Origin: Nitrospiraceae bacterium
Lineage (GTDB): Bacteria > Nitrospirota > Nitrospiria > Nitrospirales > Nitrospiraceae
Reading direction: 5' to 3'
Length of the DNA stretch: 64,000 nt
Assembly (NCBI GenBank): GCA_050246315.1
Contig: JBFWWG010000009.1
Span: 96,001-160,000, forward strand
Position 1 is the first letter of the stretch, and every line of letters begins with the position of its first letter. The translations under genes were made by a program, and so were the position numbers. Shown here in pieces: positions 1 to 64,000 of the stretch. The notes under the pieces are model-generated. The model saw nothing but the letters and a program-made list of their open reading frames with translations, was not told the origin of the DNA and searched no databases.

Positions 1-902
1 ACAAGCTCGATCCCTGGGCGACCGAGGATGTCACGCTGGTGCACGTCCGGGACGATTGGCAGGGAGATTTTTTTCTTCTGGCCGGCGGTTACCACACGGT
101 CTATCAGCGGTACCAGGCCGTCGGGACGTACTGTTCGATCAGCCATCCCTGGCGGACGGGCGAGGTGCTGACCCGCCATGACCAACGCGGCATGCTGTGG
201 TTGGGCTTCCGCCACGCCCACTCCTTTATCCGGGTGCGTCTGAAAACCGCCGAGGTGATCACGCCGGGTGAGAGCCGGGCCGATCAGGAGCGGGCGCTGT
301 GGCTCGACGAACGCCGTCGCGCCTTCCAGGCGGCCATCCAGATCCTCGATCTCTCTATCGAGGCGATAGAGGACAAGGATGTGGTCGCATTGCAACCCAT
401 CGAGGCGACCGTGCCCTTCTTCTGCTCCTGGCCGGATGCGTTCGGCCCTTGCCAATTCGAGTACAACTCTTCCGATCCGTTCGAATTCCTCGTGCCGGCC
501 AGCAAGCTGGCCGCGACCTGCGGCAACGAACTCGTCACCGTCCGAAGCTACCTGACGGGATTTACCGAAGAGGTGCTGACGGAATTTGCGGATGCGGTGC
601 CGGGTGCACGGGCCTGTTATCGCTGCTCCGTCCATTGTCCGTTGGACGAGGTCCCGGAGATTCTGGACGTGATCCTGCCCGACGGCCGGTTGTATGCGAC
701 CCTGTGCGAGTTCCAGACGCAGGAGCTGCTGCCGGCCGGTGACGACGCCTCGGCGATCGTGGGCTTGGTCGGCGGCCGCGGAACCTATCAGGTCGAAGTG
801 CGGCTGAATCGGGCTCCGCTTCCGGAATCACAGATGCCGGCCTGGATTGAGCGGTTGATCGGTCTGCCGGTGACTTACGCACCGCTCCCGCCTTTTCCGT
901 AA
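1..902 (+). CDS. Hypothetical protein, 5'-truncated by the window edge
   Basis: The frame of ORF 39..902 is open back to position 3 (KLDPWATEDVTLVH...). GC-rich codon usage; no family recognised. Confidence 0.7.
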   Translation, partial: KLDPWATEDVTLVHVRDDWQGDFFLLAGGYHTVYQRYQAVGTYCSISHPWRTGEVLTRHDQRGMLWLGFRHAHSFIRVRLKTAEVITPGESRADQERALWLDERRRAFQAAIQILDLSIEAIEDKDVVALQPIEATVPFFCSWPDAFGPCQFEYNSSDPFEFLVPASKLAATCGNELVTVRSYLTGFTEEVLTEFADAVPGARACYRCSVHCPLDEVPEILDVILPDGRLYATLCEFQTQELLPAGDDASAIVGLVGGRGTYQVEVRLNRAPLPESQMPAWIERLIGLPVTYAPLPPFP

Positions 903-1031
903 CCGAATGCTTCAAAAGAGTTTTCAGCTTTGTCGGGGCACCCGTCTACCGTATTTTGGTGGGACAACAGGGTTACTCCCTGGCAACCTTCAACGCTAAA
1001 ACGGCGAAGAAAAGGGACAACGAGAAAGCAC

Positions 1032-2483
1032 ATGGGATCACGAGAGAATCAAACCGGTAGTGGAAGAAGGTCGGGAGAATGGGTCATCACGACGGGACTG
1101 TATCTCATAGAGGTGTTCGTCGTGTTGCTGGTGTTGAGTTTGTACCGTGTGGAAGGCAAGCCGAGCCTGTCCGCCTTTCTCGTGTCTCGTCCCGGCCTCG
1201 TCAGCCTGATGTTGGCGTTCGTCATCTCAGCCTTGGTGATCTTGGTGATTCGACAATGTCGGCTCACGACCCGGGAAGGATCGAGGAAATGGGTTCTCGC
1301 GATCGCGATGAATGTCGTGGTCCTCATCACGGTCTTACTCGTTATGGAGATTGGGCTTCGGGTCGTGGCTCTCCCGAATAAGCTTGGCGAGAATCTCGGC
1401 GGGAAATTGCTCTATCCGAAACAATGGGCGCGGGCCACGGAATCTTATCACGTACTGCTGCGGAAGGCCGAGACCCAACCGACTTATCTGGTGTTCGATG
1501 AGACGCTGGGCTATACCGTCGGGACCAATCGTCGCAGCGAGGAGGGCCTCTACTTTAGCGGGCCGGAAGGGATTCGGAGTGCGCGGGTCGGCGAGTCATT
1601 TGAACGGACGTCGCCCGGATGCCGCATCGCCCTGGTGGGGGACTCCTACACCTTTGGTGAAGTGGTCCGGTATGAAGACACGTGGGCCTATCGGATGCAG
1701 CAACGGTTGGGACCCCGCTGTCAGGTCTTGAATTTCGGGGTCGGTGGGTACGGTGTGGATCAGATGTATCTGAGGTATCTGAAAGACGTCCGTCCTTGGC
1801 ATCCGGATCTGGTGCTCTTCGGATTCATTGATCACGACGTGATTCGGTCGATGGCCATCTATATTTTTCTAATGTTCCCCGACGGAGGCATGCCGTTCGC
1901 GAAACCGCGGTTCATTCTAAAGGATGGGGAGCTGGAGGTGCTCAACAGGCCCTTGCCGAGCATTCCGCAGATGCTGGCCGAACCCTCGATTCGGAACCTT
2001 CCGTTCATCGAGTACGACGTGAATTACAGAGAGACGGAGTGGGATCGCCCTGCCTGGAAACATTTCAACCTTTCCTACGCGTTCAGGTTTCTCATTTCGT
2101 TATACCCGCTGCATGAACCAGAGCGACCGCAAATTGCCGACATAGAGACGGAGCGGGTCAACCGAAAGATCTTCGAGGAATTCGTGCATGCCGTGCGATC
2201 GGATGGCGCGACTCCGCTGATCGCCTACCTTCCTACTGATACGGACTTTCCCATTCCCTCGTGGGAACATATTGGGCTTAAGATTCTGAGAGAAGCCGGT
2301 CTTTCTCATCATGACCTGCGCAGATGCGTCGGGGCGACGGACGTATCGAAGCTGTTCAACCCCCGAGAAATTGGAGGGCACTATTCGCCGCTGGGGAATC
2401 AGGTGGTCAGCGACTGCCTTTTCCAACAAGTTCGGGAACTACGCGACCTGGAGGCCTTGAGGGAACGATCGGTCGGCTCATGA
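1032..2483 (+). CDS. Membrane-anchored SGNH/GDSL hydrolase family protein
   Basis: N-terminal TM helices; SGNH blocks ALVGDSYTFG, LNFGVGGYG and C-terminal GGHYSPLGN. ATG 1032 chosen over the upstream TTG. Confidence 0.8.
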   Translation: MGSRENQTGSGRRSGEWVITTGLYLIEVFVVLLVLSLYRVEGKPSLSAFLVSRPGLVSLMLAFVISALVILVIRQCRLTTREGSRKWVLAIAMNVVVLITVLLVMEIGLRVVALPNKLGENLGGKLLYPKQWARATESYHVLLRKAETQPTYLVFDETLGYTVGTNRRSEEGLYFSGPEGIRSARVGESFERTSPGCRIALVGDSYTFGEVVRYEDTWAYRMQQRLGPRCQVLNFGVGGYGVDQMYLRYLKDVRPWHPDLVLFGFIDHDVIRSMAIYIFLMFPDGGMPFAKPRFILKDGELEVLNRPLPSIPQMLAEPSIRNLPFIEYDVNYRETEWDRPAWKHFNLSYAFRFLISLYPLHEPERPQIADIETERVNRKIFEEFVHAVRSDGATPLIAYLPTDTDFPIPSWEHIGLKILREAGLSHHDLRRCVGATDVSKLFNPREIGGHYSPLGNQVVSDCLFQQVRELRDLEALRERSVGS

Positions 2484-2589
2484 AACAGCTTCGCATAAGG
2501 AGAGAGGGCGCCACACGGAAGCGGCTCTTACAGCCTGCCCTTCGGCTGGCCACATCGGTCTTCGCACCATGCAGATCCGTAGCCGCTCG

Positions 2590-3879
2590 CTAATGCGCGG
2601 AGGCGGGCACGGAGAGCTGACTCTGATTCGCGACAATCAGGTCGTAGATGGCATCAACCACCATCCGGCTGCCCTCTGAGTTGGGGTGTGCCGAATCGAT
2701 CCAGATCGGCCGTGCAGTCTCCTGGTAGATGAGACTCAGGTCGAGCGCCAGCACACCTTTGTCCTTGAGGTGAGCCACCTCGGTTCGGAGCTTCGGATAT
2801 CCGTGAAGGACATGGAACTCGACGGGGTAGGAATGATGGATAATAAAGTCTTCCTCTGGCGTCAGGATTTTGGAATTTGGAACAAATGGGTTTGGTTGGA
2901 GCATGTGAAGCGAGAGGCTTCCTTCTCTTGATGCCACGTCATGCACCAGCCTGTGGTATAGTGTCCATTGCCGAGCCGCATGGCCCAGTATCTCCTCTTC
3001 CGGTACTTCAAAAAATAGTCTGCCCGTACGGTAGCTCTGACTTAGTGCCATACTTTCTCTCTCGATGGCGAGAAACCAATGCGTATAGAGGGTGTCCCAG
3101 AGGTAGTGTGTGACGAGGCGCCTCTTGAATGGCGGCATCAACGACCAGCGTGTGATGAACGTGGACCACTTCTTCAGAGAAATGATCTTCGCCGTTCGAT
3201 CGAATTGCTCAGGGGAGAGTTCCTGTCTGGCCATTTTGAATCGAAACACTTGCGCCTTGGCGAATTCTGGCGGAAATCCGGAAAGGTTGTTTTCGACGTA
3301 GTTCCAGACTTCATTCAGTCCGTCTATAAAGACCACGATGTCAAACAGCTCCCTGAAGTAGAGGTACGCGAAAACCGTTTGGGGGATGGCATAGCCTCCC
3401 ACTCCCATGCTCAGGATCACGGGCTCTCTCGTAGGAAAGAGCGCTTTGAGTCGGGCGCTTAGATATTTGTGCTCACGGCCCACATAATCTGCGAAGGAAC
3501 CCCCAAAGATTCCGACCACCAGTGAGTCCGGTCCCCGTCCATTGGAACCTGCTACCGAGTAGCCCGAAGGAGTCAAGAATACGTCGCGTCCGGTCAGAAA
3601 CCCGAAATTGTTTATGCCTTCGTCTTCGGGGTTGTACGTGTAGCCGAACAAGGGGTGTATCACCACTCGATTTTCAAAACGAGGCTCTTCGGCTGGATTC
3701 CTCGACCCGGTGAGATCCTTCAGTGCATCCGAGCGCTTGGAGAGGAGTGACTGGGTGTCGAAGTCTCTGTATTTCACCAGCCGGTAGCCCCAGAGGCTAA
3801 TCTCCAGGATGAAGAGGCCGGCGAGGATTCCACCTACAATCAGACTCACATTAATGAGACCTTGAACGGTCTTTCTCAC
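2590..3879 (-). CDS. SGNH-hydrolase-like membrane-anchored protein
   Basis: N-terminal TM helix; motifs GIFGGSFA, MGVGGY, DGLNE and DSAHPN (DxxH). Confidence 0.7.
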   Translation of the reverse strand: MRKTVQGLINVSLIVGGILAGLFILEISLWGYRLVKYRDFDTQSLLSKRSDALKDLTGSRNPAEEPRFENRVVIHPLFGYTYNPEDEGINNFGFLTGRDVFLTPSGYSVAGSNGRGPDSLVVGIFGGSFADYVGREHKYLSARLKALFPTREPVILSMGVGGYAIPQTVFAYLYFRELFDIVVFIDGLNEVWNYVENNLSGFPPEFAKAQVFRFKMARQELSPEQFDRTAKIISLKKWSTFITRWSLMPPFKRRLVTHYLWDTLYTHWFLAIERESMALSQSYRTGRLFFEVPEEEILGHAARQWTLYHRLVHDVASREGSLSLHMLQPNPFVPNSKILTPEEDFIIHHSYPVEFHVLHGYPKLRTEVAHLKDKGVLALDLSLIYQETARPIWIDSAHPNSEGSRMVVDAIYDLIVANQSQLSVPASAH

Positions 3880-4105
3880 GGAGGTACCTCAACCGATGTA
3901 GTGAGCCCGCTCGCCAAGGAGATATCTCCCAACCCCCCACGGGGTATCGCGGGACGCCGTGCGGCGTGCATTATACTTCGCCACCATGTCCTCTACACGC
4001 GGCAGACGAAGAGACAGGCACTTTCTTTAGGGGGGGATTGAAAATACACGTATTTTGTCGCCAGCAACACATCATTCCGGATATCCATCGTTGTCCACGC
4101 GACTC

Positions 4106-5203
4106 ATGGCCCAGATTTGGTCCCTCCTCAACAACCCCTTTCTGCCGCCGGTGTTCTTCTTCGCCGGGGTGGGCTATGACACGCTCACCCTGACCCGCAT
4201 CGATCGCCTCCAGGACAATCTCATCCTGCTCCTCTATCTGGTGGTCCTCGGCGTCCTGATTATCCTGACGGGACGAGAGGAGTTCCGGAGCGGGGAACCG
4301 GAGTTCTGGGAATCGCAGCCGGGGATGCTTCGCTGGCTCGGCCGCGCGCAGCCCTATTATCCGATGGCCATGCAGTTTCTCCTGGGCGGCCTCTTCAGTG
4401 CCTATGCCATTTTCTATTTCCGGAGCGCCTCGCTGACCTCGAGCGCCATCTTTCTCTTGCTTCTGGTTGGGGTGCTCGTCGCTAACGAATTCCTGAAAGA
4501 CCGGCTGACCAACCTGAGCCTGCTCATCACGCTCTATGCGCTGGTCTGCCTCAGCTTTTTCACGTTCTTTCTTCCCGTTGTGACGGGCTGGATGAACCGG
4601 GCGGTCTTTCTCGCCGGGGTCGGCCTGAGCGCCGCCACCGTCTATCGTGTGGTTCAATTGATCGCCAAGGACAATTCCGCCTGGACGAGGCGGCACAGCA
4701 TCAAGACGCTGACTCCTGCGGCCGCTGTGATCGGCCTGCTCGTCGGATTCTATTTTTTCAACTGGATCCCACCGGTTCCGCTGGCGATGAAGTTCGGAGG
4801 GATCTATCATGAAGTGCGGAGGGCCGGCGATCGGTTCGAATTGACATTCGAAAAGCGGTGGTTTGAGTTCCTCAAGCGGTCCGACTCCGATTTCCCCGCC
4901 GGGGAACCGGTGTATTGTTTCACCGCCGTCTTCGCCCCGGTGAATCTGGACACAACGGTCTATCACCACTGGTACTATCGAGCCGACCGCGGCAAGCCCT
5001 ATACCCATGCCGATCGGATTCCGATCAAGATTTCCGGAGGACGGGAGGACGGGTACCGCGCCTACAGTTTCAAACAGCGGCTGGACCAAGGAGACTGGCG
5101 CGTGGACGTAGAAACGGAGGACGGGCGGGTGTTGGGACGGGTCGCCGTGCAGGTGAAGACACGACCGACGGAACTCTCCAGGTTGGCGACGATCGCCTAT
5201 TGA
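4106..5203 (+). CDS. DUF2914 domain-containing membrane protein
   Basis: Multiple TM helices, then VYCFTAVFAP...YHHW...ISGGREDGYRAYSFK...GDWRVDVETEDGRVLG. Start uncertain (TTG 4055 or ATG 4106). Confidence 0.8.
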   Translation: MAQIWSLLNNPFLPPVFFFAGVGYDTLTLTRIDRLQDNLILLLYLVVLGVLIILTGREEFRSGEPEFWESQPGMLRWLGRAQPYYPMAMQFLLGGLFSAYAIFYFRSASLTSSAIFLLLLVGVLVANEFLKDRLTNLSLLITLYALVCLSFFTFFLPVVTGWMNRAVFLAGVGLSAATVYRVVQLIAKDNSAWTRRHSIKTLTPAAAVIGLLVGFYFFNWIPPVPLAMKFGGIYHEVRRAGDRFELTFEKRWFEFLKRSDSDFPAGEPVYCFTAVFAPVNLDTTVYHHWYYRADRGKPYTHADRIPIKISGGREDGYRAYSFKQRLDQGDWRVDVETEDGRVLGRVAVQVKTRPTELSRLATIAY

Positions 5204-5314
5204 AGGTCAAGAGCGGCTCTGCTCGTGCCGCATTCTTGACGAAGACCTCACCGCTCTGTCACAAGAGGTGGCGTATCTTCTGTCCCGCCAGGCTCATAGG
5301 AATAGGATTCTCCG

Positions 5315-7444
5315 ATGCCCGAGGACGCCTCTCCCGCTCCTTCCGTGACCGGTGAGCCGACCATCGATCTCAGCGCCCCGGCTTTCTTTCTCAATCGGGA
5401 GTTGAGTTGGCTCGAATTCAACAGCCGCGTGCTGGAAGAGGCGGAACGGACCGAGTATCCCCTGCTTGAGCGCGCGAAGTTTCTTGCCATCTATTTCAAT
5501 AACCTCGACGAATTTTTCATGATCCGGGTCTCGGGCCTCCGGGAGCAACTCTCTGGAGGCGTACTCGACACCCCTCCCGACGGGATGACTCCGGCCCATC
5601 AATTGGCGGCGATCGGGCGGGTGTTACAGGACCAATTCGCCCGTGTGGCTCAGATCTGGGATCACGATCTCCGGGCGACACTCCGCCAGACCGGCATCCA
5701 TCTGCTTGAGTTCGGCGATCTCATGCAGGACCAGCGATTGGCCCTGCGCGACTACTTCGCGAAGGAAATTTTCCCAGCCCTCACCCCACTGGCCTTCGAT
5801 CCGACCCATCCGTTCCCCCACATCTCGAACCTCAGCCTCAATTTGGCCGTGGTCGCGCGCGATCCCGAAAAGGGCACCTGCTTCGCCAGAATCAAGGTGC
5901 CGGATCCGTTCCCCCGGTTGGTCCCCGTTCCTGCCTCGGTGGAGGAAACACTTGATCAGGAGGCGCATTTCGTGTGGCTGGAGGATCTGATCGCGGCCAA
6001 CCTGGACCTGCTCTTTCCCGGACTTTCGATTCAGGCCTGGTATCCCTTTCGAGTTACCAGGGACGCAGATCTGGATCTGGAAGAAGACGAGGCGGCGGAC
6101 CTGCTGGAGGCGATCGAGGAACAGGTGGATCTGCGGCATTTTGGCTCGGTCGTCAGGTTGGAGATTGCCGGGCAGATTCCGGATTCGATTCGCGACCTGT
6201 TAGTCCGCAACCTGCAGTTGGCTCCCTATCAGGTCCAGACCTACGAGTTCCGGCTCGGCTTGGCCCAGCTCATGGAACTGACCAGGCTGGATCGCCCGGA
6301 TTTGAAGTTCCCGCCGTTTCAGCCTGCCTTGTCGGACTTCTTCGGGAAACAGAATGGTTTTCAAGTCATCCAGCGGCGCGACCTGTTGCTCTATCACCCC
6401 TATCAGAGTTTCCTACCGATCGTGGAGTTTGTACGCCAGGCGGCGGCCGATCCGCAGGTATTGGCGATCAAGCAAACCCTGTATCGAGTCGGCGCCAATT
6501 CGCCGATCGTCGAAGCCTTGGTGGAAGCCAGACAGAACGGGAAACAGGTGGCGGTGCTGCTGGAACTCAAGGCGCGTTTCGACGAAGAGAACAACATCGA
6601 ATGGGCTCGACGGCTCGAAGATGAAGGGGTGCATGTCGTGTACGGGGTGCTCGGGCTGAAAACCCACGCGAAGCTCTGCATGGTCGTCCGGAGGGATGCC
6701 GACCACATCCGGCGGTACCTGCACTTGGGAACCGGCAACTACAACCCGGTGACCAGCCGGATCTACACGGACTTCAGCTTCCTCACCTGCGATAACGAAA
6801 TGGGCGAGGATGCGACGGACCTCTTCAATTCGCTGACTGGCTACTCTCGCAAGGCTGCCTATCACAAACTACTCGTCGCGCCCCATGGCCTGAGAGAGCA
6901 ACTGCTGGCTCGCATCGATCGGGAAATTCAGCGGCATCAGCGTCATGGCGACGGGTACCTCGCCTTCAAGATGAACGCGCTGGTCGATCCACCGTGCATT
7001 CGCAAACTGTATGAGGCATCGCGCGCCGGTGTGTCGATCGACCTGCTGGTGCGCGGGATCTGCTGTCTCCGGCCCGGCCTGAGAGGGATCAGCGAAACGA
7101 TCAGGGTGCGCTCGATCGTCGGCCGGTTTCTGGAACATTCGCGGCTGTTCTATTTCCGTCATGGAGGCGAGGATGAGCTGCTCCTCGGCAGTGCGGACCT
7201 CATGCCTAGAAACCTGGATCGCCGCGTCGAGATTCTCTTTCCGATCGGCGACCGGCGGATGCGGGAGGATATTCTGCGGCAGATCTTCGACGTGAATTGG
7301 CGGGATACGGTCAATGCGCGCGAGTTGATGCCGGACGGGGCTTATGTCCGGCTCGGTCCGGCTCCGGGCGAGGTCCCGTTCAATTCGCAGGAATCGTTGC
7401 TTCAAGCGGCGAAGGACGGGCTGTTGCTGGCCGCGTGCCGGTGA
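5315..7444 (+). CDS. ppk1: Polyphosphate kinase 1
   Basis: NRELSWLEFNSRVL, NLDEFFMIRV, KTHAK (phospho-His), GTGNYN, SIVGRFLEHSR, GSADLMPRNLDRRVE. Confidence 0.97.
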   Translation: MPEDASPAPSVTGEPTIDLSAPAFFLNRELSWLEFNSRVLEEAERTEYPLLERAKFLAIYFNNLDEFFMIRVSGLREQLSGGVLDTPPDGMTPAHQLAAIGRVLQDQFARVAQIWDHDLRATLRQTGIHLLEFGDLMQDQRLALRDYFAKEIFPALTPLAFDPTHPFPHISNLSLNLAVVARDPEKGTCFARIKVPDPFPRLVPVPASVEETLDQEAHFVWLEDLIAANLDLLFPGLSIQAWYPFRVTRDADLDLEEDEAADLLEAIEEQVDLRHFGSVVRLEIAGQIPDSIRDLLVRNLQLAPYQVQTYEFRLGLAQLMELTRLDRPDLKFPPFQPALSDFFGKQNGFQVIQRRDLLLYHPYQSFLPIVEFVRQAAADPQVLAIKQTLYRVGANSPIVEALVEARQNGKQVAVLLELKARFDEENNIEWARRLEDEGVHVVYGVLGLKTHAKLCMVVRRDADHIRRYLHLGTGNYNPVTSRIYTDFSFLTCDNEMGEDATDLFNSLTGYSRKAAYHKLLVAPHGLREQLLARIDREIQRHQRHGDGYLAFKMNALVDPPCIRKLYEASRAGVSIDLLVRGICCLRPGLRGISETIRVRSIVGRFLEHSRLFYFRHGGEDELLLGSADLMPRNLDRRVEILFPIGDRRMREDILRQIFDVNWRDTVNARELMPDGAYVRLGPAPGEVPFNSQESLLQAAKDGLLLAACR

Positions 7445-7515
7445 GGCGGCCGTGCGGACGTGGCTCCGACGCGCAACCGACCACAAACGCCTCGTCAGTC
7501 TGAAGGTGTAAGCCG

Positions 7516-7911
7516 TCAGATCGACGATTCCGGCCAGGCGCGCCGAATCATGGCCAGGATCTGCGCCGCGTCGTCGTGCCGCAGGTATTCCTTCCTGGCG
7601 GCCCGTTCAATCAACGCGACTGCCTGCTGGGCATGCCGGCCCGCCGCTTTATGGTTCGCTTGGCGCGCGGCTTTCCAGGCAAGATCCAACAAGTGATTGA
7701 TATCGTGGACATGGGCTTGAACAACCCGGCGGTTGCTGTGCCATTTTGGACTGTTCGTCGCGGCTTTGTGGATGGAAACCTGCACGTCATAGAGCCAATC
7801 GCGGCCTGCTTGAAGGTGGGGAGCCTCGGCCGATGAAAAGGTCGCGTCGACGGTCCAGGTGGCACTGATGCCGATCAGTGCCACCATACCGATGATCTGT
7901 CTGTACATCAT
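7516..7911 (-). CDS. Small secreted His/Ala-rich helical protein
   Basis: 3' part of ORF 7516..8541; ATG 7911 followed by a signal-peptide-like sequence (MMYRQIIGMVALIGISA...). Confidence 0.6.
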   Translation of the reverse strand: MMYRQIIGMVALIGISATWTVDATFSSAEAPHLQAGRDWLYDVQVSIHKAATNSPKWHSNRRVVQAHVHDINHLLDLAWKAARQANHKAAGRHAQQAVALIERAARKEYLRHDDAAQILAMIRRAWPESSI

Positions 7912-8247
7912 AATGCGATCTCCAGGTGTCGATATCTGTCTTGCCAGGCTGCGGACTTCAAGAGTGCAAAATGTAAATGTAGCAGGTCGAACGAGGGTGT
8001 CTACGTGCTTGCACTGAAGGCTGAGAAATATACTCACCTGTCTGGTCGGGTGTTTCGTCCGCCTGCCGGGTCCATTCGATTCCGACCGATTGTCGCCATC
8101 GTTCGTTGAGATCTGGTCCGTGAGGCAGTTTCTGCCTCCGGAATGGGCTTGCAAGTCGGCAGTGAATGACGGGAAACTAAGTGCGGCCCTTACGCAACAT
8201 ACAGGGAAGCCGCAAGTTACGTTTGCCGTCAAACAGAGGCTGGAACC

Positions 8248-8634
8248 ATGTCCGGAGCTGACAAACCCCGCACCACTCTCCAACGGTTGGCGCCCTGTCC
8301 GAGCAGCCCCAACTGCGTCAGCACGCTCAGTACGTCCGATCAACACCAAATCGCACCCTATCGCTATCGCGGTACGCTCGCTGAGGCCAAACGCCGACTC
8401 AGAGAAGTCGTTGCCGCTCAACGAGGCGCGAAGATTGTCGAGGAAGACCAGACCTATCTGCATGCGGAATTCACGAGTCGGATCTTTCGATTCGTGGACG
8501 ACGTAGAGTTCATGTTCGAGGACGAAACCAGAACGATCCAATTCCGTTCGGCCTCCAGGACCGGCTACAGCGATTTCGGCGTGAACCGGAACCGGATGGA
8601 AGAGATCCGGCGGCTTCTCGAAGGCAAACTCTGA
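8248..8634 (+). CDS. DUF1499 domain-containing protein
   Basis: LAPCPSSPNCVST, FRFVDDVEF and RSASRTGYSDFGVNRNRMEEIR. Confidence 0.9.
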   Translation: MSGADKPRTTLQRLAPCPSSPNCVSTLSTSDQHQIAPYRYRGTLAEAKRRLREVVAAQRGAKIVEEDQTYLHAEFTSRIFRFVDDVEFMFEDETRTIQFRSASRTGYSDFGVNRNRMEEIRRLLEGKL

Positions 8635-8653
8635 ATCAATCCATTAAGGAGGG

Positions 8654-9451
8654 ATGATGCGAATCGCCAACGTTGCGCGGCTGGCACTGGTCCTCGTGTT
8701 TCTCGTAATCGGACTCTCCCCTCCGGTGCAAGCGGCCGATCGGGAGAAGCTCCTCTCGGACTCGGGGGTGTTCGCCACATTCGCGGTCTTTTCGGTCGAT
8801 GAGGCCTGGTGGCGGCTGGATCGGGAGGCGCGGACGAAGGTCGGCGAGGAAATCAAAGGAGTGCTCGACAAGCATGGCGAGCAGGTGGTTGCAGACCTGT
8901 ATCTATTGCGGGGCCTGTCCGACCGGGCGGATCTGATGCTGCGCCTGCATTCGACCGAGCTTGCCCGGCATCAGCACGTGGTGCTCGATGTCTTGGCCAC
9001 GTCGCTCGGGCGCTATCTCCATCTCGTCTACACGTTTCACGGGATCACTAAGCCGGCGACCTATGTGCCGGGCTTTTCGGACGAGCTTAAAGCGACGATG
9101 AAGACCCCTCCCGATCCGGGGCCGAAACCCTATGCGATCGTGGTGCCGATCAGAAAAGACGCGGAATGGTGGAACCTGCCGCAGGCGGCGCGGTCGGAGA
9201 TGATGCAGGAACATGCGCAGGTCACGTCACCGTACTTAAAGACCGTGAAGCGCAAACTGTATCATGCGAGCGGTCTTGACGATCTGGACTTCATCACCTA
9301 TTTCGAGACGGCGAGGCTGGACGAGTTTCACAACTTGATCCTGGCACTGGAACGGATCAAGGAGAACCGGCATAACCGGCGGTTCGGCCATCCGACCCTC
9401 TTGGGAACCGTGTGTACGGTCGAGGAGCTCGCGGAGGTCTTTGCGCGATAA
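8654..9451 (+). CDS. cld: Chlorite dismutase (Nitrospira type), periplasmic
   Basis: Signal peptide, then ADREKLL; PIRKDAEWW, MQEH (proximal His), VKRKLYH (catalytic distal Arg), DFITYFET and RHNRRFGHPTLLGT closely match the N. defluvii Cld sequence as recalled. Confidence 0.92.
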   Translation: MMRIANVARLALVLVFLVIGLSPPVQAADREKLLSDSGVFATFAVFSVDEAWWRLDREARTKVGEEIKGVLDKHGEQVVADLYLLRGLSDRADLMLRLHSTELARHQHVVLDVLATSLGRYLHLVYTFHGITKPATYVPGFSDELKATMKTPPDPGPKPYAIVVPIRKDAEWWNLPQAARSEMMQEHAQVTSPYLKTVKRKLYHASGLDDLDFITYFETARLDEFHNLILALERIKENRHNRRFGHPTLLGTVCTVEELAEVFAR

Positions 9452-9481
9452 GCCTTGGCAGGCGGAGAGGAGACCGTTTCC

Positions 9482-10111
9482 ATGTTGCCGGAGAAACCGG
9501 CCGTGACCATGTTTCCCGTTCATGAGCTGATTCACAGGCGTTGGAGCCCTCGTGCCTTTGCCGACCGTTCCGTAGACCCTGAGAAGCTCGGCAGTCTGTT
9601 GGAAGCGGCGCGTTGGGCCGCGTCCTCGAACAATGAGCAGCCGTGGCGCTTCATCCTGGCGACCCGCGACTGCTCGAAGGACTTCGCTCGCCTGCTCGGC
9701 TGTCTGAAAGAGTCGAACCAGGTCTGGGCCAAACAGGCCCCCGTGCTCATGCTGTCGGTGGCCAGCCGGACCTTTGCCGATGATGGCGAACCCAACCCCC
9801 ATGCGCTCTATGATGTCGGACAGGCGGTCGCCAGTATGGCGATCCAAGCTACGGCGCTGGGTCTTGTGATCCATCAAATGGCGGGATTCTCCCCGGACAA
9901 GGCGAGGATCGAGTTCGACATTCCCGACGGCTTCGAGGCGGTGACGGCCATTGCCGTTGGCTATCAGGGGGATCCAGCTACGTTGTCGGACCGGCAGCGT
10001 CAGCGCGAGCTGGCGCCTCGCGAGCGAGAGCCGCTGAGCGAGCTGGTCTTCGCCGGACGATGGGGCGAGCCGGCACAGGTGGCGTCCGGAGTCTCTCCGA
10101 TGGTACGGTGA
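9482..10111 (+). CDS. Nitroreductase family protein
   Basis: RRWSPRAF, EAARWAASSNNEQPWRF, HQMAGF. Confidence 0.92.
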   Translation: MLPEKPAVTMFPVHELIHRRWSPRAFADRSVDPEKLGSLLEAARWAASSNNEQPWRFILATRDCSKDFARLLGCLKESNQVWAKQAPVLMLSVASRTFADDGEPNPHALYDVGQAVASMAIQATALGLVIHQMAGFSPDKARIEFDIPDGFEAVTAIAVGYQGDPATLSDRQRQRELAPREREPLSELVFAGRWGEPAQVASGVSPMVR

Positions 10112-10134
10112 GGATATTCGGGAGTCGATGACAT

Positions 10135-10860
10135 ATGCAGACCTTTCTCGCAGAAGTCGATCGAATCACCGACCTCACGCATGACGTGCGCGAGGTCGAG
10201 TTGCGGCTGCTGGAGCCCGAAGCCATCGATTTTCAACCGGGACAGTTCATCTCCTTTGACATCGTGGTGACGGGCAAGCCTAGGCCGGTGACGAGAGCCT
10301 ATTCGATCGCGTCTCCGCCCAGCCGGCCGAGACAGATTACGCTGCTGTTCAACCGGGTAGATCATGGCCCTGGGTCGAGTTATCTGTTTTCACTCAATGG
10401 GGGAGATCGAGTGCACTTCAAGGGGGCGGCCGGGACTTTCCGTCTGAGGGACGACGGGACACGCGACCTCTTGTTTGTCGCCACGGGTACGGGCATTGCG
10501 CCGCTGCGGGCGATGATCTGGACGAAGTTGGAGCAAGGGAGTCCCTGCGCCATCACGCTCTTTTGGGGCTTGCGGAGCCAGCGGGACCTCTACTATCAGC
10601 AGGAACTGACCGATCTCTCCAAGAGCTTTAGCCGGTTCCGGTACGTGACGACCCTCTCCAAGCCCGAACCGGGCTGGGCCGGCTCGACCGGACGAGTGAC
10701 CGAACTCGTCAGGGAGCAGATTCAATCGGTGTCCAACCTGGCCGTCTATCTGTGCGGCAACGGCGGCATGATCAAGGAAGTGACGGCGGTGCTGAACGCG
10801 AAAGGCCTGTGTCCGATCTATCGCGAAAAGTGGTATGACGAAGAGCCGGATGCGGGTTGA
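10135..10860 (+). CDS. FAD/NAD(P)-binding oxidoreductase (ferredoxin reductase-like)
   Basis: FQPGQF, RAYSIAS, GPGSSYL, ATGTGIAP, YLCG. Confidence 0.9.
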   Translation: MQTFLAEVDRITDLTHDVREVELRLLEPEAIDFQPGQFISFDIVVTGKPRPVTRAYSIASPPSRPRQITLLFNRVDHGPGSSYLFSLNGGDRVHFKGAAGTFRLRDDGTRDLLFVATGTGIAPLRAMIWTKLEQGSPCAITLFWGLRSQRDLYYQQELTDLSKSFSRFRYVTTLSKPEPGWAGSTGRVTELVREQIQSVSNLAVYLCGNGGMIKEVTAVLNAKGLCPIYREKWYDEEPDAG

Positions 10861-11525
10861 TTCGAGTTACTGTTCCGGTTTTTTCTGCGCAGGATGCCTT
10901 CCAGACTCCGTTTTCGACCACTCGACCATAGTTGGAACCTGTGATTTCCCGTAGCGTGTCATGAGGAGGATCTGTGCGGCCACCCTCTGGATCGTGATGG
11001 ACCGGAGGGTCGATGCGGTCACAAAAGGGGCGCCCTCTGCATGGCCTATCCCATGACCACATCGTGTTTCCGGATAAATACCGTCCGGCGCCGCTCTCAT
11101 CAACCTCACAATTGCCGTGGAGAGAGCAACGGGTTCAAGGTGTCGCTTGATCGCGCTGCCGTGGTGCGTCGGGCGGTGCATCGGGGGGATCAAGGCGCCG
11201 ACGAGGTTATCGAATTGGGACGCTGAATGTCTCGTCGCTCGGAGAGAGTACGACCTCGAACGACCGGCTTGTGAGCAATGGCGATGTTCCAACAGGATAC
11301 GAGAAAACCCTCCGCTCATCATTCGATGGCCTCAGAACGAACGGAGCAGTCATTGGATACGCTGGTGTTTTCCGATCGTGCCGAGCCTGCCGAAGCACGC
11401 ACATCGGGTTTCCGCGGCTGCTCGGTTTTCTCGTATTGGGCGGTAGAGCCTCCCGCCCGGTGTTCCGGTAGCACGGGAAACGTCCGCTCATTTCCCCCTG
11501 TCGCACGGGCGGTCCCGCGACGACA

Positions 11526-11732
11526 TCAGTGTGTTGGAGCGGAGGAATGGCCAGACTGTTTCCACGGGATCGCATGTTGGAAGACGCACTTCGGGCAGGT
11601 GTAGTGGAGGAATTGTCCGCCGGCGACCAGTCGTTTGCGCATCGACACCTTGCACCAGGTGCAGAGCCGATCGGGCAGCGCCGCCTCGGTGGAAGCCGAG
11701 GCTTGGGATTGTTGAGTCGGCGTTTGTGACAT
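11526..11732 (-). CDS. Small zinc-ribbon protein (CxxC...CxxC)
   Basis: CTWC and CPKC pairs; true ATG preceded on the minus strand by TTGACA-18-GACAAT-7 nt. Confidence 0.65.
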   Translation of the reverse strand: MSQTPTQQSQASASTEAALPDRLCTWCKVSMRKRLVAGGQFLHYTCPKCVFQHAIPWKQSGHSSAPTH

Positions 11733-11831
11733 GGACGGTATTGTCCTTGAGCGGTAGGAAGTTTGTCAACGAAGCCGATTCATGATCTCGCTGGACAGAG
11801 CGGCAGGTCTCGCGTACAGTGCCGAGCCATT

Positions 11832-12167
11832 GTGTCACAGACGATCCGAGACATCCTGGACCAACTCCCTGGAAGGCTTGATTCCGAGGCGGCGGAAGGC
11901 GTCACGGCGGTCTATCAGTTTGAATTGAGCGATCCGGGCGGAGGTCGCTATTATCTGGTAATCGACGACGGGACCTGTTCCGTCACGGAGGGGAACCACC
12001 CTGATCCAGACGTGACGTTGGCGATGTCCGGCGCCGATGCCTTGGGGGTGCTGAGCGGCAATCTGTCCGGTCAGGCCATGGCGATGACCGGTCGCCTGAG
12101 TGTCAGCGGCGACATCGGTCTTGCCCTTCAATTGAAATCCCTGTTCCCCTCCGTGAAGACTTCCTGA
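11832..12167 (+). CDS. SCP2 sterol/lipid-binding domain protein
   Basis: VYQFELSDPGGGRYYLVIDDGTCSV...PDVTL...MTGRLSVSGDIGLALQL; GTG start assumed. Confidence 0.88.
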   Translation: MSQTIRDILDQLPGRLDSEAAEGVTAVYQFELSDPGGGRYYLVIDDGTCSVTEGNHPDPDVTLAMSGADALGVLSGNLSGQAMAMTGRLSVSGDIGLALQLKSLFPSVKTS

Positions 12168-12194
12168 GCCATCACGTCTTCTCCACCGGCTCCG

Positions 12195-15100
12195 TTACTC
12201 GATCTCTCCGGCTGGAGCGGGCTGCGCGTCGGGCCGCAGGTCAGGCGGTCGGGCCGTCCCGCCTGCATCCGTCTTCTCGCCGGTCTCCTCCCGCATCGTG
12301 CGCGGGAATCGTTCTTCCAAGATCAGATAGAGCGGCGGGATCAGAAATAGCGTCAGCACCGTCGAGACGCTGAGCCCCCCGATCACGGAACGGGCCAGCG
12401 GCGCGTTGGTCTCTCCGCCCGTGCCCCATCCGAGCGCCATCGGCAACAGGCCGAAGACCGTAGCGAGCGAGGTCATGAGAATCGGCCGGAGCCTGGTGCG
12501 GGCCGCGCGAACCACGGCGTCGCGCAGGGCCATCCCTCGCCGGCGAAGTACGTTGGTATAGTCCACCAGCAGGACGCCGTTCGAGACCACGATTCCGAGC
12601 ATCATGATCACGCCCATGAACGAGGTGGTGGAGATCGTCGTCTTGGTCAGGAACAGCATGAGGATGACGCCGGGAAATCCCATCGGCACGGAAAACATGA
12701 TAATGAAGGGATCGATCAAGGATTTGAACTGCGCCGCCATGACCATGTACACGAGCAGGAGCGCCAGGATCGTCGCGAACCACAGGCCCGCGAACGTTTC
12801 ACGCTGCTGCTGAATCTGTCCCGCCAATCGCACGGTGAAACCCGGCGGCAGTTGAAGCTCGGCGAATCTCTCCTCCAAGGCCTGCGCGATGGCCCCAAGG
12901 TCCTGGTGGATCGGGTTGGCGGTGATGTGGATGACCCGCTGGAAGTATTTGCGCTCGATCTTGACGGGGCCGGCATTAAACCGGATCGAGGCGAGATTCT
13001 TGAGCAGCACCGGCTCCCCCGCCTTGGTGGCCAACAGCACGTTCTCCAGATCGGCGAGGTCTTTGCGATGCCGCTCGTCCAGCCAGGCGCTGATGTAATA
13101 TTCGTTTCCGGTCTCCGGATCGGTGAAGATGATCGGATCCGTCTGGCCGTTGCCGTTGAGGGAATAGAGGACGGTGTTGGCCACGTCGGCTTCGCTGATG
13201 CCGAGCAGCGCCGCCTTCTCACGATCGACGTCGATGTCGAGCTCCGGATAATTCTCTTCGCGGCTGACTTCGATGTCTGCCAGCCACCGCCCGTCGCCGA
13301 TCTCATGCATCATCGACTCGACCTGCTTGATGACCTTTCGCGCTTTCTCGAATTCATAGCCGTAGATCTCGACATCCACCGCCTTCTGCGATCCGAAGCT
13401 CGTCACGCGCTTGACGATGCCGCCCGGGTCGAAGAACATCGCGACGCCCGGAAAGAGCTTGAGCACCTTCGGACGGATGTCGTTCATGATCTGGACCTGC
13501 GAGCGGGCTCGGCGGTCCGGTGAAACGAGATACACCTGAATCAAAGAGGTGTGGGGGCCGGTGTTGGGGTTGAAGAGGGAGGAGCGTCCCTGCTGGAGGA
13601 TGCCGGTGCTGGATACGATCGTTTCCAGCTCGTCGGGCCGGATCTGTTCGCGGAGGACGCGTTCGATTTCTGCAACCTGCTGTTCCGTTTTTTCGACCCG
13701 TTGGCCGACGGGGGCGCGCACGACGATGCGGAACTGGCTTTCATCCGTCACCGAGATGAATTCCGATCCAATGAGCGGGACCAGCAACAGTGACGCGCAG
13801 AAGAAGACCAGCACCGAGAGCAGGACCGGCGTCCGGTGTCGGAGGACCCACAAGAGGCTCGCCTGGTAGCCCGCGTCGAGCGAGTCATACCTGCGCCGGG
13901 ACCAGTCCTTGAATCGTGTCCAGGTCCCCGATTCTTCGCCGCCCTGCGTCCTCTCAGGCTTGAGGAACTTATAGCAGAGGGCGGGCGTGATGGTCCGGGA
14001 GACGAAGAAGGAGGTAAACAGGGAGATTGCGATCGTGACGGTCAGGGGCACGAGCAGCAGTTTGCCGATGCCGACCACGAAAAAGATCGGGAGAAAGACC
14101 ACAACCGTCGTGACGGTCGAGGCGAAGATCGGCATGGCCACTTCGCGGGCGGCTTCAAGGATCGCCATCCACCGATTCGGGGTCGTATTCAAATGCCGTT
14201 GGATGTTCTCCAACTCCACGATCGAATCGTCTACCAGCCGGCCGATGCCCAGGGCGAGTCCGCCGAGCGTAAAAATGTTCAAGGTCTGTCCGGAAAAATA
14301 CATGACGACGAATGTCACCATGATCGAGAGCGGAATGGCCACCGACACGATGAGGGTCGCCGTCAGGTTGCGCAGGAAGACGAGAATGACGGCTGCGGCC
14401 AGGACCGATCCGTGCAACGCCTGCTCGGCCAGGTTCGCGATGGATTGGCGAATATAGACGGACTGGTCGAAGGAAATCCCCAGTTGTACCCCGGGCGGGA
14501 TGCCGATCATCTTCGTCAACTGGGTCCGGAGGCTGTCCACAACCTCGACCGTGTTGGCGATCGGCTGTTTGTTGACGCGCAGATAGACCGCGCGGTTCCC
14601 GTCGGTTCGGACAATATTGGTTTGAATGTCGGAGGAGTCGGTGACGGTCCCCAGGTCCCGCACCCGCACGGGATTGCCGCGGGGGTCGAGCTTGACGATC
14701 ACCTCGTTGATCGGCTCGGCCGATTTGAACTGGTTGTTGGTGAAGACGTTGTAATCCAGGTTGCCGGCTTTCAGATCGCCGGACGGCAGGATCAGGTTCG
14801 ACGCTTTGACGGCGTTGACGACGTCAAGAATCGAAAGCCCTCTCGCGTGGAGCAGGCCCGGATCGAGATTGATGTTGAGTTGGCGGATTTTCCCCCCTTC
14901 GACCGTCGCGGCCGCGACGTTGTTGATTTGCTCGATCTGCGGGGCAATCGTATTGAACGCCAAGTCGTAGAGCGCGCGTTCGTCGAGATTGTCGCTCGAG
15001 ACCGTCACGAACGCGACGGGAATGTTGGAGACGTCGAACTTGACGACGAAGGGTTGGAGCACGCCCGGCGGCAACTGGTTCAGGATCTGTGTGATCCGCT

Positions 15101-15428
15101 GCATGACTTCCATCTGGCCGACGTTGATGTCGGCGCCCCAATTGAACCAGACCTGCACGGCCCCGATGCCGTATTTGGCGAAAGACTCCACGTGCTCGAC
15201 GTTGGAGGCGGAACTGACTGCCTTTTCGATCTGGTAGACGACGCTTTTTTCGATGTCGATCGGAGGCGCGCCCTTATAGACGACGCCCACGAACACGACC
15301 GGCACTTGAATGTTGGGGAACAGATCGACCGGCAGCCGCTGGAGCGACACGACGCCGAGCACGACCATGGCCAGCGAAAGCATCAGAAAACCGATGCGAT
15401 TGCGAAGGGCGAGAAGAGTCAGCCACAT
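12195..15428 (-). CDS. RND efflux transporter permease (AcrB/AcrD/AcrF family)
   Basis: 1077 aa; LPVDLFP, GRLVDDSIVELENI, RLRPILMT. Confidence 0.95.
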   Translation of the reverse strand: MWLTLLALRNRIGFLMLSLAMVVLGVVSLQRLPVDLFPNIQVPVVFVGVVYKGAPPIDIEKSVVYQIEKAVSSASNVEHVESFAKYGIGAVQVWFNWGADINVGQMEVMQRITQILNQLPPGVLQPFVVKFDVSNIPVAFVTVSSDNLDERALYDLAFNTIAPQIEQINNVAAATVEGGKIRQLNINLDPGLLHARGLSILDVVNAVKASNLILPSGDLKAGNLDYNVFTNNQFKSAEPINEVIVKLDPRGNPVRVRDLGTVTDSSDIQTNIVRTDGNRAVYLRVNKQPIANTVEVVDSLRTQLTKMIGIPPGVQLGISFDQSVYIRQSIANLAEQALHGSVLAAAVILVFLRNLTATLIVSVAIPLSIMVTFVVMYFSGQTLNIFTLGGLALGIGRLVDDSIVELENIQRHLNTTPNRWMAILEAAREVAMPIFASTVTTVVVFLPIFFVVGIGKLLLVPLTVTIAISLFTSFFVSRTITPALCYKFLKPERTQGGEESGTWTRFKDWSRRRYDSLDAGYQASLLWVLRHRTPVLLSVLVFFCASLLLVPLIGSEFISVTDESQFRIVVRAPVGQRVEKTEQQVAEIERVLREQIRPDELETIVSSTGILQQGRSSLFNPNTGPHTSLIQVYLVSPDRRARSQVQIMNDIRPKVLKLFPGVAMFFDPGGIVKRVTSFGSQKAVDVEIYGYEFEKARKVIKQVESMMHEIGDGRWLADIEVSREENYPELDIDVDREKAALLGISEADVANTVLYSLNGNGQTDPIIFTDPETGNEYYISAWLDERHRKDLADLENVLLATKAGEPVLLKNLASIRFNAGPVKIERKYFQRVIHITANPIHQDLGAIAQALEERFAELQLPPGFTVRLAGQIQQQRETFAGLWFATILALLLVYMVMAAQFKSLIDPFIIMFSVPMGFPGVILMLFLTKTTISTTSFMGVIMMLGIVVSNGVLLVDYTNVLRRRGMALRDAVVRAARTRLRPILMTSLATVFGLLPMALGWGTGGETNAPLARSVIGGLSVSTVLTLFLIPPLYLILEERFPRTMREETGEKTDAGGTARPPDLRPDAQPAPAGEIE

Positions 15429-15444
15429 GGGTTAGCCGGAAAAT

Positions 15445-15636
15445 AGTGCTAAGTGCTGAGGACTGAGTGCTGAGTAACGCCCGAAAACAGTGCTGGGTGC
15501 TGGGTTGCGACCCAAGGCAGTGCTGAGTGCTGAGGACTCAGTACTGAGGCCAAGGTCATCCGGAATGTCCCCGTCGGTGATGTGCTCATTCCTTCCGTCC
15601 ACCGACTCGACTCAGCACCGAGCACTCAGGATTCAG
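15445..15636. repeat. Heptamer (AGTGCTG-like) tandem repeat clusters with one inverted cluster
   Basis: Direct clusters at 15445-15475, 15489-15502 and 15519-15546; inverted units (CTCAGCAC.CGAGCAC.TCAGGAT.TCAG) at about 15609-15636. Confidence 0.85.
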
Positions 15637-16801
15637 AAAGCGGCTGCGCCTGCACCGGCTGGTCCTCGTGGACCAGATCTTTTCCCGAGACGATGACCGC
15701 TTCGTCGCCGGAGAGACCCTTGGTGACTTCGATCCGGTTGCCGTTCCGCGCGCCCAATTCCACCGAGACGCGGTGCGCCTTGCCTCCCTGAACAACGTAA
15801 ACGTACTGCAACTCCTCCAACCTGGTGACGGCGTCGAGCGGGATTTGGATCGCGTCGGCATGCTGTCCCACGATCACCTCCACCCTGGCGAACATGCCGC
15901 CCTTAAGCGCGAGGTCGGGATTGGGGAGGTCCACCTCCACCGTCATCGTGCGGGTATTGCGGTTCAGTGCCTGGACGATGCGGGTCACGGCGCCGTGGAA
16001 CACCCGGTCCGGATAGGCTTCCGCTCTGATTTCTGCCGGCTGGCCGATCTGAATCAACGGCACGTCCTTCTCGACGACTTCGATCATCGTGCGGACGGTC
16101 GCGATCTCGTGCAAACTCAAGATGCCTCGCGACATGGTCGAGGTGCTGGCGGTCGAGCCGGTCACGTAGGCCCCAGGATCGAGGTTGCGTTCGGCGACAT
16201 AGCCCGCGAAAGGAGCACGGATGTAGGAATAGGCCAGGTTGGTGTCCGCCTGCTGCAAGGCTACCTCCATCTGTTTGACCTGCGCCTCCAGCGATTCCAT
16301 CAGCGCGATGGCCGCGTCGTAATTGACCTGGGCCGTGTCCAGGTCCTGCTGGGACACGAATTGATCCGAGATGAGCGCGTTCATGCGATCCAGGGTCAAC
16401 TTGGCATTGTGCACGGCGGCTCGCTGCTGGGTGACCTTGGCTCGTGCGGCGGCCAGGTTGGCCTTAGCCTGGTTGACGGCATGGACATAGTCCGTGTGGT
16501 CGATCTCGATCAACAATTGGTTGGCTTTGACGAAGTCGCCTTTGTCCACGTGTAGCTTGGCGATGTAGCCATCGACGCGGGAAAAGACCTGTACGGTCTG
16601 GTTCGGGGTGATGTCCGCGGTGTAACTCATGCGAAGCTCGACGGCGCCTCTGATCGGAATCGCCGTGCCCACCGTGATCGTGCGGCTTTTTCGGGCGTCC
16701 GGTTTGGCCCCGGTGCTGAGCCGGAACACGACCAGACCCAGGACGGTGACAAAGATGATCACGCCCAGCACGACGATGGGATGGCGGGTGAGGCGGCTCA
16801 C
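15626..16801 (-). CDS. RND efflux periplasmic adaptor (membrane fusion protein)
   Basis: N-terminal anchor, SRVDGYIAKLHVDKGDFVK, IRAPFAG, TRTMTVEV, LKGGMFARV. Confidence 0.95.
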   Translation of the reverse strand: MSRLTRHPIVVLGVIIFVTVLGLVVFRLSTGAKPDARKSRTITVGTAIPIRGAVELRMSYTADITPNQTVQVFSRVDGYIAKLHVDKGDFVKANQLLIEIDHTDYVHAVNQAKANLAAARAKVTQQRAAVHNAKLTLDRMNALISDQFVSQQDLDTAQVNYDAAIALMESLEAQVKQMEVALQQADTNLAYSYIRAPFAGYVAERNLDPGAYVTGSTASTSTMSRGILSLHEIATVRTMIEVVEKDVPLIQIGQPAEIRAEAYPDRVFHGAVTRIVQALNRNTRTMTVEVDLPNPDLALKGGMFARVEVIVGQHADAIQIPLDAVTRLEELQYVYVVQGGKAHRVSVELGARNGNRIEVTKGLSGDEAVIVSGKDLVHEDQPVQAQPLSES

Positions 16802-17493
16802 GGGGTAGGAGGCGCGCTCCTTTCAGACGGACTCTTCTGACGGGCAGGCCTGTTGCGCACGAGACCGCCCAAAAACAACCGCACATATTCCTGGACGACC
16901 TCCTCGTGCGTCAGATGCAGCGGAATGCCGAGGATGTCGTGCAGGATCCGGTGGTGCACGATGATGCCGAAGAAGGCCCGGGCGGTCAGTTGAGGATCGA
17001 CGGCACGGAAGGCGCCGTCGGCGATCCGCCGGCTGATGTGTCCAGCCAGGAGATCGTAGAACAGACGGTACTGTTGCCGGAAGAACATCGACGATAATTC
17101 GTGCCCTTCCAGAGCACTGAACAGCAGCAGACGCAGCATCGTGGGGTCCGCCCCTTTGCGGATGCGAAATCCGGCCAACAGGGTGAAGAGGCCCTCGTCG
17201 TCTCGGTCGGCCGAGGCCTTTTCCAGCGCGACGCGCAATTCCGAGTATTGAGCCTTTTCGGCGAGGATGGCGCTGTAGAGGGCCTGCTTGGTCGGGAAGT
17301 GCTTGAAGAGCAGCGCTTCGCTCACGCCGGCCGCCTTGGCGATGTCCTTGGTCGTGGTCCCGCTGAAGCCTTTGGCGGCAAAGAGGCACGCGGCGGCGCC
17401 GATCAAACCTGCCTGCCGGTCTCGCGCCGACGCGCGACCGGTGCCGTTGTCGCGAGCGGTCGACTTGCGAGGCCTTGTGGCGACCCTGCTCAT
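16798..17493 (-). CDS. TetR/AcrR family transcriptional regulator
   Basis: LFAAKGFSGTTTKDIAKAAGVSEALLFKHFPTKQALY helix-turn-helix; stop overlaps the MFP start. Confidence 0.93.
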   Translation of the reverse strand: MSRVATRPRKSTARDNGTGRASARDRQAGLIGAAACLFAAKGFSGTTTKDIAKAAGVSEALLFKHFPTKQALYSAILAEKAQYSELRVALEKASADRDDEGLFTLLAGFRIRKGADPTMLRLLLFSALEGHELSSMFFRQQYRLFYDLLAGHISRRIADGAFRAVDPQLTARAFFGIIVHHRILHDILGIPLHLTHEEVVQEYVRLFLGGLVRNRPARQKSPSERSAPPTP

Positions 17494-17494
17494 G

Positions 17495-17514
17495 GTAAGT
17501 AAGTGCTCACTCAC
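17495..17514. promoter_or_regulatory. Putative TetR operator
   Basis: Imperfect 20-bp palindrome GTAAGTAAGTGCTCACTCAC directly upstream of the tetR ATG. Confidence 0.6.
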
Positions 17515-17746
17515 CCGCGAGCGTATCATGCGCTTCGTTCCAGCGACAAGATCTGAGGATATCCCGGATCGACGTCACGGTGAGACAAGGAACAAGGGCG
17601 GGCGCCTACCTCCGGCTGAGTTGATCGCAAGACCGGCATTGACAGGGACCGAGGCAATCTGTAGTTTTTGCGCCGGTCGCTGGTTGAGACGGCGCAACGT
17701 TGGTCCGTTGACGCTTCAGCCAAAAAGGTCAAACAAGGAGATGCCC

Positions 17747-18337
17747 ATGTCGAGCAGGATGCTCATCGGTTTGATGGTCTGTCTAGTCGCATTGCCGGTC
17801 TCGGCGTTTGCCAAGGATAAGGGGAAAGCGAAGGAGAAAGAACAGAGCGGCTTTACGGTGACGAGTCTCGACATCGTGCCGAACACGAAGATCAGTGTCA
17901 AACACGTCTTCAAGGGATTCGGCTGCGAGGGCGGCAATCTCTCGCCGGCCTTGAGTTGGACTGGGGCGCCGGAGGGGACTAAGAGCTTCGCGATCACGGC
18001 CTACGACCCGGACGCGCCGACCGGCAGCGGCTGGTGGCATTGGGTGGTCTACAATATTCCCGCCGACGTCACCGAGCTCAAGACCGGCGCAGGCAGCGTC
18101 GAGTCGCCGCAACTGCCGCCCGGCGCGGTGCAGGGCAAGACGGATTTCGGGACTGCCGGATATGGAGGTCCTTGTCCCCCGGTCGGCCACGGCAAACATC
18201 GGTACATCTTCACGGTCCACGCGCTCAAGACCGAGAAGCTGGATGTCCCGGCCGATGCCACTGCGGCATTGATTGGGTTCATGATCAACGCCAACCGATT
18301 GGGCAAGGCGACACTGACTGGAATTTACTCGCGGTAA
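17747..18337 (+). CDS. YbhB/YbcL family (PEBP-like) secreted protein
   Basis: AGGAG RBS, signal peptide, GGNLSPAL, DPDAPTGSGWWHW, YGGPCPP, HRYIFTV. Confidence 0.93.
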   Translation: MSSRMLIGLMVCLVALPVSAFAKDKGKAKEKEQSGFTVTSLDIVPNTKISVKHVFKGFGCEGGNLSPALSWTGAPEGTKSFAITAYDPDAPTGSGWWHWVVYNIPADVTELKTGAGSVESPQLPPGAVQGKTDFGTAGYGGPCPPVGHGKHRYIFTVHALKTEKLDVPADATAALIGFMINANRLGKATLTGIYSR

Positions 18338-18415
18338 GATCGGTAAGAATTGTCTGCGGCGGGGGGAGGAATATCGCCGGCAAAGCGGCGCAGCAACCGA
18401 CGGATGCGTCCCTGC

Positions 18416-19199
18416 TTACAGTAGCTGGACGATACCGGCCGAGAACGTCCTCAGATCTTCGAGCCGAGCTTGAATGATGTCGTAGATCTCATCGTAGTCG
18501 ATCTTCCAATAGACATGAATCAGGAGATTTCGGAATCGCGCCATCTGCCGAAGGCGATCGGCAAGGTCATGGGAAATAATATCGGTCTGCTCTAGCCCAC
18601 ATTATTCATGATGGTTCGTCACGAAACCGCGAAGTCGCCATGCGAGACGGGCGCGTGGAGATGCGAGGGAGGGAGGCATACTTGAAACAGTATGTTGACC
18701 GACCGAGCAGCGAGCCCGCCCGCCATACCGCACTTCGTGTGAGCCGGCGGCTCATCGGGCATAGTCCCTCTATACGAAGCTTCGCTTGGACCGTCGGCTA
18801 TTCATCGTATTTTCGTAGCTGCGCCGACGGAGAAGCACCCTACGGGCATGTCCCTTCCTCAGTGTTTGATACGCCGCCGGAGAAATCCCTTCGACCGGCC
18901 GGGCTTGTCGTAGCGGCGAATGCCCGGTTGCAGTAGAAGCATTCATGAATAATGTGGGCTAGCGCCGTGAAGCAGGCTGCATACTCTTCCGGAACACGCT
19001 GTAGCTGCTTGGCGGATACGTGAAAGCAGAGGGCCAACGCCGCTTCGATGGCGACCAGCAGTCGGTAACAGGCAATATCCAGCTTGTCTTGGTCCGCCAG
19101 GAATTGTTCACGAGAGCCAGAACGGAATTGTTCCAGCCGCGAAATCGCTGCCTCAATCTCTTCGCAGCGTGACCGAACCAGATCCGGGTTCAGCCTCAT
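18416..19199 (-). pseudogene. HepT-like (DUF86/HEPN) RNase toxin split by a MITE
   Basis: 5' part 19199-18963 (MRLNPD...CFTA) joined to 3' part 18595-18416 (LEQTDIISHDLADRLRQMARFRNLLIHVYWKIDYDEIY...) gives 138 aa with an Rx4H motif. Confidence 0.9.
18596..18958. mobile_element. MITE-like non-autonomous element, copy A (363 bp)
   Basis: Perfect 16-bp TIR CCCACATTATTCATGA / TCATGAATAATGTGGG flanked by CTAG on both sides; interrupts hepT; no transposase inside. Confidence 0.9.
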
Positions 19200-19645
19200 C
19201 CTGCGAACGCCTCTGCCGTGCTCCGCCGGAGGAGAGGGGCCAAGTCGAGGTATCGCCGGGCGACATCTTCCAAGGTGGCTGAAAGAAACCTCTCGTCCCG
19301 GCACAGGAGGAGGGATCCTCGGAGCACATGGTAGACGAAGGTCACCGGAGCCTCGTTGAGCACGCGGATGTCGACCGGCAATCCGAGCATTGAAGACAGC
19401 CGATCTTCCAGTTCAGCGGCGATTGACGAACTCCGTCCCGACGCCGACGGATGGAGATAGAGCCCAACGTCCACATCGTGGAACATCGTCTCGCTTAAAC
19501 AGGAACCATACAGATAGGCTACAGTCACCTCCGACTCCTTATCCAATTCGCGACTCAAGCCGGCCTGCAACTGAGCGAGCCGCTCCGTCGTCATCGGATA
19601 GGCCCGAGCGAACCTCGCACCCGTATCCTGCTCGTGGCGGTTCAT
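19196..19645 (-). CDS. MntA-like minimal nucleotidyltransferase antitoxin
   Basis: AYLYGS...HDVDVG (GS-DxD), VDIRVLNEAP; stop overlaps the hepT start (ATGA). Confidence 0.88.
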   Translation of the reverse strand: MNRHEQDTGARFARAYPMTTERLAQLQAGLSRELDKESEVTVAYLYGSCLSETMFHDVDVGLYLHPSASGRSSSIAAELEDRLSSMLGLPVDIRVLNEAPVTFVYHVLRGSLLLCRDERFLSATLEDVARRYLDLAPLLRRSTAEAFAG

Positions 19646-19724
19646 GTGGCGATGATACAACGCTGACGAGATGCGAACAAGCAACGTCCGGGGAGGCGAA
19701 CTCTGGAGGAGGGGAAGCGGGGGA

Positions 19725-21404
19725 TTACTGGCGCAGGTTGGCCCAGGCCTTCTGATACTCCTCGAAGGAATCGACCTCCATCCAGCCTTTGAAGATCGGG
19801 ACGGCCTGGACGCTGTGGCCTGCATCGATGAGGTCCTGAACCATGTCGGTGAAGGAAGCTTTGGCCAGACTCGGCGCTTCGTGGAACGGCCGGTCGGCGC
19901 GGGAGGACAAGGCGTTGCGGTAGAGGCCGGTCATCGCCTGGATGCCCTGTTCGGAAAACATCGCGAGGCCGATGAACTCCGCATGAGCCTGGTCGTGCGG
20001 CACGTGCTGCCCGATCTTGACGATCCGGTGGTCTTCTTCCGGCATCACGAACCGTGACAGGTAGCCGCGGCCCGGCGCCTGCTCGAAGGTCACGAGGTCC
20101 GGATTGATGTGTGGCGCTCTGGCCCCCTGCTGTTGGTGATCGTACCAGGCCAAGTCCACCACCAGCGAAATGTCCGCGGGGCTCTTCAGCAATTTTTCCA
20201 GGATCGCCAGGTCGAAGATGATGTCTCCGTAGAGCACGATGGTCCGCCCGCGCATTTCGTGCTCGGCGCAGAAGAGCGAGAAGAGCTCGCCTGTCTCTTC
20301 GTATCGGTCGTTATCGTAGTAGCGGACGTTCGGAAGCGTGATCGCCTCTTTTTTATAGCCCCGAATCAGGGCGATTTCCTTGATGTCGCAATCGTTCAAG
20401 GCCGCGATCTGGCGCTCCAGGATCGTCTTGCCCTTGATGTCCAGCAGGCATTTGGGCCGGTCTTCGATCAGCGGCAGCAGTTGCTTCTCGAATCCGGCGG
20501 CGGCAATGATGGCGGTGATCTTCTCGCTGCCCACCGGGAGGAATTTCTTTTCGTCCTGCTCCATTTGCGGGACGCCGACGATCTCGTAGACTTCCTTCAG
20601 CTTGACGATCCGGTCGTTGACCGAACCGGGTCTGGTATCCTGCTTGATTACGTCGAGCGCGTCGCGCATGGCCCTGATGCTGGCCCGCACCATCTGATTC
20701 GCGTAAATCACGATTTTGAACCCCGCCTCTTCCAGTTCCGCCGCCGTGACGCCGTCGAAAATCGTCGGGACTACGACGAGCGGGACCTGTCCCGACCAGC
20801 GTGCGGCTACGGTTCGGAGTTCGTCGAATGTCGGGGACTTGGAGTGGATCAGCACGGCGTCGGCGCCGGCGTCGGCGTAGGCTTGCGCCCGCTTTAGGGC
20901 CTCGTCCTGCCCCCAGCCCGCGATGAGCGCTTCCGTTCTGGCGATGACCATGAATTCGGGAATGGTCTGCGCGGCCTTGGCAGCCTGAATCTTTCCGCAA
21001 TGTTCCTCAACCGGGATAAGTTCTCGACGGACCCCTGCATAGAAACTACAGCGCTTGGGGTAGACGTTGTCTTCGATGCAGATGGCCGCCACGCCCGCGC
21101 GTTCCCGGTCGTTCACCGTGCGCATGACGTTCAGCGCGTTGCCGTAGCCGGTATCGCAGTCGGCAATGATCGGAATCGACACGGCCTCGGCGATGTTGCG
21201 CTCCACCTCAAGCTGTTCGCTCGAGGTGATGAAGCTGGCGTCGGGAATGCATTTCAAGGAGGCGGAGATCGCAAAGCCGCTGGCCCAGATGGCGTCGAAG
21301 CCCGCGCGTTCGATCAGCTTGGCGCTCAACGCGTCCTGGGCGCCGACGGCCTTGATGATGCCCGGTTGCTTGAGTAGGGTACGGAGTTTGACCGCGGGAT
21401 GCAT
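19725..21404 (-). CDS. PEP mutase-like (ICL/PEPM family) protein fused to a C-terminal cytidylyltransferase-like domain
   Basis: WASGF, DCDTGYGN, IEDNVYPKRCSF, IARTEALIAG, LIHSK; C-terminal AAAG...RPKCLLDIKGKTIL, YGDIIFD, WMEVDS. Confidence 0.85.
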   Translation of the reverse strand: MHPAVKLRTLLKQPGIIKAVGAQDALSAKLIERAGFDAIWASGFAISASLKCIPDASFITSSEQLEVERNIAEAVSIPIIADCDTGYGNALNVMRTVNDRERAGVAAICIEDNVYPKRCSFYAGVRRELIPVEEHCGKIQAAKAAQTIPEFMVIARTEALIAGWGQDEALKRAQAYADAGADAVLIHSKSPTFDELRTVAARWSGQVPLVVVPTIFDGVTAAELEEAGFKIVIYANQMVRASIRAMRDALDVIKQDTRPGSVNDRIVKLKEVYEIVGVPQMEQDEKKFLPVGSEKITAIIAAAGFEKQLLPLIEDRPKCLLDIKGKTILERQIAALNDCDIKEIALIRGYKKEAITLPNVRYYDNDRYEETGELFSLFCAEHEMRGRTIVLYGDIIFDLAILEKLLKSPADISLVVDLAWYDHQQQGARAPHINPDLVTFEQAPGRGYLSRFVMPEEDHRIVKIGQHVPHDQAHAEFIGLAMFSEQGIQAMTGLYRNALSSRADRPFHEAPSLAKASFTDMVQDLIDAGHSVQAVPIFKGWMEVDSFEEYQKAWANLRQ

Positions 21405-21412
21405 GGGCCCGC

Positions 21413-21441
21413 ACTATGGGCAAACGACGAAGCGTTGTCAA
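21413..21441 (-). promoter_or_regulatory. Sigma70-type promoter of the PEP mutase-like gene
   Basis: TTGACA-17 nt-CATAGT, 8 nt before the ATG. Confidence 0.65.
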
Positions 21442-21474
21442 TATCCGTGAGGCGCCACGTGGTATTCGAGGACA

Positions 21475-22032
21475 TCAATTGCGGGGCGTGGCGTCGCTCC
21501 TCGGGTAGAACCGCTGAGCCAAACTCTGGCTCTCGTAAAAGATAATACCCTGCTGGGTCTGCGGGTTGAAGGTCAGCATGATGTCGGTCTCGGGTCCCTT
21601 CCAGTTGAACGTCTGGATCGAGATGTTTGCGATCTGACCGGGTGTCCGGTCCAGGAGGCCGAACCTTGATTCAAGGTAGGCGACGATGCTCTTGTGGGCC
21701 TCCAGGCTCTGGTACCGTATGGTCACACGGGAAAACTTCCCGTCGATGGCGACGAATTTCATCGACTCGACCGGATGTCCGCCGAACGAAGGCGGACCGG
21801 ATTCCCGCTCATAGGTGACGATCCGGGGCGAGCGATCAACGACATGAAGATCGTCGGATTCCTTCAACTCGGCCCCCCAAGGAATGCCCTCGAAATCGCG
21901 CGGATCGTTGGTCATGGTCACCGCCTGCGCGGCCAGGAACGACCAGAGCGAGGCGACCAGCGCCAGACCCAGGCCCGCGCGCCACCGTCGCCTCGGACGC
22001 TGCGTAGGATGTACGTGGTTCGGGAGTGCCAC
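21475..22032 (-). CDS. Secreted hypothetical protein (paralog of neighbour)
   Basis: Signal peptide then MTNDPRDFEGIPWG...FNWKGPETDI. Confidence 0.75.
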   Translation of the reverse strand: MALPNHVHPTQRPRRRWRAGLGLALVASLWSFLAAQAVTMTNDPRDFEGIPWGAELKESDDLHVVDRSPRIVTYERESGPPSFGGHPVESMKFVAIDGKFSRVTIRYQSLEAHKSIVAYLESRFGLLDRTPGQIANISIQTFNWKGPETDIMLTFNPQTQQGIIFYESQSLAQRFYPRSDATPRN

Positions 22033-22053
22033 GGTGCTCCTTGGACGAGTGGC

Positions 22054-22587
22054 CTACTCGCCCGAATCGGTCAACGCATCGTTGAATCGAGGAGACAACA
22101 CGCGGCTTTCGATAAAGACGAACCCGCGTCCGCTCTGCGCTTGGAAGGTGACGTTGATCTCCGTTTCCGGTCCTCTCCAATTAAACTGTTGGTTGAGCCC
22201 GCGGACCATCTGTCCCGGAGTCTTGTCGAGGGCGCCGTATTGCTCCTCCAGGTACGCCATCACCTGCTGATGGGCGTCATTCCCGCGGTAGCGGATCGTC
22301 ACGCGCGCAAAACGATCTTGCCAGGCGGTGAAGGTGACGCTCTCCACAGGAATGGTTCCCAGCAATGGAGGGCCGTTCTTGCACTGATAGTCGGCCACGT
22401 CCTTGCTCGAATAGGTCTGCTGCACATCCGACCGGCCGGCCAGCGCATCGCCCCAACGGATGCCGAGAAAGCTGCCGGGGTCGTTGGTCATCTCCGCAGC
22501 CCCAGCCGGGACGACGAGGAGGACGAGCCAGGCGAGTCCCAAGAGAACCGAGATGCGCTGAGCCCCTGTGTGTGAGGCCTGTAGCAT
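22054..22587 (-). CDS. Secreted hypothetical protein (paralog of neighbour)
   Basis: Signal peptide then MTNDPGSFLGIRWG...FNWRGPETEI; start uncertain. Confidence 0.75.
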   Translation of the reverse strand: MLQASHTGAQRISVLLGLAWLVLLVVPAGAAEMTNDPGSFLGIRWGDALAGRSDVQQTYSSKDVADYQCKNGPPLLGTIPVESVTFTAWQDRFARVTIRYRGNDAHQQVMAYLEEQYGALDKTPGQMVRGLNQQFNWRGPETEINVTFQAQSGRGFVFIESRVLSPRFNDALTDSGE

Positions 22588-22721
22588 GGCGAACGCTAGC
22601 ACGGTCGGCCCGATCCGCGCAACGGACCGACGGGTGTGGAGGAGCACGGCGTAGGCATGACGATTGAGAATCGTCAAAGGGCTTGGCTATAATCCGTTTT
22701 CTTTATCGATGGCGAGGGGAC

Positions 22722-23237
22722 ATGACCGACGGCAACCAAATGATCGAGAGCGATGTCTTCGTCCAGGCGCTCCAAGAGATCGGAATCGAATTTTTTACCG
22801 GTGTGCCGGACTCTATTCTCGGCGGAATCATCGAAACCCTGATGGAGCGGCGCTTGTATGTGCCGGCCACGCGTGAGGATGAAGCGCTGGCCATGGCGGC
22901 CGGGGCTTATATGGCGGGGAAGGTCCCGGCCGTCTTGATGCAGAACTCAGGGCTGGGGACCTCGCTGAACACGCTGATCTCGTTGAATCTGATCTATCAG
23001 CAGCCCTGCGTGTTGATCGTGTCATGGCGCGGCTTTCAGGGGAAGGATGCGCCGGAGCATCTGGTGATGGGGCAAACCATGCCGCAGCTCCTGGATTTGA
23101 TGAAGATACCCCACCGGACGCTGTCCGCCGGCACATTTGCCGACGACCTGCGTTGGACGGCCGAAACCTTCATGAAGCAGCAGATCCCCCTGGCCCTGAT
23201 CATCAAGAAGGGCGTCATCAAGAGTTTGCATCCGTGA
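22722..23237 (+). CDS. Phosphonopyruvate/sulfopyruvate decarboxylase, alpha subunit (ThDP Pyr domain)
   Basis: FFTGVPDS, REDEALAMAAG, LMQNSGLG, SWRG...DAPEH; GAGGGG RBS; TATAAT at 22688. Confidence 0.88.
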   Translation: MTDGNQMIESDVFVQALQEIGIEFFTGVPDSILGGIIETLMERRLYVPATREDEALAMAAGAYMAGKVPAVLMQNSGLGTSLNTLISLNLIYQQPCVLIVSWRGFQGKDAPEHLVMGQTMPQLLDLMKIPHRTLSAGTFADDLRWTAETFMKQQIPLALIIKKGVIKSLHP

Positions 23238-23264
23238 GTGGGATCACAGAATGAGAGACCACCT

Positions 23265-23849
23265 ATGACACTCAGACCGGAACAAGGGGCCATGCAGAGC
23301 CGCGCGCGAGCCATGGAAGCCTTGCTAGAACTGCTGACCGATCAACCGGTCATTATCTGCAACGGATTTCCCTCCCGCGAGGCCTTCACGATCGCAGACC
23401 GGCCCACACACTTCTACATGATCGGGTCCATGGGCGTTGCCGCCGCCATCGGGTTGGGTGTGGCCCTCGCGAAGCCCCAGAAAAAGGTCGTCGTGTTCGA
23501 CGGCGACGGCAACGTTCTGATGGGAATGGGCACACTCGCGACGGTCGGCGCGACCAGACCGAAAAATCTTGTCCATGTCGTGTTCGACAACGAAGTCTAC
23601 GGCAGTACGGGCAATCAGCCGACTTATTCTCGGCTGGTCCGGCTGGATCTCGTGGCCAAGGCCGCGGGCTATGTCCATGTCGAGCGGGTAATCGAACGCG
23701 AGGACTTGGTGTATGAGTTCAAGGAGATGCTCGGTAAAGACGGGCCGAGCTTCCTGCTCGTGAAGGTCAACGAATGGGTGGAGGACGTCGGACGGGTTCT
23801 GCACGATCCTCCCGAGATCACGCAACGGTTCAAGAAGGCGATCGCATGA
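23265..23849 (+). CDS. Phosphonopyruvate/sulfopyruvate decarboxylase, beta subunit (ThDP-binding)
   Basis: GFPSRE, FYMIGSMG, DGDG...FDNEVYGSTGNQPT. Confidence 0.88.
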   Translation: MTLRPEQGAMQSRARAMEALLELLTDQPVIICNGFPSREAFTIADRPTHFYMIGSMGVAAAIGLGVALAKPQKKVVVFDGDGNVLMGMGTLATVGATRPKNLVHVVFDNEVYGSTGNQPTYSRLVRLDLVAKAAGYVHVERVIEREDLVYEFKEMLGKDGPSFLLVKVNEWVEDVGRVLHDPPEITQRFKKAIA

Positions 23850-23950
23850 CGTCAATCGTCAAGCGTCATTCGTCAACAGTAAGGCGAGATCATTATGGTG
23901 CTGATTCCAGCGGTCACCCTCGATTGACGAGTGACCAATGACGATTGACG
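23850..23950 (+). repeat. Inverted pair of 4x heptamer arrays (CGTCAAT / ATTGACG) forming a hairpin
   Basis: CGTCAAT-CGTCAAG-CGTCATT-CGTCAAC at 23850-23877; ATTGACG-AGTGACC-AATGACG-ATTGACG at 23923-23950. Confidence 0.88.
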
Positions 23951-23960
23951 GAGGTTTCCT

Positions 23961-25055
23961 GTGATCCTACTGAATCCCGGTCCAGTCAACGTGTCCGAAC
24001 GAGTCCGGCAGGCCCTGCATCGGCCGGATCTGTGCCACCGCGAGCGCGAGTTCACCGACCTGTTGCATCGTATCCAGGACAAGCTACTGAAGGCATTTGT
24101 GCCGGGCGCGGAGCACGACTACACCGCAGCCATCATCACGGGGTCCGGAACCTCGGCGGTGGAGGCCGCGATCGGATCGGCTCTCCCGCAAGGCAAGCGT
24201 TCTATGGTGATCAATAACGGCGTGTACGGCGACCGCATGTCGCAGATGACGCTGACCCACCGGATGGGTGTCCCGGACTTGAAGCTTGATTGGGGAAAGC
24301 GCCCCGACCCGGAGGTTGTGAGACTCGCCCTGCGGCAGCATCAAGAAGTCCACCTGGTGGCGATGGTACACCACGAGACGACGCTGGGACTGGTCAACCC
24401 GGCGAAGGAGATCGCCGACGTGGTTGACAGTCAGAACCGCGTGTTCATGCTCGATGCCGTCAGCAGCTTGGCCGGTGACCCATTGGATATCGCCGGCTCC
24501 CACATCTATCTGGTGGCCGGCACTTCGGGAAAATGCATCCAAGGGTTCCCGGGCGTCTCGTTCGTCCTCATCCGGCGCGGATTCTTGCAGCGCATGCGGA
24601 GCTACCCTCGGAAATCCTGGTACCTGCACCTGCCCCACTATCTGGACGATGAAGGTCGGCCGACGGTGCCCTTCACCCCCGCGGTGCAGGTCTATTATGC
24701 GTTCGACGAGGCCCTGTCCGAGCTGTTGGAGGAAGGGGTGCCGAAGCGGATCGAGCGGTATAAGCGTGCCGCGAAGCTGATTCGAGACCGGATGAAGACG
24801 CTCGGTCTCAAACCGGTGGTGCCGCCGGAGTTTCAGTCAAACACGCTGACCGCCTACCACCTGCCGGAGGGCCTGAGCTACGATCTGTTACATGACCGCC
24901 TCAAAGAGCGGGGCTACGTGATCTATGCCGGTCAAGGCCAGCTCGAGTCCAAGATTTTCCGCGTGGCCAACATGGGGGTCTTGTCGGCACAAGACCTGGA
25001 AGGGTTTCTGGCCGCCTTTCAGGAGGTGCTGGAACAGGCAGCGGTGTCTCGTTGA
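23961..25055 (+). CDS. Class V aminotransferase, 2-aminoethylphosphonate transaminase-like
   Basis: LLNPGP, DLCHRE, GSGTSAVEA, NNGVYG, VHHETT, DAVSS, SGKCIQGFPG (PLP Lys), PFTP, GYVIYAG. Confidence 0.87.
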   Translation: MILLNPGPVNVSERVRQALHRPDLCHREREFTDLLHRIQDKLLKAFVPGAEHDYTAAIITGSGTSAVEAAIGSALPQGKRSMVINNGVYGDRMSQMTLTHRMGVPDLKLDWGKRPDPEVVRLALRQHQEVHLVAMVHHETTLGLVNPAKEIADVVDSQNRVFMLDAVSSLAGDPLDIAGSHIYLVAGTSGKCIQGFPGVSFVLIRRGFLQRMRSYPRKSWYLHLPHYLDDEGRPTVPFTPAVQVYYAFDEALSELLEEGVPKRIERYKRAAKLIRDRMKTLGLKPVVPPEFQSNTLTAYHLPEGLSYDLLHDRLKERGYVIYAGQGQLESKIFRVANMGVLSAQDLEGFLAAFQEVLEQAAVSR

Positions 25056-25774
25056 AGGCCGTCATCCTCGCCGCCGGTATCGGCAAGCGGCTCTGGGACA
25101 TTACGCAGCACCGACCCAAATGTTTGATCGAGTTCGCCGGCAAGAGCCTTCTCGTTCGCCATCTGGAACACCTGGCCTCCCAGGGTGTGCAGCGGGCCAC
25201 CGTGGTCGTCGGCTACAAGCAGGAGATGATTCGGAACGCCATTGGAACAGTTCATGCGGGAGTGGATCTGACGTATCTCGTCAATGACCAGTATCACCGC
25301 GGGAGCATCTCCTCGCTGTGGTTGGCGCGAACGGAGTTCGACGACGATGCGATCGTGATGGATGCCGACGTGTTGTACCATCGAGATATCATGAAGCGGC
25401 TGATCCACTCGCCCTATGCGAACTGTTTGTTAATGGACGAGACGGTCGTCCAGCAGGGCGAAGAGTGCATGGTGGTCGTGCGGGGAGGGCGGGTGATTGC
25501 GCTCACGAAGCGGGTCCCTTCCGTGTATGATTATGCGGGGGAAGGCGTCGGTTTTCTCAAGGTTGGCCGCCAGGACGCGGAGCACCTGGTCGGCTCGCTG
25601 CGGGCGCACATCGATCGAGGTGCCTGGGAGATGGAATATGAAGACGGGCTGCTCGAATTTTTTGACCGGGTCCGCGTGGGCCACGAAAAAATCGGTGGGC
25701 TGCCCTGGACCGAGATCGACTTCCCGGAGGACGTGACCCGTGCGGAACGGGAAATCCTGCCGAAGCTGGACTAA
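25052..25774 (+). CDS. Phosphocholine/phosphonate cytidylyltransferase family (LicC/PntC-like)
   Basis: KAVILAAGIGKRL, RPKCL, MDADV, WTEIDFPED. Confidence 0.88.
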   Translation: MKAVILAAGIGKRLWDITQHRPKCLIEFAGKSLLVRHLEHLASQGVQRATVVVGYKQEMIRNAIGTVHAGVDLTYLVNDQYHRGSISSLWLARTEFDDDAIVMDADVLYHRDIMKRLIHSPYANCLLMDETVVQQGEECMVVVRGGRVIALTKRVPSVYDYAGEGVGFLKVGRQDAEHLVGSLRAHIDRGAWEMEYEDGLLEFFDRVRVGHEKIGGLPWTEIDFPEDVTRAEREILPKLD

Positions 25775-25828
25775 GCCACTCGGTCGCGTTAGAGTGCCGA
25801 AAGACAGGCCGACCCTGGATACGGAACG

Positions 25829-27328
25829 ATGAGTCAGAGTGCGCTGCAACGCTTTGCCCAGACCCGAGAACTGACCTCCGCGATTGTGGTGACGGCGCGC
25901 AACGTCTTCACCTCCACGCCCGTCTCAGTCCACACCGGCATCAGCCCGCTCACCCGAATCGCCGGCGTGACGATCTTTCAGCGCGGCATCCTGACCCTGC
26001 AGCGGGCCGGCGTGAACCAGATTTTTGTGTTGGCGGGTGACGAAGCGGAAACGCTCAAAGCGGTCGTACGCGACGGGCCGCCGATCACGGCGGGCATCCG
26101 GTGGATTCCGGTCCGGGAGTTCCCGCTCGACGACCCCCGGACATGGGAAACACTGGCGGCCGACGCCAAAGGCGCCTGCCTCGTGATTGGGCCGCAGGCC
26201 GCTTTTTCGCGAAACCTGATCGAAACGTTGCGTGGCAAGGGGCCGATCGAGGACCTCCTGCTCGTGTTGCAGCCCGACGAGCGCCATCGGACCGCGCCTG
26301 GTCGTTCCGATCGTGCCGATCGCGTGTTGCCGACGAAACGGGATCGTCTGGCTCGATTGGCTGCCATCGGGTTGGGCGGAGAACGAGAGATGCGCGAAGC
26401 CCGTTCCGGACGCGTCGCGGCCGAGGTACTCGTTCTGCCCGCCGGTCTACTTTCAAACGGACATTCTTTCGTCGATGCCCTGCTTGCTCAATCAGGGGAG
26501 GAACACCGAGGGGATGGCGAGCCGCTCCTGTCCCGACTCGTCGGGTTGGCAGCGGCAGAACGACGCATTCAGGTTGTTGAAGCGGCGCGGGATGCCAACC
26601 TCTGGGCGAGGGACATTCACGACGAACGGGACGCGTCGGCGGTCGAGCGGGATCTCTATCGCTCCTTTAAGAACCATTCCGAAGGGTTCATCGATCGGTA
26701 TTTTAATCGGAAGCTTTCTCCATTCTTCACCAAGCTCTTCTTAAAGCTGAAACTGAGCCCCAACGCGGTCACGGTACTGGCCACCCTGATCGGGCTGGCC
26801 GGCGCGGCTTCCTTCGGGATGGGGACATACGAGGCCGGTCTGCTGGGAGCCCTCCTGTTTCAATTGGCCGCGGTGATCGACTGTTGCGACGGCGAGGTGG
26901 CGAGGCTGACGTTCACAGAGTCCCCGTTGGGAGCCAAGCTCGATCTCGCTCTCGACAACGTGGTGCACATGGCGGTATTTGCCGGCATCGCCTACGGCGC
27001 CTATGAGACGCAGGATGCGAGCGGGGAGGCGTGGCTGTACCTGGCACTTGGCGCGGTGGCGGTCGTCTCCAATGCCCTGGCCTTCTGGCTGGTCACAAGG
27101 CTGACTGCGAAGCCGAGCGGGGCCATCCCGGGCTCAACCGCGCGGGCCAGATGGAAGGATTTTATTCTCAAGAACATCGCGACACGTGATTTTTCCATGA
27201 TCGTGCTGCTCTTCGCCGTGATCGGTCGTCTGGATTGGTTCCTGCTCTTGGCGGTCATCGGATCGGCCTTCTTCGGTCTGGTGCTGACCTGGCTGGTTTT
27301 CTCGACCCGCTCCGCTCGTGCTTCTTAA
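25829..27328 (+). CDS. CDP-alcohol phosphatidyltransferase with degenerate N-terminal NTP-transferase-like domain
   Basis: SPNAVT, DCCDGEVAR...GAKLDLALD signature; C-terminal TM helices. Confidence 0.88.
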   Translation: MSQSALQRFAQTRELTSAIVVTARNVFTSTPVSVHTGISPLTRIAGVTIFQRGILTLQRAGVNQIFVLAGDEAETLKAVVRDGPPITAGIRWIPVREFPLDDPRTWETLAADAKGACLVIGPQAAFSRNLIETLRGKGPIEDLLLVLQPDERHRTAPGRSDRADRVLPTKRDRLARLAAIGLGGEREMREARSGRVAAEVLVLPAGLLSNGHSFVDALLAQSGEEHRGDGEPLLSRLVGLAAAERRIQVVEAARDANLWARDIHDERDASAVERDLYRSFKNHSEGFIDRYFNRKLSPFFTKLFLKLKLSPNAVTVLATLIGLAGAASFGMGTYEAGLLGALLFQLAAVIDCCDGEVARLTFTESPLGAKLDLALDNVVHMAVFAGIAYGAYETQDASGEAWLYLALGAVAVVSNALAFWLVTRLTAKPSGAIPGSTARARWKDFILKNIATRDFSMIVLLFAVIGRLDWFLLLAVIGSAFFGLVLTWLVFSTRSARAS

Positions 27329-28322
27329 AATTACCCTCCTCGCCGTCGGGACCCTCACCCTGACGGCCCTCGTGTGGCACATTGGGCCGACCCGCATCCT
27401 GGATGCCGCCGGGCAAGTCGGGCCGCTCGGCCTGCTACTGGTGTTACTCCCGTCGCTGGTCATGTACCTGCTCGAAGCCTACGGTTGGAAATTGACCATG
27501 GGGCCCTATGCCGGGGCCGTTTCCTTTCCGCACCTGTTGGCCATCCGGACGGCCGGTGAAGTCGTCAACATGACCACGCCGACCGCCTATGTAGGCGGCG
27601 AGCCGCTCAAAGCCTATCTGCTCAAACGTGCAGAGGTCCCGTTCGTCGACGGATTGGCCTCGGTCGTGCTGGCGAAGACCCTGATGACGATCGCGCAGGT
27701 ACTGTTCATCCTGTTAGGGCTGGTGATCGCGTTCTGGCTGCTCGGATCGGAAGGGTCCTCCGGGCAGATGGTGATGGCCTCCATCGTCAGTGTCGGCATC
27801 TTGGCGTTCGGCGTCGCCGGCTTCATCGCAGTGCAGCGATGGGGCCTATTCACCGGTGCGCTTGGGCTGTTGCGGAGAGTCAATCTCCGAGTGGCCTACC
27901 TCGAAGCTCGGGAAAGCAAGCTGCGCGAACTGGACCGGACGATCCTGAATTTCTACGCCAAGGATCGGCGGAATTTTCTCTGCTCCACGGGATTGTATTT
28001 CGGCGGCTGGCTCGCTGAGGCCGTGGAAGTCTACGTGATGCTGGCCTGCCTCGGCCTTCCCGTGACGGCTCTCGCGGCGCTCGCCATCGGATCGCTGTCG
28101 GCCTTCATCAAGGGCGGGACCTTCTTCATTCCCGGGAGCTTGGGCGCACAGGATGGAGGCAATCTCCTCCTGGTCACGGCGTTCGGCTACAGCGACGTGG
28201 CCGGCATCACCTTCGCTCTGCTGCGACGCTTCCGCGAGATCGTCTGGATCGGCATCGGTCTGGTATGCCTGGCCCTGTTGGATGGGCGGACGGTGGCAAG
28301 TCGAGGCGATCAATCAGGCTGA
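27318..28322 (+). CDS. Flippase-like protein (lysylphosphatidylglycerol synthase TM / UPF0104)
   Basis: Multi-TM; NMTTPTAYVGGEPLKAYLL, IPGSLGAQDGG, LLRRFRE. Confidence 0.85.
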   Translation: MLLKITLLAVGTLTLTALVWHIGPTRILDAAGQVGPLGLLLVLLPSLVMYLLEAYGWKLTMGPYAGAVSFPHLLAIRTAGEVVNMTTPTAYVGGEPLKAYLLKRAEVPFVDGLASVVLAKTLMTIAQVLFILLGLVIAFWLLGSEGSSGQMVMASIVSVGILAFGVAGFIAVQRWGLFTGALGLLRRVNLRVAYLEARESKLRELDRTILNFYAKDRRNFLCSTGLYFGGWLAEAVEVYVMLACLGLPVTALAALAIGSLSAFIKGGTFFIPGSLGAQDGGNLLLVTAFGYSDVAGITFALLRRFREIVWIGIGLVCLALLDGRTVASRGDQSG

Positions 28323-28419
28323 CGTTCTGGCTGCGAACTACGCCAGCCGGTGTTTCGAAAGGGCTCTGGTGGGATCGACTTTCCTTGCCGGCACGGTGCT
28401 CGCGTTCCAAGACGGCGTG

Positions 28420-28743
28420 CAATGGAGCCAGCGCATTGCGAAGAAGACCGCTGAGATCACGGAGGGGAAAGGGATCACGGTCCCGGACGTTGATGCAGCC
28501 GACGCCGGATGGAATGTTCGGATTAAACGCGACGATCCGAACCGACGAGCAGGTATGAACCGAGAGGTAGTGCTTCTTGTTGGCCCGGGAGAAAAACCGC
28601 TCGCCGACGTGATAGGTCGGCATCCTGTGGCCGAAATCATAACGAGTCTTCGGAAAGAGTTTCATGACCAACTGATGCACCGGTTGGCATCTTGCCTTGT
28701 GCCGCTCCGGTAGTGACGTTAGGTGCTGCTGAATCGTGTTCGC
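28420..28743 (-). pseudogene. Degenerate DUF1801 (YdhG-like) gene
   Basis: The frame reads ANTIQQHLTSLPERHKAR...KLFPKTRYDFGHRMPTYHVG...NKKHYLS...GVGCINVRDRDPFPL, with no start codon at the expected site and the stop only at 28207 inside the opposing gene. Confidence 0.55.
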
Positions 28744-28849
28744 GATCCTCGTCGTTCCGACCTTCCGAACAGTTCCTGCGAATTGTCATAACGAATCACC
28801 GCGCTGGAGGCTCGATCGTGCACCCTCGCGCGGGGGCCGTCGCGCAAGA

Positions 28850-29521
28850 TCAGCGAATTTGGCGATGGGCGGGAGAGGAAGGCTTCGCCAGCCCGCGGTG
28901 CCACCGGCGTAAGTGAGGCAAGGTCGGCAGCCTCGTCTTTCGGTTGAAGAGATAGTTTTCGACCACACCAAAGAGACTGTAATCCACGAAGAGGGGGCGA
29001 TCGGCAATCAGGAACGGTGACGATGCCAACAGGTTGTCGAGCGGTTTCAACAGTTCCTCGAATTGAGCACAGAGATATGTGCGGTGGCTCGTCCATTCCT
29101 GGAGACAGCCTCGTCCGAATTTCCGCTCCTTGTGCCGAACCACCATGACGCGCTCGACAAGGGGACGAGACGGGATCACGTAGGTGTCGTTCACCTTGAA
29201 CCCGACCATTTCAAGATCATTTTCAATGTAGCGGGATAGGATGAGCTGCAAGCCTTCGAGTGCTTTTGGAAACAGATTCAGGTTGAAGCGGCGATCGAGA
29301 TACCGTGCCACCTCTTGCCCGAAATCCGTGACATCACACACTGCGTGCCTGCCATCGAGTACACAAGGCACCGTGTGGCCGCGACCGTTGGTGGCGCTGA
29401 TTATTGAGGCCCGCTCGTGATAGGGAATGTTGCGCAGACGGAACGGGATGCCGTTCCGTTCAAGCATATGCCGCACCGCGATACAGAACGGCGACCAGGG
29501 AAATTGAATCAGCGTGAGCAT
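28850..29521 (-). CDS. Glutathione S-transferase family protein
   Basis: QFPWSPFC, TVPCVLDG, PFLIADRPLFVDYSLFG. Confidence 0.85.
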   Translation of the reverse strand: MLTLIQFPWSPFCIAVRHMLERNGIPFRLRNIPYHERASIISATNGRGHTVPCVLDGRHAVCDVTDFGQEVARYLDRRFNLNLFPKALEGLQLILSRYIENDLEMVGFKVNDTYVIPSRPLVERVMVVRHKERKFGRGCLQEWTSHRTYLCAQFEELLKPLDNLLASSPFLIADRPLFVDYSLFGVVENYLFNRKTRLPTLPHLRRWHRGLAKPSSPAHRQIR

Positions 29522-29607
29522 GAGGATGAGACGTTATATGGCGCAAGCGGGGACAGAATTCAAGTGCGGCGGCGCCGAGTGTGAGTGACACGATCCAGGA
29601 CCGATCC

Positions 29608-30624
29608 TCATCCTGGAGACGTCCTCTGCGTGTTAAGGCCGGCGGTTTCGAGGACCGCTCGAACGGCCTCGATGACGAGCTCCGGCTGATCGAATTGAAT
29701 GAAGTGGCTGCTCCGGTCGGCGAAGACTTGCCGGCTGTTGGTGGAGAGCTTCATGAGGTCCGCCTGTAGTTGAAGCCACATCTGCCGGAACCGCGCCATG
29801 TCCACGGTGGGCGGCATGTCGGGCCACCAGGTTGGTCCGGTGGCGGTGAGAATGGTCAACGGCAGATCACCGAGCGGGTCTGTGCGCTGGACTTGAATGC
29901 AGGTCTCCTCCAACGCGGAGCCTTCGTCGGCCATGGTCGCGAAATAGCGTGTTTGCGTCCATCCGGCTCGGAGCATGGGACGAATCTCGGGAGGCACCTT
30001 TTCTTCATGCTCGGCGAAGAGCGGCGGCAGGAGATCGAACGCTGTCAACAGTCGCGTGACGCCCAGTGATGTCACGGCGCCGATGATCGGGAACGCGATC
30101 TTGCCGGGCGCGACAAATTTGCGGAACTCTTCCTGTGCAAATTGACGCTCGTGTCCCGCATCGACCAGGACGATTCCCAGCACGTCCTTTGGATGAATCT
30201 GCCGATAGAGCCGGACAATGAAACCGCCGAGCGAATGGCCGACGAGGACATAGGGGCCGGCGATACCGGAGCGAGTGAGCAGGGTATGGAGCTCGTTGGC
30301 AATGCGCCGGCCGGTTCTCGGCGAAGGCCCCGATTCACTCCAGCCGAATCCCGCCCGATCATACGAACAGACCCGCGTGACCTTCGCGAGAGCCGGTTGG
30401 ACGTTGCTCCAATAGACCGACCAACCCAGACCCGATGCCTCCAAGATCACGGTGGGACTGCCCTCGCCCGTGCAGTAGAGATGGAGCTGATGCCCGCCGA
30501 CGTCGATGAGATCGCCGGGAGGCGGATGGCGCGCTTGATCGATCGCCGTACCGACGGCCTGATACCCCACGCCGATCAGCGCGAGCAGAAACAATCCGCC
30601 AAGCAGCCGAATCAGCCAGCGCAT
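29608..30624 (-). CDS. Alpha/beta hydrolase
   Basis: CSYDRAGFGWS, GHSLGG nucleophile elbow, SSHFIQFDQP. Confidence 0.92.
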   Translation of the reverse strand: MRWLIRLLGGLFLLALIGVGYQAVGTAIDQARHPPPGDLIDVGGHQLHLYCTGEGSPTVILEASGLGWSVYWSNVQPALAKVTRVCSYDRAGFGWSESGPSPRTGRRIANELHTLLTRSGIAGPYVLVGHSLGGFIVRLYRQIHPKDVLGIVLVDAGHERQFAQEEFRKFVAPGKIAFPIIGAVTSLGVTRLLTAFDLLPPLFAEHEEKVPPEIRPMLRAGWTQTRYFATMADEGSALEETCIQVQRTDPLGDLPLTILTATGPTWWPDMPPTVDMARFRQMWLQLQADLMKLSTNSRQVFADRSSHFIQFDQPELVIEAVRAVLETAGLNTQRTSPG

Positions 30625-30766
30625 GGAGGGGTATTGTCTACATTTATAGAATCTGAATCAAACTGAGAAGGCCGGCGTGGAGACTTGTGCGGGATGTCGC
30701 CTCCGTCGTCAAATGGCATGCCAAATGACGACTCTGTCGACATGGTCGTGCGTGAGAAATAGGGGT

Positions 30767-30892
30767 AGGGCGACTTAGTGCATCTCAAACTTCGCGCGTC
30801 CAACGAGGGCCTCCGATTCAATAGCCTGCTCCCGTCCAATCCTTCTGAGGCCGCGCATTGCGCGAGCACAAGAGATGGATCAGGTCGTCCCT
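30767..30892 (+). other. Long nested hairpin (candidate structured RNA or interspersed repeat)
   Basis: AGGGCGACTTAGTGCATCTC pairs with GAGATGGATCAGGTCGTCCCT; inner stems TTCGCGCG/TGCGCGAG and GGCCTC/GAGGCC. Confidence 0.5.
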
Positions 30893-30974
30893 TTGCTCCT
30901 TGTGTTACGATGCGGCGCTGTCGGTCTCAAGATTGAGAAAAAACGTTTCATATCCCATCCTAGATGCCATGATC

Positions 30975-31193
30975 ACGCTTGCTGGACTGGTTGACGTGGT
31001 GGGAAGGAAAACGAAATCGTGACGCTCACTGACCAAGGAGGTCCGTCCGCTGTTCTGCTCGGTAACGGATCAGTACGAGGGGCTCATTGAGACGGTCGAG
31101 ATCCTCAGCGACCGGAGGGCGATGCGTTCGATTGGGCGATCAATGAAGCAGGTTGAGAGGGGGAGAGGGTGTGTGACGGAGAAGTGTTTGACC
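30975..31193 (+). pseudogene. Frameshifted Phd/YefM antitoxin remnant
   Basis: Reads ENEIVTLTDQGGPSAVLLG, then after a frameshift TDQYEGLIETVEILSDRRAMRSIGRSMKQVERG; homologous to 32115..32393. Confidence 0.75.
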
Positions 31194-31230
31194 TTGCTCA
31201 TGATCGATGACGTGTCCCTTGAACACCTTT

Positions 31231-31575
31231 TTATGGTGCAAACATTTCCTGTAAGACTCCAAGGACTGCGGTAAGGGTTCCAGGGGTCACGCGTCCGAGC
31301 CGCCTGACGAAGCGCTCAGGATCGACCGCGCGCAATTGATCTAGTCCGACGAATCCCGTACGGTCGCGGAAGCGACAGCGTACACGCCAGGGATAGGCGT
31401 GCCCTCCGGTGGTCATGGGTGCCACGATCACCGTTTGCAGGTGGTGATTGATCTCATCGGGAGAAATGACCAGGCAGGGCCTTGGTTTTCGGATTTCGCT
31501 GCCTCGGATGGGATCGAGCTCGATCAGGTAGACTTCACCACGTGTTGGTGGAGCGTGCTCTACCGCCACTTCCAC
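31231..31575 (-). CDS. PemK/MazF family toxin
   Basis: RGEVYLIELDPIRGSEIRKPRPCLVISPD, VIVAPMTT, LDQLRAVD. Confidence 0.93.
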   Translation of the reverse strand: MEVAVEHAPPTRGEVYLIELDPIRGSEIRKPRPCLVISPDEINHHLQTVIVAPMTTGGHAYPWRVRCRFRDRTGFVGLDQLRAVDPERFVRRLGRVTPGTLTAVLGVLQEMFAP

Positions 31576-31811
31576 TCTTCCTTATCGAATCGAGTCGGCG
31601 TTGGCTGGTCGAGGAGCTGGTCCTCGCCCCGCTCTCGCATGCGCCGGGCGGCTTCAGCCCAACCAGCCCGTGGTTTCGCCGCCTTGGAAATCAGAATTCG
31701 GCCAGGCTCCGCTTGGAGATCGACTTCACCCTCAAGCTGGGCTTCCTGAAGCAACGGCTTGGGGATGCGGATTCCTTTGGAGTTGCCGATCCGAACGATT
31801 TGCGCTTTCAT
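31560..31811 (-). CDS. AbrB/MazE family antitoxin
   Basis: MKAQIVRIGNSKGIRIPK...EEWKW; overlaps the toxin start. Confidence 0.93.
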   Translation of the reverse strand: MKAQIVRIGNSKGIRIPKPLLQEAQLEGEVDLQAEPGRILISKAAKPRAGWAEAARRMRERGEDQLLDQPTPTRFDKEEWKWR

Positions 31812-31823
31812 CCGTATCTCCTA

Positions 31824-31861
31824 TGAGCCTACATTGTAATCACATTCCGGGTCCCGAGCAA
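31824..31861 (-). promoter_or_regulatory. mazEF-like promoter and operator
   Basis: TTGCTC-17-TACAAT, overlapping TGTGATTACA-A-TGTAGGCTCA. Confidence 0.55.
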
Positions 31862-31912
31862 ACCCGTCTTGGTTGATTTACAAGCAACCGGCGGGTTGCT
31901 AGGATGCGTCGC

Positions 31913-32040
31913 GTGAAACACCTTGTCGTCCTGATCTGGGCCGCGCTGGCTGTTCTCGAATCGGGCGCCCTCGCCCTCGTTACCGGTCTCATCAATCCCC
32001 ATGAAAAAGTGAGGGGGCCAGGCCGGTCGTCGTGGTGGGC
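31913..32040 (+). pseudogene. Relic 5' fragment of cstA
   Basis: ALALVTGLINPHEKV matches IALAHVTGLVNPHEKV of cstA (about 32780-32830) at DNA and protein level. Confidence 0.75.
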
Positions 32041-32056
32041 TGAAGGATCCTCCGGC

Positions 32057-32089
32057 TTGCCAGGGTCACTATCGGCCATTATAATGGCC
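32057..32089 (+). promoter_or_regulatory. TA promoter with palindromic operator
   Basis: TTGCCA-17-TATAAT; the -10 lies inside the perfect palindrome GGCCATTATAATGGCC (32074-32089). Confidence 0.75.
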
Positions 32090-32114
32090 ACTAATAAAGC
32101 TATACGAGGTGGCC

Positions 32115-32393
32115 ATGCCGCAAGTGGATGAGTTTGTCTCTGTCAGCGAGGCCAAGAATAAGCTGTTGGATTTGATCCGGAGGATGAAGCACAAGCAGGA
32201 GGTCGTGGCCATTACGCGGGACGGCGTCCCGTCCGCCGTGCTTCTGAGCATGGATCAGTTTGAGGGCCTCATGGAGACAATCGAGATTCTGAGCGATCAG
32301 AAATCGATGCGGATCCTGAGACGGTCCTTGAAACAGGCTGAGAAAGGGAAGTGGGTTCGCCATGAGGCCGTGTTTGGCCGCGAGGATCTGTGA
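32115..32393 (+). CDS. Phd/YefM family antitoxin
   Basis: VSVSEAKNKLLDLI, ITRDGVPSAVLLS, ETIEILSD; GAGGT RBS. Confidence 0.92.
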   Translation: MPQVDEFVSVSEAKNKLLDLIRRMKHKQEVVAITRDGVPSAVLLSMDQFEGLMETIEILSDQKSMRILRRSLKQAEKGKWVRHEAVFGREDL

Positions 32394-32686
32394 AAGGGTA
32401 TCGGGCGCGGTATACCACAGATGCCGCCGAGCGAATTCGGAAGCTGCACCCACAGGTCAAGCGTGAAATTCGGGAAGGGATCAGAGAACTCCTTGTTTCT
32501 CCCCTTGCAGGGCGTCTTCTCCAGTTTGAGTTAGCCGGGCTTCGATCCTATCGCGTTCGGACCTATCGAATTATCTATCGCGTTCATGATGACGAGTCTT
32601 GTCTTGATATCATCTTTGTCGGACCTCGCCGCAATGTCTATGAGGAACTGAGAACACTACTGCTCGCGCAACGCGGAGATGAATAA
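32390..32686 (+). CDS. RelE/ParE family toxin
   Basis: LAGLRSYRVRTYRIIYRV...VGPRRNVYE; GTGA overlap with the antitoxin. Confidence 0.92.
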   Translation: MKGYRARYTTDAAERIRKLHPQVKREIREGIRELLVSPLAGRLLQFELAGLRSYRVRTYRIIYRVHDDESCLDIIFVGPRRNVYEELRTLLLAQRGDE

Positions 32687-32737
32687 TGCCTCGCCTTTTA
32701 ACCCGTTCTCCATTTTGTTAGCATCCTTTGGCGATTT

Positions 32738-34735
32738 ATGATGAGGGCCTTCCTTTGGGGTTCCCTTTCGATCCTTGGTGCAATCGCGCTCGCCCACGTC
32801 ACCGGCCTCGTCAATCCCCACGAAAAAGTGAACGGACTCTGGCTGGTCGTGGCGGCGGCGTGCATCTATGTGCTGGCCTTCCGGTTTTATGGCCGGTGGA
32901 TCGCCCGGCGCGTGGTCGAGCTTGACGATCGGCGGATCACCCCCGCGGTCCGACTGAACGACGGGGTCAATTACCACCCCACCAACAAGGCCGTGCTGTT
33001 CGGCCATCACTTCGCGGCCATCGCCGGTGCCGGTCCGTTACTCGGTCCGGTGCTGGCAGCGCAGTTCGGCTTCCTGCCGGGCTTTCTCTGGCTGGTGATC
33101 GGCGCGGTGCTGGCTGGCGCGGTGCAGGATTTCATCATCTTGGTTGCCTCGATGCGTCGCAATGGCCGGTCGCTTCCGGAGATCGCGCGTGACGAGTTGG
33201 GGTTGGTCACCGGGACAGCCACCGCCGTCGCGGTGTTATTCATTGTCGTGGTGGCGCTGGCCGGTTTAGGGTTCGCGGTTGTCAATGCACTGTATCGGAA
33301 TGCTTGGGGTACCTTCACCATTGCGATGACGATCCCTATCGGCTTCGTCATGGGGTTGTATCTCCAGCGATTGCGCCCCGGCCGGATCGTCGAGGTGTCG
33401 CTGCTCGGCATCGTCCTGCTGGTTGCCGCGGTGCTGTCCGGCCGCCTCGTCGCGCAGTCGTCTCTTGCTTGGCTGTTTGAATTCGAGCGACCGACCCTGG
33501 TTTGGTTGCTGGCCGGCTATGGCTTTCTTGCCTCGGTACTGCCCGGCTGGATGTTGCTGGTGCCGCGTGGCTACCTCTCCACCTTTATGAAGCTGGGCGT
33601 GGTGTTCCTCCTGGGCGTCGGTGTGATCCTGATGGCTCCGACGATCGAAATGCCGCGTGTGACCATCTTTGCTCGCGGCGGCGGGCCAATTATTCCGGGC
33701 ACGCTCTTCCCGTTCCTCTTTATCACGATCGCCTGCGGGGCCGTGTCCGGCTTTCATGCGCTCGTCTCCTCCGGCACCACGCCGAAGATGATCGAACAGG
33801 AATCCCAGGCGACGGTCGGCTACGGCGCAATGTTGCTGGAAAGTTTCGTGGGCGTCATGGCGCTGATTGCCGCGTCGGTGCTGATCCCGGGCGATTACCT
33901 GGCGATCAACACGATGTTGTCGTTCGAATCACTGGCCTCGATGGGTTTCCCTGTCTCGCGAGTTCAGGAACTGTCTCAGTTGGTGGAGGTGGATGTGGTC
34001 GGTCGGCCGGGCGGGGCGGTCTCGCTCGCGGTCGGCATGGCGTCCATTTTTGCGGCGCTCCCTGGCATGGCCGGCTTGATGGCCTATTGGTATCAGTTTG
34101 CGCTGGTGTTCGAGGCACTGTTCATCCTGACCACGATCGATACCGGCACGAGGGTGGCTCGCTATCTGATTCAAGAAATGGCTGGACGGCTCTATCCTCC
34201 CTTTCGCCGCATGAATTGGTGGCCCGGCGTTCTGTTGAGCAGCGGCTTGGTGGTAGGAGGGTGGGGTTACCTCATTGGGACCGGGAGCATTTCGACAATC
34301 TGGCCGATGTTCGGCGCGGCGAATCAATTGCTCGGCACTTTGGCTCTTTGCATCGGGACTACAGTCTTGATCAAAATGTGGAAGTCGCAGTATCTCTGGG
34401 TGACGGCGGTGCCGATGCTGTTCGTGGGGGCGATCACATTGACCGGCTCCTATGAGATGTTCGGCCTGTTCCTGTCAAAAGCGGCGACGCTCGGAGCAAG
34501 CGGCCAGGCCTTTGCTCTTTACCTGGATGCTGTGCTTGTGGCGGCGGTAGCGATCTTGGGCGTGATCGTTCTGGTGGACGGTTTGAGACAGTGGTATGGC
34601 TACATCATCTTAAAGCGGCCCTTTACCAGCAGCGAAGTGGTCGCCATGGCCGGGGCGGGATCGGCCGGGCGCATGCAACCGACCATGCGGGATGAGTCGG
34701 AGGGTTTCCATATTCCAGGCGGAGGCTGTTGCTAG
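32738..34735 (+). CDS. cstA: Carbon starvation protein A (peptide/pyruvate transporter)
   Basis: TPAVRLNDG, FGHHFAAIAGAGPLLGP, FITIACGAVSGFHAL, WPMFGAANQLL. Confidence 0.95.
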   Translation: MMRAFLWGSLSILGAIALAHVTGLVNPHEKVNGLWLVVAAACIYVLAFRFYGRWIARRVVELDDRRITPAVRLNDGVNYHPTNKAVLFGHHFAAIAGAGPLLGPVLAAQFGFLPGFLWLVIGAVLAGAVQDFIILVASMRRNGRSLPEIARDELGLVTGTATAVAVLFIVVVALAGLGFAVVNALYRNAWGTFTIAMTIPIGFVMGLYLQRLRPGRIVEVSLLGIVLLVAAVLSGRLVAQSSLAWLFEFERPTLVWLLAGYGFLASVLPGWMLLVPRGYLSTFMKLGVVFLLGVGVILMAPTIEMPRVTIFARGGGPIIPGTLFPFLFITIACGAVSGFHALVSSGTTPKMIEQESQATVGYGAMLLESFVGVMALIAASVLIPGDYLAINTMLSFESLASMGFPVSRVQELSQLVEVDVVGRPGGAVSLAVGMASIFAALPGMAGLMAYWYQFALVFEALFILTTIDTGTRVARYLIQEMAGRLYPPFRRMNWWPGVLLSSGLVVGGWGYLIGTGSISTIWPMFGAANQLLGTLALCIGTTVLIKMWKSQYLWVTAVPMLFVGAITLTGSYEMFGLFLSKAATLGASGQAFALYLDAVLVAAVAILGVIVLVDGLRQWYGYIILKRPFTSSEVVAMAGAGSAGRMQPTMRDESEGFHIPGGGCC

Positions 34736-34744
34736 GAGATCACC

Positions 34745-35242
34745 ATGGCGGATCAATTTTCATTCGATGTCGTATCGGAAGTGAACATGCAGGAGATGAA
34801 GAACGTCGTCGATCAGGCGACGAAGGAGATCAAGCAGCGATTCGACTTCAAGGACTCCAAGACGGAGATCACGCTGAAGGAGAAGGAAAAGGAACTGGTC
34901 GTGATCTCCGATGACGACTATAAGTTGAATGCGGTGAACGAGATTATCAAGGCGAAATGCGTCAAGCGCGGCGTCTCGCTCAAGGCCCTGAACTACGGCG
35001 CGATCGAGCCGGCGTTAGGGGGAACGGTCCGGCAGGTCGTCAAGATTCAGAGCGGCATCGTGGCGGACAAGGCTAAGGAGATCACCAGGTCCGTAAAGGA
35101 CTCGAAGCTGAAAGTGCAGGCGCAGATCCAAGGCGAGCAAGTCCGCATCGTGAGCAAGAGCAAGGATGAACTCCAATCCGCCATCGCCTTCTTGAAACAG
35201 CAAGACTTCGGGATCGATCTCCAGTTCACGAACTACCGGTAA
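34745..35242 (+). CDS. yajQ: YajQ family nucleotide/c-di-GMP-binding protein
   Basis: SFDVVSEV, RFDFK, KVQAQIQGEQVR, LQFTNYR. Confidence 0.95.
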   Translation: MADQFSFDVVSEVNMQEMKNVVDQATKEIKQRFDFKDSKTEITLKEKEKELVVISDDDYKLNAVNEIIKAKCVKRGVSLKALNYGAIEPALGGTVRQVVKIQSGIVADKAKEITRSVKDSKLKVQAQIQGEQVRIVSKSKDELQSAIAFLKQQDFGIDLQFTNYR

Positions 35243-36288
35243 TGCGCGACCTATCACGCGGCTTGCCTTGGGCAGCCGGCCCCTGCTTAGTGCTGTTCTT
35301 CCTGCTTCTGCTGACGGGGTGCGGCGGCAGTGACGCCATTGTCGTGATCGCCGCCCACCCGCAGAACCCCAACATCCTCTACGTGGCGACCAACGACTAT
35401 ATCTATAAGACACGCGACTCGGGGCAGACCTGGGAGAATATTTCGAGGGGAATGACGCATTCGCGCGTCATTGCGCTGGCCATTGATCCGGCCTACCCGG
35501 CCACGGTCTACGCCGGCACCAAGGGCGATGCGATCTTCAAGAGTCACAATGGCGGCCAGTCATGGGTATCGAAACGGGCCGGGTTGGACGACGTGACGAT
35601 CAGCTCCGTCGTGAATCAATTCGTGTTCGATCCCCAGGACGCCAACCACGTCTATGTTGCGACGACCATGGGGGTCTCCGAATCGAAGGACGGTGGCGAT
35701 ATTTGGCGCAAACGGATGGAGGGAATGAAGGAAGTGTTGATGGTCGTCACGCTCTGTTTGGACCCTACCAGGCCGAACATCATGTATGCAGGCACGAGCG
35801 GCGGCGTGTACCGCAGTTTCTCCGGGGCCGAGATTTGGGAGAAGACCAACGAGGGACTCGTCCCGGCCGAATTGGTGAAATCGAGCCGTGCCCTGGGCGT
35901 GACGATGATCGAGGTTGACCGTTTCGAGCCTGACACGGTCTATGCGGCAACGCTCAACGGCCTCTACAAATCGGTGGACAAGGGCGCGATGTGGAAGCGG
36001 ATCGGGGAGAAGCTGACGGACCCCATTATTCCCGTGATGGTGCTGGATCGAACCCGAAGGGGCGTTCTCTATATTGCCGGGCGGTTTGGTGTGCTGCGTA
36101 GCGAGGACGGAGGTGACACCTGGCAGCCAGTCAATCAGGGGTTGGCCACATTGAATGTGCGCTCGCTCGTGCAGAGCCCGATCAATTCGAACCTATATTA
36201 TCTCGGCACGAACGGCAGCGGCATGTATCGGAGCGAGGATGCGGGGGCAACGTGGCATGCGATGCCGCCGGTGAAAGCCAAAACCTGA
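35242..36288 (+). CDS. BNR/VPS10-like beta-propeller lipoprotein
   Basis: Lipobox LTGC; repeated Asp-box (S/T-x-D-x-G-x-x-W) motifs. Confidence 0.85.
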   Translation: MRDLSRGLPWAAGPCLVLFFLLLLTGCGGSDAIVVIAAHPQNPNILYVATNDYIYKTRDSGQTWENISRGMTHSRVIALAIDPAYPATVYAGTKGDAIFKSHNGGQSWVSKRAGLDDVTISSVVNQFVFDPQDANHVYVATTMGVSESKDGGDIWRKRMEGMKEVLMVVTLCLDPTRPNIMYAGTSGGVYRSFSGAEIWEKTNEGLVPAELVKSSRALGVTMIEVDRFEPDTVYAATLNGLYKSVDKGAMWKRIGEKLTDPIIPVMVLDRTRRGVLYIAGRFGVLRSEDGGDTWQPVNQGLATLNVRSLVQSPINSNLYYLGTNGSGMYRSEDAGATWHAMPPVKAKT

Positions 36289-36362
36289 ACAGGATGGTGG
36301 AAGAGCCCGCGAGCGTTGTTCCTATGTCGCTCAGTGGTTCGACGTATGGGGCAGAGACGTCG

Positions 36363-37358
36363 TCAACGATTCAGGTCGGAGTCGCCGATCTCTCCGCCCA
36401 CTCGTGCCGGCAATGAGGAGGACGGTCTGTTTCCTCCGCCTATTTGGTCGCCGTAGCGTGGGTCGAGGCTGGTGTCCTGGAGGTCTTGGCCCGGTCTGAT
36501 GGGGAGCGTGCTGTCTTGCGTATTCAGACCGGCTTTGGGTCGCAGAGCGCGTGATAGATCGCTATAGGGCGAGACGACCTCGCCGATTTCGGACCCCGTG
36601 GCATTCGGCAGGTCGGAGGATTCAATCGTCGGCCCGATGCGATTGGGGAGAGAACTATCGGAGATGTCCTTTCCGGTGCGAGCCCGTTGCGACGCGTCAG
36701 GAGGCCGAAACTCTTGTTGAAGGCTCTCCCGGTCTTCATCGAGCGCTCTGGTTCTGACGCCGGCCTCCTCGTAGTCGAGCCGATCGACTTGGATCTGGGC
36801 ATCCCCGATTTTGCCCAACCGTTGTCGGATCGTTTGAAGATTTCGTTGCGCGATCGCGACTTGGACGATTATCCCGTTGATCAACTGAGGCCTGGTGGAG
36901 GTGGCGACGTTCAGCGCTCCGGATCGTTGAATCTCGCTCAAGAGATGGGACGCCTGCTCCTCCAGATCGATGACCTCTCCGAGTTGGCCGACGTTTGCGG
37001 CACAGCAGACAAGAAAGGCGCGGTAATCGCTTAGGAAGCGTGCGGCCGTCGATTCGATGTCCTCGCTTTTGATCGCCGGCCGGCCGGGTGACGGCGATGC
37101 GGTTCCGGCGGCCTTCCGATTCGGCGACACCAAGGGATTGCATCCGGCCTCCGGGTTAGCGATGATTTGCTGGCCATCCGGTCTATCGGGGCACCAGTAG
37201 ATAACGGAGGTGCGGTTTGCGAGGGAGCCTTTCTGTCCTGCCGGTTGCGCCGGCTGGGCCGAGATGCTCATGAGCACCGCCGAGCCGATGAAGAGCCGAG
37301 TCGTCAATGGAAAACCGAAGCCTTTGAGTAAGGATCGAGCGAATCCTTGATGTGTCAT
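36363..37358 (-). CDS. Exported hypothetical protein with C-terminal 13-aa repeats
   Basis: 331-aa ORF with signal-like N-terminus; TTGACG-17-GACAAT-6 nt-ATG upstream. Confidence 0.7.
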   Translation of the reverse strand: MTHQGFARSLLKGFGFPLTTRLFIGSAVLMSISAQPAQPAGQKGSLANRTSVIYWCPDRPDGQQIIANPEAGCNPLVSPNRKAAGTASPSPGRPAIKSEDIESTAARFLSDYRAFLVCCAANVGQLGEVIDLEEQASHLLSEIQRSGALNVATSTRPQLINGIIVQVAIAQRNLQTIRQRLGKIGDAQIQVDRLDYEEAGVRTRALDEDRESLQQEFRPPDASQRARTGKDISDSSLPNRIGPTIESSDLPNATGSEIGEVVSPYSDLSRALRPKAGLNTQDSTLPIRPGQDLQDTSLDPRYGDQIGGGNRPSSSLPARVGGEIGDSDLNR

Positions 37359-37518
37359 GGAATGATTGTCCAGTCGAGGCCACGATCCGTCAAGATTGAT
37401 CCTATTTTGAGCAGCCGAAATGTCTGAACAGGTGCGACCATCATCCGCCGCACCTGCCCGTCAGGTGATGGTGTGATAAGGCGGTGTCGAGACCGATCAC
37501 GATAGGAGTACCTGCGTT

Positions 37519-38811
37519 ATGACGACTGTCTCTATCGAGAACATCGGCCAGTACGTTGGCCAAGAGATCACGGTTCAGGGGTGGTTACGGAGCCGACGCG
37601 ACAGCGGCAAGCTCCACTTTCTCACCCTGCGGGATGGAACGGCCGATCTCCAAGCCGTGATCAGCAAGGCGGCAGTGGGAGATGAACAGTTCGCCCTGTC
37701 GGCCCGCCTGACGCAGGAATCTTCGCTTAAGGTTCGGGGCAAGGTTCGTGCGGAGAAGCGGGCACCCGGCGGATACGAATTGGAGGTGGCCGCCATCGAG
37801 TTGGTGCAACTGGCCGAGCCGTTCCCGATTCAACCGAAAGAACACGGGGTCGGGTTTTTAATGGAACATCGGCATCTGTGGCTGCGCTCGCACCGGCAAC
37901 ATGCCATTCTGCGCATTCGGCATGAAATCATCCGCGCCTGTCGGAACTTCTTCGATGATCGTGGATTCGTCTTGGTGGATGCGCCGATTTTTACCCCGAA
38001 CGCCTGTGAAGGCACGACCACCCTGTTCCAGACTCAATACTTCGACGAGACGGCCTATCTGACCCAAAGTGGACAACTCTATAGTGAGGCCACGGCTGCC
38101 GCCTTCGGTAAGGTCTACTGTTTTGGACCCACCTTTCGCGCAGAAAAATCAAAGACGCGCCGCCACCTGATGGAATTCTGGATGGTGGAGCCCGAGGTCG
38201 CCTGGGCGGAATTGGCTGATATGATGGATCTGGCCGAAGAGTTCATTTGCTCCATCGTCGAGCGGGTGCTGGAGAATCGGCGTGCGGATCTTCTGGTGCT
38301 CGAACGCGATATTGCCAAGCTGGAGCGGATTCACCCGCCATTTCCCCGAATGACCTATTATGAGGCGGTGGCGGCGCTGCAGCGGAAAGGCAATGCCATC
38401 CAGCGGGGTGATGACTTCGGAGGTGACGAAGAAACGCTCTTGTCGAACGAGGTTGATCGGCCGCTGATCGTACATCGTTACCCCTCTACACTTAAGGCGT
38501 TTTACATGCAGAGCGATCCGGTTCATCCGGAACTGGCCCTCTGCATGGACGTGCTCGCACCGGAAGGCTATGGAGAGATCATCGGTGGAGGCCAGCGCAT
38601 CCATGAGCACGATAAGCTGCTAGGACGGATCAAAGAGCATCATCTGCCGGAGGAGGCCTTCCGGTGGTACCTGGACCTTCGCCGATTTGGTTCGGTGCCG
38701 CACGCCGGCTTTGGGATGGGCATCGAACGGGCTGTGGCCTGGATTTGCGGGCTTGAACATGTGCGCGAGACAATTCCGTTCCCTCGGATGCTCTATAAAC
38801 TCTATCCGTGA
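37519..38811 (+). CDS. asnS: Asparagine--tRNA ligase
   Basis: [43 protein letters not shown]. Confidence 0.95.
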
Positions 38812-39002
38812 CAGACCGCGGGCGGATAGGACCGGGCGACAGCCCGGCGGGTTTAAATCAGATCCTCTCCGAACAACCTCCGTGTCGCTCCTCCTCGTTG
38901 TGAAACTACCTCCTGAATTGGTCCAATTTGGGGTCTCTTAGCCCCATGAATCCTCGCTCCGGCTGGTCGTCCTAAGAATTTGATGAAACATTGAAAAATC
39001 TG

Positions 39003-39070
39003 TTGACTGTCCATTCTGTGGGTGTATACTTCGCCACCAAGTGGGAGAAAGTGGTGGGAAATGGTGGGGA
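39003..39070 (+). promoter_or_regulatory. dcw promoter with MraZ-type direct repeats
   Basis: TTGACT-16-TATACT, then GTGGGA/GTGGTG/ATGGTG at 10-nt period (39041, 39051, 39061). Confidence 0.75.
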
Positions 39071-39979
39071 GAGGCAAGTGCTGAGGAATCGCATGCTCCG
39101 GTTCTTGCCGACGAGGTCATCACGTGGCTGCAACCCAGGAGCGGCGGCCGCTACCTTGATTGCACCGTGGGATATGGAGGATTGGCCGAGCGGCTGTTGT
39201 CCAGAGTGCCTGGTGATTCCATGTTGATTGGCCTCGACCATGATGCCAAGGCTCTTGAGGCCAGCCGGACCCGTCTCCGTCCCTTCAGCGAGCGCGTCCA
39301 ATTGATCCATGGAAATTTTCGAGATGTGAAACAGCACTTGGCCCAGGTCGGGGTTGTGAACGTTGATGGGGTGGTATTGGACTTGGGCGTCTCGACTCCT
39401 CAGTTAGCGAGTCCGGAGCGGGGCTTCAGTTTCTCCGAGAGCGGGCCACTCGATATGCGGATGGATCAAGCCGGTTCTCTGACAGCGGCGGACGTTGTAA
39501 ATCGCTGGAACGAGCCCGATCTGGCCTGGGCGATATCTCACTATGGAGAGGAACGTTATGCAAGGCGGATCGCACGGGCTATCGCGATCGCCAGGAAGGA
39601 AACTCCACTTCGTACCACCTTCGATCTGGTCGAGGTGATCCGGCATGCCGTTCCGGCCCACTCCCGGCACGGCAGAATCCACTTTGCAACGCGAACGTTT
39701 CAGGCGATCAGAATTGCGGTGAACCGTGAACTCGATGCGCTCGAAGCGGCGCTGCCGCAAGTGATCGACGCCCTGACCGTCGGAGGGCGACTGTGTGTGA
39801 TCTCGTTCCACTCCCTTGAGGATCGGATTGTCAAGCAGGCCTTTCGCTCTCGGGCGGCGAGCGCGGATTCGGACGTGAGGATTTTGACCAAGAAGCCGCA
39901 AGTCGCAACGGCGCAGGAAGTGGAGAGGAATCCGAGAGCGCGGAGCGCCAAGCTGCGCGTTCTGGAGCGAGCGGCCTAG
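39041..39979 (+). CDS. rsmH: 16S rRNA m4C1402 methyltransferase
   Basis: HAPVL, DLGVSTPQL...RGFSF...GPLDMRMD, TRTFQAIRIAVNREL, ISFHSLEDRIVK, NPRARSAKLR. Confidence 0.96.
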   Translation: MGESGGKWWGEASAEESHAPVLADEVITWLQPRSGGRYLDCTVGYGGLAERLLSRVPGDSMLIGLDHDAKALEASRTRLRPFSERVQLIHGNFRDVKQHLAQVGVVNVDGVVLDLGVSTPQLASPERGFSFSESGPLDMRMDQAGSLTAADVVNRWNEPDLAWAISHYGEERYARRIARAIAIARKETPLRTTFDLVEVIRHAVPAHSRHGRIHFATRTFQAIRIAVNRELDALEAALPQVIDALTVGGRLCVISFHSLEDRIVKQAFRSRAASADSDVRILTKKPQVATAQEVERNPRARSAKLRVLERAA

Positions 39980-39990
39980 GAGAAGATGAT

Positions 39991-40311
39991 ATGAAGCCTT
40001 TGCTGATTCTCGGCGTGCTCCTCTTTTTACTCGGGTATGTCTGGGAGCGGGTTGATGTCGTGCGGGTCGGCTATCGAGTCGAGCAGTTGAAAGGCCAGAA
40101 GGTGTTGCTGGAACGGGAGCGGGACGAATTGAGTGTGAAGCTGGCCTCGCTCAGCGCGCCGGACCGAGTGGCCCGGCTGGCGAAGGAAAAACTAGGGATG
40201 ATGCCGGCGCAGCCGGGGCAGGTCGTTGTCGTGCATCGCGTGGAACCGAGGCAGCCGCCCGATCGTCCTTCCATTGAAGCGGTGCGCGTTGCGAAGCGCG
40301 AGGTGCGCTAG
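39991..40311 (+). CDS. ftsL: Cell division protein FtsL
   Basis: TM helix plus coiled coil, LSAPDRVARLAKEKLGM; lies between rsmH and ftsI. Confidence 0.85.
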   Translation: MKPLLILGVLLFLLGYVWERVDVVRVGYRVEQLKGQKVLLERERDELSVKLASLSAPDRVARLAKEKLGMMPAQPGQVVVVHRVEPRQPPDRPSIEAVRVAKREVR

Positions 40312-42030
40312 GTGAAGCAGGTGCGGCCTCATTACGCCATCCGGCGAACTGCTACCCTGGTGGGGCTGTTGGCAGGCTTTGTCGTCGTCTTGATCCGCCT
40401 GCTTCATCTTCAGGTCTTGCAGGCCGCGGAGCTGACCCAGCGTGCGGATCGGCAACATTGGAAATCCGTCTCACTGGAAGGGCCGCGCGGCACCATTTAT
40501 GATCGAAACGGGAAGGTCCTGGCAATCAACGTTGAGGTGCCGTCGGCGTTCGGTGTGCCCACGGCGCTGGAGGATCTCCGCGGGGCGGCAAAGCGGCTGG
40601 CCCCCGTATTGAATGTGCGGCAGACGGAGTTGGAAAAGAAATTACGGCAGGACCGGTCGTTTGTCTGGCTGGCCAGGAAATTGGATCCGGAACAGGGGCG
40701 GCGATTGAAGGCCCTCTCGCTTGATGGCATCGGGGTGGTGATGGAAGGGCGGCGCTTCTATCCAAAGGGTGCCCTGCTCTCTCATGTGCTGGGGTTTGCG
40801 GGCATGGACGGGGAGGGGTTGGAAGGCATCGAGCGCCGGTATGACCGGTATCTGCACGGCGAGAAGCAGGTCATGATGCTGGAACGCGATGCGCTCGGGC
40901 GGACGGTGTTTCCACGCGGTTTGCGGGAGCAGGGTCCCGATGGCGGCCGGCATGTCGTCCTGACGATCGACGAAGTCGTGCAGTATATCGCGGAGAAAGA
41001 ACTGGAGGAGGCGGTGGCCACCACGCGAGCCAAAGGTGGCATGGCCATCGTCATGGATCCTCACACCGGTGCCGTTCTGGGCATGGCGGTGAATCCACGG
41101 TTCGATCCCAACATCCTCAAGTCGCTCACCCCGGACCGGTGGCGCAACCGGGCCATTGCCGATGTGTTCGAGCCGGGCAGTACAATGAAGCTGTTCATCG
41201 CGGCGGCGGCGCTGGAGGAACAGATCATGACGCCCACGACCATGCTGTACGGCGAGAATGGGCAGATGACGGTGGCGAACACCGTGATTCATGACCATGA
41301 GAAGATGGGATGGATGACTTTCTCCGAGGTGATTCAGAAATCAAGCAATATCGGGGCGGCGAAAGCGGCCGCTCGGCTCGGCGAGCGTCGCTCGTATGAT
41401 TATCTAAAACGATTCGGATTCGGCGAGCGCACCGACGTGGACCTTCCGGGAGAGGTTGCCGGCCTGCTGAAGTCGCCCCGCGAGTGGGGGAGGAGGACGT
41501 TGGCCTCCATCGCCATGGGGCAGGAGATCGGGGTGACCGGAGTACAACTGGCGAGTGCGGTTTCGGCCATCGCGAACGGCGGGGTCCTAATGAAACCCTA
41601 TGTCGTCGCCGAAGTGCAGGATGCGAAGGGACGCGTGTTGGCCGAGATGGGTCCGCAGCAACGTCGTCAAGTCGTTTCTCGGGAGACGGCGAGGGCCGTC
41701 AGCGAGATGCTCGAGAAAGTAGTGGCCAACGGCACGGGGGGCAAGGCGGCCGTCTCCGGCATCCGGGTCGCGGGCAAAACCGGAACCGCCCAGAAGGTCG
41801 ATCCGCGAACCGGAGCCTATTCCTCCACCCTCGTCGTGGGATCCTTCGTCGGGTTTCTCCCTGCCGATGACCCCAAAATCGTGATCGCCGTGATGGTGGA
41901 CGAGCCGCAGATCGATGCGTGGGGCGGAGCGGTGGCGGCGCCGGCGTTCCGCCGGATCGCAGAGCAGGTACTGCCGTACCTCGGCGTGACACCGAATTCA
42001 GCAGTCAATCTGGCAATGGTCGTGGAGTAG
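40312..42030 (+). CDS. ftsI: Penicillin-binding protein 3 (transpeptidase)
   Basis: RGTIYDRNG, EPGSTMK (SxxK), SSN, GKTGTAQK. Confidence 0.93.
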   Translation: MKQVRPHYAIRRTATLVGLLAGFVVVLIRLLHLQVLQAAELTQRADRQHWKSVSLEGPRGTIYDRNGKVLAINVEVPSAFGVPTALEDLRGAAKRLAPVLNVRQTELEKKLRQDRSFVWLARKLDPEQGRRLKALSLDGIGVVMEGRRFYPKGALLSHVLGFAGMDGEGLEGIERRYDRYLHGEKQVMMLERDALGRTVFPRGLREQGPDGGRHVVLTIDEVVQYIAEKELEEAVATTRAKGGMAIVMDPHTGAVLGMAVNPRFDPNILKSLTPDRWRNRAIADVFEPGSTMKLFIAAAALEEQIMTPTTMLYGENGQMTVANTVIHDHEKMGWMTFSEVIQKSSNIGAAKAAARLGERRSYDYLKRFGFGERTDVDLPGEVAGLLKSPREWGRRTLASIAMGQEIGVTGVQLASAVSAIANGGVLMKPYVVAEVQDAKGRVLAEMGPQQRRQVVSRETARAVSEMLEKVVANGTGGKAAVSGIRVAGKTGTAQKVDPRTGAYSSTLVVGSFVGFLPADDPKIVIAVMVDEPQIDAWGGAVAAPAFRRIAEQVLPYLGVTPNSAVNLAMVVE

Positions 42031-42058
42031 CGCCTCGACCCGACCCTGGCAGTATGGT

Positions 42059-43567
42059 GTGCAGGTGACCTTGGCCGACATGCTCGACTCCCCGGTCATC
42101 CGATCGGAAATCCTGGAACAGCACGGCAATTTGACGCCAAACGTGACAGGCGTTACCGACGATTCACGCCGGGTCATGCCGGGAACCGTGTTTGTCGCCG
42201 TCCGGGGCGAGCGAGTGGATGGCCATCGGTTCCTTCCTCAGGCCCTTCAGTCGGGAGCTGCGGCTTTGATCGTCCAACAACCGCAGTCGCCGGAGACTGT
42301 TCCCGTGATCCGGGTCAAAGACTCACGCAGAGCCTTGGGGCTCCTCGGCAGCCGCTTCTACGGCGCCCCCTCCTCTCGACTCCGAATGGTGGGGGTAACG
42401 GGCACCAACGGGAAAACGACCATTACGTATCTAACAAAAGCGGTCCTTGAATCGGCCGGACGGAAGGTTGGATTGATCGGAACCGTAGCCTATCAGATCG
42501 GTGAGGAAGTGGTGTCCGCCTCGCACACGACGCCTGGGGCGCTGGAACTCCAAGCGTTGTTGAGTCGGATGGTTTCGGCCGGTATGGATGCGGCCGTCAT
42601 GGAAGTCTCCTCCCATGCGCTGGCGCTGGATCGGACCGTTGGGTGCGAATACGATGTGGCGGTCTTCACCAATCTGACGCAAGATCATCTCGACTTCCAT
42701 CGGGATATGGAAGACTACTTCTCCGCCAAGTTGCGGCTGTTCACTGGATTGGCCGACGGGAAGCTGAAGTCGTCCAAGCGCGCGATCGTGAACGCGGACG
42801 ATCCGTGGAGCGAGCGCATCCGCCAGGCTACCGCCGTCCCGCTCTGGACCTATGGGATCAAGGAGGCGGCAGATCTCCGCGCGGAGGGTCTGCGGCTGTC
42901 GGCATCGGGCACCACGTTTGCCGTGGCCACTCCTCATGGTCGGGCGAAGGTGGAGAGCCGTCTGGTCGGCGAACACAATGTCTATAACGCGCTGGCCGCG
43001 ATCGGCGTGGGGTTGCAGGAAGGGCTCGCGCTCGACCGAGTCTGTGAGGGGATCGCGTCCGTGCGCAACGTGCCTGGGCGGTTCGAACGGGTGGAGGCCG
43101 GGCAACCCTTTACCGTCGTCGTAGATTATGCCCACACCGAAGATGCGTTGGTGCGGCTGCTGTCCGCGGCGCGCGCGCTTCGGCCTGGTCGGATCATCAC
43201 AGTCTTCGGATGCGGCGGCGATCGAGATCGGACAAAACGTCCCAAGATGGGGCGGGTGGCGGTGGAGCACAGCGATGTCGTGATGTTGACCTCCGACAAC
43301 CCCAGGACCGAAGACCCGCAGGCTATCCTGCGGGATGTGGAGGTCGGCGTGAAGGAAGCGCTTCGCCGGCGACCTCAGGTGCGCTATCACCTGATCGCTG
43401 ATCGCCGCGAAGCCATCAAGTGCGCGGTGCAGGAGGCGAGGTCCGGCGAACTGGTCCTGATCGCGGGTAAGGGGCACGAGGACTATCAAATCGTCGGCAC
43501 GACCAAGCACCATTTTGACGACCGCGAGGTGGCCCGGGAGGCCATCCTCAACGCGAAAGCGCTTTGA
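42059..43567 (+). CDS. murE: UDP-MurNAc-tripeptide ligase (meso-DAP type)
   Basis: GVTGTNGKTT, MEVSSH, DYAHT, DNPR, AGKGHE. Confidence 0.96.
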   Translation: MQVTLADMLDSPVIRSEILEQHGNLTPNVTGVTDDSRRVMPGTVFVAVRGERVDGHRFLPQALQSGAAALIVQQPQSPETVPVIRVKDSRRALGLLGSRFYGAPSSRLRMVGVTGTNGKTTITYLTKAVLESAGRKVGLIGTVAYQIGEEVVSASHTTPGALELQALLSRMVSAGMDAAVMEVSSHALALDRTVGCEYDVAVFTNLTQDHLDFHRDMEDYFSAKLRLFTGLADGKLKSSKRAIVNADDPWSERIRQATAVPLWTYGIKEAADLRAEGLRLSASGTTFAVATPHGRAKVESRLVGEHNVYNALAAIGVGLQEGLALDRVCEGIASVRNVPGRFERVEAGQPFTVVVDYAHTEDALVRLLSAARALRPGRIITVFGCGGDRDRTKRPKMGRVAVEHSDVVMLTSDNPRTEDPQAILRDVEVGVKEALRRRPQVRYHLIADRREAIKCAVQEARSGELVLIAGKGHEDYQIVGTTKHHFDDREVAREAILNAKAL

Positions 43568-43625
43568 AGGCAAACTCGAAAGTCTGTTCCCGAAACCTGT
43601 GCAAGCACCATATGTGGGTCAGGTG

Positions 43626-45077
43626 ATGGCAGGGTCCCTCTACACGGTAGAAGAAGTCCTCGAGGTCGTCGGCGCCAGGCTTTTGACTGGTGACACGTCG
43701 ATAGCGTCGAAAGCAACGATCAAGCGCCTGTGGACCGACTCCCGGACCGTGCGCCCGGGCGACTGTTTTGTCGCATTGCGGGGTGATCGGTTCGACGGCC
43801 ACGCCTTTGTTCCGGAAACCTTCCGGAAGGGGGCGGTGGCGGCGTTGGTCGAAGATTCCTACCGAGTGCCGGCCGATCCCCTCCTGCGCGGCCCCGCGCG
43901 TCGGCCGGCCATTATTTTAGCGGTGCGCGATTCGCTCCTCGCCTTTCAGCAATTGGCCACGCACCATCGCAACCGGTTCGCAATTCCGGTGGTGGCGGTG
44001 ACCGGGAGCAACGGGAAGACGACGACGAAAGACATGGTTGCCGGTGTCTTGGCCATGCGCTGGACGACGTTCAAGACCGAAGGTAATCTCAACAACCGAA
44101 TCGGTGTGCCGCAGACGTTATTGCGATTGACCGCTCGGCACAAGGCTGCCGTGATCGAGATGGGCGTGGACGCGCGGGGACAGACGACGCGCCTCTGCGA
44201 GGTCGTCCGCCCGACGGTCGGGATCATCACCAATATCGGCGCCGATCATTTGGAATTTTTCGGGGACCTGGAAGGGTCCGCTCAAGCCAAAGCGGAGCTG
44301 TTGGACCAGATGCCGGCCGAGGGGGTGGTCGCGCTGAACGGCGACGATCCGTATTTCGATTACCTGGCGGCGCGTGCGACCTGTCGCGTGGTGTCGTTCG
44401 GACTCTCGGAGCGCGCGGATGTGCGGGCGACGGACATCAACCATCACGGCAAACTTGGGACGACGTTCAAGTTGCATTTGCCGGGCCGCCATCGTGCCCC
44501 GGTGATCGCCATACGGGTACATGGTGACCACAATGTTCTGAATGCTCTGGCCGCCGCGGCGGTCGGGTATGCGCTGGGATTCAGCGGCATATTGATCGGT
44601 AAGGGATTGGCGGTATTCCGACCGGCTCACCTGCGGTCCCAGGTCGTGACGGTGCGCGGCGCGCGGGTGATCAACGACTGCTACAACGCGAACCCCTCGT
44701 CGATGAAGGCGGCCCTGCGGCTCCTGGCCCAAATCGGCCGGGGGGGGCGGACGATCGCCGTGGTGGGCGACATGTTGGAATTGGGAGCAAAGGCGGAAGA
44801 GTTTCACCGGGAGGTCGGCGCCTTGGCGGCTGAACTCGGCATTCAGCGACTGATTACCTGCGGACCGCTCGGGCAACGGATCGCGGCGGGCGCAAGACGG
44901 GCCGGGATGACCCAGGATTGTGTGCTGGCGGTCAACGACGCGGGGGAAGCGGCGGCGGTCTTAAAGAATCTGCTCCAGGCGGGGGATACGGTGTTGGTCA
45001 AGGCCTCGCGCGGAATGAAACTGGAACGAGTGCTCGACGCCTTACAGGGGCGGGCCCGGATGGCGGCCGGCGCCTAG
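43626..45077 (+). CDS. murF: UDP-MurNAc-tripeptide--D-Ala-D-Ala ligase
   Basis: TGSNGKTTTK, NLNNRIGVP, DCYNANPSSM, GDMLELG, KASRGM. Confidence 0.96.
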   Translation: MAGSLYTVEEVLEVVGARLLTGDTSIASKATIKRLWTDSRTVRPGDCFVALRGDRFDGHAFVPETFRKGAVAALVEDSYRVPADPLLRGPARRPAIILAVRDSLLAFQQLATHHRNRFAIPVVAVTGSNGKTTTKDMVAGVLAMRWTTFKTEGNLNNRIGVPQTLLRLTARHKAAVIEMGVDARGQTTRLCEVVRPTVGIITNIGADHLEFFGDLEGSAQAKAELLDQMPAEGVVALNGDDPYFDYLAARATCRVVSFGLSERADVRATDINHHGKLGTTFKLHLPGRHRAPVIAIRVHGDHNVLNALAAAAVGYALGFSGILIGKGLAVFRPAHLRSQVVTVRGARVINDCYNANPSSMKAALRLLAQIGRGGRTIAVVGDMLELGAKAEEFHREVGALAAELGIQRLITCGPLGQRIAAGARRAGMTQDCVLAVNDAGEAAAVLKNLLQAGDTVLVKASRGMKLERVLDALQGRARMAAGA

Positions 45078-45186
45078 TCCACATGGGTCATGACGGTTCG
45101 AGACGGTTCACCCGTTGCAATCTGTGATCAACGGGTGTCCGCGGCGTATCGGTGGTTCCAGTAGAGGCGGTCATGAATCATCTGGG
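45078..45186. mobile_element. Short degenerate MITE, copy C (109 bp)
   Basis: Ends CTAG-TCCACATGGGTCATGACGGTTCG and GGTTCCAGTAGAGGCGGTCATGAATCATCTGGG-TTAG align to both ends of copy A. Confidence 0.75.
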
Positions 45187-45234
45187 TTAGCTGAACGAAC
45201 GATTCTCGCAGGGAATTGGGCGGGTTGAATCGGT

Positions 45235-46314
45235 ATGCTCTACAACTGGTTGTATCCTCTCCACACCGAGTTCTCCATTCTCAATGTCTTCCGATACCTG
45301 AGCTTTCGGATCATCTACGCCTCTGTCACGGCCTTTCTGATCGCCTTCGTCCTGGCTCCGTGGTTGATCAAGAAACTTCAGGCGATCAAGCTGGGGCAAC
45401 AGGTCAGGGACGACGGGCCGAAGCGGCATCTGGCCAAGAGCGGCACCCCGACGATGGGCGGAATGCTGATCATTTTTGCGGTGGTGTTGACCACCCTCCT
45501 CTGGGCGGACCTCACGAACAAGTACGTCTGGCTGGTCATCCTCTCGACCTTGGGGTTCGGATTGATCGGATTTGTGGACGACTATCTGAAATTTGTCAAG
45601 GCTCAATCGAAGGGCCTTTCGGCGTCACAAAAATTTGCTGGACAGGTGGCGATTGCGCTGGCGATCGGTCTGATTCTGTATTTCTTCCTTCCGGGGTACT
45701 CCACCAAACTGAGCGTGCCGTTCTTCAAGAATTTCACTCCGGAGCTGGGATGGCTCTATATCCCATTCGTCATCCTCGTGATCGTCGGCAGCTCCAATGC
45801 GGTCAATCTGACGGACGGTCTGGACGGACTGGCCGTTGGACCGGTCATGATCGCCTCGATGGCCTATACGATCGTGGCCTATGCGGCGGGGCATCGTCTG
45901 TTTGCCGACTATCTGTTGATCCCCCATATCGAGGGCGCCGGGGAAGTCGGGGTCTTTACCGCGGCGATCTTCGGGGCGAGTCTCGGTTTCCTCTGGTTCA
46001 ATACCTATCCGGCGACGGTCTTCATGGGCGATGTGGGCTCGCTCCCCTTGGGCGCCGCGCTTGGCACCGTCGCGGTCATCAGCAAGCATGAGTTGCTGCT
46101 CATGCTGGTCGGGGGCGTGTTCGTGATCGAGGCGGTGTCCGTGATTTTCCAGGTCTTGTCCTTCAAGTCGCGCGGCAAACGGATCTTTCTGATGGCCCCG
46201 ATCCATCACCATTTCGAGATGAAGGGCTGGGAGGAGCCTAAAGTGGTGGTCCGATTGTGGATCATCGCGATCCTGCTCGCGCTTTTGAGCCTGAGCACCT
46301 TGAAACTGCGATGA
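45235..46314 (+). CDS. mraY: Phospho-MurNAc-pentapeptide transferase
   Basis: [38 protein letters not shown]. Confidence 0.97.
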
Positions 46315-47738
46315 TGCCGATACCGGGCCGTTCGCACAGAGGAGCCGAATTGGCCGGGAAGGCCGTTGTGGTAGTCGGATTGGCCCGAAGCGGAGTGGCG
46401 GCGGCAAGGCTGCTCGCGCGGATCGGTGCCCGCGTGACCCTGGCCGATCGCAAGGACGAACGGGAGTTGCACGAGGTTCTGGGCCAACTCGATCGGGAAC
46501 AGGTTGCGCTTGCCTTGGGAGCGCAATACGAGCGGGCATTTCAGCAGGCCGACCTCGTAGTCATCAGTCCCGGTGTGCCGACACGCGCGCCCGTACTGGA
46601 AGCCGTTCGCCGTCGCGGCATCCGAGTGATCGGGGAGCTGGAGCTGGCCTCTCGCTTGTTGTCCGTCCCCGTCGTCGCCGTCACCGGGACCAACGGCAAG
46701 AGCACAACCGTGACGCTGATCGGAAAGTTTCTCCAGGAAAGCGGAAAACGGGCGTTTGTGGGCGGCAACCTGGGCACAGCCGTCTCCGAAGCGGCCTTGG
46801 CCGGTCTTGAGGCGGACGAGCAGAGGGGCGTCGGTCGATCACCCTATGAAGTCATCGTCGCGGAAGTATCGAGTTTTCAGTTGGAAACGATCGAGCGGTT
46901 CCAACCTTGGATCGCGGCGCTGCTCAACATTACGACCGATCACATGGATCGTTACGATTCGATCGACGACTACGTACGGGCAAAGTGTCGGATCTTCGAG
47001 AATCAGAATGCCACGGATTATGCCGTGATCAATCTGGACGATCCCAGAGTCGCGGCGATCGGCCGTACGGTTCGGGCTCACGGGATGGGCTTTACGCGCC
47101 GCCAGACCATTCCGACCGCTTCAACCGGGGGGGCCTTTCTCGACGGTGAGGAGGTGATCGTGTTGCTTGAAGGACAGCGACGGACGATCGCATCTCGCTC
47201 GGAGATCCGGTTGCTGGGGACGCATAACGTGGAAAACGTCCTGGCGGCCGCCACCATCGGTCTATTGTGCGGCTGCGAGGTGGACGCCATGCGGCGCGTC
47301 CTCCGCTCGTTTTCCGGGCTCGAACATGCGCTGGAGCTCGTCCGGGAAATCAACGGCGTCCGATTCGTGAACGATTCCAAAGGCACGAACGTCGATGCCA
47401 CGGTGAAGGCCTTGGAGAGCCTGGATCAGCCGATCTGGCTGATCGCCGGGGGAAAGGACAAGGGCGGAGATCTCGCTCGCCTCAGAGAGCCGATCGCGCG
47501 CAAGGCAAAGGGCGTCGTCTTAATCGGAGAAGCTGCGCCGCTCATCACGGCAGCCATTCGACCCTATGATCGCATCAGACAGGCAGCCTCGTTACAAGAG
47601 GCCGTGCGGCTCGCAGCCGAACAGGCGGAGGCGGGCGATATCGTGCTCCTGTCTCCGGCCTGCGCCAGTTTCGACATGTTCGCGGATTATCAGGATCGAG
47701 GACGCCAATTCAAGGCGGCAGTGGCGGCGCTGCCGTAA
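46311..47738 (+). CDS. murD: UDP-MurNAc-L-Ala--D-Glu ligase
   Basis: [37 protein letters not shown]. Confidence 0.96.
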
Positions 47739-47770
47739 TGGGCGTTCCTGGATCGATTGACGGGAGAATC

Positions 47771-48943
47771 ATGGCCGACAAAACAGCCGGAACCCTGGCC
47801 TTTCCGTGGCCGAGTGCGGGCCGGCGCGCCCGCAAGCTCGTGGCCTTGGATCACACGCTCGTCGTGCTGACACTCGCCCTGTCATTGGCGGGGCTGGTGA
47901 TGGTCTTCAGCGCCAGCGCGGTGGTGGCCGGCAACCGGTTCCAGGACCCCTGGTATTTCCTCAAGCGGCAGCTCGCGTGGCTGGCCTTGGGCCTCGCCCT
48001 GATGCATCTCACGTCGCGCATCGACTATGCGGTGTGGAAGAAGCTGGCCGTCCCGCTGTTGGCCGTGACCGGGGGCCTGTTGCTGTTGGTGCTGATTCCC
48101 TCTGTGGGCGTGTTGGCGAAGGGCGCCCGTCGCTGGTTGCGAGCAGGACCTCTCCTGGTTCAGCCGACGGAAATCGCGAAGGTGGTGGCCGTGATCTATC
48201 TTGCGGCGTATCTCGCGGCCAAGGAAGCGCGTCTCCTGTCGTTCCAGAAAGGGGTCCTTCCGCCGCTCATTTTAGTCGGTGCCATCTGCGCCCTGATTTT
48301 TCTCCAGCCTGACTTGGGGAGCGTGGTCGTCATCGGGTTGGTGACCTTCGGCCTGTTGTTCTTGGCGGGAGCTAAGCTGAGTCATCTCTTCGGGTTGGTG
48401 CTCTGTGCCGTACCGGCGGTCTTGGCACTGGTCGTCAGCTCGCCCTATCGGTGGAAGCGAGTGATGACCTTTCTCTTCCCGGAAAAGGACGTGTCGGGGG
48501 CTGGGTTTCAGGTCACGCAATCGTTCCTCGCGTTCGGCAGCGGAGGGCCGTTCGGAGTCGGGCTCGGGGAAGGCAAGCAGAAGCTGTTCTTCCTGCCGGA
48601 GGCGCACACGGATTTCGTGCTCGCGCTGGTCGGAGAGGAGCTCGGCTTTCTGGGGACGGCCGCCCTGCTGATGCTGTTTCTGGCCTTTGTGGTCCGCGGT
48701 TTCTCGATCGCCGCCCGCGCACGCATGCCATTCGGTTACTTCTTGGGCATGGGCATCACCTTGTTGATTGCGACCCAGACGCTGATCAATGCCGGCGTGG
48801 TCACCGGGTTGCTGCCGACGAAAGGATTGACGCTGCCATTCGTGAGTTACGGGGGCTCGTCGCTGGTGATCAGTTTGATCGGGGTGGGCATCTTATTGAG
48901 CATTTCGCGCGACCGGTGCGGTGGGCAGGAACGCAACGAATGA
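47771..48943 (+). CDS. ftsW: SEDS glycosyltransferase FtsW
   Basis: GARRW, QPDLG, LPEAHTDF, PTKGLTLPFVSYGGSS. Confidence 0.96.
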   Translation: MADKTAGTLAFPWPSAGRRARKLVALDHTLVVLTLALSLAGLVMVFSASAVVAGNRFQDPWYFLKRQLAWLALGLALMHLTSRIDYAVWKKLAVPLLAVTGGLLLLVLIPSVGVLAKGARRWLRAGPLLVQPTEIAKVVAVIYLAAYLAAKEARLLSFQKGVLPPLILVGAICALIFLQPDLGSVVVIGLVTFGLLFLAGAKLSHLFGLVLCAVPAVLALVVSSPYRWKRVMTFLFPEKDVSGAGFQVTQSFLAFGSGGPFGVGLGEGKQKLFFLPEAHTDFVLALVGEELGFLGTAALLMLFLAFVVRGFSIAARARMPFGYFLGMGITLLIATQTLINAGVVTGLLPTKGLTLPFVSYGGSSLVISLIGVGILLSISRDRCGGQERNE

Positions 48944-48972
48944 TCCGGGTTACGGGGTGAGCGAGCCGGTGA

Positions 48973-50097
48973 ATGAATATCGTCATTGCGGCAGGGGGGA
49001 CCGGCGGGCATCTGTATCCGGCGATCGCCCTCGCCAGGGAGTTTCAGCGGGTCAAACCCGGCGCCTCCGTGCTCTTTGTTGGAACGACCAGAGGAATGGA
49101 ATCGCGTGTGGTGCCGCACGAAGGGTTTCCGCTCCGAATGATCACCGCCAAGCCCTTCATGGGGATGGGGCGCCTCGGTGCGCTGAAGGCACTGGTGGCG
49201 CTGCCTGTGGGCGTCCGGGAGTCGGTGCAGTTGCTCAGAGAGCAGCGCACCGATCTGGTTATCGGAGTGGGAGGGTATACCTCTCCGGCGGTGTTGCTGG
49301 CGGCGGCGCTTTTGCGGCGCCCCACCGTGATCCTGGAACCCAATTCCTATCCGGGATTGGCCAACAAGCTGTTGGGTCCGTTGGTCCAGCGGATATTTCT
49401 GGCCTTCGGCTCAGCCGCCGAGTTTTTTCCTCAGGCCAAGGTGCGGGTCGTCGGGACGCCCCTTCGCCGAGAATTTGTCGAACCGCTTCATGCACAGACA
49501 CCAGGAAGTGAGGATGGGCGTATGCATCTGGTGATTTTCGGAGGCAGTCAGGGCGCCAAGGCCATTAACGCCGCGATGGTCGAAGCGCTCCCCTATTTGT
49601 CGGATCTGCGGGACCGTCTATTGATCACTCACCAGACCGGTGAGGCGGACCGGGAATCCGTGGCTCAGGGCTATGCGAAGTACCGATTCCGTGCGGACGT
49701 TCGGCCGTTTCTCTACGACATGCCGATGGTGCTTCGGTCGGCCGACCTGGTGGTGTCGCGGGCCGGCGCGATGACGATCGCGGAGCTGGCCGCCTGCGGC
49801 TGTCCGGCCATTCTTGTGCCGCTGCCCCAGGCCATTTACAACCATCAGGCGAAGAACGCTGCGGTGATGGAAACGGCGGGCGCCGCAATCGTCCTGCCGC
49901 AGTACGAATTATCCGGAGAGCGGACGGCATCCACCATTCGCAGCATCCTCACCAATTCACAGCGCCTCCAGGACATGCGAGCCCGGAGTCTGGCCTTACG
50001 GCGTGTGGACGCAGCCGGGCGTATCGTGGAGGAATGCCTGTCTCTGCTAGGGAGGTCTCATGAAGCCGATGAGTCTATTGGAGTCACGGGATCGTGA
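48973..50097 (+). CDS. murG: Lipid II GlcNAc transferase
   Basis: GGTGGHLYP, GGSQGA, SRAGAMT. Confidence 0.96.
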   Translation: MNIVIAAGGTGGHLYPAIALAREFQRVKPGASVLFVGTTRGMESRVVPHEGFPLRMITAKPFMGMGRLGALKALVALPVGVRESVQLLREQRTDLVIGVGGYTSPAVLLAAALLRRPTVILEPNSYPGLANKLLGPLVQRIFLAFGSAAEFFPQAKVRVVGTPLRREFVEPLHAQTPGSEDGRMHLVIFGGSQGAKAINAAMVEALPYLSDLRDRLLITHQTGEADRESVAQGYAKYRFRADVRPFLYDMPMVLRSADLVVSRAGAMTIAELAACGCPAILVPLPQAIYNHQAKNAAVMETAGAAIVLPQYELSGERTASTIRSILTNSQRLQDMRARSLALRRVDAAGRIVEECLSLLGRSHEADESIGVTGS

Positions 50098-50158
50098 TGG
50101 AGTCGAGATGCGCGAGCCGGGCAACGGCCGGCCGCTGAGACGGGGAGTCAGAACATCG

Positions 50159-51544
50159 ATGTTTCGTAAGATCCAACATATTCACCTTGTCGGAATCGGC
50201 GGCTCCGGGATGAGCGGGATTGCCGAAGTCCTCTTGACGCTCGGGTACCAGGTGACCGGGTCGGACCTGAACGCATCGGACACGACCAGGCGGTTGGAGG
50301 AACTTGGCGGACGGATCTTCATCGGCCACCAAGAATCCAACATCGGGCAGGCACAAGTGGTGGTCGTGTCCTCGGCGGTCTCTCCGGTCAATCCGGAAGT
50401 CTTGGCCGCCAAGGCGAGGCCGATCCCGGTGATTCCGCGGGCCGAGATGCTTGCCGAATTGATGCGGCTCAAGTACGGGATCGCCATCGCGGGCGCGCAC
50501 GGCAAGACCACCACCACCTCGATGGTGGCGAGCGTGCTGGCCGAGGGCGGACTCGATCCGACGGTGGTGATCGGCGGCAAGGTCAATGCCTTGGGCAGCC
50601 ATGCCAGGCTCGGGCGAGGCGAATTGCTGGTGGCGGAGGCCGACGAAAGTGACGGGTCATTTCTACGGCTCTCACCGTCGATCGTCGCTGTGACCAATCT
50701 CGATCGTGAACATCTTGATCACTACGGGTCGATGGAACGGATCACCGAGAGTTTTCTGGAATTCATCAACCGCATCCCCTTCTATGGATTGGCGGTGCTG
50801 TGTTTGGACGATGACCGCCTCCGCGGCTTACTCGGCGGTGTGGTCAAACGTTATCTGACCTACGGCCTGAAAGAGCATGAAGGCGTGGCGCCGCCCGATT
50901 ACCGTGCGACCGACATCGTACTGAAACAATGGGGGGCTGAATTCCGAGCCCACTTCCGGTCCAAGAATCTCGGGCCGTTCCGCCTGTGTATCCCGGGCAT
51001 TCACAACGTGTCGAACGCGCTCGCCGCCATCGCGATTGGGATTGAGTTGGACGTGCCGGTGGACTTGATCCGACGGGGGTTGGCCGCCTTCACAGGCGTC
51101 GAACGACGCTTTCACCTTCGAGGCGAGAAACATGGTGTGACCGTGGTGGACGACTACGGACACCATCCGACCGAGATCAAGGCCACGCTTGCGGCGGCCA
51201 AGCAGGGATGGAACCGGCGTCTGGTCGTGCTGTTCCAGCCGCATCGTTATACAAGAACGCGCGATCTGTTAAGTGAGTTCGCCGGCGCGTTCACCGACGC
51301 CGATGTGCTGCTCGTCACAGAGATTTATGCGGCGAGCGAGCAACCGATCCCGGGAGTGAGCGGCGAATGCCTGGTGGAAGCGACCCGGGCAGCCGGCCAT
51401 CCGAACGTCACCTATGTGCCGGTCAAACAGGACTTGCCGGACCGAACCGTGCCGTTGCTCCAACCGGGCGACATGGTGCTGACGCTGGGCGCAGGCGACA
51501 TCTGGAAGGCCGGCCTGGGTATCCTGGACCGTTTGCCGTCGTGA
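50159..51544 (+). CDS. murC: UDP-MurNAc--L-Ala ligase
   Basis: GIGGSGMSG, GAHGKTTT, EADESD, DDYGHHPTE, FQPHRY. Confidence 0.96.
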   Translation: MFRKIQHIHLVGIGGSGMSGIAEVLLTLGYQVTGSDLNASDTTRRLEELGGRIFIGHQESNIGQAQVVVVSSAVSPVNPEVLAAKARPIPVIPRAEMLAELMRLKYGIAIAGAHGKTTTTSMVASVLAEGGLDPTVVIGGKVNALGSHARLGRGELLVAEADESDGSFLRLSPSIVAVTNLDREHLDHYGSMERITESFLEFINRIPFYGLAVLCLDDDRLRGLLGGVVKRYLTYGLKEHEGVAPPDYRATDIVLKQWGAEFRAHFRSKNLGPFRLCIPGIHNVSNALAAIAIGIELDVPVDLIRRGLAAFTGVERRFHLRGEKHGVTVVDDYGHHPTEIKATLAAAKQGWNRRLVVLFQPHRYTRTRDLLSEFAGAFTDADVLLVTEIYAASEQPIPGVSGECLVEATRAAGHPNVTYVPVKQDLPDRTVPLLQPGDMVLTLGAGDIWKAGLGILDRLPS

Positions 51545-51553
51545 GCTGCCGTC

Positions 51554-52507
51554 ATGAGCCACGGCCCCGGAAGGGTGCGATCGCGAAAAACGACGGGACT
51601 GACTCCGTCGGGATTGGACTTGAAATCGGCGCTCGATGGGGTGCGAGGAGAGATTCGGTTCAATGTTCCGCTCAAGACGTTCACCTCTTTCAAGATCGGA
51701 GGTCCGGCCGACGCATTCGTGACACCAGCGGACGAGGAGGATGTCGCGCGGCTCTCTCGTCAGGCCCATTGCCTGCGGATTCCGGTGTTCGTGCTGGGCG
51801 GCACGAACGTGTTGATTCGCGACGGAGGGGTTCGCGGCATCGTTGTCGGGCTTTCGCAGCTCAAGACCGTCCGGCTCGAAGCCGGCCATGTGCTCTATGC
51901 GGAGGCCGGAGTCGGCATGCCGACTCTGATCAAGCGGGCCATCACGCTGGGATTGAGCGGGTTGGAGTGGGCCGCGGGGATTCCCGGAACCGTCGGAGGT
52001 TGTGTCGTGATGAATGCCGGCACCAGGCTTGGTGAGATGAAGGATGTCCTGTCCGGCGTACGGATGGCGTTTCCGGACGGCAGTCTCCGCGATTTGGTCA
52101 GAGCGGAGATCGGATTTGAGTACCGGCGCGCACTCTTGCCGGAGGGGATCGTGGTGGGAGCCCGACTTCAGTTGAAACCGGCTTCGAAGGGGGAGATCGA
52201 GCGTGTCGTGAAAGACTACTTGCGGTACCGGAAAGCCACGCAGCCGCTGACCGAGCCCAATGCCGGCTGCGTGTTCAAGAATCCGGGCCCCCGGACGGCC
52301 GGCCAATTGGTCGAGGCGGCCGGCCTCAAGGGAGAGAAAGTGGGAGGGGCGCAGGTCTCAACCAAACACGCGAACTTCATCGTCAACACCGGTCGGGCCT
52401 CCGCGTCGGATGTGCTGGCGTTGATCCGGTTGGTCCAGGAGCGGGTCAAGAAAGCCAGCGGCGTGGAGTTGCAACTTGAGCTGAAGGTTGTCGGGGAAGG
52501 CTCATGA
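51554..52507 (+). CDS. murB: UDP-N-acetylenolpyruvoylglucosamine reductase
   Basis: TSFKIGGPA, GIPGTVGG...MNAG, GCVFKNP, KHANFIVN. Confidence 0.95.
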   Translation: MSHGPGRVRSRKTTGLTPSGLDLKSALDGVRGEIRFNVPLKTFTSFKIGGPADAFVTPADEEDVARLSRQAHCLRIPVFVLGGTNVLIRDGGVRGIVVGLSQLKTVRLEAGHVLYAEAGVGMPTLIKRAITLGLSGLEWAAGIPGTVGGCVVMNAGTRLGEMKDVLSGVRMAFPDGSLRDLVRAEIGFEYRRALLPEGIVVGARLQLKPASKGEIERVVKDYLRYRKATQPLTEPNAGCVFKNPGPRTAGQLVEAAGLKGEKVGGAQVSTKHANFIVNTGRASASDVLALIRLVQERVKKASGVELQLELKVVGEGS

Positions 52508-52544
52508 TGCCGCCTCAACCATCGTCTGACATGAGAGGGACTTC

Positions 52545-53492
52545 ATGCCGTTGACCACAGCGCGAGTCGGCGTGCTCATGGGAGGCCAGTCCGCGGAGCG
52601 GGACGTCTCCCTGCGCACTGGACAGGCCGTCCAGCAGGCTCTGGTCCGTCTGGGCTATGACGTGGTCGCCATCGACGTCGGCCCAAACGTTGTGAGGGAT
52701 TTGCATGAGCTGAAGGTAGGGTTGGCTTTCATCGCTCTCCATGGACCGGGAGGCGAGGACGGTACCATGCAGGGGTTGCTCGAAACGCTCGCCATTCCCT
52801 ACACGGGCTCTGGGGTGCGCGCGAGTGCGGTCGCCATGCATAAGGTGCTGACAAAGGTGGTCCTGGCCTCGCAGGACATTCCGGTTCCGCCTGGAGCGGT
52901 CGTGGTCAAAGGAAGGGCCAAGGGAAAACGACCTCCTCTACCGCACGGGTTGAAATGGCCCGTGGTCGTGAAGCCGGCCACGCAGGGATCTACGATCGGC
53001 GTGAGTATCGTCCGCCAGCCGGCCGCATGGATGGAAGCCTTGGAACTGGCCCATCGGTACGACGACGAGGCGGTGGTAGAGGCCTTTATCGACGGCCATG
53101 AGATCACGGTCGGCGTGCTTCGCTCCGCCGCAACCCTTCAAGCCTTGCCGGCGGTTGAGATCGCCGCGCCGGAGGGCTTCTACGATTTCTCGGCCAAGTA
53201 TCAAAAGGGGCAGACTCGGTACCTCTGCCCGGCCCCGTTGACCGGTAAGATCGCACGCGAGGTGCGCGACCTGGCCGTTCGATCGTACGAGACGATCGGC
53301 TGCGAGGGCGCCGCGCGGGTGGATTTTCGTGTGACCCCGAAAGGCAAACCTTATGTATTGGAGATCAACACGGTTCCGGGGATGACGGAAACCAGCCTGT
53401 TGCCGATGGCGGCGGCGCAGGCCGGCATCGACTACGATCGGTTGACGGAGCGGATTCTGGAGTCGGCGCTTGCCCGCTGCAAGCGGGCGTGA
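52545..53492 (+). CDS. ddl: D-alanine--D-alanine ligase
   Basis: GGQSAERDVS, LHGPGGEDG, YDFSAKY, EINTVPGMT. Confidence 0.96.
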   Translation: MPLTTARVGVLMGGQSAERDVSLRTGQAVQQALVRLGYDVVAIDVGPNVVRDLHELKVGLAFIALHGPGGEDGTMQGLLETLAIPYTGSGVRASAVAMHKVLTKVVLASQDIPVPPGAVVVKGRAKGKRPPLPHGLKWPVVVKPATQGSTIGVSIVRQPAAWMEALELAHRYDDEAVVEAFIDGHEITVGVLRSAATLQALPAVEIAAPEGFYDFSAKYQKGQTRYLCPAPLTGKIAREVRDLAVRSYETIGCEGAARVDFRVTPKGKPYVLEINTVPGMTETSLLPMAAAQAGIDYDRLTERILESALARCKRA

Positions 53493-54367
53493 CGCGAACG
53501 GAGCACACCACCGTGTTCAGGCATCGTAAATCCAAGCGACCGACGGAACCGCGGGAGAACCAGAAGCGGGGTTTGGGCGGTCAAGCCGGCTCCCTGCGAG
53601 CAGGCACTCGTTCATTGGTCCGGCTCCTACTTGGGACGACGAAACTCGTGGCCGTGCTCGGATTGCTTGTGTTGGCCGGTTGGTGCGGCTCGCTCCTGTG
53701 GCGCCATGCCGGCCCCTGGATGGCTGAGCTATTCCGCGTCCGCGAGATTGTCGTCGTCGGTCTCCACCAGATCACGCGCGCCGAAGTTGTGACGAGGCTC
53801 AGGCTGGACAACCAGGCGGTCCTCTACGAGATCGAGCCGGAGAAGCTCGTCGATCGATTGCGCACACATCCCTGGATTCGACATGCGGAGGTGACCAGAT
53901 TGCCGCTTCACCAGGTGCAGGTCACGATTGTGGAGCGTCGGCCGGCCGCCGTCGTGCAACGGTCCGAGGTCAACGTGTTGGTGGATGAGGAAGGGCACAT
54001 CCTCAAATGGCTGGGTCGCGTCGATGAGCCCTCGCTCCCCCTGTGCGTCGGTGTCGAGCCCAGAAACCTCGCACAGGGCGCGGGCCGCGAACGGCGGACG
54101 GTCAAGGCGGCGGTGACGCTTGCGGGGATCTTGGCCGAGACCACGAGTGATCGGATCGTCATCGATGCGACGAATCCGGCCAATCTGGTCGCGACGGTCA
54201 AGGATTTGCGCCTGTCGTTCGGCAACGCCGGTTTTCAAGAAAAATGGAGTCTGTACGCCCGGCTCAGGCCGAATTTGGCCTTCGAACATCGCGCCGTTGG
54301 CGACCCGTCGCCCGTCGATGTGGATCTTCGGTTCGCCGGCCGCGTGATCGTGCGAGAAAGGGGGTAG
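53489..54367 (+). CDS. ftsQ: Cell division protein FtsQ/DivIB
   Basis: TM helix, POTRA-like HPWIRHAEV...IVERRP, VDLRF; position before ftsA. Confidence 0.88.
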   Translation: MTRTEHTTVFRHRKSKRPTEPRENQKRGLGGQAGSLRAGTRSLVRLLLGTTKLVAVLGLLVLAGWCGSLLWRHAGPWMAELFRVREIVVVGLHQITRAEVVTRLRLDNQAVLYEIEPEKLVDRLRTHPWIRHAEVTRLPLHQVQVTIVERRPAAVVQRSEVNVLVDEEGHILKWLGRVDEPSLPLCVGVEPRNLAQGAGRERRTVKAAVTLAGILAETTSDRIVIDATNPANLVATVKDLRLSFGNAGFQEKWSLYARLRPNLAFEHRAVGDPSPVDVDLRFAGRVIVRERG

Positions 54368-54370
54368 CGC

Positions 54371-55612
54371 GTGCCCAAACGAGAACAAATCCTAGTGGGG
54401 CTTGATATCGGCACCACCAAGATCTGCGCGATCGTGGCCGAGATCACGGAAACCGGCTCGCTGAATGTCATCGGGGTGGGGTCGAGCCCGTCGCGCGGCC
54501 TTCGCAAAGGGGTGGTGGTCAATATCGAGAGCACGGTGGAATCGATCAAGAAGGCTGTGGACGATGCCGAGTTGATGGCGGGAGTCGAGATCCATTCGGT
54601 CTATACCGGCATCGCGGGCGGTCACATTGCCGGCGAGAACTGTAAGGGCGTCGTCGTGCTGAAGAAACAGGAAGTGACGCGCGAGGACGTGCAACGGGCG
54701 ATCGATAGCGCCAGGACCATGGCGGTGATCCCCCAGGAGCGGCGCGTGCTCCATGTCTTGCCGCGCGAATTCATGGTGGACGATCAAGACGGGATCCGCG
54801 ACCCCGTCGGCCTTCTGGGAACCCGCCTGGAGGTCAATGTGCACATCATCACGGGCGCTGTCACCTCCGCGCAGAATCTCATCAAGGGCGTCAATCGGGC
54901 GGGCTTGGATGTCGTGGACATCGTGCTCCAGCCGCTGGCCTCCAGTGAAGCGGTGTTGAGCCCCGAGGAGAAGGAACTGGGCGTGGCGATGGTGGACTTC
55001 GGCGGCGGGACGACCGACTTGGCCATCTTCCTGGACGGGAGCGTGCGCCACACGGCGGTGCTGCCGCTCGGCGGACAGAATCTGACCAAGGATCTGGCGA
55101 TCGGTCTGCTGACTTCACAGAGCGAAGCGGAGAAGATCAAGCTCCAATACGGCATCGCCAGGGCGGATCTGCTTCAGGGGCACCAGATGGTCGAGGTGCC
55201 GTCGGTCGGCGAGCGCCCGGCGCGCATGTTCACGCGCCGCGACATCGCCGACATCCTTGAGCCGCGCGTCGAGGAGATGTTCGAGCTGGTTCGGCGTGAA
55301 ATCGCCCGCGCGGGCTATGAAGGCATGCTCGGCGCCGGCGTCGTGCTCACCGGGGGAACGTCTTTGCTGGAAGGGATGCTGGATGCAGCGGAAAAACTGC
55401 TCAATCTGCCGGCTCGGCGCGGGGTCCCGGGCGGCGTCGGAGGGCTCCGGGATATCGTCAGCAATCCAATCTATTCGACCGGTGTGGGGCTGTTGCTGCA
55501 TGCTCGCCAACATGCGGAAGCGCAGGAACTCGCCGGGATTGGTAGCGGAGGGCCGATCAAGGGGGCGCTCAGCAGACTCGTGGGGAAGCTGACCGACATC
55601 TTTCTAACCTAG
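54371..55612 (+). CDS. ftsA: Cell division protein FtsA
   Basis: [22 protein letters not shown]. Confidence 0.97.
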
Positions 55613-55662
55613 CCATCAGTGGGAACGGAAGCCCGGGATACTTCCGAGAGGGAGGGAGCCAC

Positions 55663-56856
55663 ATGTTTTCATTTCAAGAGGATCTTCTGTCCCCCGTGCA
55701 CATCAAGGTCTTCGGCGTCGGCGGAGCCGGGTGCAACGCGGTCAATACGATGATTCACTCCGGCCTGAGCCGGGTGGAGTTCATCGCCGCCAACACGGAC
55801 GTGCAGGCGCTGGAACGGTCGCAGGCGGCCTTCAAGATCCAATTGGGACCGGAGCGGACGCGCGGGCTCGGCGCCGGGGCAAGACCGGAAATCGGCAAAG
55901 ACGCAGCCTTGGAAAGCAAGGACCAGATCCGCGAAGCGATGCAAGGGGCGGATATGGTCTTCGTCACGGCCGGCATGGGCGGCGGCACCGGCACAGGGGC
56001 GGCGCCCATCGTGGCGAGTGTGGCCCGGGAACTGGGTATCCTGACCGTCGGCGTCGTCACGAAACCCTTCCAGTTCGAAGGGCATCGGCGGATGAGTCAT
56101 GCGGAAGAAGGGTTGCGGGACCTGCGCCGCCACGTGGACACGCTGCTGATTATTCCCAATCAGCGGTTGCTGGCTATCGTGGATAAGGCGACGCCGCTTT
56201 TGGATGCGTTCAAGGTGGCGGACGATGTCCTGCGGCAGGCGATTCAAGGCATCGCGGACGTGATTACGACCACCGGCCATGTCAACGTGGACTTTGCGGA
56301 CGTGCGCACCGTGATGGCCCACACCGGACGGGCGGTCATGGGGATGGGACGGGCCTGTGGCGCCAATCGTGCGGTCGAAGCCGCCCATAAGGCGATCAAC
56401 AGCCCGCTGCTGGAAGACGGAACGGTGGAGGGAGCCAAGGGCGTGCTGCTGAACATCACCGGCGGTGCCGACCTCTCGCTGCACGAGGTGGACGAAGCGG
56501 CGTCGATCATCAAGGAGGCGGCAGACGCGGAAGCCAACATCATCGTCGGACAGGTGATCAATCAGGAGATAGGGGATGAGCTGGTGGTGACGGTGATCGC
56601 GACGGGCTTCGAGCACGGGGAGGACGGAGCCAAGATTCCCGTTTCGTCAGATCGGGCCGCGACGCGTCCGGTTCGGACGGGACAGCAGGTGCTGGCGGCG
56701 GTCTCTACCGGAGGGAATGAGAAGCCTGTTAGGGATTTGGATCGTCCGGCGTTTCTCCGAAAGCTGAGCGAACAGCGGGATCTCAAGGAACGAGTGGGGT
56801 TACTGCCGGATGACGAGTGGGATGTGCCGACGTTCTTGCGGAAGCAGGCGGATTAG
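55663..56856 (+). CDS. ftsZ: Cell division protein FtsZ
   Basis: [37 protein letters not shown] tail. Confidence 0.98.
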
Positions 56857-56898
56857 GATTGGGTTGGCGGGCGTGCTTCAGCGTGGCACAATGAGCCG

Positions 56899-57687
56899 GT
56901 GAGCCGCACATCGATGATCACCCTGTCCGCCTTCGCCTCGAACGGAGACCGTCTGCATCATTTCTTCGGGACGCGCCACACGGCGCAGCTTCTTCCCGGT
57001 GAGCACGGCGATCGTGAGGTGGAGATCCTGGCCCACCGCATCACGCAGGACGTGGTGTCGCGGCAGGACGGATCGTTGGCCGAGCTCATCCATGAGTGCC
57101 GATTCGTGGCCGTCAAACAGGTCCATGGGACGGATGTCCTCGCAGTTGATGAACAGGCGCCAAACCGCGAGCTGCTGGAGCAGGGGTGGGATGCCCTAAT
57201 CACGGACGAACCGCGGCTCTGCCTCACGATCAAGACGGCCGACTGCGTGCCGGTTCTGTTATTCGATCCCGTCCGCCGCGTCATCGGCGCCATTCATGCG
57301 GGCTGGCGCGGAACCCTCGCAGCCGTTGTTCCCAAAACCATCGACACCATGTGCGAGCGGTACGGAAGTCGGGCTCAGACCCTGCGGGTGGCGATCGGGC
57401 CGTCGGCCGCCTCCTGCTGTTACGAAGTCGATGAGCCGGTGTTGAGTCGCCTTCGCGACGTCTTTCCCGACTGGTCTTCGGTTGTACGACCGACCGGCGT
57501 CAACCGAGCGACGCTTGATTTGCGCCGAGTGATCCGCCGCCAGGCCGAAAGAGCCGGCGTGGGGACGGAGTCTATTTCCGCGGCCGACCACTGCACGATT
57601 TGCGAGCCGGACCGCTTCTATTCATATCGACGAGAGGGGAGTGTCCGGGGTACGATGATCAGCGGCATTGCCCTGCGGGCGCGGTAA
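56899..57687 (+). CDS. pgeF: PgeF/YfiH family protein
   Basis: QVHG, TADCVPV, HAGWRG, YSYRR. Confidence 0.93.
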   Translation: MSRTSMITLSAFASNGDRLHHFFGTRHTAQLLPGEHGDREVEILAHRITQDVVSRQDGSLAELIHECRFVAVKQVHGTDVLAVDEQAPNRELLEQGWDALITDEPRLCLTIKTADCVPVLLFDPVRRVIGAIHAGWRGTLAAVVPKTIDTMCERYGSRAQTLRVAIGPSAASCCYEVDEPVLSRLRDVFPDWSSVVRPTGVNRATLDLRRVIRRQAERAGVGTESISAADHCTICEPDRFYSYRREGSVRGTMISGIALRAR

Positions 57688-57753
57688 GAGGAGATTCGGA
57701 AAGGGACGCGTCCTGCGTTCGCAAGCCGATGATGGATTCACCTGAGAGAGGCC

Positions 57754-58482
57754 GTGGTCACCGCTGAGTCCGGTGCTAGCGAGCCGGCGATAGCCGACGC
57801 ACTCCATCGCATCAGACGGACGATGGAGGCAGCGGCGACGCGGGTCGGACGGAACCCGGGGACGATTCGCTTGCTCGGCGCGACCAAATCAGTGGACATT
57901 GCCAGAATCCGAGCGGCCATCCACGCGGGGCTCACACTCTGCGGAGAAAATCGGGTTCAGGAAGCGCTGCCGAAAATGGAATCGCTCCGGGGGCTGCCTA
58001 TCGAATGGCATTTTATCGGGCGGTTGCAGCGGCGGAAGGTCAAGAGCGTCGTCGGGCGATTCAGCCTGATCCAGTCGGTCGAAAGTCTCGAATTGGCGGA
58101 AGAGATTCAACGGCGCAGCGAAGAGGCCGGAGTCGATCAGCCGGTTCTCCTCGAGGTCAACATCGCGAGCGAAGCCAGCAAGGGAGGCTTCGAGCCCGGT
58201 GCACTTGAGCAGGCCATCCCGGAGTTGCTGGTGATGCGGCGATTGCGCATCAGGGGGCTCATGACGATCCCACCGTTCGAGGATGATTCGGAACGGGCCC
58301 GTCCCTATTTTCTGAGATTGCGGGAGCTCTCGCATTCGCTGACCCGCTCTGAATGGCCGACTGTGAGCATGGCGGAGCTTTCTATGGGTATGTCCCATGA
58401 CTATGACGTCGCGATCGAGGCAGGAGCGACCCTGGTGCGGATTGGGGCCGCTCTTTTTGGGATGAGGGCACAGCCACAGTGA
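57754..58482 (+). CDS. yggS: PLP homeostasis protein
   Basis: GATKS, GENRVQE, WHFIGRLQ, LSMGMSHD, LVRIG. Confidence 0.95.
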   Translation: MVTAESGASEPAIADALHRIRRTMEAAATRVGRNPGTIRLLGATKSVDIARIRAAIHAGLTLCGENRVQEALPKMESLRGLPIEWHFIGRLQRRKVKSVVGRFSLIQSVESLELAEEIQRRSEEAGVDQPVLLEVNIASEASKGGFEPGALEQAIPELLVMRRLRIRGLMTIPPFEDDSERARPYFLRLRELSHSLTRSEWPTVSMAELSMGMSHDYDVAIEAGATLVRIGAALFGMRAQPQ

Positions 58483-59297
58483 TTCAACCCGACCGGCATG
58501 AGCGCCTTGCGCTGATTGGAGGCGGCCAGATGGCCGAAGCCTTGATCGGTGGATTGTTGGCGGCCGGGACGTGGAAGCCGGACCGAATCATAGCCACTGA
58601 TCCCAGTCGAGCGCGCCGTGAAGTTCTTCATAACCGGTTCGGCGTGACGGTCGGGACGGACAATCGGGAGGCAGTCGCAGGCGCACGGGCGGTGATTCTG
58701 GCTGTCAAGCCTCAGGTCCTGGCGGACGTGCTGGAGGAGCTTCGGTCGGGATGGGACAACCAGCTTGTGATTTCCATTGCAGCCGGCATCCGGCTCGCTT
58801 GGCTCAGAGAACGGATGCCGGCCGGTGTCCGGCTCATCCGCGTGATGCCCAATGCGCCGGCATTGGTGGGCGCGGGCATGTCGGTTCTGGCCTTGCATGA
58901 GAGCGCGACGAGGGAGGACGAACGACTGGCTTTTGGCTTGTTCGAATCAGTGGGTCGCGCGGTTGTCCTTCAAGAAGACCTTTTGGACGCGGTGACGGGG
59001 TTGAGCGGCAGCGGGCCGGCCTATGTCTGCGTGGCGCTGGAGGCGCTGTCCGACGGAGGAGTCAAGATGGGCTTGCCGAGGGAGTCGGCACAACGGTGGG
59101 CCGCACAGGCTGCCATGGGAGCGGCGGCGCTGATGCTCACCTCCGATCCGGCGGAATCCTGTTGGCAGGAAACCGTCCTTGCCGATTGTCCTCCTGCGTC
59201 GCGAGGGATCGAGGTGTTGAGGCGAGCTCAGGCGGGATCGGCGTTGAGCCATGCGGTCGAGGCCGCGACGAGCCGCTCGCGAGAATTGGGGGTCTGA
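58479..59297 (+). CDS. proC: Pyrroline-5-carboxylate reductase-like protein with divergent C-terminus
   Basis: IGGGQMA, LAVKPQ, SIAAG, RVMPN, TGLSGSGPAY; the SPGGTT motif is absent. Confidence 0.85.
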   Translation: MIQPDRHERLALIGGGQMAEALIGGLLAAGTWKPDRIIATDPSRARREVLHNRFGVTVGTDNREAVAGARAVILAVKPQVLADVLEELRSGWDNQLVISIAAGIRLAWLRERMPAGVRLIRVMPNAPALVGAGMSVLALHESATREDERLAFGLFESVGRAVVLQEDLLDAVTGLSGSGPAYVCVALEALSDGGVKMGLPRESAQRWAAQAAMGAAALMLTSDPAESCWQETVLADCPPASRGIEVLRRAQAGSALSHAVEAATSRSRELGV

Positions 59298-59593
59298 TGT
59301 TCGTCCTCGGCAATGTCCTGCAGGGGTTGGCGACGATTCTGAGCTGGGTGCTGACGATGTATCAATGGATCATCATCGCGCGCGCGTTGATCTCCTGGGT
59401 GAATCCCGATCCGTGGAATCCCATCGTCCAGTTCTTGGAACGGGCGACCGAGCCGGTCCTGGCCCCGATTCGCAGCCTGCTGGGTTGGCGCATGGGGATC
59501 GATATTTCTCCGCTGGTTGCGATCTTCGCGATTATCTTCCTACAATATGCACTGGTTGCGACGCTTCAGGATGTGGCCGTCCGACTTCGTTGA
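59297..59593 (+). CDS. yggT: YggT family membrane protein
   Basis: ALISWVNPDPWNPIVQFL..TEPVLAPIR..IDISP. Confidence 0.93.
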   Translation: MFVLGNVLQGLATILSWVLTMYQWIIIARALISWVNPDPWNPIVQFLERATEPVLAPIRSLLGWRMGIDISPLVAIFAIIFLQYALVATLQDVAVRLR

Positions 59594-59614
59594 TCACCGG
59601 CACGAGGTAGATCC

Positions 59615-60127
59615 ATGAAACTGACACCGCTCGAAATTCAGCAGATGGTTTTTCAGGTGCGCATGCGGGGCTACGACAGAGAGGAGGTCAACCGTTTTCT
59701 GGAAGAGGTGGCACAGACCCTTGAAACCGCCAACCGCGAAAATGCCTCGCTCCGGGAACGGACGTCCTACATGGAGCAGCAATTGGCCGATATGAAGCGG
59801 AACGAAGCCACGCTGTCCAATACGCTGCTCTCTGCGCAATCCCTGGCAGATGACGTGAAGCGGACCGCCCACCGCGACGCCGAACTGGCCATGAAGGAGG
59901 CCGAATTGAAGGCGTCCGAACTGCTGAGAGAAGCGCGGGTCGAGTTGGCGGAGACTCAGCGGGACATTTCGGAACTCCGCAAGCAGCGGTTGCTCATGAT
60001 CGAACGGTTGCGGGCGACGATCCGCACATTCGAGCGGATGCTTGAAGTCGAAGAAGAGGACGAAGATTCCTCCGAACCGGCAGCGCCGAGCAACAAGCTT
60101 ACCGGCGAGTCCACCCGGTATCAATAA
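59615..60127 (+). CDS. divIVA: DivIVA domain protein
   Basis: LTPLEI...RGYDREEVNRFL followed by coiled coil. Confidence 0.9.
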   Translation: MKLTPLEIQQMVFQVRMRGYDREEVNRFLEEVAQTLETANRENASLRERTSYMEQQLADMKRNEATLSNTLLSAQSLADDVKRTAHRDAELAMKEAELKASELLREARVELAETQRDISELRKQRLLMIERLRATIRTFERMLEVEEEDEDSSEPAAPSNKLTGESTRYQ

Positions 60128-60131
60128 GCTC

Positions 60132-61286
60132 GTGCCCGCAATCGTGCGGTTTTCTGAATTATCCCACGATCAGGTCCGCACGATCCTACGTACCGCGGTA
60201 GATGCCGGGGTGTTCCCCGGCGCCGTGCTTCATGTGCGGCGACGGGGGATGGTGTGGTGTGAGGCGGCGGTCGGGCGCTCAGCGTATCCCCCTCTCGGCA
60301 CGTCGGTGACTCCGCAGACCATCTACGATTTGGCTTCCCTCACCAAGCCTCTTGCAACGACTGCTGCGATCCTGCACCTGGTTCAAGATGAAACGCTGCG
60401 ACTTGACGATCCGCTCGCGCGACACCTTCACGAACTGCACGGCACGGCGATCGGAGAAGCCACGATCTGGCATCTGCTGACGCACAGCTCAGGCTTGCCG
60501 GGTTGGCGGCCGTTCTACCAAATGTTGACTCAGGATGCAGCGACAGCCGGATCCGTGACGGGAGATCGTTCCAACGCCGAGCGGGTGTTGCAACTCATTC
60601 GTTCCGAACGATTGGAGTTTGTGACGGGCGAACGCAGCCTTTACAGCGACCTGGGGTACATGTTGCTGGGCTGGACCGTGGAGCGGCTTTCCGGATACAC
60701 GCTCGACGTGTTTTGCCAGAACCGGCTCTATCATCCGATCGGGGCCTGGCCCCTTGCCTTTATCCCCCGTAGCCGGACGGTCGCCGACATCTTTGGGCCG
60801 GGATCCGTGGTGGCGCCGACAGAGCAGGATCCTTGGCGTGGCCGGCTGCTCGAGGGGGAGGTGCATGACGAGAATGCCGCGGCGCTGGGAGGCGTTGCGG
60901 GGCATGCCGGGTTGTTCGGGACGGCTCAGGCCGTAGCCTGCGTGGGACAGGCCTGGTTGGATGCGTGGAATGGAATGCCCGGTCTCTTGGCGCCCGATCT
61001 GGTACGTCGGTTCGTCGCCCGGCAGACGTTGATCCCTTCTTCGACGTGGGCCATGGGTTGGGATACGCCGTCGGTCTCCGCCTCATCGGCCGGGGTCCAT
61101 GTCTCACCCGAGTCGTTCGGCCACCTGGGTTTCACAGGGACGTCGATGTGGATCAATCCGACCGAGCAGATGGTTGTTGTGCTGTTATCCAACCGTGTGC
61201 ATCCGACCAGAGATAATGAGGGTATCAAGCGCTTCCGGCCGAAAATTCACGATGTGATTTGGGACGCGTGCCGTGGAGGTCTGTGA
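60132..61286 (+). CDS. Serine hydrolase (beta-lactamase-related)
   Basis: DLASLTK (SxxK), LLTHSSG, YSDLG, GHAGLF, GHLGFTGTS; start uncertain. Confidence 0.9.
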   Translation: MPAIVRFSELSHDQVRTILRTAVDAGVFPGAVLHVRRRGMVWCEAAVGRSAYPPLGTSVTPQTIYDLASLTKPLATTAAILHLVQDETLRLDDPLARHLHELHGTAIGEATIWHLLTHSSGLPGWRPFYQMLTQDAATAGSVTGDRSNAERVLQLIRSERLEFVTGERSLYSDLGYMLLGWTVERLSGYTLDVFCQNRLYHPIGAWPLAFIPRSRTVADIFGPGSVVAPTEQDPWRGRLLEGEVHDENAAALGGVAGHAGLFGTAQAVACVGQAWLDAWNGMPGLLAPDLVRRFVARQTLIPSSTWAMGWDTPSVSASSAGVHVSPESFGHLGFTGTSMWINPTEQMVVVLLSNRVHPTRDNEGIKRFRPKIHDVIWDACRGGL

Positions 61287-61287
61287 G

Positions 61288-61599
61288 TCAGTCTGCGTAG
61301 TCGATCCATGTTTCTTTTTCCGCCAAGTAACGCTTGCCTTTGAAGTTCAATCGGGTCCGCATCTTTTGAAAGCCCAGACGCCGCAGCCGGTCGATCACGT
61401 CTGTGACAGCCTCGGCGACGGTTCGGTGGACCTGCCCTTCTACCACGAGCGCCTCATACATCACCTGGGCTTTGTAACCGGCCCCTGTGCGGCTGATGGC
61501 GATCGAACGATTGAAATAGCGATCGCTCGGGTCGGTCCCTTCGATCTGGTGACGCTCGACGAGACCTTCTTTCTTCAACGAGAGCGGAAGCGTGCTCAT
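61288..61599 (-). CDS. Hypothetical protein
   Basis: GGAGGAG RBS before ATG 61599; 103-aa ORF with globular-looking composition. Confidence 0.75.
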   Translation of the reverse strand: MSTLPLSLKKEGLVERHQIEGTDPSDRYFNRSIAISRTGAGYKAQVMYEALVVEGQVHRTVAEAVTDVIDRLRRLGFQKMRTRLNFKGKRYLAEKETWIDYAD

Positions 61600-61742
61600 G
61601 TGCTCCTCCGGTGTTCCGCTGCGGACCTTGGCAACGAAGTGCATTATAAGAGGGCGCGAATGGGTGTGCAACCGCGGTTGACAAGGCCGGAACGCCATTC
61701 CTATCATGCCGCGTTTTCGACGGACGCCCGCAGGCGTCGTAG

Positions 61743-61988
61743 CCCGCATGATTCATAACGGTTCGTGACGGTTCACCCGGTTCCTATCCAGGGCACGGGT
61801 ACCTCCACGCGAAGCCGCGAGCAAGGGAGGCGTACTTGAAGCTGGATGTTGACCGACCGAGCAGCGAGCCTGTCCGCTTGGGTGCGGAAGACCGGCGGCC
61901 AGATCTGTCGCAGCCTGGACACTCGTTGCCCTTGACCGGCAACAGGTTGCACAGTGGTTGCGGCAGAAGCGTTCACGGATAATATGAG
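61743..61988. mobile_element. Degenerate MITE, copy B (about 246 bp)
   Basis: Left end TAGCCCGCATGATTCATAACGGTTCGTGACG, internal GGGAGGCGTACTTGAA...TGTTGACCGACCGAGCAGCGAGCC and right end GGTTGCGGCAGAAGCGTTCACGGATAATATGAG all align to copy A. Confidence 0.85.
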
Positions 61989-62013
61989 TTGGCCCGCCGG
62001 ATCGTAGAAGCGG

Positions 62014-62550
62014 ATGAATATCCCCAACAGTCTGACCACGCTGCGGATTTTGCTCATTCCCGTCTTTGTCGGTTTTCTCGTCTATGAACAGGTCGATCGA
62101 GCCCTGCTCGTGCTTGTGATCGCGGGATTGACGGACGCGCTGGATGGCACGGTGGCGCGGATCATCAACCAGCGGACGCGCCTTGGCGCGATCTTGGATC
62201 CGCTGGCGGACAAGCTCCTCATGGTGTCTGGCTTTGTTGCCCTGGCGGCGTTGCATCTGATTCCATCCTGGGTGGCGATTTTGGTCGTCAGCCGCGACTT
62301 TATTCTGATTGTGGGGACGCTCGTCGCCCGGTTGACTGAATCGCCACTCGACATCACGCCCACCGTGCTGGGCAAGGGCACCACAGTGTTTCAACTCTCC
62401 TACCTGGTCCTGGTCCTGCTGTTTCGAGCCACGAGCCGGGATGTCGCGCTGCTCGACCCTCTCCTCTATACGACCGCTGCGGTGACCCTCGCCTCCGGGC
62501 TTCATTACCTGTACCGCGGCTTTCTGCGGGTCAGCACACGAGATATCTGA
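62014..62550 (+). CDS. CDP-alcohol phosphatidyltransferase (PgsA-like)
   Basis: NIPNSLTTLR, DALDGTVAR...GAILDPLADK. Confidence 0.92.
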   Translation: MNIPNSLTTLRILLIPVFVGFLVYEQVDRALLVLVIAGLTDALDGTVARIINQRTRLGAILDPLADKLLMVSGFVALAALHLIPSWVAILVVSRDFILIVGTLVARLTESPLDITPTVLGKGTTVFQLSYLVLVLLFRATSRDVALLDPLLYTTAAVTLASGLHYLYRGFLRVSTRDI

Positions 62551-62627
62551 TCTGGTTCGGTGCTGGTCCGTGGCCGCTGATCCGGTGCGCTGACAGATGC
62601 CAGAGCCGCGGGGAAAACGCGTTTTCT

Positions 62628-62656
62628 TTGACAGGGTTTCGCCCCACCACTAGACT
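62628..62656 (+). promoter_or_regulatory. Sigma70-type promoter of pilC
   Basis: TTGACA-17-TAGACT. Confidence 0.65.
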
Positions 62657-62748
62657 GCCTGAAGGTCACTCAACCCAGGTTTCTACTGAGTCCGTCTCGC
62701 TGGCGCGAGCCGGACGGAATCGTTCAGTCCACCCACCCGAGGACGTCC

Positions 62749-63966
62749 ATGGCTACATTCGCCTATGTCGGGAAAACGCGGCAAGGAGCGGTTAAAAAAG
62801 GGGAACTCACCGCAAAGACCCGCGATGAGGCGGTGGACCAGTTGCGCAAGCAGAACGTGATCGTCACCAGCTTGGAGGAGAGGCAGGGTGGCGAAGGTCT
62901 CCGCAAGCTGTCTCTCGGATCGGGCATCAAGGACAAGGACATCGTGGTGTTTACCCGGCAGTTCGGCACGATGATCAACGCTGGCCTTCCGCTGGTGCAA
63001 TGCCTGGACATTCTCGGTACGCAGTCGGAAAACAAGGTGCTGGGCCGGGCGGTGACGGAGGTAAAAACCTCGGTCGAAAGCGGCAGCACGTTGGCCGATG
63101 CGCTGCGCAAACATCCCAAAGTCTTCGACGAACTCTACGTGAACATGATCCACGCGGGAGAGGTCGGCGGATTGCTCGACACGATTCTCGGTCGTCTGGC
63201 CAAACACATCGAAAAGGCCATGAAACTGAAGGGGCAGATCAAATCGGCCATGGTCTACCCCTCGGCCATCGTCGGCGTGGCGGTCGTCGTCATCACCATC
63301 CTGATGATCTGGGTCATTCCAATTTTCGCCAAGATGTTCGCCGAAATGTCCGGTGGGAAGATGGGGCTTCCGACGCCGACCCAGATCGTGATCGATCTCA
63401 GCAACTTCATGAAAAACTATATTCTCTTCATGATCGCGGGCGCCATTGCGGCGATCGTGGCGCTCAAGCGGTATTACAAGACGTCCAACGGCAAACTGAG
63501 AATCGACCGCTTCTTGTTGAGAACGCCGATTTTCGGCGACCTGATCCGGAAGGCCGCGGTGGCCAAGTTCACGCGGACGCTGGGCACGCTGATCACGAGC
63601 GGAGTACCGCTGCTGGAAGGTCTGGCGATTTGTGCAAAGACTGCCGGGAACAAGATTATTGAACTCGCCATTATGGAAGCACGTGTCAGCATCAGCGGCG
63701 GGAAGACGATCGCCGAGCCCCTCTCCAAAAGCAATGTCTTTCCGAAAATGGTGACGCACATGATCGCGGTTGGTGAGTCCACCGGTGCGCTCGACAACAT
63801 GTTGGGCAAGATCGCGGATTTCTACGATGATGAAGTCGACCAAGCGGTTGCGGCGCTGACTTCGCTCCTGGAGCCTGTGATGATGGTGTTTCTCGGAACC
63901 ATCATCGGGTTTATCGTAATTGCGATGTATTTGCCGATCTTTCAGATGGCGTCGGCTATCGGGTAA
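62749..63966 (+). CDS. pilC: Type IV pilus inner-membrane platform protein (GspF family)
   Basis: FTRQFGTMINAGLPL, AGEVGGLLD, AMVYP, VGESTGALD, LLEPVMM, AMYLPIF. Confidence 0.93.
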   Translation: MATFAYVGKTRQGAVKKGELTAKTRDEAVDQLRKQNVIVTSLEERQGGEGLRKLSLGSGIKDKDIVVFTRQFGTMINAGLPLVQCLDILGTQSENKVLGRAVTEVKTSVESGSTLADALRKHPKVFDELYVNMIHAGEVGGLLDTILGRLAKHIEKAMKLKGQIKSAMVYPSAIVGVAVVVITILMIWVIPIFAKMFAEMSGGKMGLPTPTQIVIDLSNFMKNYILFMIAGAIAAIVALKRYYKTSNGKLRIDRFLLRTPIFGDLIRKAAVAKFTRTLGTLITSGVPLLEGLAICAKTAGNKIIELAIMEARVSISGGKTIAEPLSKSNVFPKMVTHMIAVGESTGALDNMLGKIADFYDDEVDQAVAALTSLLEPVMMVFLGTIIGFIVIAMYLPIFQMASAIG

Positions 63967-64000
63967 CGGGCCAGCCCCGGTTTGCCGCACTGGTCCTGAC

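Follow-up and report, generated by a model that had tools for sequence, protein, structure and literature searches.

A Nitrospira gene cluster predicted to couple 2-aminoethylphosphonate synthesis, by way of a Cys-type PEP-mutase-family fusion, to a membrane transferase

Described phosphonate clusters and the Nitrospira locus

The 'Group 1 phosphonolipid' or 'Burkholderiales_CDP-OH' ppm neighbourhood family (Yu et al., 2013, via Li and Horsman, 2022, PMC8942020), of which a Nostoc version has been presented (PMC5987646), is a cluster type predicted in print whose product, as far as the available text of these sources goes, has never been characterised. In the Pnt (phosphonyl-tailoring) pathway, represented by PntC of Treponema denticola and Atopobium rimae, 2-aminoethylphosphonate (AEP) is converted to CMP-AEP by a LicC-like cytidylyltransferase (Rice et al., 2019, PMC6697681). 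According to the accessible parts of that survey, Ppm occurs most often as a fusion to a nucleotidyltransferase, and PF13714 proteins without the signature motif were dropped as presumed non-Ppm, 22 fused ones included; the word 'Nitrospira' was not found in its supplementary text, to the extent that this text was available (PMC6697681).

Compared with the available descriptions of the 'Group 1 phosphonolipid' design, the cluster reported here (Table 1) is, judging from its genes, the Nitrospirales version minus the oxygenase (PMC8942020; PMC5987646). Both hold a Ppm-PntC-type nucleotidyltransferase fusion, Ppd, an AEP transaminase, a second PntC, a CDP-alcohol transferase and an hpnL-type membrane protein, whereas a domain search of the window (the whole stretch of 64,000 nucleotides analysed) found no alpha-ketoglutarate/Fe(II) oxygenase gene, and the Nitrospira cluster has a split Ppd, two additional secreted paralogues and a Ppm that does not carry EDKx5NS. 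Since the oxygenase is missing, AEP would be expected as the head group instead of 1-hydroxy-AEP; likewise, without EDKx5NS this Ppm would be excluded by the motif filter that the available methods of those surveys describe.

Table 1. Predicted genes of the cluster, with window positions and supporting matches
Feature	Position	Strand	Evidence
PEP-mutase-family/nucleotidyltransferase fusion, 559 aa	19725-21404	-	PF13714 PEP_mutase 193 bits; PF12804 NTP_transf_3 33 bits
Small secreted or lipoprotein-like paralogue 1, 185 aa	21475-22032	-	synteny
Small secreted paralogue 2, up to 207 aa	22054-22677	-	conserved synteny
Phosphonopyruvate decarboxylase alpha subunit (predicted)	22683-23237	+	TPP_enzyme_N; TIGR03297 132.2 bits (profile positions 1-156)
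Phosphonopyruvate decarboxylase beta subunit (predicted)	23238-23849	+	TPP_enzyme_C; TIGR03297 180.6 bits
AEP aminotransferase (predicted)	23961-25055	+	TIGR03301 PhnW-AepZ 342.5 bits (cut-off 360.8), full length 2-356
PntC-like cytidylyltransferase NT2	25052-25774	+	PF00483; PF12804
499-aa membrane transferase (CDP-alcohol)	25829-27328	+	PF01066 CDP-OH_P_transf, C-terminal half, 38.8 bits
HpnL/MprF-flippase-like membrane protein	27318-28322	+	PF03706 LPG_synthase_TM 104.5 bits; TIGR00374 80.2; TIGR03476 HpnL 164.2 (cut-off 195.65)

Profile searches of the open reading frames recovered every gene that an earlier note on this DNA had named, each where it had been placed. The fusion gene, described there as divergent from the operon, does lie on the opposite strand, but not directly divergent, as two small paralogous reading frames that the note had not listed separate the two, both encoded on the same strand as the fusion. 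Paralogue 2, for which an internal ATG near 22587 is a likely but not certain start, is 40% identical to paralogue 1, and a Pfam search assigned neither to a family. For paralogue 1, clusters in the Atlas were solely from Nitrospirota, and its AF2 model (pLDDT 82.2) gave no clear structural relative.

The most likely function of this conserved gene set, in our view, is to make AEP and join it to a membrane lipid. In the fusion, the Cys-type PEP-mutase domain would convert PEP to phosphonopyruvate, which the two-subunit ThDP enzyme, judging from homology and sister genomes, would decarboxylate to phosphonoacetaldehyde, pulling the unfavourable mutase equilibrium forward. By homology, the class-V aminotransferase would yield AEP, and NT2, perhaps together with the fused LicC-like domain, would use CTP to form CMP-AEP. 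The AF2299/DIPPS-type CDP-alcohol transferase may then transfer the aminoethylphosphonyl group of CMP-AEP to a lipid hydroxyl, with release of CMP and with diacylglycerol as the simplest choice of acceptor, and the HpnL/MprF-like protein may flip the product to the outer leaflet. The complete route from PEP through CMP-activated AEP to a membrane transferase, as proposed in the earlier note, agrees with the domain content and the synteny, as well as with the way in which Cys-type and canonical enzymes complement each other in distribution; of the C-P head-group membrane lipid, the AEP/CMP-AEP route is supported, while the lipid acceptor is something that we infer. Taken jointly, two statements have in our estimate a probability of about 0.75: the genes form an AEP head-group pathway that feeds a membrane transferase in nitrite-oxidising Nitrospira, and the Cys-type fusion comes from a PEPM lineage whose gating loop is lyase-like (EDN-x5-CS) and which stands in for canonical PepM. 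Against this reading, a search of the literature turned up no chemical evidence of Nitrospira phosphonates.

Membrane transfer and the candidate acceptors

The NT2 gene shares four bases with the transaminase gene, and its product carries the classical N-terminal AAGxGxRL motif; the best solved relative of NT2 is 6PD1 ('Nucleotidyl transferase/aminotransferase, class V'; 60.7 bits, residues 2-238), a structure that we take to be the PntC of T. denticola. In a sample of the phylum, transaminase orthologues were present in 28/28 genomes of family f1 and 12/12 of family f2, and in none of 160 genomes of other families.

In the membrane transferase, an N-terminal degenerate nucleotidyltransferase-like domain of ~270 aa precedes a CDP-alcohol phosphotransferase domain with the catalytic motif DCCDGEVARLTFTESPLGAKLDLALD at residues 351-376. 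Its solved relatives are AF2299 (4O6M, 64.7 bits) and IPCT/DIPPS (4MND, 56.9 bits) of Archaeoglobus. Like them, it has a cytoplasmic nucleotidyltransferase-like domain ahead of a membrane domain of the CDP-alcohol phosphotransferase type, in which the D(x)2DG(x)2AR(x)8G(x)3D(x)3D motif is complete, and it shares a design in which a polar CDP-alcohol donor is made by a separate or fused cytidylyltransferase. It differs from them in scoring only 84.6 bits on NF041135 (cut-off 580), in an N-terminal domain (weak NTase match at residues 9-97, E 0.0086) devoid of the nucleotide-binding glycine motif, and in its donor and acceptor, presumably CMP-AEP and a lipid.

These relatives bear on the acceptor, since the closest solved transferases are not CDP-diacylglycerol enzymes; they use soluble CDP-alcohols, and DIPPS a soluble acceptor as well, which counts against the preferred reading. 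The same AEP/CMP-AEP pathway could thus serve another alcohol in place of diacylglycerol, such as a hopanoid polyol, a glycolipid or glycan, or a DIPPS-like soluble polyol, an alternative that we regard as unlikely. Consistent with it, the flippase-like protein is the sole HpnL-model match in a source genome that also has, on a different contig, a squalene-hopene cyclase (785 bits), and the canonical PepM-PntC genes of sister genomes adjoin polysaccharide export genes. On the other hand, a squalene-hopene cyclase homologue lay within ~10 kb in 0/170 loci (L003-L172), a domain search found no glycosyltransferase gene in the operon, and an MprF-type flippase-like domain beside a polytopic transferase suits a lipid product.

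The Cys-type fusion and its natural swap with canonical PepM

Residues 1-290 of the fusion form a PEP-mutase-family domain with the loop EDNVYPKRCS where PepM has EDKx5NS, and residues 296-559 form a LicC/PntC-like nucleotidyltransferase domain (best solved match LicC 1JYK, 42 bits). This loop, together with a TIGR02320 score of 278 bits, below the cut-off of 319.55, bears out the earlier designation as a non-canonical PEP mutase; failing both defining sequence tests of PepM also weighs against mutase function. The best solved relatives, which share its fold family, are Streptomyces PepM (5UNC, 285 bits), phosphonopyruvate hydrolase PPH (2DUA, 236 bits) and Mytilus PepM (1M1B, 214 bits). The catalytic residues are named as Asp58, Asp85, Asp87, Glu114, Ser123, Arg159 and His190 in the available text of a review (PMC7916636). 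All seven are kept in the fusion when aligned to Mytilus PepM, as are the metal, carboxylate and phosphoryl ligands. Lys120, which we take to be a catalytic residue of Mytilus PepM, is kept too, and among these catalytic and loop positions only Lys116 (Asn in the fusion) and Asn122 (Cys in the fusion, Thr in PPH) are changed. Most authors attribute the mutase or hydrolase outcome to the residue at position 122, as far as the accessible review text states (PMC7916636), and its change speaks against the main reading.

The motif EDNV[YF]PKRCS was present in 121/121 sequences (the query and 120 homologues at 79-98% identity). When 136 sequences were placed in a FastTree, all 81 with EDKx5NS fell inside one 93-member clade (support 0.90) with no Cys-type member, and the 18 Cys-type sequences branched outside it with a PPH-type sequence, in an order left unresolved by supports of 0.19-0.51; tree position therefore does not show mutase function.

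The earlier note had proposed synteny as a check, and in 44/44 related Nitrospiraceae loci whose flank upstream of the fusion gene reached 7.5 kb or more, among them that of Nitrospira moscoviensis NSP M-1, the operon was co-conserved: both Ppd subunits, the transaminase, NT2 and the flippase-like gene were present in all, the transferase in 40 and, at a relaxed threshold, in the other four, and the secreted paralogues together in 43, with a partial match in the 44th. This arrangement is far from chance.

Among 121 Nitrospiraceae genomes, counted from search tables, the Cys-type fusion was present in 69 and a canonical EDKLFPKTNS fusion, 34-40% identical to it, in 34; 68 had the Cys-type only, 33 only the canonical PepM-PntC, located elsewhere, and one both. 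Either mutase occurred together with the transferase in 98 genomes and neither in 14, the nine discordant genomes all being at most 90% complete. In 12/12 canonical-type genomes examined, the paralogues and the six operon genes keep their order, and no PEPM gene was found beside this locus; a TetR gene adjoins the paralogues in eight. Cys-type and canonical PepM are thus complementary around one orthologous operon, a natural swap. Moreover, the operon's split pair was the sole Ppd-family match genome-wide in 4/4 canonical-type genomes that have no Ppd adjoining the canonical PepM. Because of this swap, and because the split pair is the sole Ppd in those four genomes, the Cys-type enzyme is most likely the source of phosphonopyruvate. 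Two observations oppose this reading: the single genome with both types (G239, 96% complete, 700 contigs), and a genus that keeps the paralogues, both Ppd subunits and the transaminase without a PEPM gene, the transferase also being absent from its one genome examined at the locus (G065, 100% complete), so that Ppd and transaminase can be retained where no mutase is present, as a remnant at the least.

That the Cys-type domain is instead of lyase or hydrolase type, the product being other than AEP or the phosphonopyruvate coming from elsewhere, seems to us quite improbable. Besides the missing motif and the TIGR02320 score below the cut-off, it would account for the placement beside a PPH-type sequence, for the likeness of the PKRCS loop to the KRCGH loop of methylisocitrate lyases and to PKRCGH in the source genome's PrpB-like paralogue, and for those of the Cys-type members that have no neighbouring Ppd. 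However, a PEPM-family search of the source genome returned only the Cys-type gene and that paralogue (lyase motif EDQELPKRCGH), with no canonical PepM; 5/5 further Cys-type genomes gave the same picture, and another PEPM candidate appeared in 0/6 Cys-type genomes checked. The complementary distribution, the retained His-Ser-Lys and Arg residues characteristic of PepM and PPH, and a fused nucleotidyltransferase domain of the same kind as in canonical Ppm-PntC fusions likewise favour the mutase.

The split decarboxylase and Cys-type fusions in other lineages

The alpha subunit may start at TTG 22683 or ATG 22722, with orthologues aligning from residue 20 in most loci, and the beta subunit matches PDB 9IZ3, a 'putative phosphonopyruvate decarboxylase beta subunit' (107.6 bits). 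By its sequence, and because its orthologue is the sole Ppd in the four canonical-type genomes tested, the operon decarboxylase is taken to be a Ppd and not ComDE. Both nucleotidyl transfer and CDP-alcohol transfer require a phosph(on)ate group, which taurine does not have. The sulfonate route raised in the earlier note, in which a ComDE-type sulfopyruvate decarboxylase would lead to a taurine-type head group, can be set aside as highly improbable: although the beta subunit scores slightly higher on the ComE than on the Ppd model (187.8 against 180.6 bits), this is below the ComE cut-off (221.5), as is the alpha subunit on ComD (112.7 against 147.95), whereas the pair read through as a single protein exceeds the Ppd cut-off (320.7 against 312.5), the same near-tie recurs in 5/5 split beta subunits beside canonical PepMs, and Cys-type-associated beta subunits score at least as high on Ppd as on ComE in 6/6.

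Outside Nitrospira, metagenome contigs carry a Ppd near the Cys-type fusion in 16/31 loci (9/14 where the flank is 4 kb or longer), compared with 0/4 PPH-type loci. The Ppd of these Cys-type loci is split in every case (12 split, 4 partial, 0 fused). Some of the Cys-type fusions in other lineages, such as those at L108, L109, L111 and L122, two of which have an adjoining SDR, have no Ppd within 10 kb, a point against the main reading. Contigs from RNA libraries cover the cluster in four runs of four studies, an identical 1.67-kb contig lying over the fusion gene and another spanning Ppd beta and the transaminase, which hints at transcription without proving it.

In brief, the Cys-type fusion of Nitrospira would be a C-P-forming enzyme without the signature motif by which published surveys recognise such enzymes.

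Gene content of the cluster and its known relatives

The window belongs to a genome of 4.39 Mb (100% complete), whose close protein relatives carry the source labels Nitrospira or Nitrospiraceae, and the gene set that the earlier note had read at this locus was confirmed by domain profiles. Elsewhere in the window we identified an RND efflux system, a chlorite-dismutase-like gene, a polyphosphate kinase, and the dcw cell-division cluster.

Features of the candidate phosphonolipid cluster and of its surroundings, in window positions
Feature	Position	Strand	Evidence or remark
Fusion protein (mutase-family domain and nucleotidyltransferase), 559 aa	19725-21404	-	N-terminal PF13714, 193 bits; C-terminal MobA-like PF12804, 33 bits
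Small paralogous ORFs	21475-22032 and 22054-22677	-	Upstream of the fusion gene, same strand; signal-peptide-like N-termini
Six closely packed operon genes	start ~22683	+	Pfam/NCBIfam profiles
ThDP decarboxylase, two halves (alpha, beta)	operon	+	TIGR03297, 132.2 and 180.6 bits
Class-V aminotransferase	operon	+	2-Aminoethylphosphonate (AEP) transaminase model TIGR03301, 342.5 bits (cut-off 360.8)
NT2 nucleotidyltransferase, 240 aa	operon	+	Best solved relative 6PD1, 60.7 bits, full length
Transferase, 499 aa	operon	+	CDP-alcohol phosphotransferase in C-terminal half, PF01066
LPG_synthase_TM/HpnL-like membrane protein, 334 aa	operon	+	Above the PF03706 and TIGR00374 thresholds
SCP2 sterol/lipid-carrier-family gene	11763-12167		~7.5 kb off the cluster, past the RND efflux system
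Chlorite-dismutase-family gene	8654-9451		Farther from the cluster than the SCP2 gene
MntA/HepT-type toxin-antitoxin ORFs	19196-19825 and 18840-19304		Both below NCBIfam cut-offs
Segment occupied by the toxin-antitoxin pair	18340-19730		1.39 kb
RNA contigs of one run	19718-21386 and 23288-24847		The first sequence-identical; the second bridges the Ppd beta and transaminase genes
CstA, DUF520, and BNR-repeat counterparts	32738-36288		See G065 in the text

The best solved relative of NT2, deposited as 'Nucleotidyl transferase/aminotransferase, class V', is an enzyme that we take to be Treponema denticola PntC, and that of the nucleotidyltransferase domain in the fusion protein is LicC. The transferase belongs to the PF01066 family (38.8 bits, cut-off 22), with the full D(x)2DG(x)2AR(x)8G(x)3D(x)3D motif at residues 351-376, and its N-terminal domain shows a faint nucleotidyltransferase match lacking the glycine-rich nucleotide motif. 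It resembles AF2299 (4O6M, 64.7 bits) and IPCT/DIPPS (4MND, 56.9 bits), although both the transferase (84.6 bits) and NT2 (85.5 bits) remained far below the cut-off of 580 of the IPCT/DIPPS model NF041135. The flippase-like protein reached 164.2 bits with the HpnL model TIGR03476 (cut-off 195.65), passing only the broader models. A hopanoid linkage of the cluster was not confirmed with a squalene-hopene cyclase probe, which detected nothing in the flanks of 170 loci (L003-L172); the cyclase gene of the window's own genome lies on another contig.

The small paralogues matched no Pfam family and, in the Atlas, only unnamed Nitrospirota clusters. An AF2 model (pLDDT 82.2) confidently predicted a beta sheet with two helices, for which Foldseek returned no match at E up to 0.001 (best E 0.026), and the best VIA-align result, the YdcD double-wing domain (Z 7.5), falls inside that tool's no-real-match range. 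Invariant Asp, Trp, Arg, Tyr, and Gly positions were observed across 54 copies.

This gene set matches 'Burkholderiales_CDP-OH', the Group 1 phosphonolipids of Yu et al. 2013, as relayed in the available part of PMC8942020. There the group is described as comprising an oxygenase and two phospholipid genes besides Ppm (PEP mutase), Ppd (phosphonopyruvate decarboxylase), AEP transaminase, and a pair of PntCs, of which one is fused to Ppm. All of these except the oxygenase have counterparts in the window, with one PntC fused to Ppm and a second one separate. The alpha-ketoglutarate-dependent Fe(II) oxygenase of the seven-gene Group 1 core is missing from the cluster, and no member of that Pfam family was detected among the ORFs scanned across the window. 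The Nostoc version includes hpnL, according to an excerpt of PMC5987646, and the consulted portion of PMC8942020 states that the Group 1 lipid product was never characterized in any organism. Hence, the cluster is a variant of a known, still uncharacterized cluster type, for which we infer the mutase activity and the acceptor.

RNA-library runs containing part of the window numbered 18, from eight studies, and the four runs mapped (from four studies) all yielded contigs over the cluster. Since these runs are available as assembled contigs, from which level, strand, and transcript ends are not readable, and since DNA can occur in RNA libraries, the contigs are only consistent with transcription of the cluster.

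The Cys-type candidate mutase and its exchange with canonical PepM

The fusion protein presents the loop EDNVYPKRCS where PEP mutases (PepMs) have EDKx5NS, and thus lacks the signature motif; in Mytilus numbering, Lys116 is replaced by Asn and Asn122 by Cys. This Cys-type loop (EDNx5CS) was kept in the query and its 120 best homologues alike (EDNVYPKRCS in 116, EDNVFPKRCS in 5). With the PepM equivalog TIGR02320 the protein obtained 278.0 and 280.4 bits in two scorings, below the cut-off of 319.55. In the alignment, Asp58, Asp85, Asp87, Glu114, Lys120, Ser123, Arg159, and His190 of the Mytilus enzyme are all identical, Lys120 being presumably catalytic. The other seven are named as catalytic in the part of the review PMC7916636 available to us, in which most authors are said to explain by Asn122Thr what separates PEP mutase from phosphonopyruvate hydrolase (PPH), so that the changed position 122 is a sensitive one.

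When the mutase domain was searched against 1.84 billion representatives, the query and its best 150 matches comprised 87 sequences with EDKx5NS, 22 with EDNx5CS (query included), 14 with EDNx5NS, 2 with EDSx5CS, 1 with the PPH pattern EDKx5TS, and 25 with other variants. A FastTree phylogeny was then computed for 136 sequences, namely those of the 151 with at least 240 aligned domain residues (16 fell short of this length) plus the lyase-type paralogue from the window's own genome, and five lyase-motif sequences served as its root. In this query-biased sample, all 81 EDKx5NS sequences fell within one clade of 93 (support 0.90) with zero Cys-type members, while 18 Cys-type sequences lay outside it in several small clades, with branching-order supports of only 0.19-0.51. 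Judged from sequence, this placement argues that the Cys-type proteins are a separate, diverse lineage and not recent mutants of canonical PepM. The non-canonical mutase proposed in the earlier note is thus borne out by the loop, the TIGR02320 score, and the position outside the canonical clade.

Besides the Cys-type fusion, the only PEP-mutase-family gene of the window's genome is a paralogue whose loop, EDQELPKRCGH, is of the lyase type. None of five other Cys-type genomes examined (99% complete) contained a match above the PepM cut-off. From search tables we then tallied 121 genomes of the family, sampled evenly and including three unpublished ones (G206, G246, and G264) for counts alone. 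The Cys-type fusion (73-100% identity, some fragments) occurred in 69 genomes and a canonical fusion (34-40% identity) in 34, with one genome holding both and counted in each (G239; 96% complete, 700 contigs); neither was present in 19. In the five fetched loci where it was located, the loop of the canonical fusion is EDKLFPKTNS. The operon's transferase accompanied either mutase in 98 genomes and was absent together with both in 14, whereas 4 genomes had a mutase without the transferase and 5 the transferase without a mutase, these nine discordant genomes all being at most 90% complete.

In genomes of the canonical type, the transferase locus carried paralogues, Ppd alpha, Ppd beta, transaminase, NT2, transferase, and flippase-like gene in the window's order (12/12 loci), with subunits 57-82% identical to those of the window and a TetR gene bordering the paralogues in 8/12, as in the window. 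At none of these 12 fetched loci was there a PEP-mutase-family gene at the position of the fusion gene; the canonical PepM gene is located elsewhere, 2.1 Mb from the operon in one closed genome. Moreover, in four of four canonical-type genomes without a Ppd beside PepM, the split pair was the sole Ppd-family match genome-wide. Because of this, a textbook PepM has only the operon's decarboxylase to use in those four genomes; the operon is therefore a phosphonopyruvate-consuming AEP pathway, and consequently the Cys-type gene most likely stands in for PepM in genomes without the canonical gene. That the Cys-type enzyme converts PEP to phosphonopyruvate is something we infer only from context and from this natural swap, which is the most telling of three arguments, the others being the lack of another candidate and synteny. 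Gene content, synteny, the swap, and the sole-Ppd result together support the complete AEP route put forward at the outset.

The alternative raised in the same note was a sulfonate route, suggested by a likeness of the decarboxylase to sulfopyruvate decarboxylase (ComD/ComE). Scored separately with the models for ComD (TIGR03845), ComE (TIGR03846), and Ppd (TIGR03297), the halves were all below the cut-offs: the beta subunit slightly favored ComE (187.8 bits, cut-off 221.5) over Ppd (180.6 bits), and the alpha subunit favored Ppd (132.2 bits) over ComD (112.7 bits, cut-off 147.95). Read through one TGA, the two genes reached 320.7 bits over the whole Ppd profile, above its cut-off of 312.5. 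Furthermore, all five split beta subunits beside canonical PepMs gave a near-tie (Ppd 175-189 bits, ComE 160-187 bits), so the ComE resemblance is a general property of split Ppds; beside Cys-type genes, Ppd equaled or exceeded ComE in 6/6. A two-subunit Ppd structure is deposited under that name (9IZ3, 107.6 bits). On these grounds the sulfonate reading was rejected.

Some canonical PepM-PntC genes lie in other surroundings. At L004 (G059:C1:2830000-2849999) the gene's neighbors are a single-chain Ppd (495 bits) and genes for polysaccharide export, encoding two Poly_export/SLBB proteins and one GNVR/AAA_31 protein; at a further locus, L005, the gene adjoins an aldo-keto reductase. These Nitrospirales genomes may also make a second, glycan-type phosphonate.

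Conservation and spread of the cluster

In a search of genome contigs, roughly 500 species genomes matched the EDN/EDS pattern, and of 499 matches the best 80 loci were kept; these are from Nitrospiraceae/Nitrospirota except for one 3-kb contig labeled Planctomycetaceae and one 'uncultured bacterium'. In 44 of these best 80, including the locus of the cultured strain Nitrospira moscoviensis NSP M-1, which carries the Cys-type cluster, the contig extends 7.5 kb or more upstream of the fusion gene. Ppd alpha, Ppd beta, transaminase, NT2, and the flippase-like gene were found in 44/44, the transferase in 40/44 at the first threshold (the other 4 with lower identity or the membrane half only), and the small paralogues in 43/44, with a partial match in the 44th. 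Among these 44 Nitrospiraceae loci, the co-conservation of the genes, on which the original proposal depended, is observed. The operon transaminase was present in 28/28 genomes of the window's family and 12/12 of a sister family, where the operon lacks the secreted paralogues (L188, L189), and, with hits accepted up to E 1e-60, in 0/160 genomes from the remaining families sampled in the phylum.

The MntA/HepT-type pair next to the fusion gene was found in 0/80 related loci, and nothing corresponding to its segment occurs in L013, the closest related locus, where an unrelated 0.87-kb stretch stands instead.

In one 100% complete genome, G065 (L187, G065:C2:207000-226900), the TetR gene, small paralogues, Ppd alpha, Ppd beta, and transaminase are followed directly by CstA, and NT2, transferase, and flippase-like gene are lacking; after CstA come DUF520 and a BNR-repeat gene, and the window counterparts of these three genes lie ~4 kb further on. 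The sole PF13714 match of G065 is weak (36.6 bits), and two more genomes of the genus show only the same weak match. This locus looks like a decaying cluster, and it follows that Ppd and transaminase can persist without the mutase.

Outside Nitrospira, metagenomes were searched with a diverse set of Cys-type proteins as seeds, and 80 loci, often short ones, were retained. A Ppd homologue was found in 16 of 31 loci with a Cys-type domain fused to a nucleotidyltransferase and not Nitrospira-like, in 10 of 12 with a canonical fusion, and in none of four PPH-type loci. With at least 4 kb of flank, 14 Cys-type loci had Ppd in 9, transaminase in 7, another nucleotidyltransferase in 8, CDP-alcohol transferase in 5, and the flippase-like gene in 3, and the canonical fused loci had Ppd in 7/7. 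The Ppds beside Cys-type genes were split in 12 cases, partial in 4, and fused in 0. As counter-examples, no Ppd was within reach at the Cys-type loci L108, L109, L111, and L122. In two of them (L108:456-2950 and L109:9152-13766) the fusion is paired divergently with a short-chain dehydrogenase, with an SCP2 protein and a 244-aa CDP-alcohol transferase additionally at L109; judging by gene neighborhood, the dehydrogenase may be an alternative way of pulling the equilibrium, and the arrangement may represent a different early branch point.

Meaning for phosphonate surveys and for Nitrospiraceae

Our search of the published literature retrieved no paper on non-motif mutases, Nitrospira phosphonates, or this cluster, and a text search for 'Nitrospira' in the supplements to two surveys gave no report of it. 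The parts of PMC6697681, PMC8942020, and PMC12723261 (a 2025 actinomycete survey with an identical motif filter) that were available to us require EDKx5NS for a PepM call. Rice et al. found ~60% of Ppm enzymes fused to nucleotidyltransferases and, in the same partial source, discarded motif-less PF13714 proteins, 22 of them fused, as presumed non-Ppm (PMC6697681). If the Cys-type enzymes are mutases, motif-based surveys therefore undercount phosphonate producers, and those missed would include most sampled Nitrospiraceae (69/121 species genomes).

We give a chance of roughly one in five to the joint reading that the EDN-x5-CS enzymes represent a second way, with a mechanism of its own, of forming the C-P bond in biology, being a deep lineage of the family that kept a lyase-type Cys gating loop and makes phosphonopyruvate. 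On this reading, their bearers would be a whole class of producers missed by the motif-based censuses, and Nitrospirales would make an as yet undetected AEP lipid, whose acceptor might be something other than glycerol, for example a hopanoid polyol. The alternation of Cys-type and canonical genes around one operon provides a clean, testable genotype pair.

Nitrospiraceae drive nitrite oxidation in soils, waters, and treatment plants, and Nitrospirales are globally abundant nitrifiers. In this context, what makes the finding significant is the Cys-loop mutase lineage itself, together with how widely it occurs in a key nitrifier group. A C-P lipid in these organisms would withstand phosphatases and phospholipases, and it would feed the environmental phosphonate pool.
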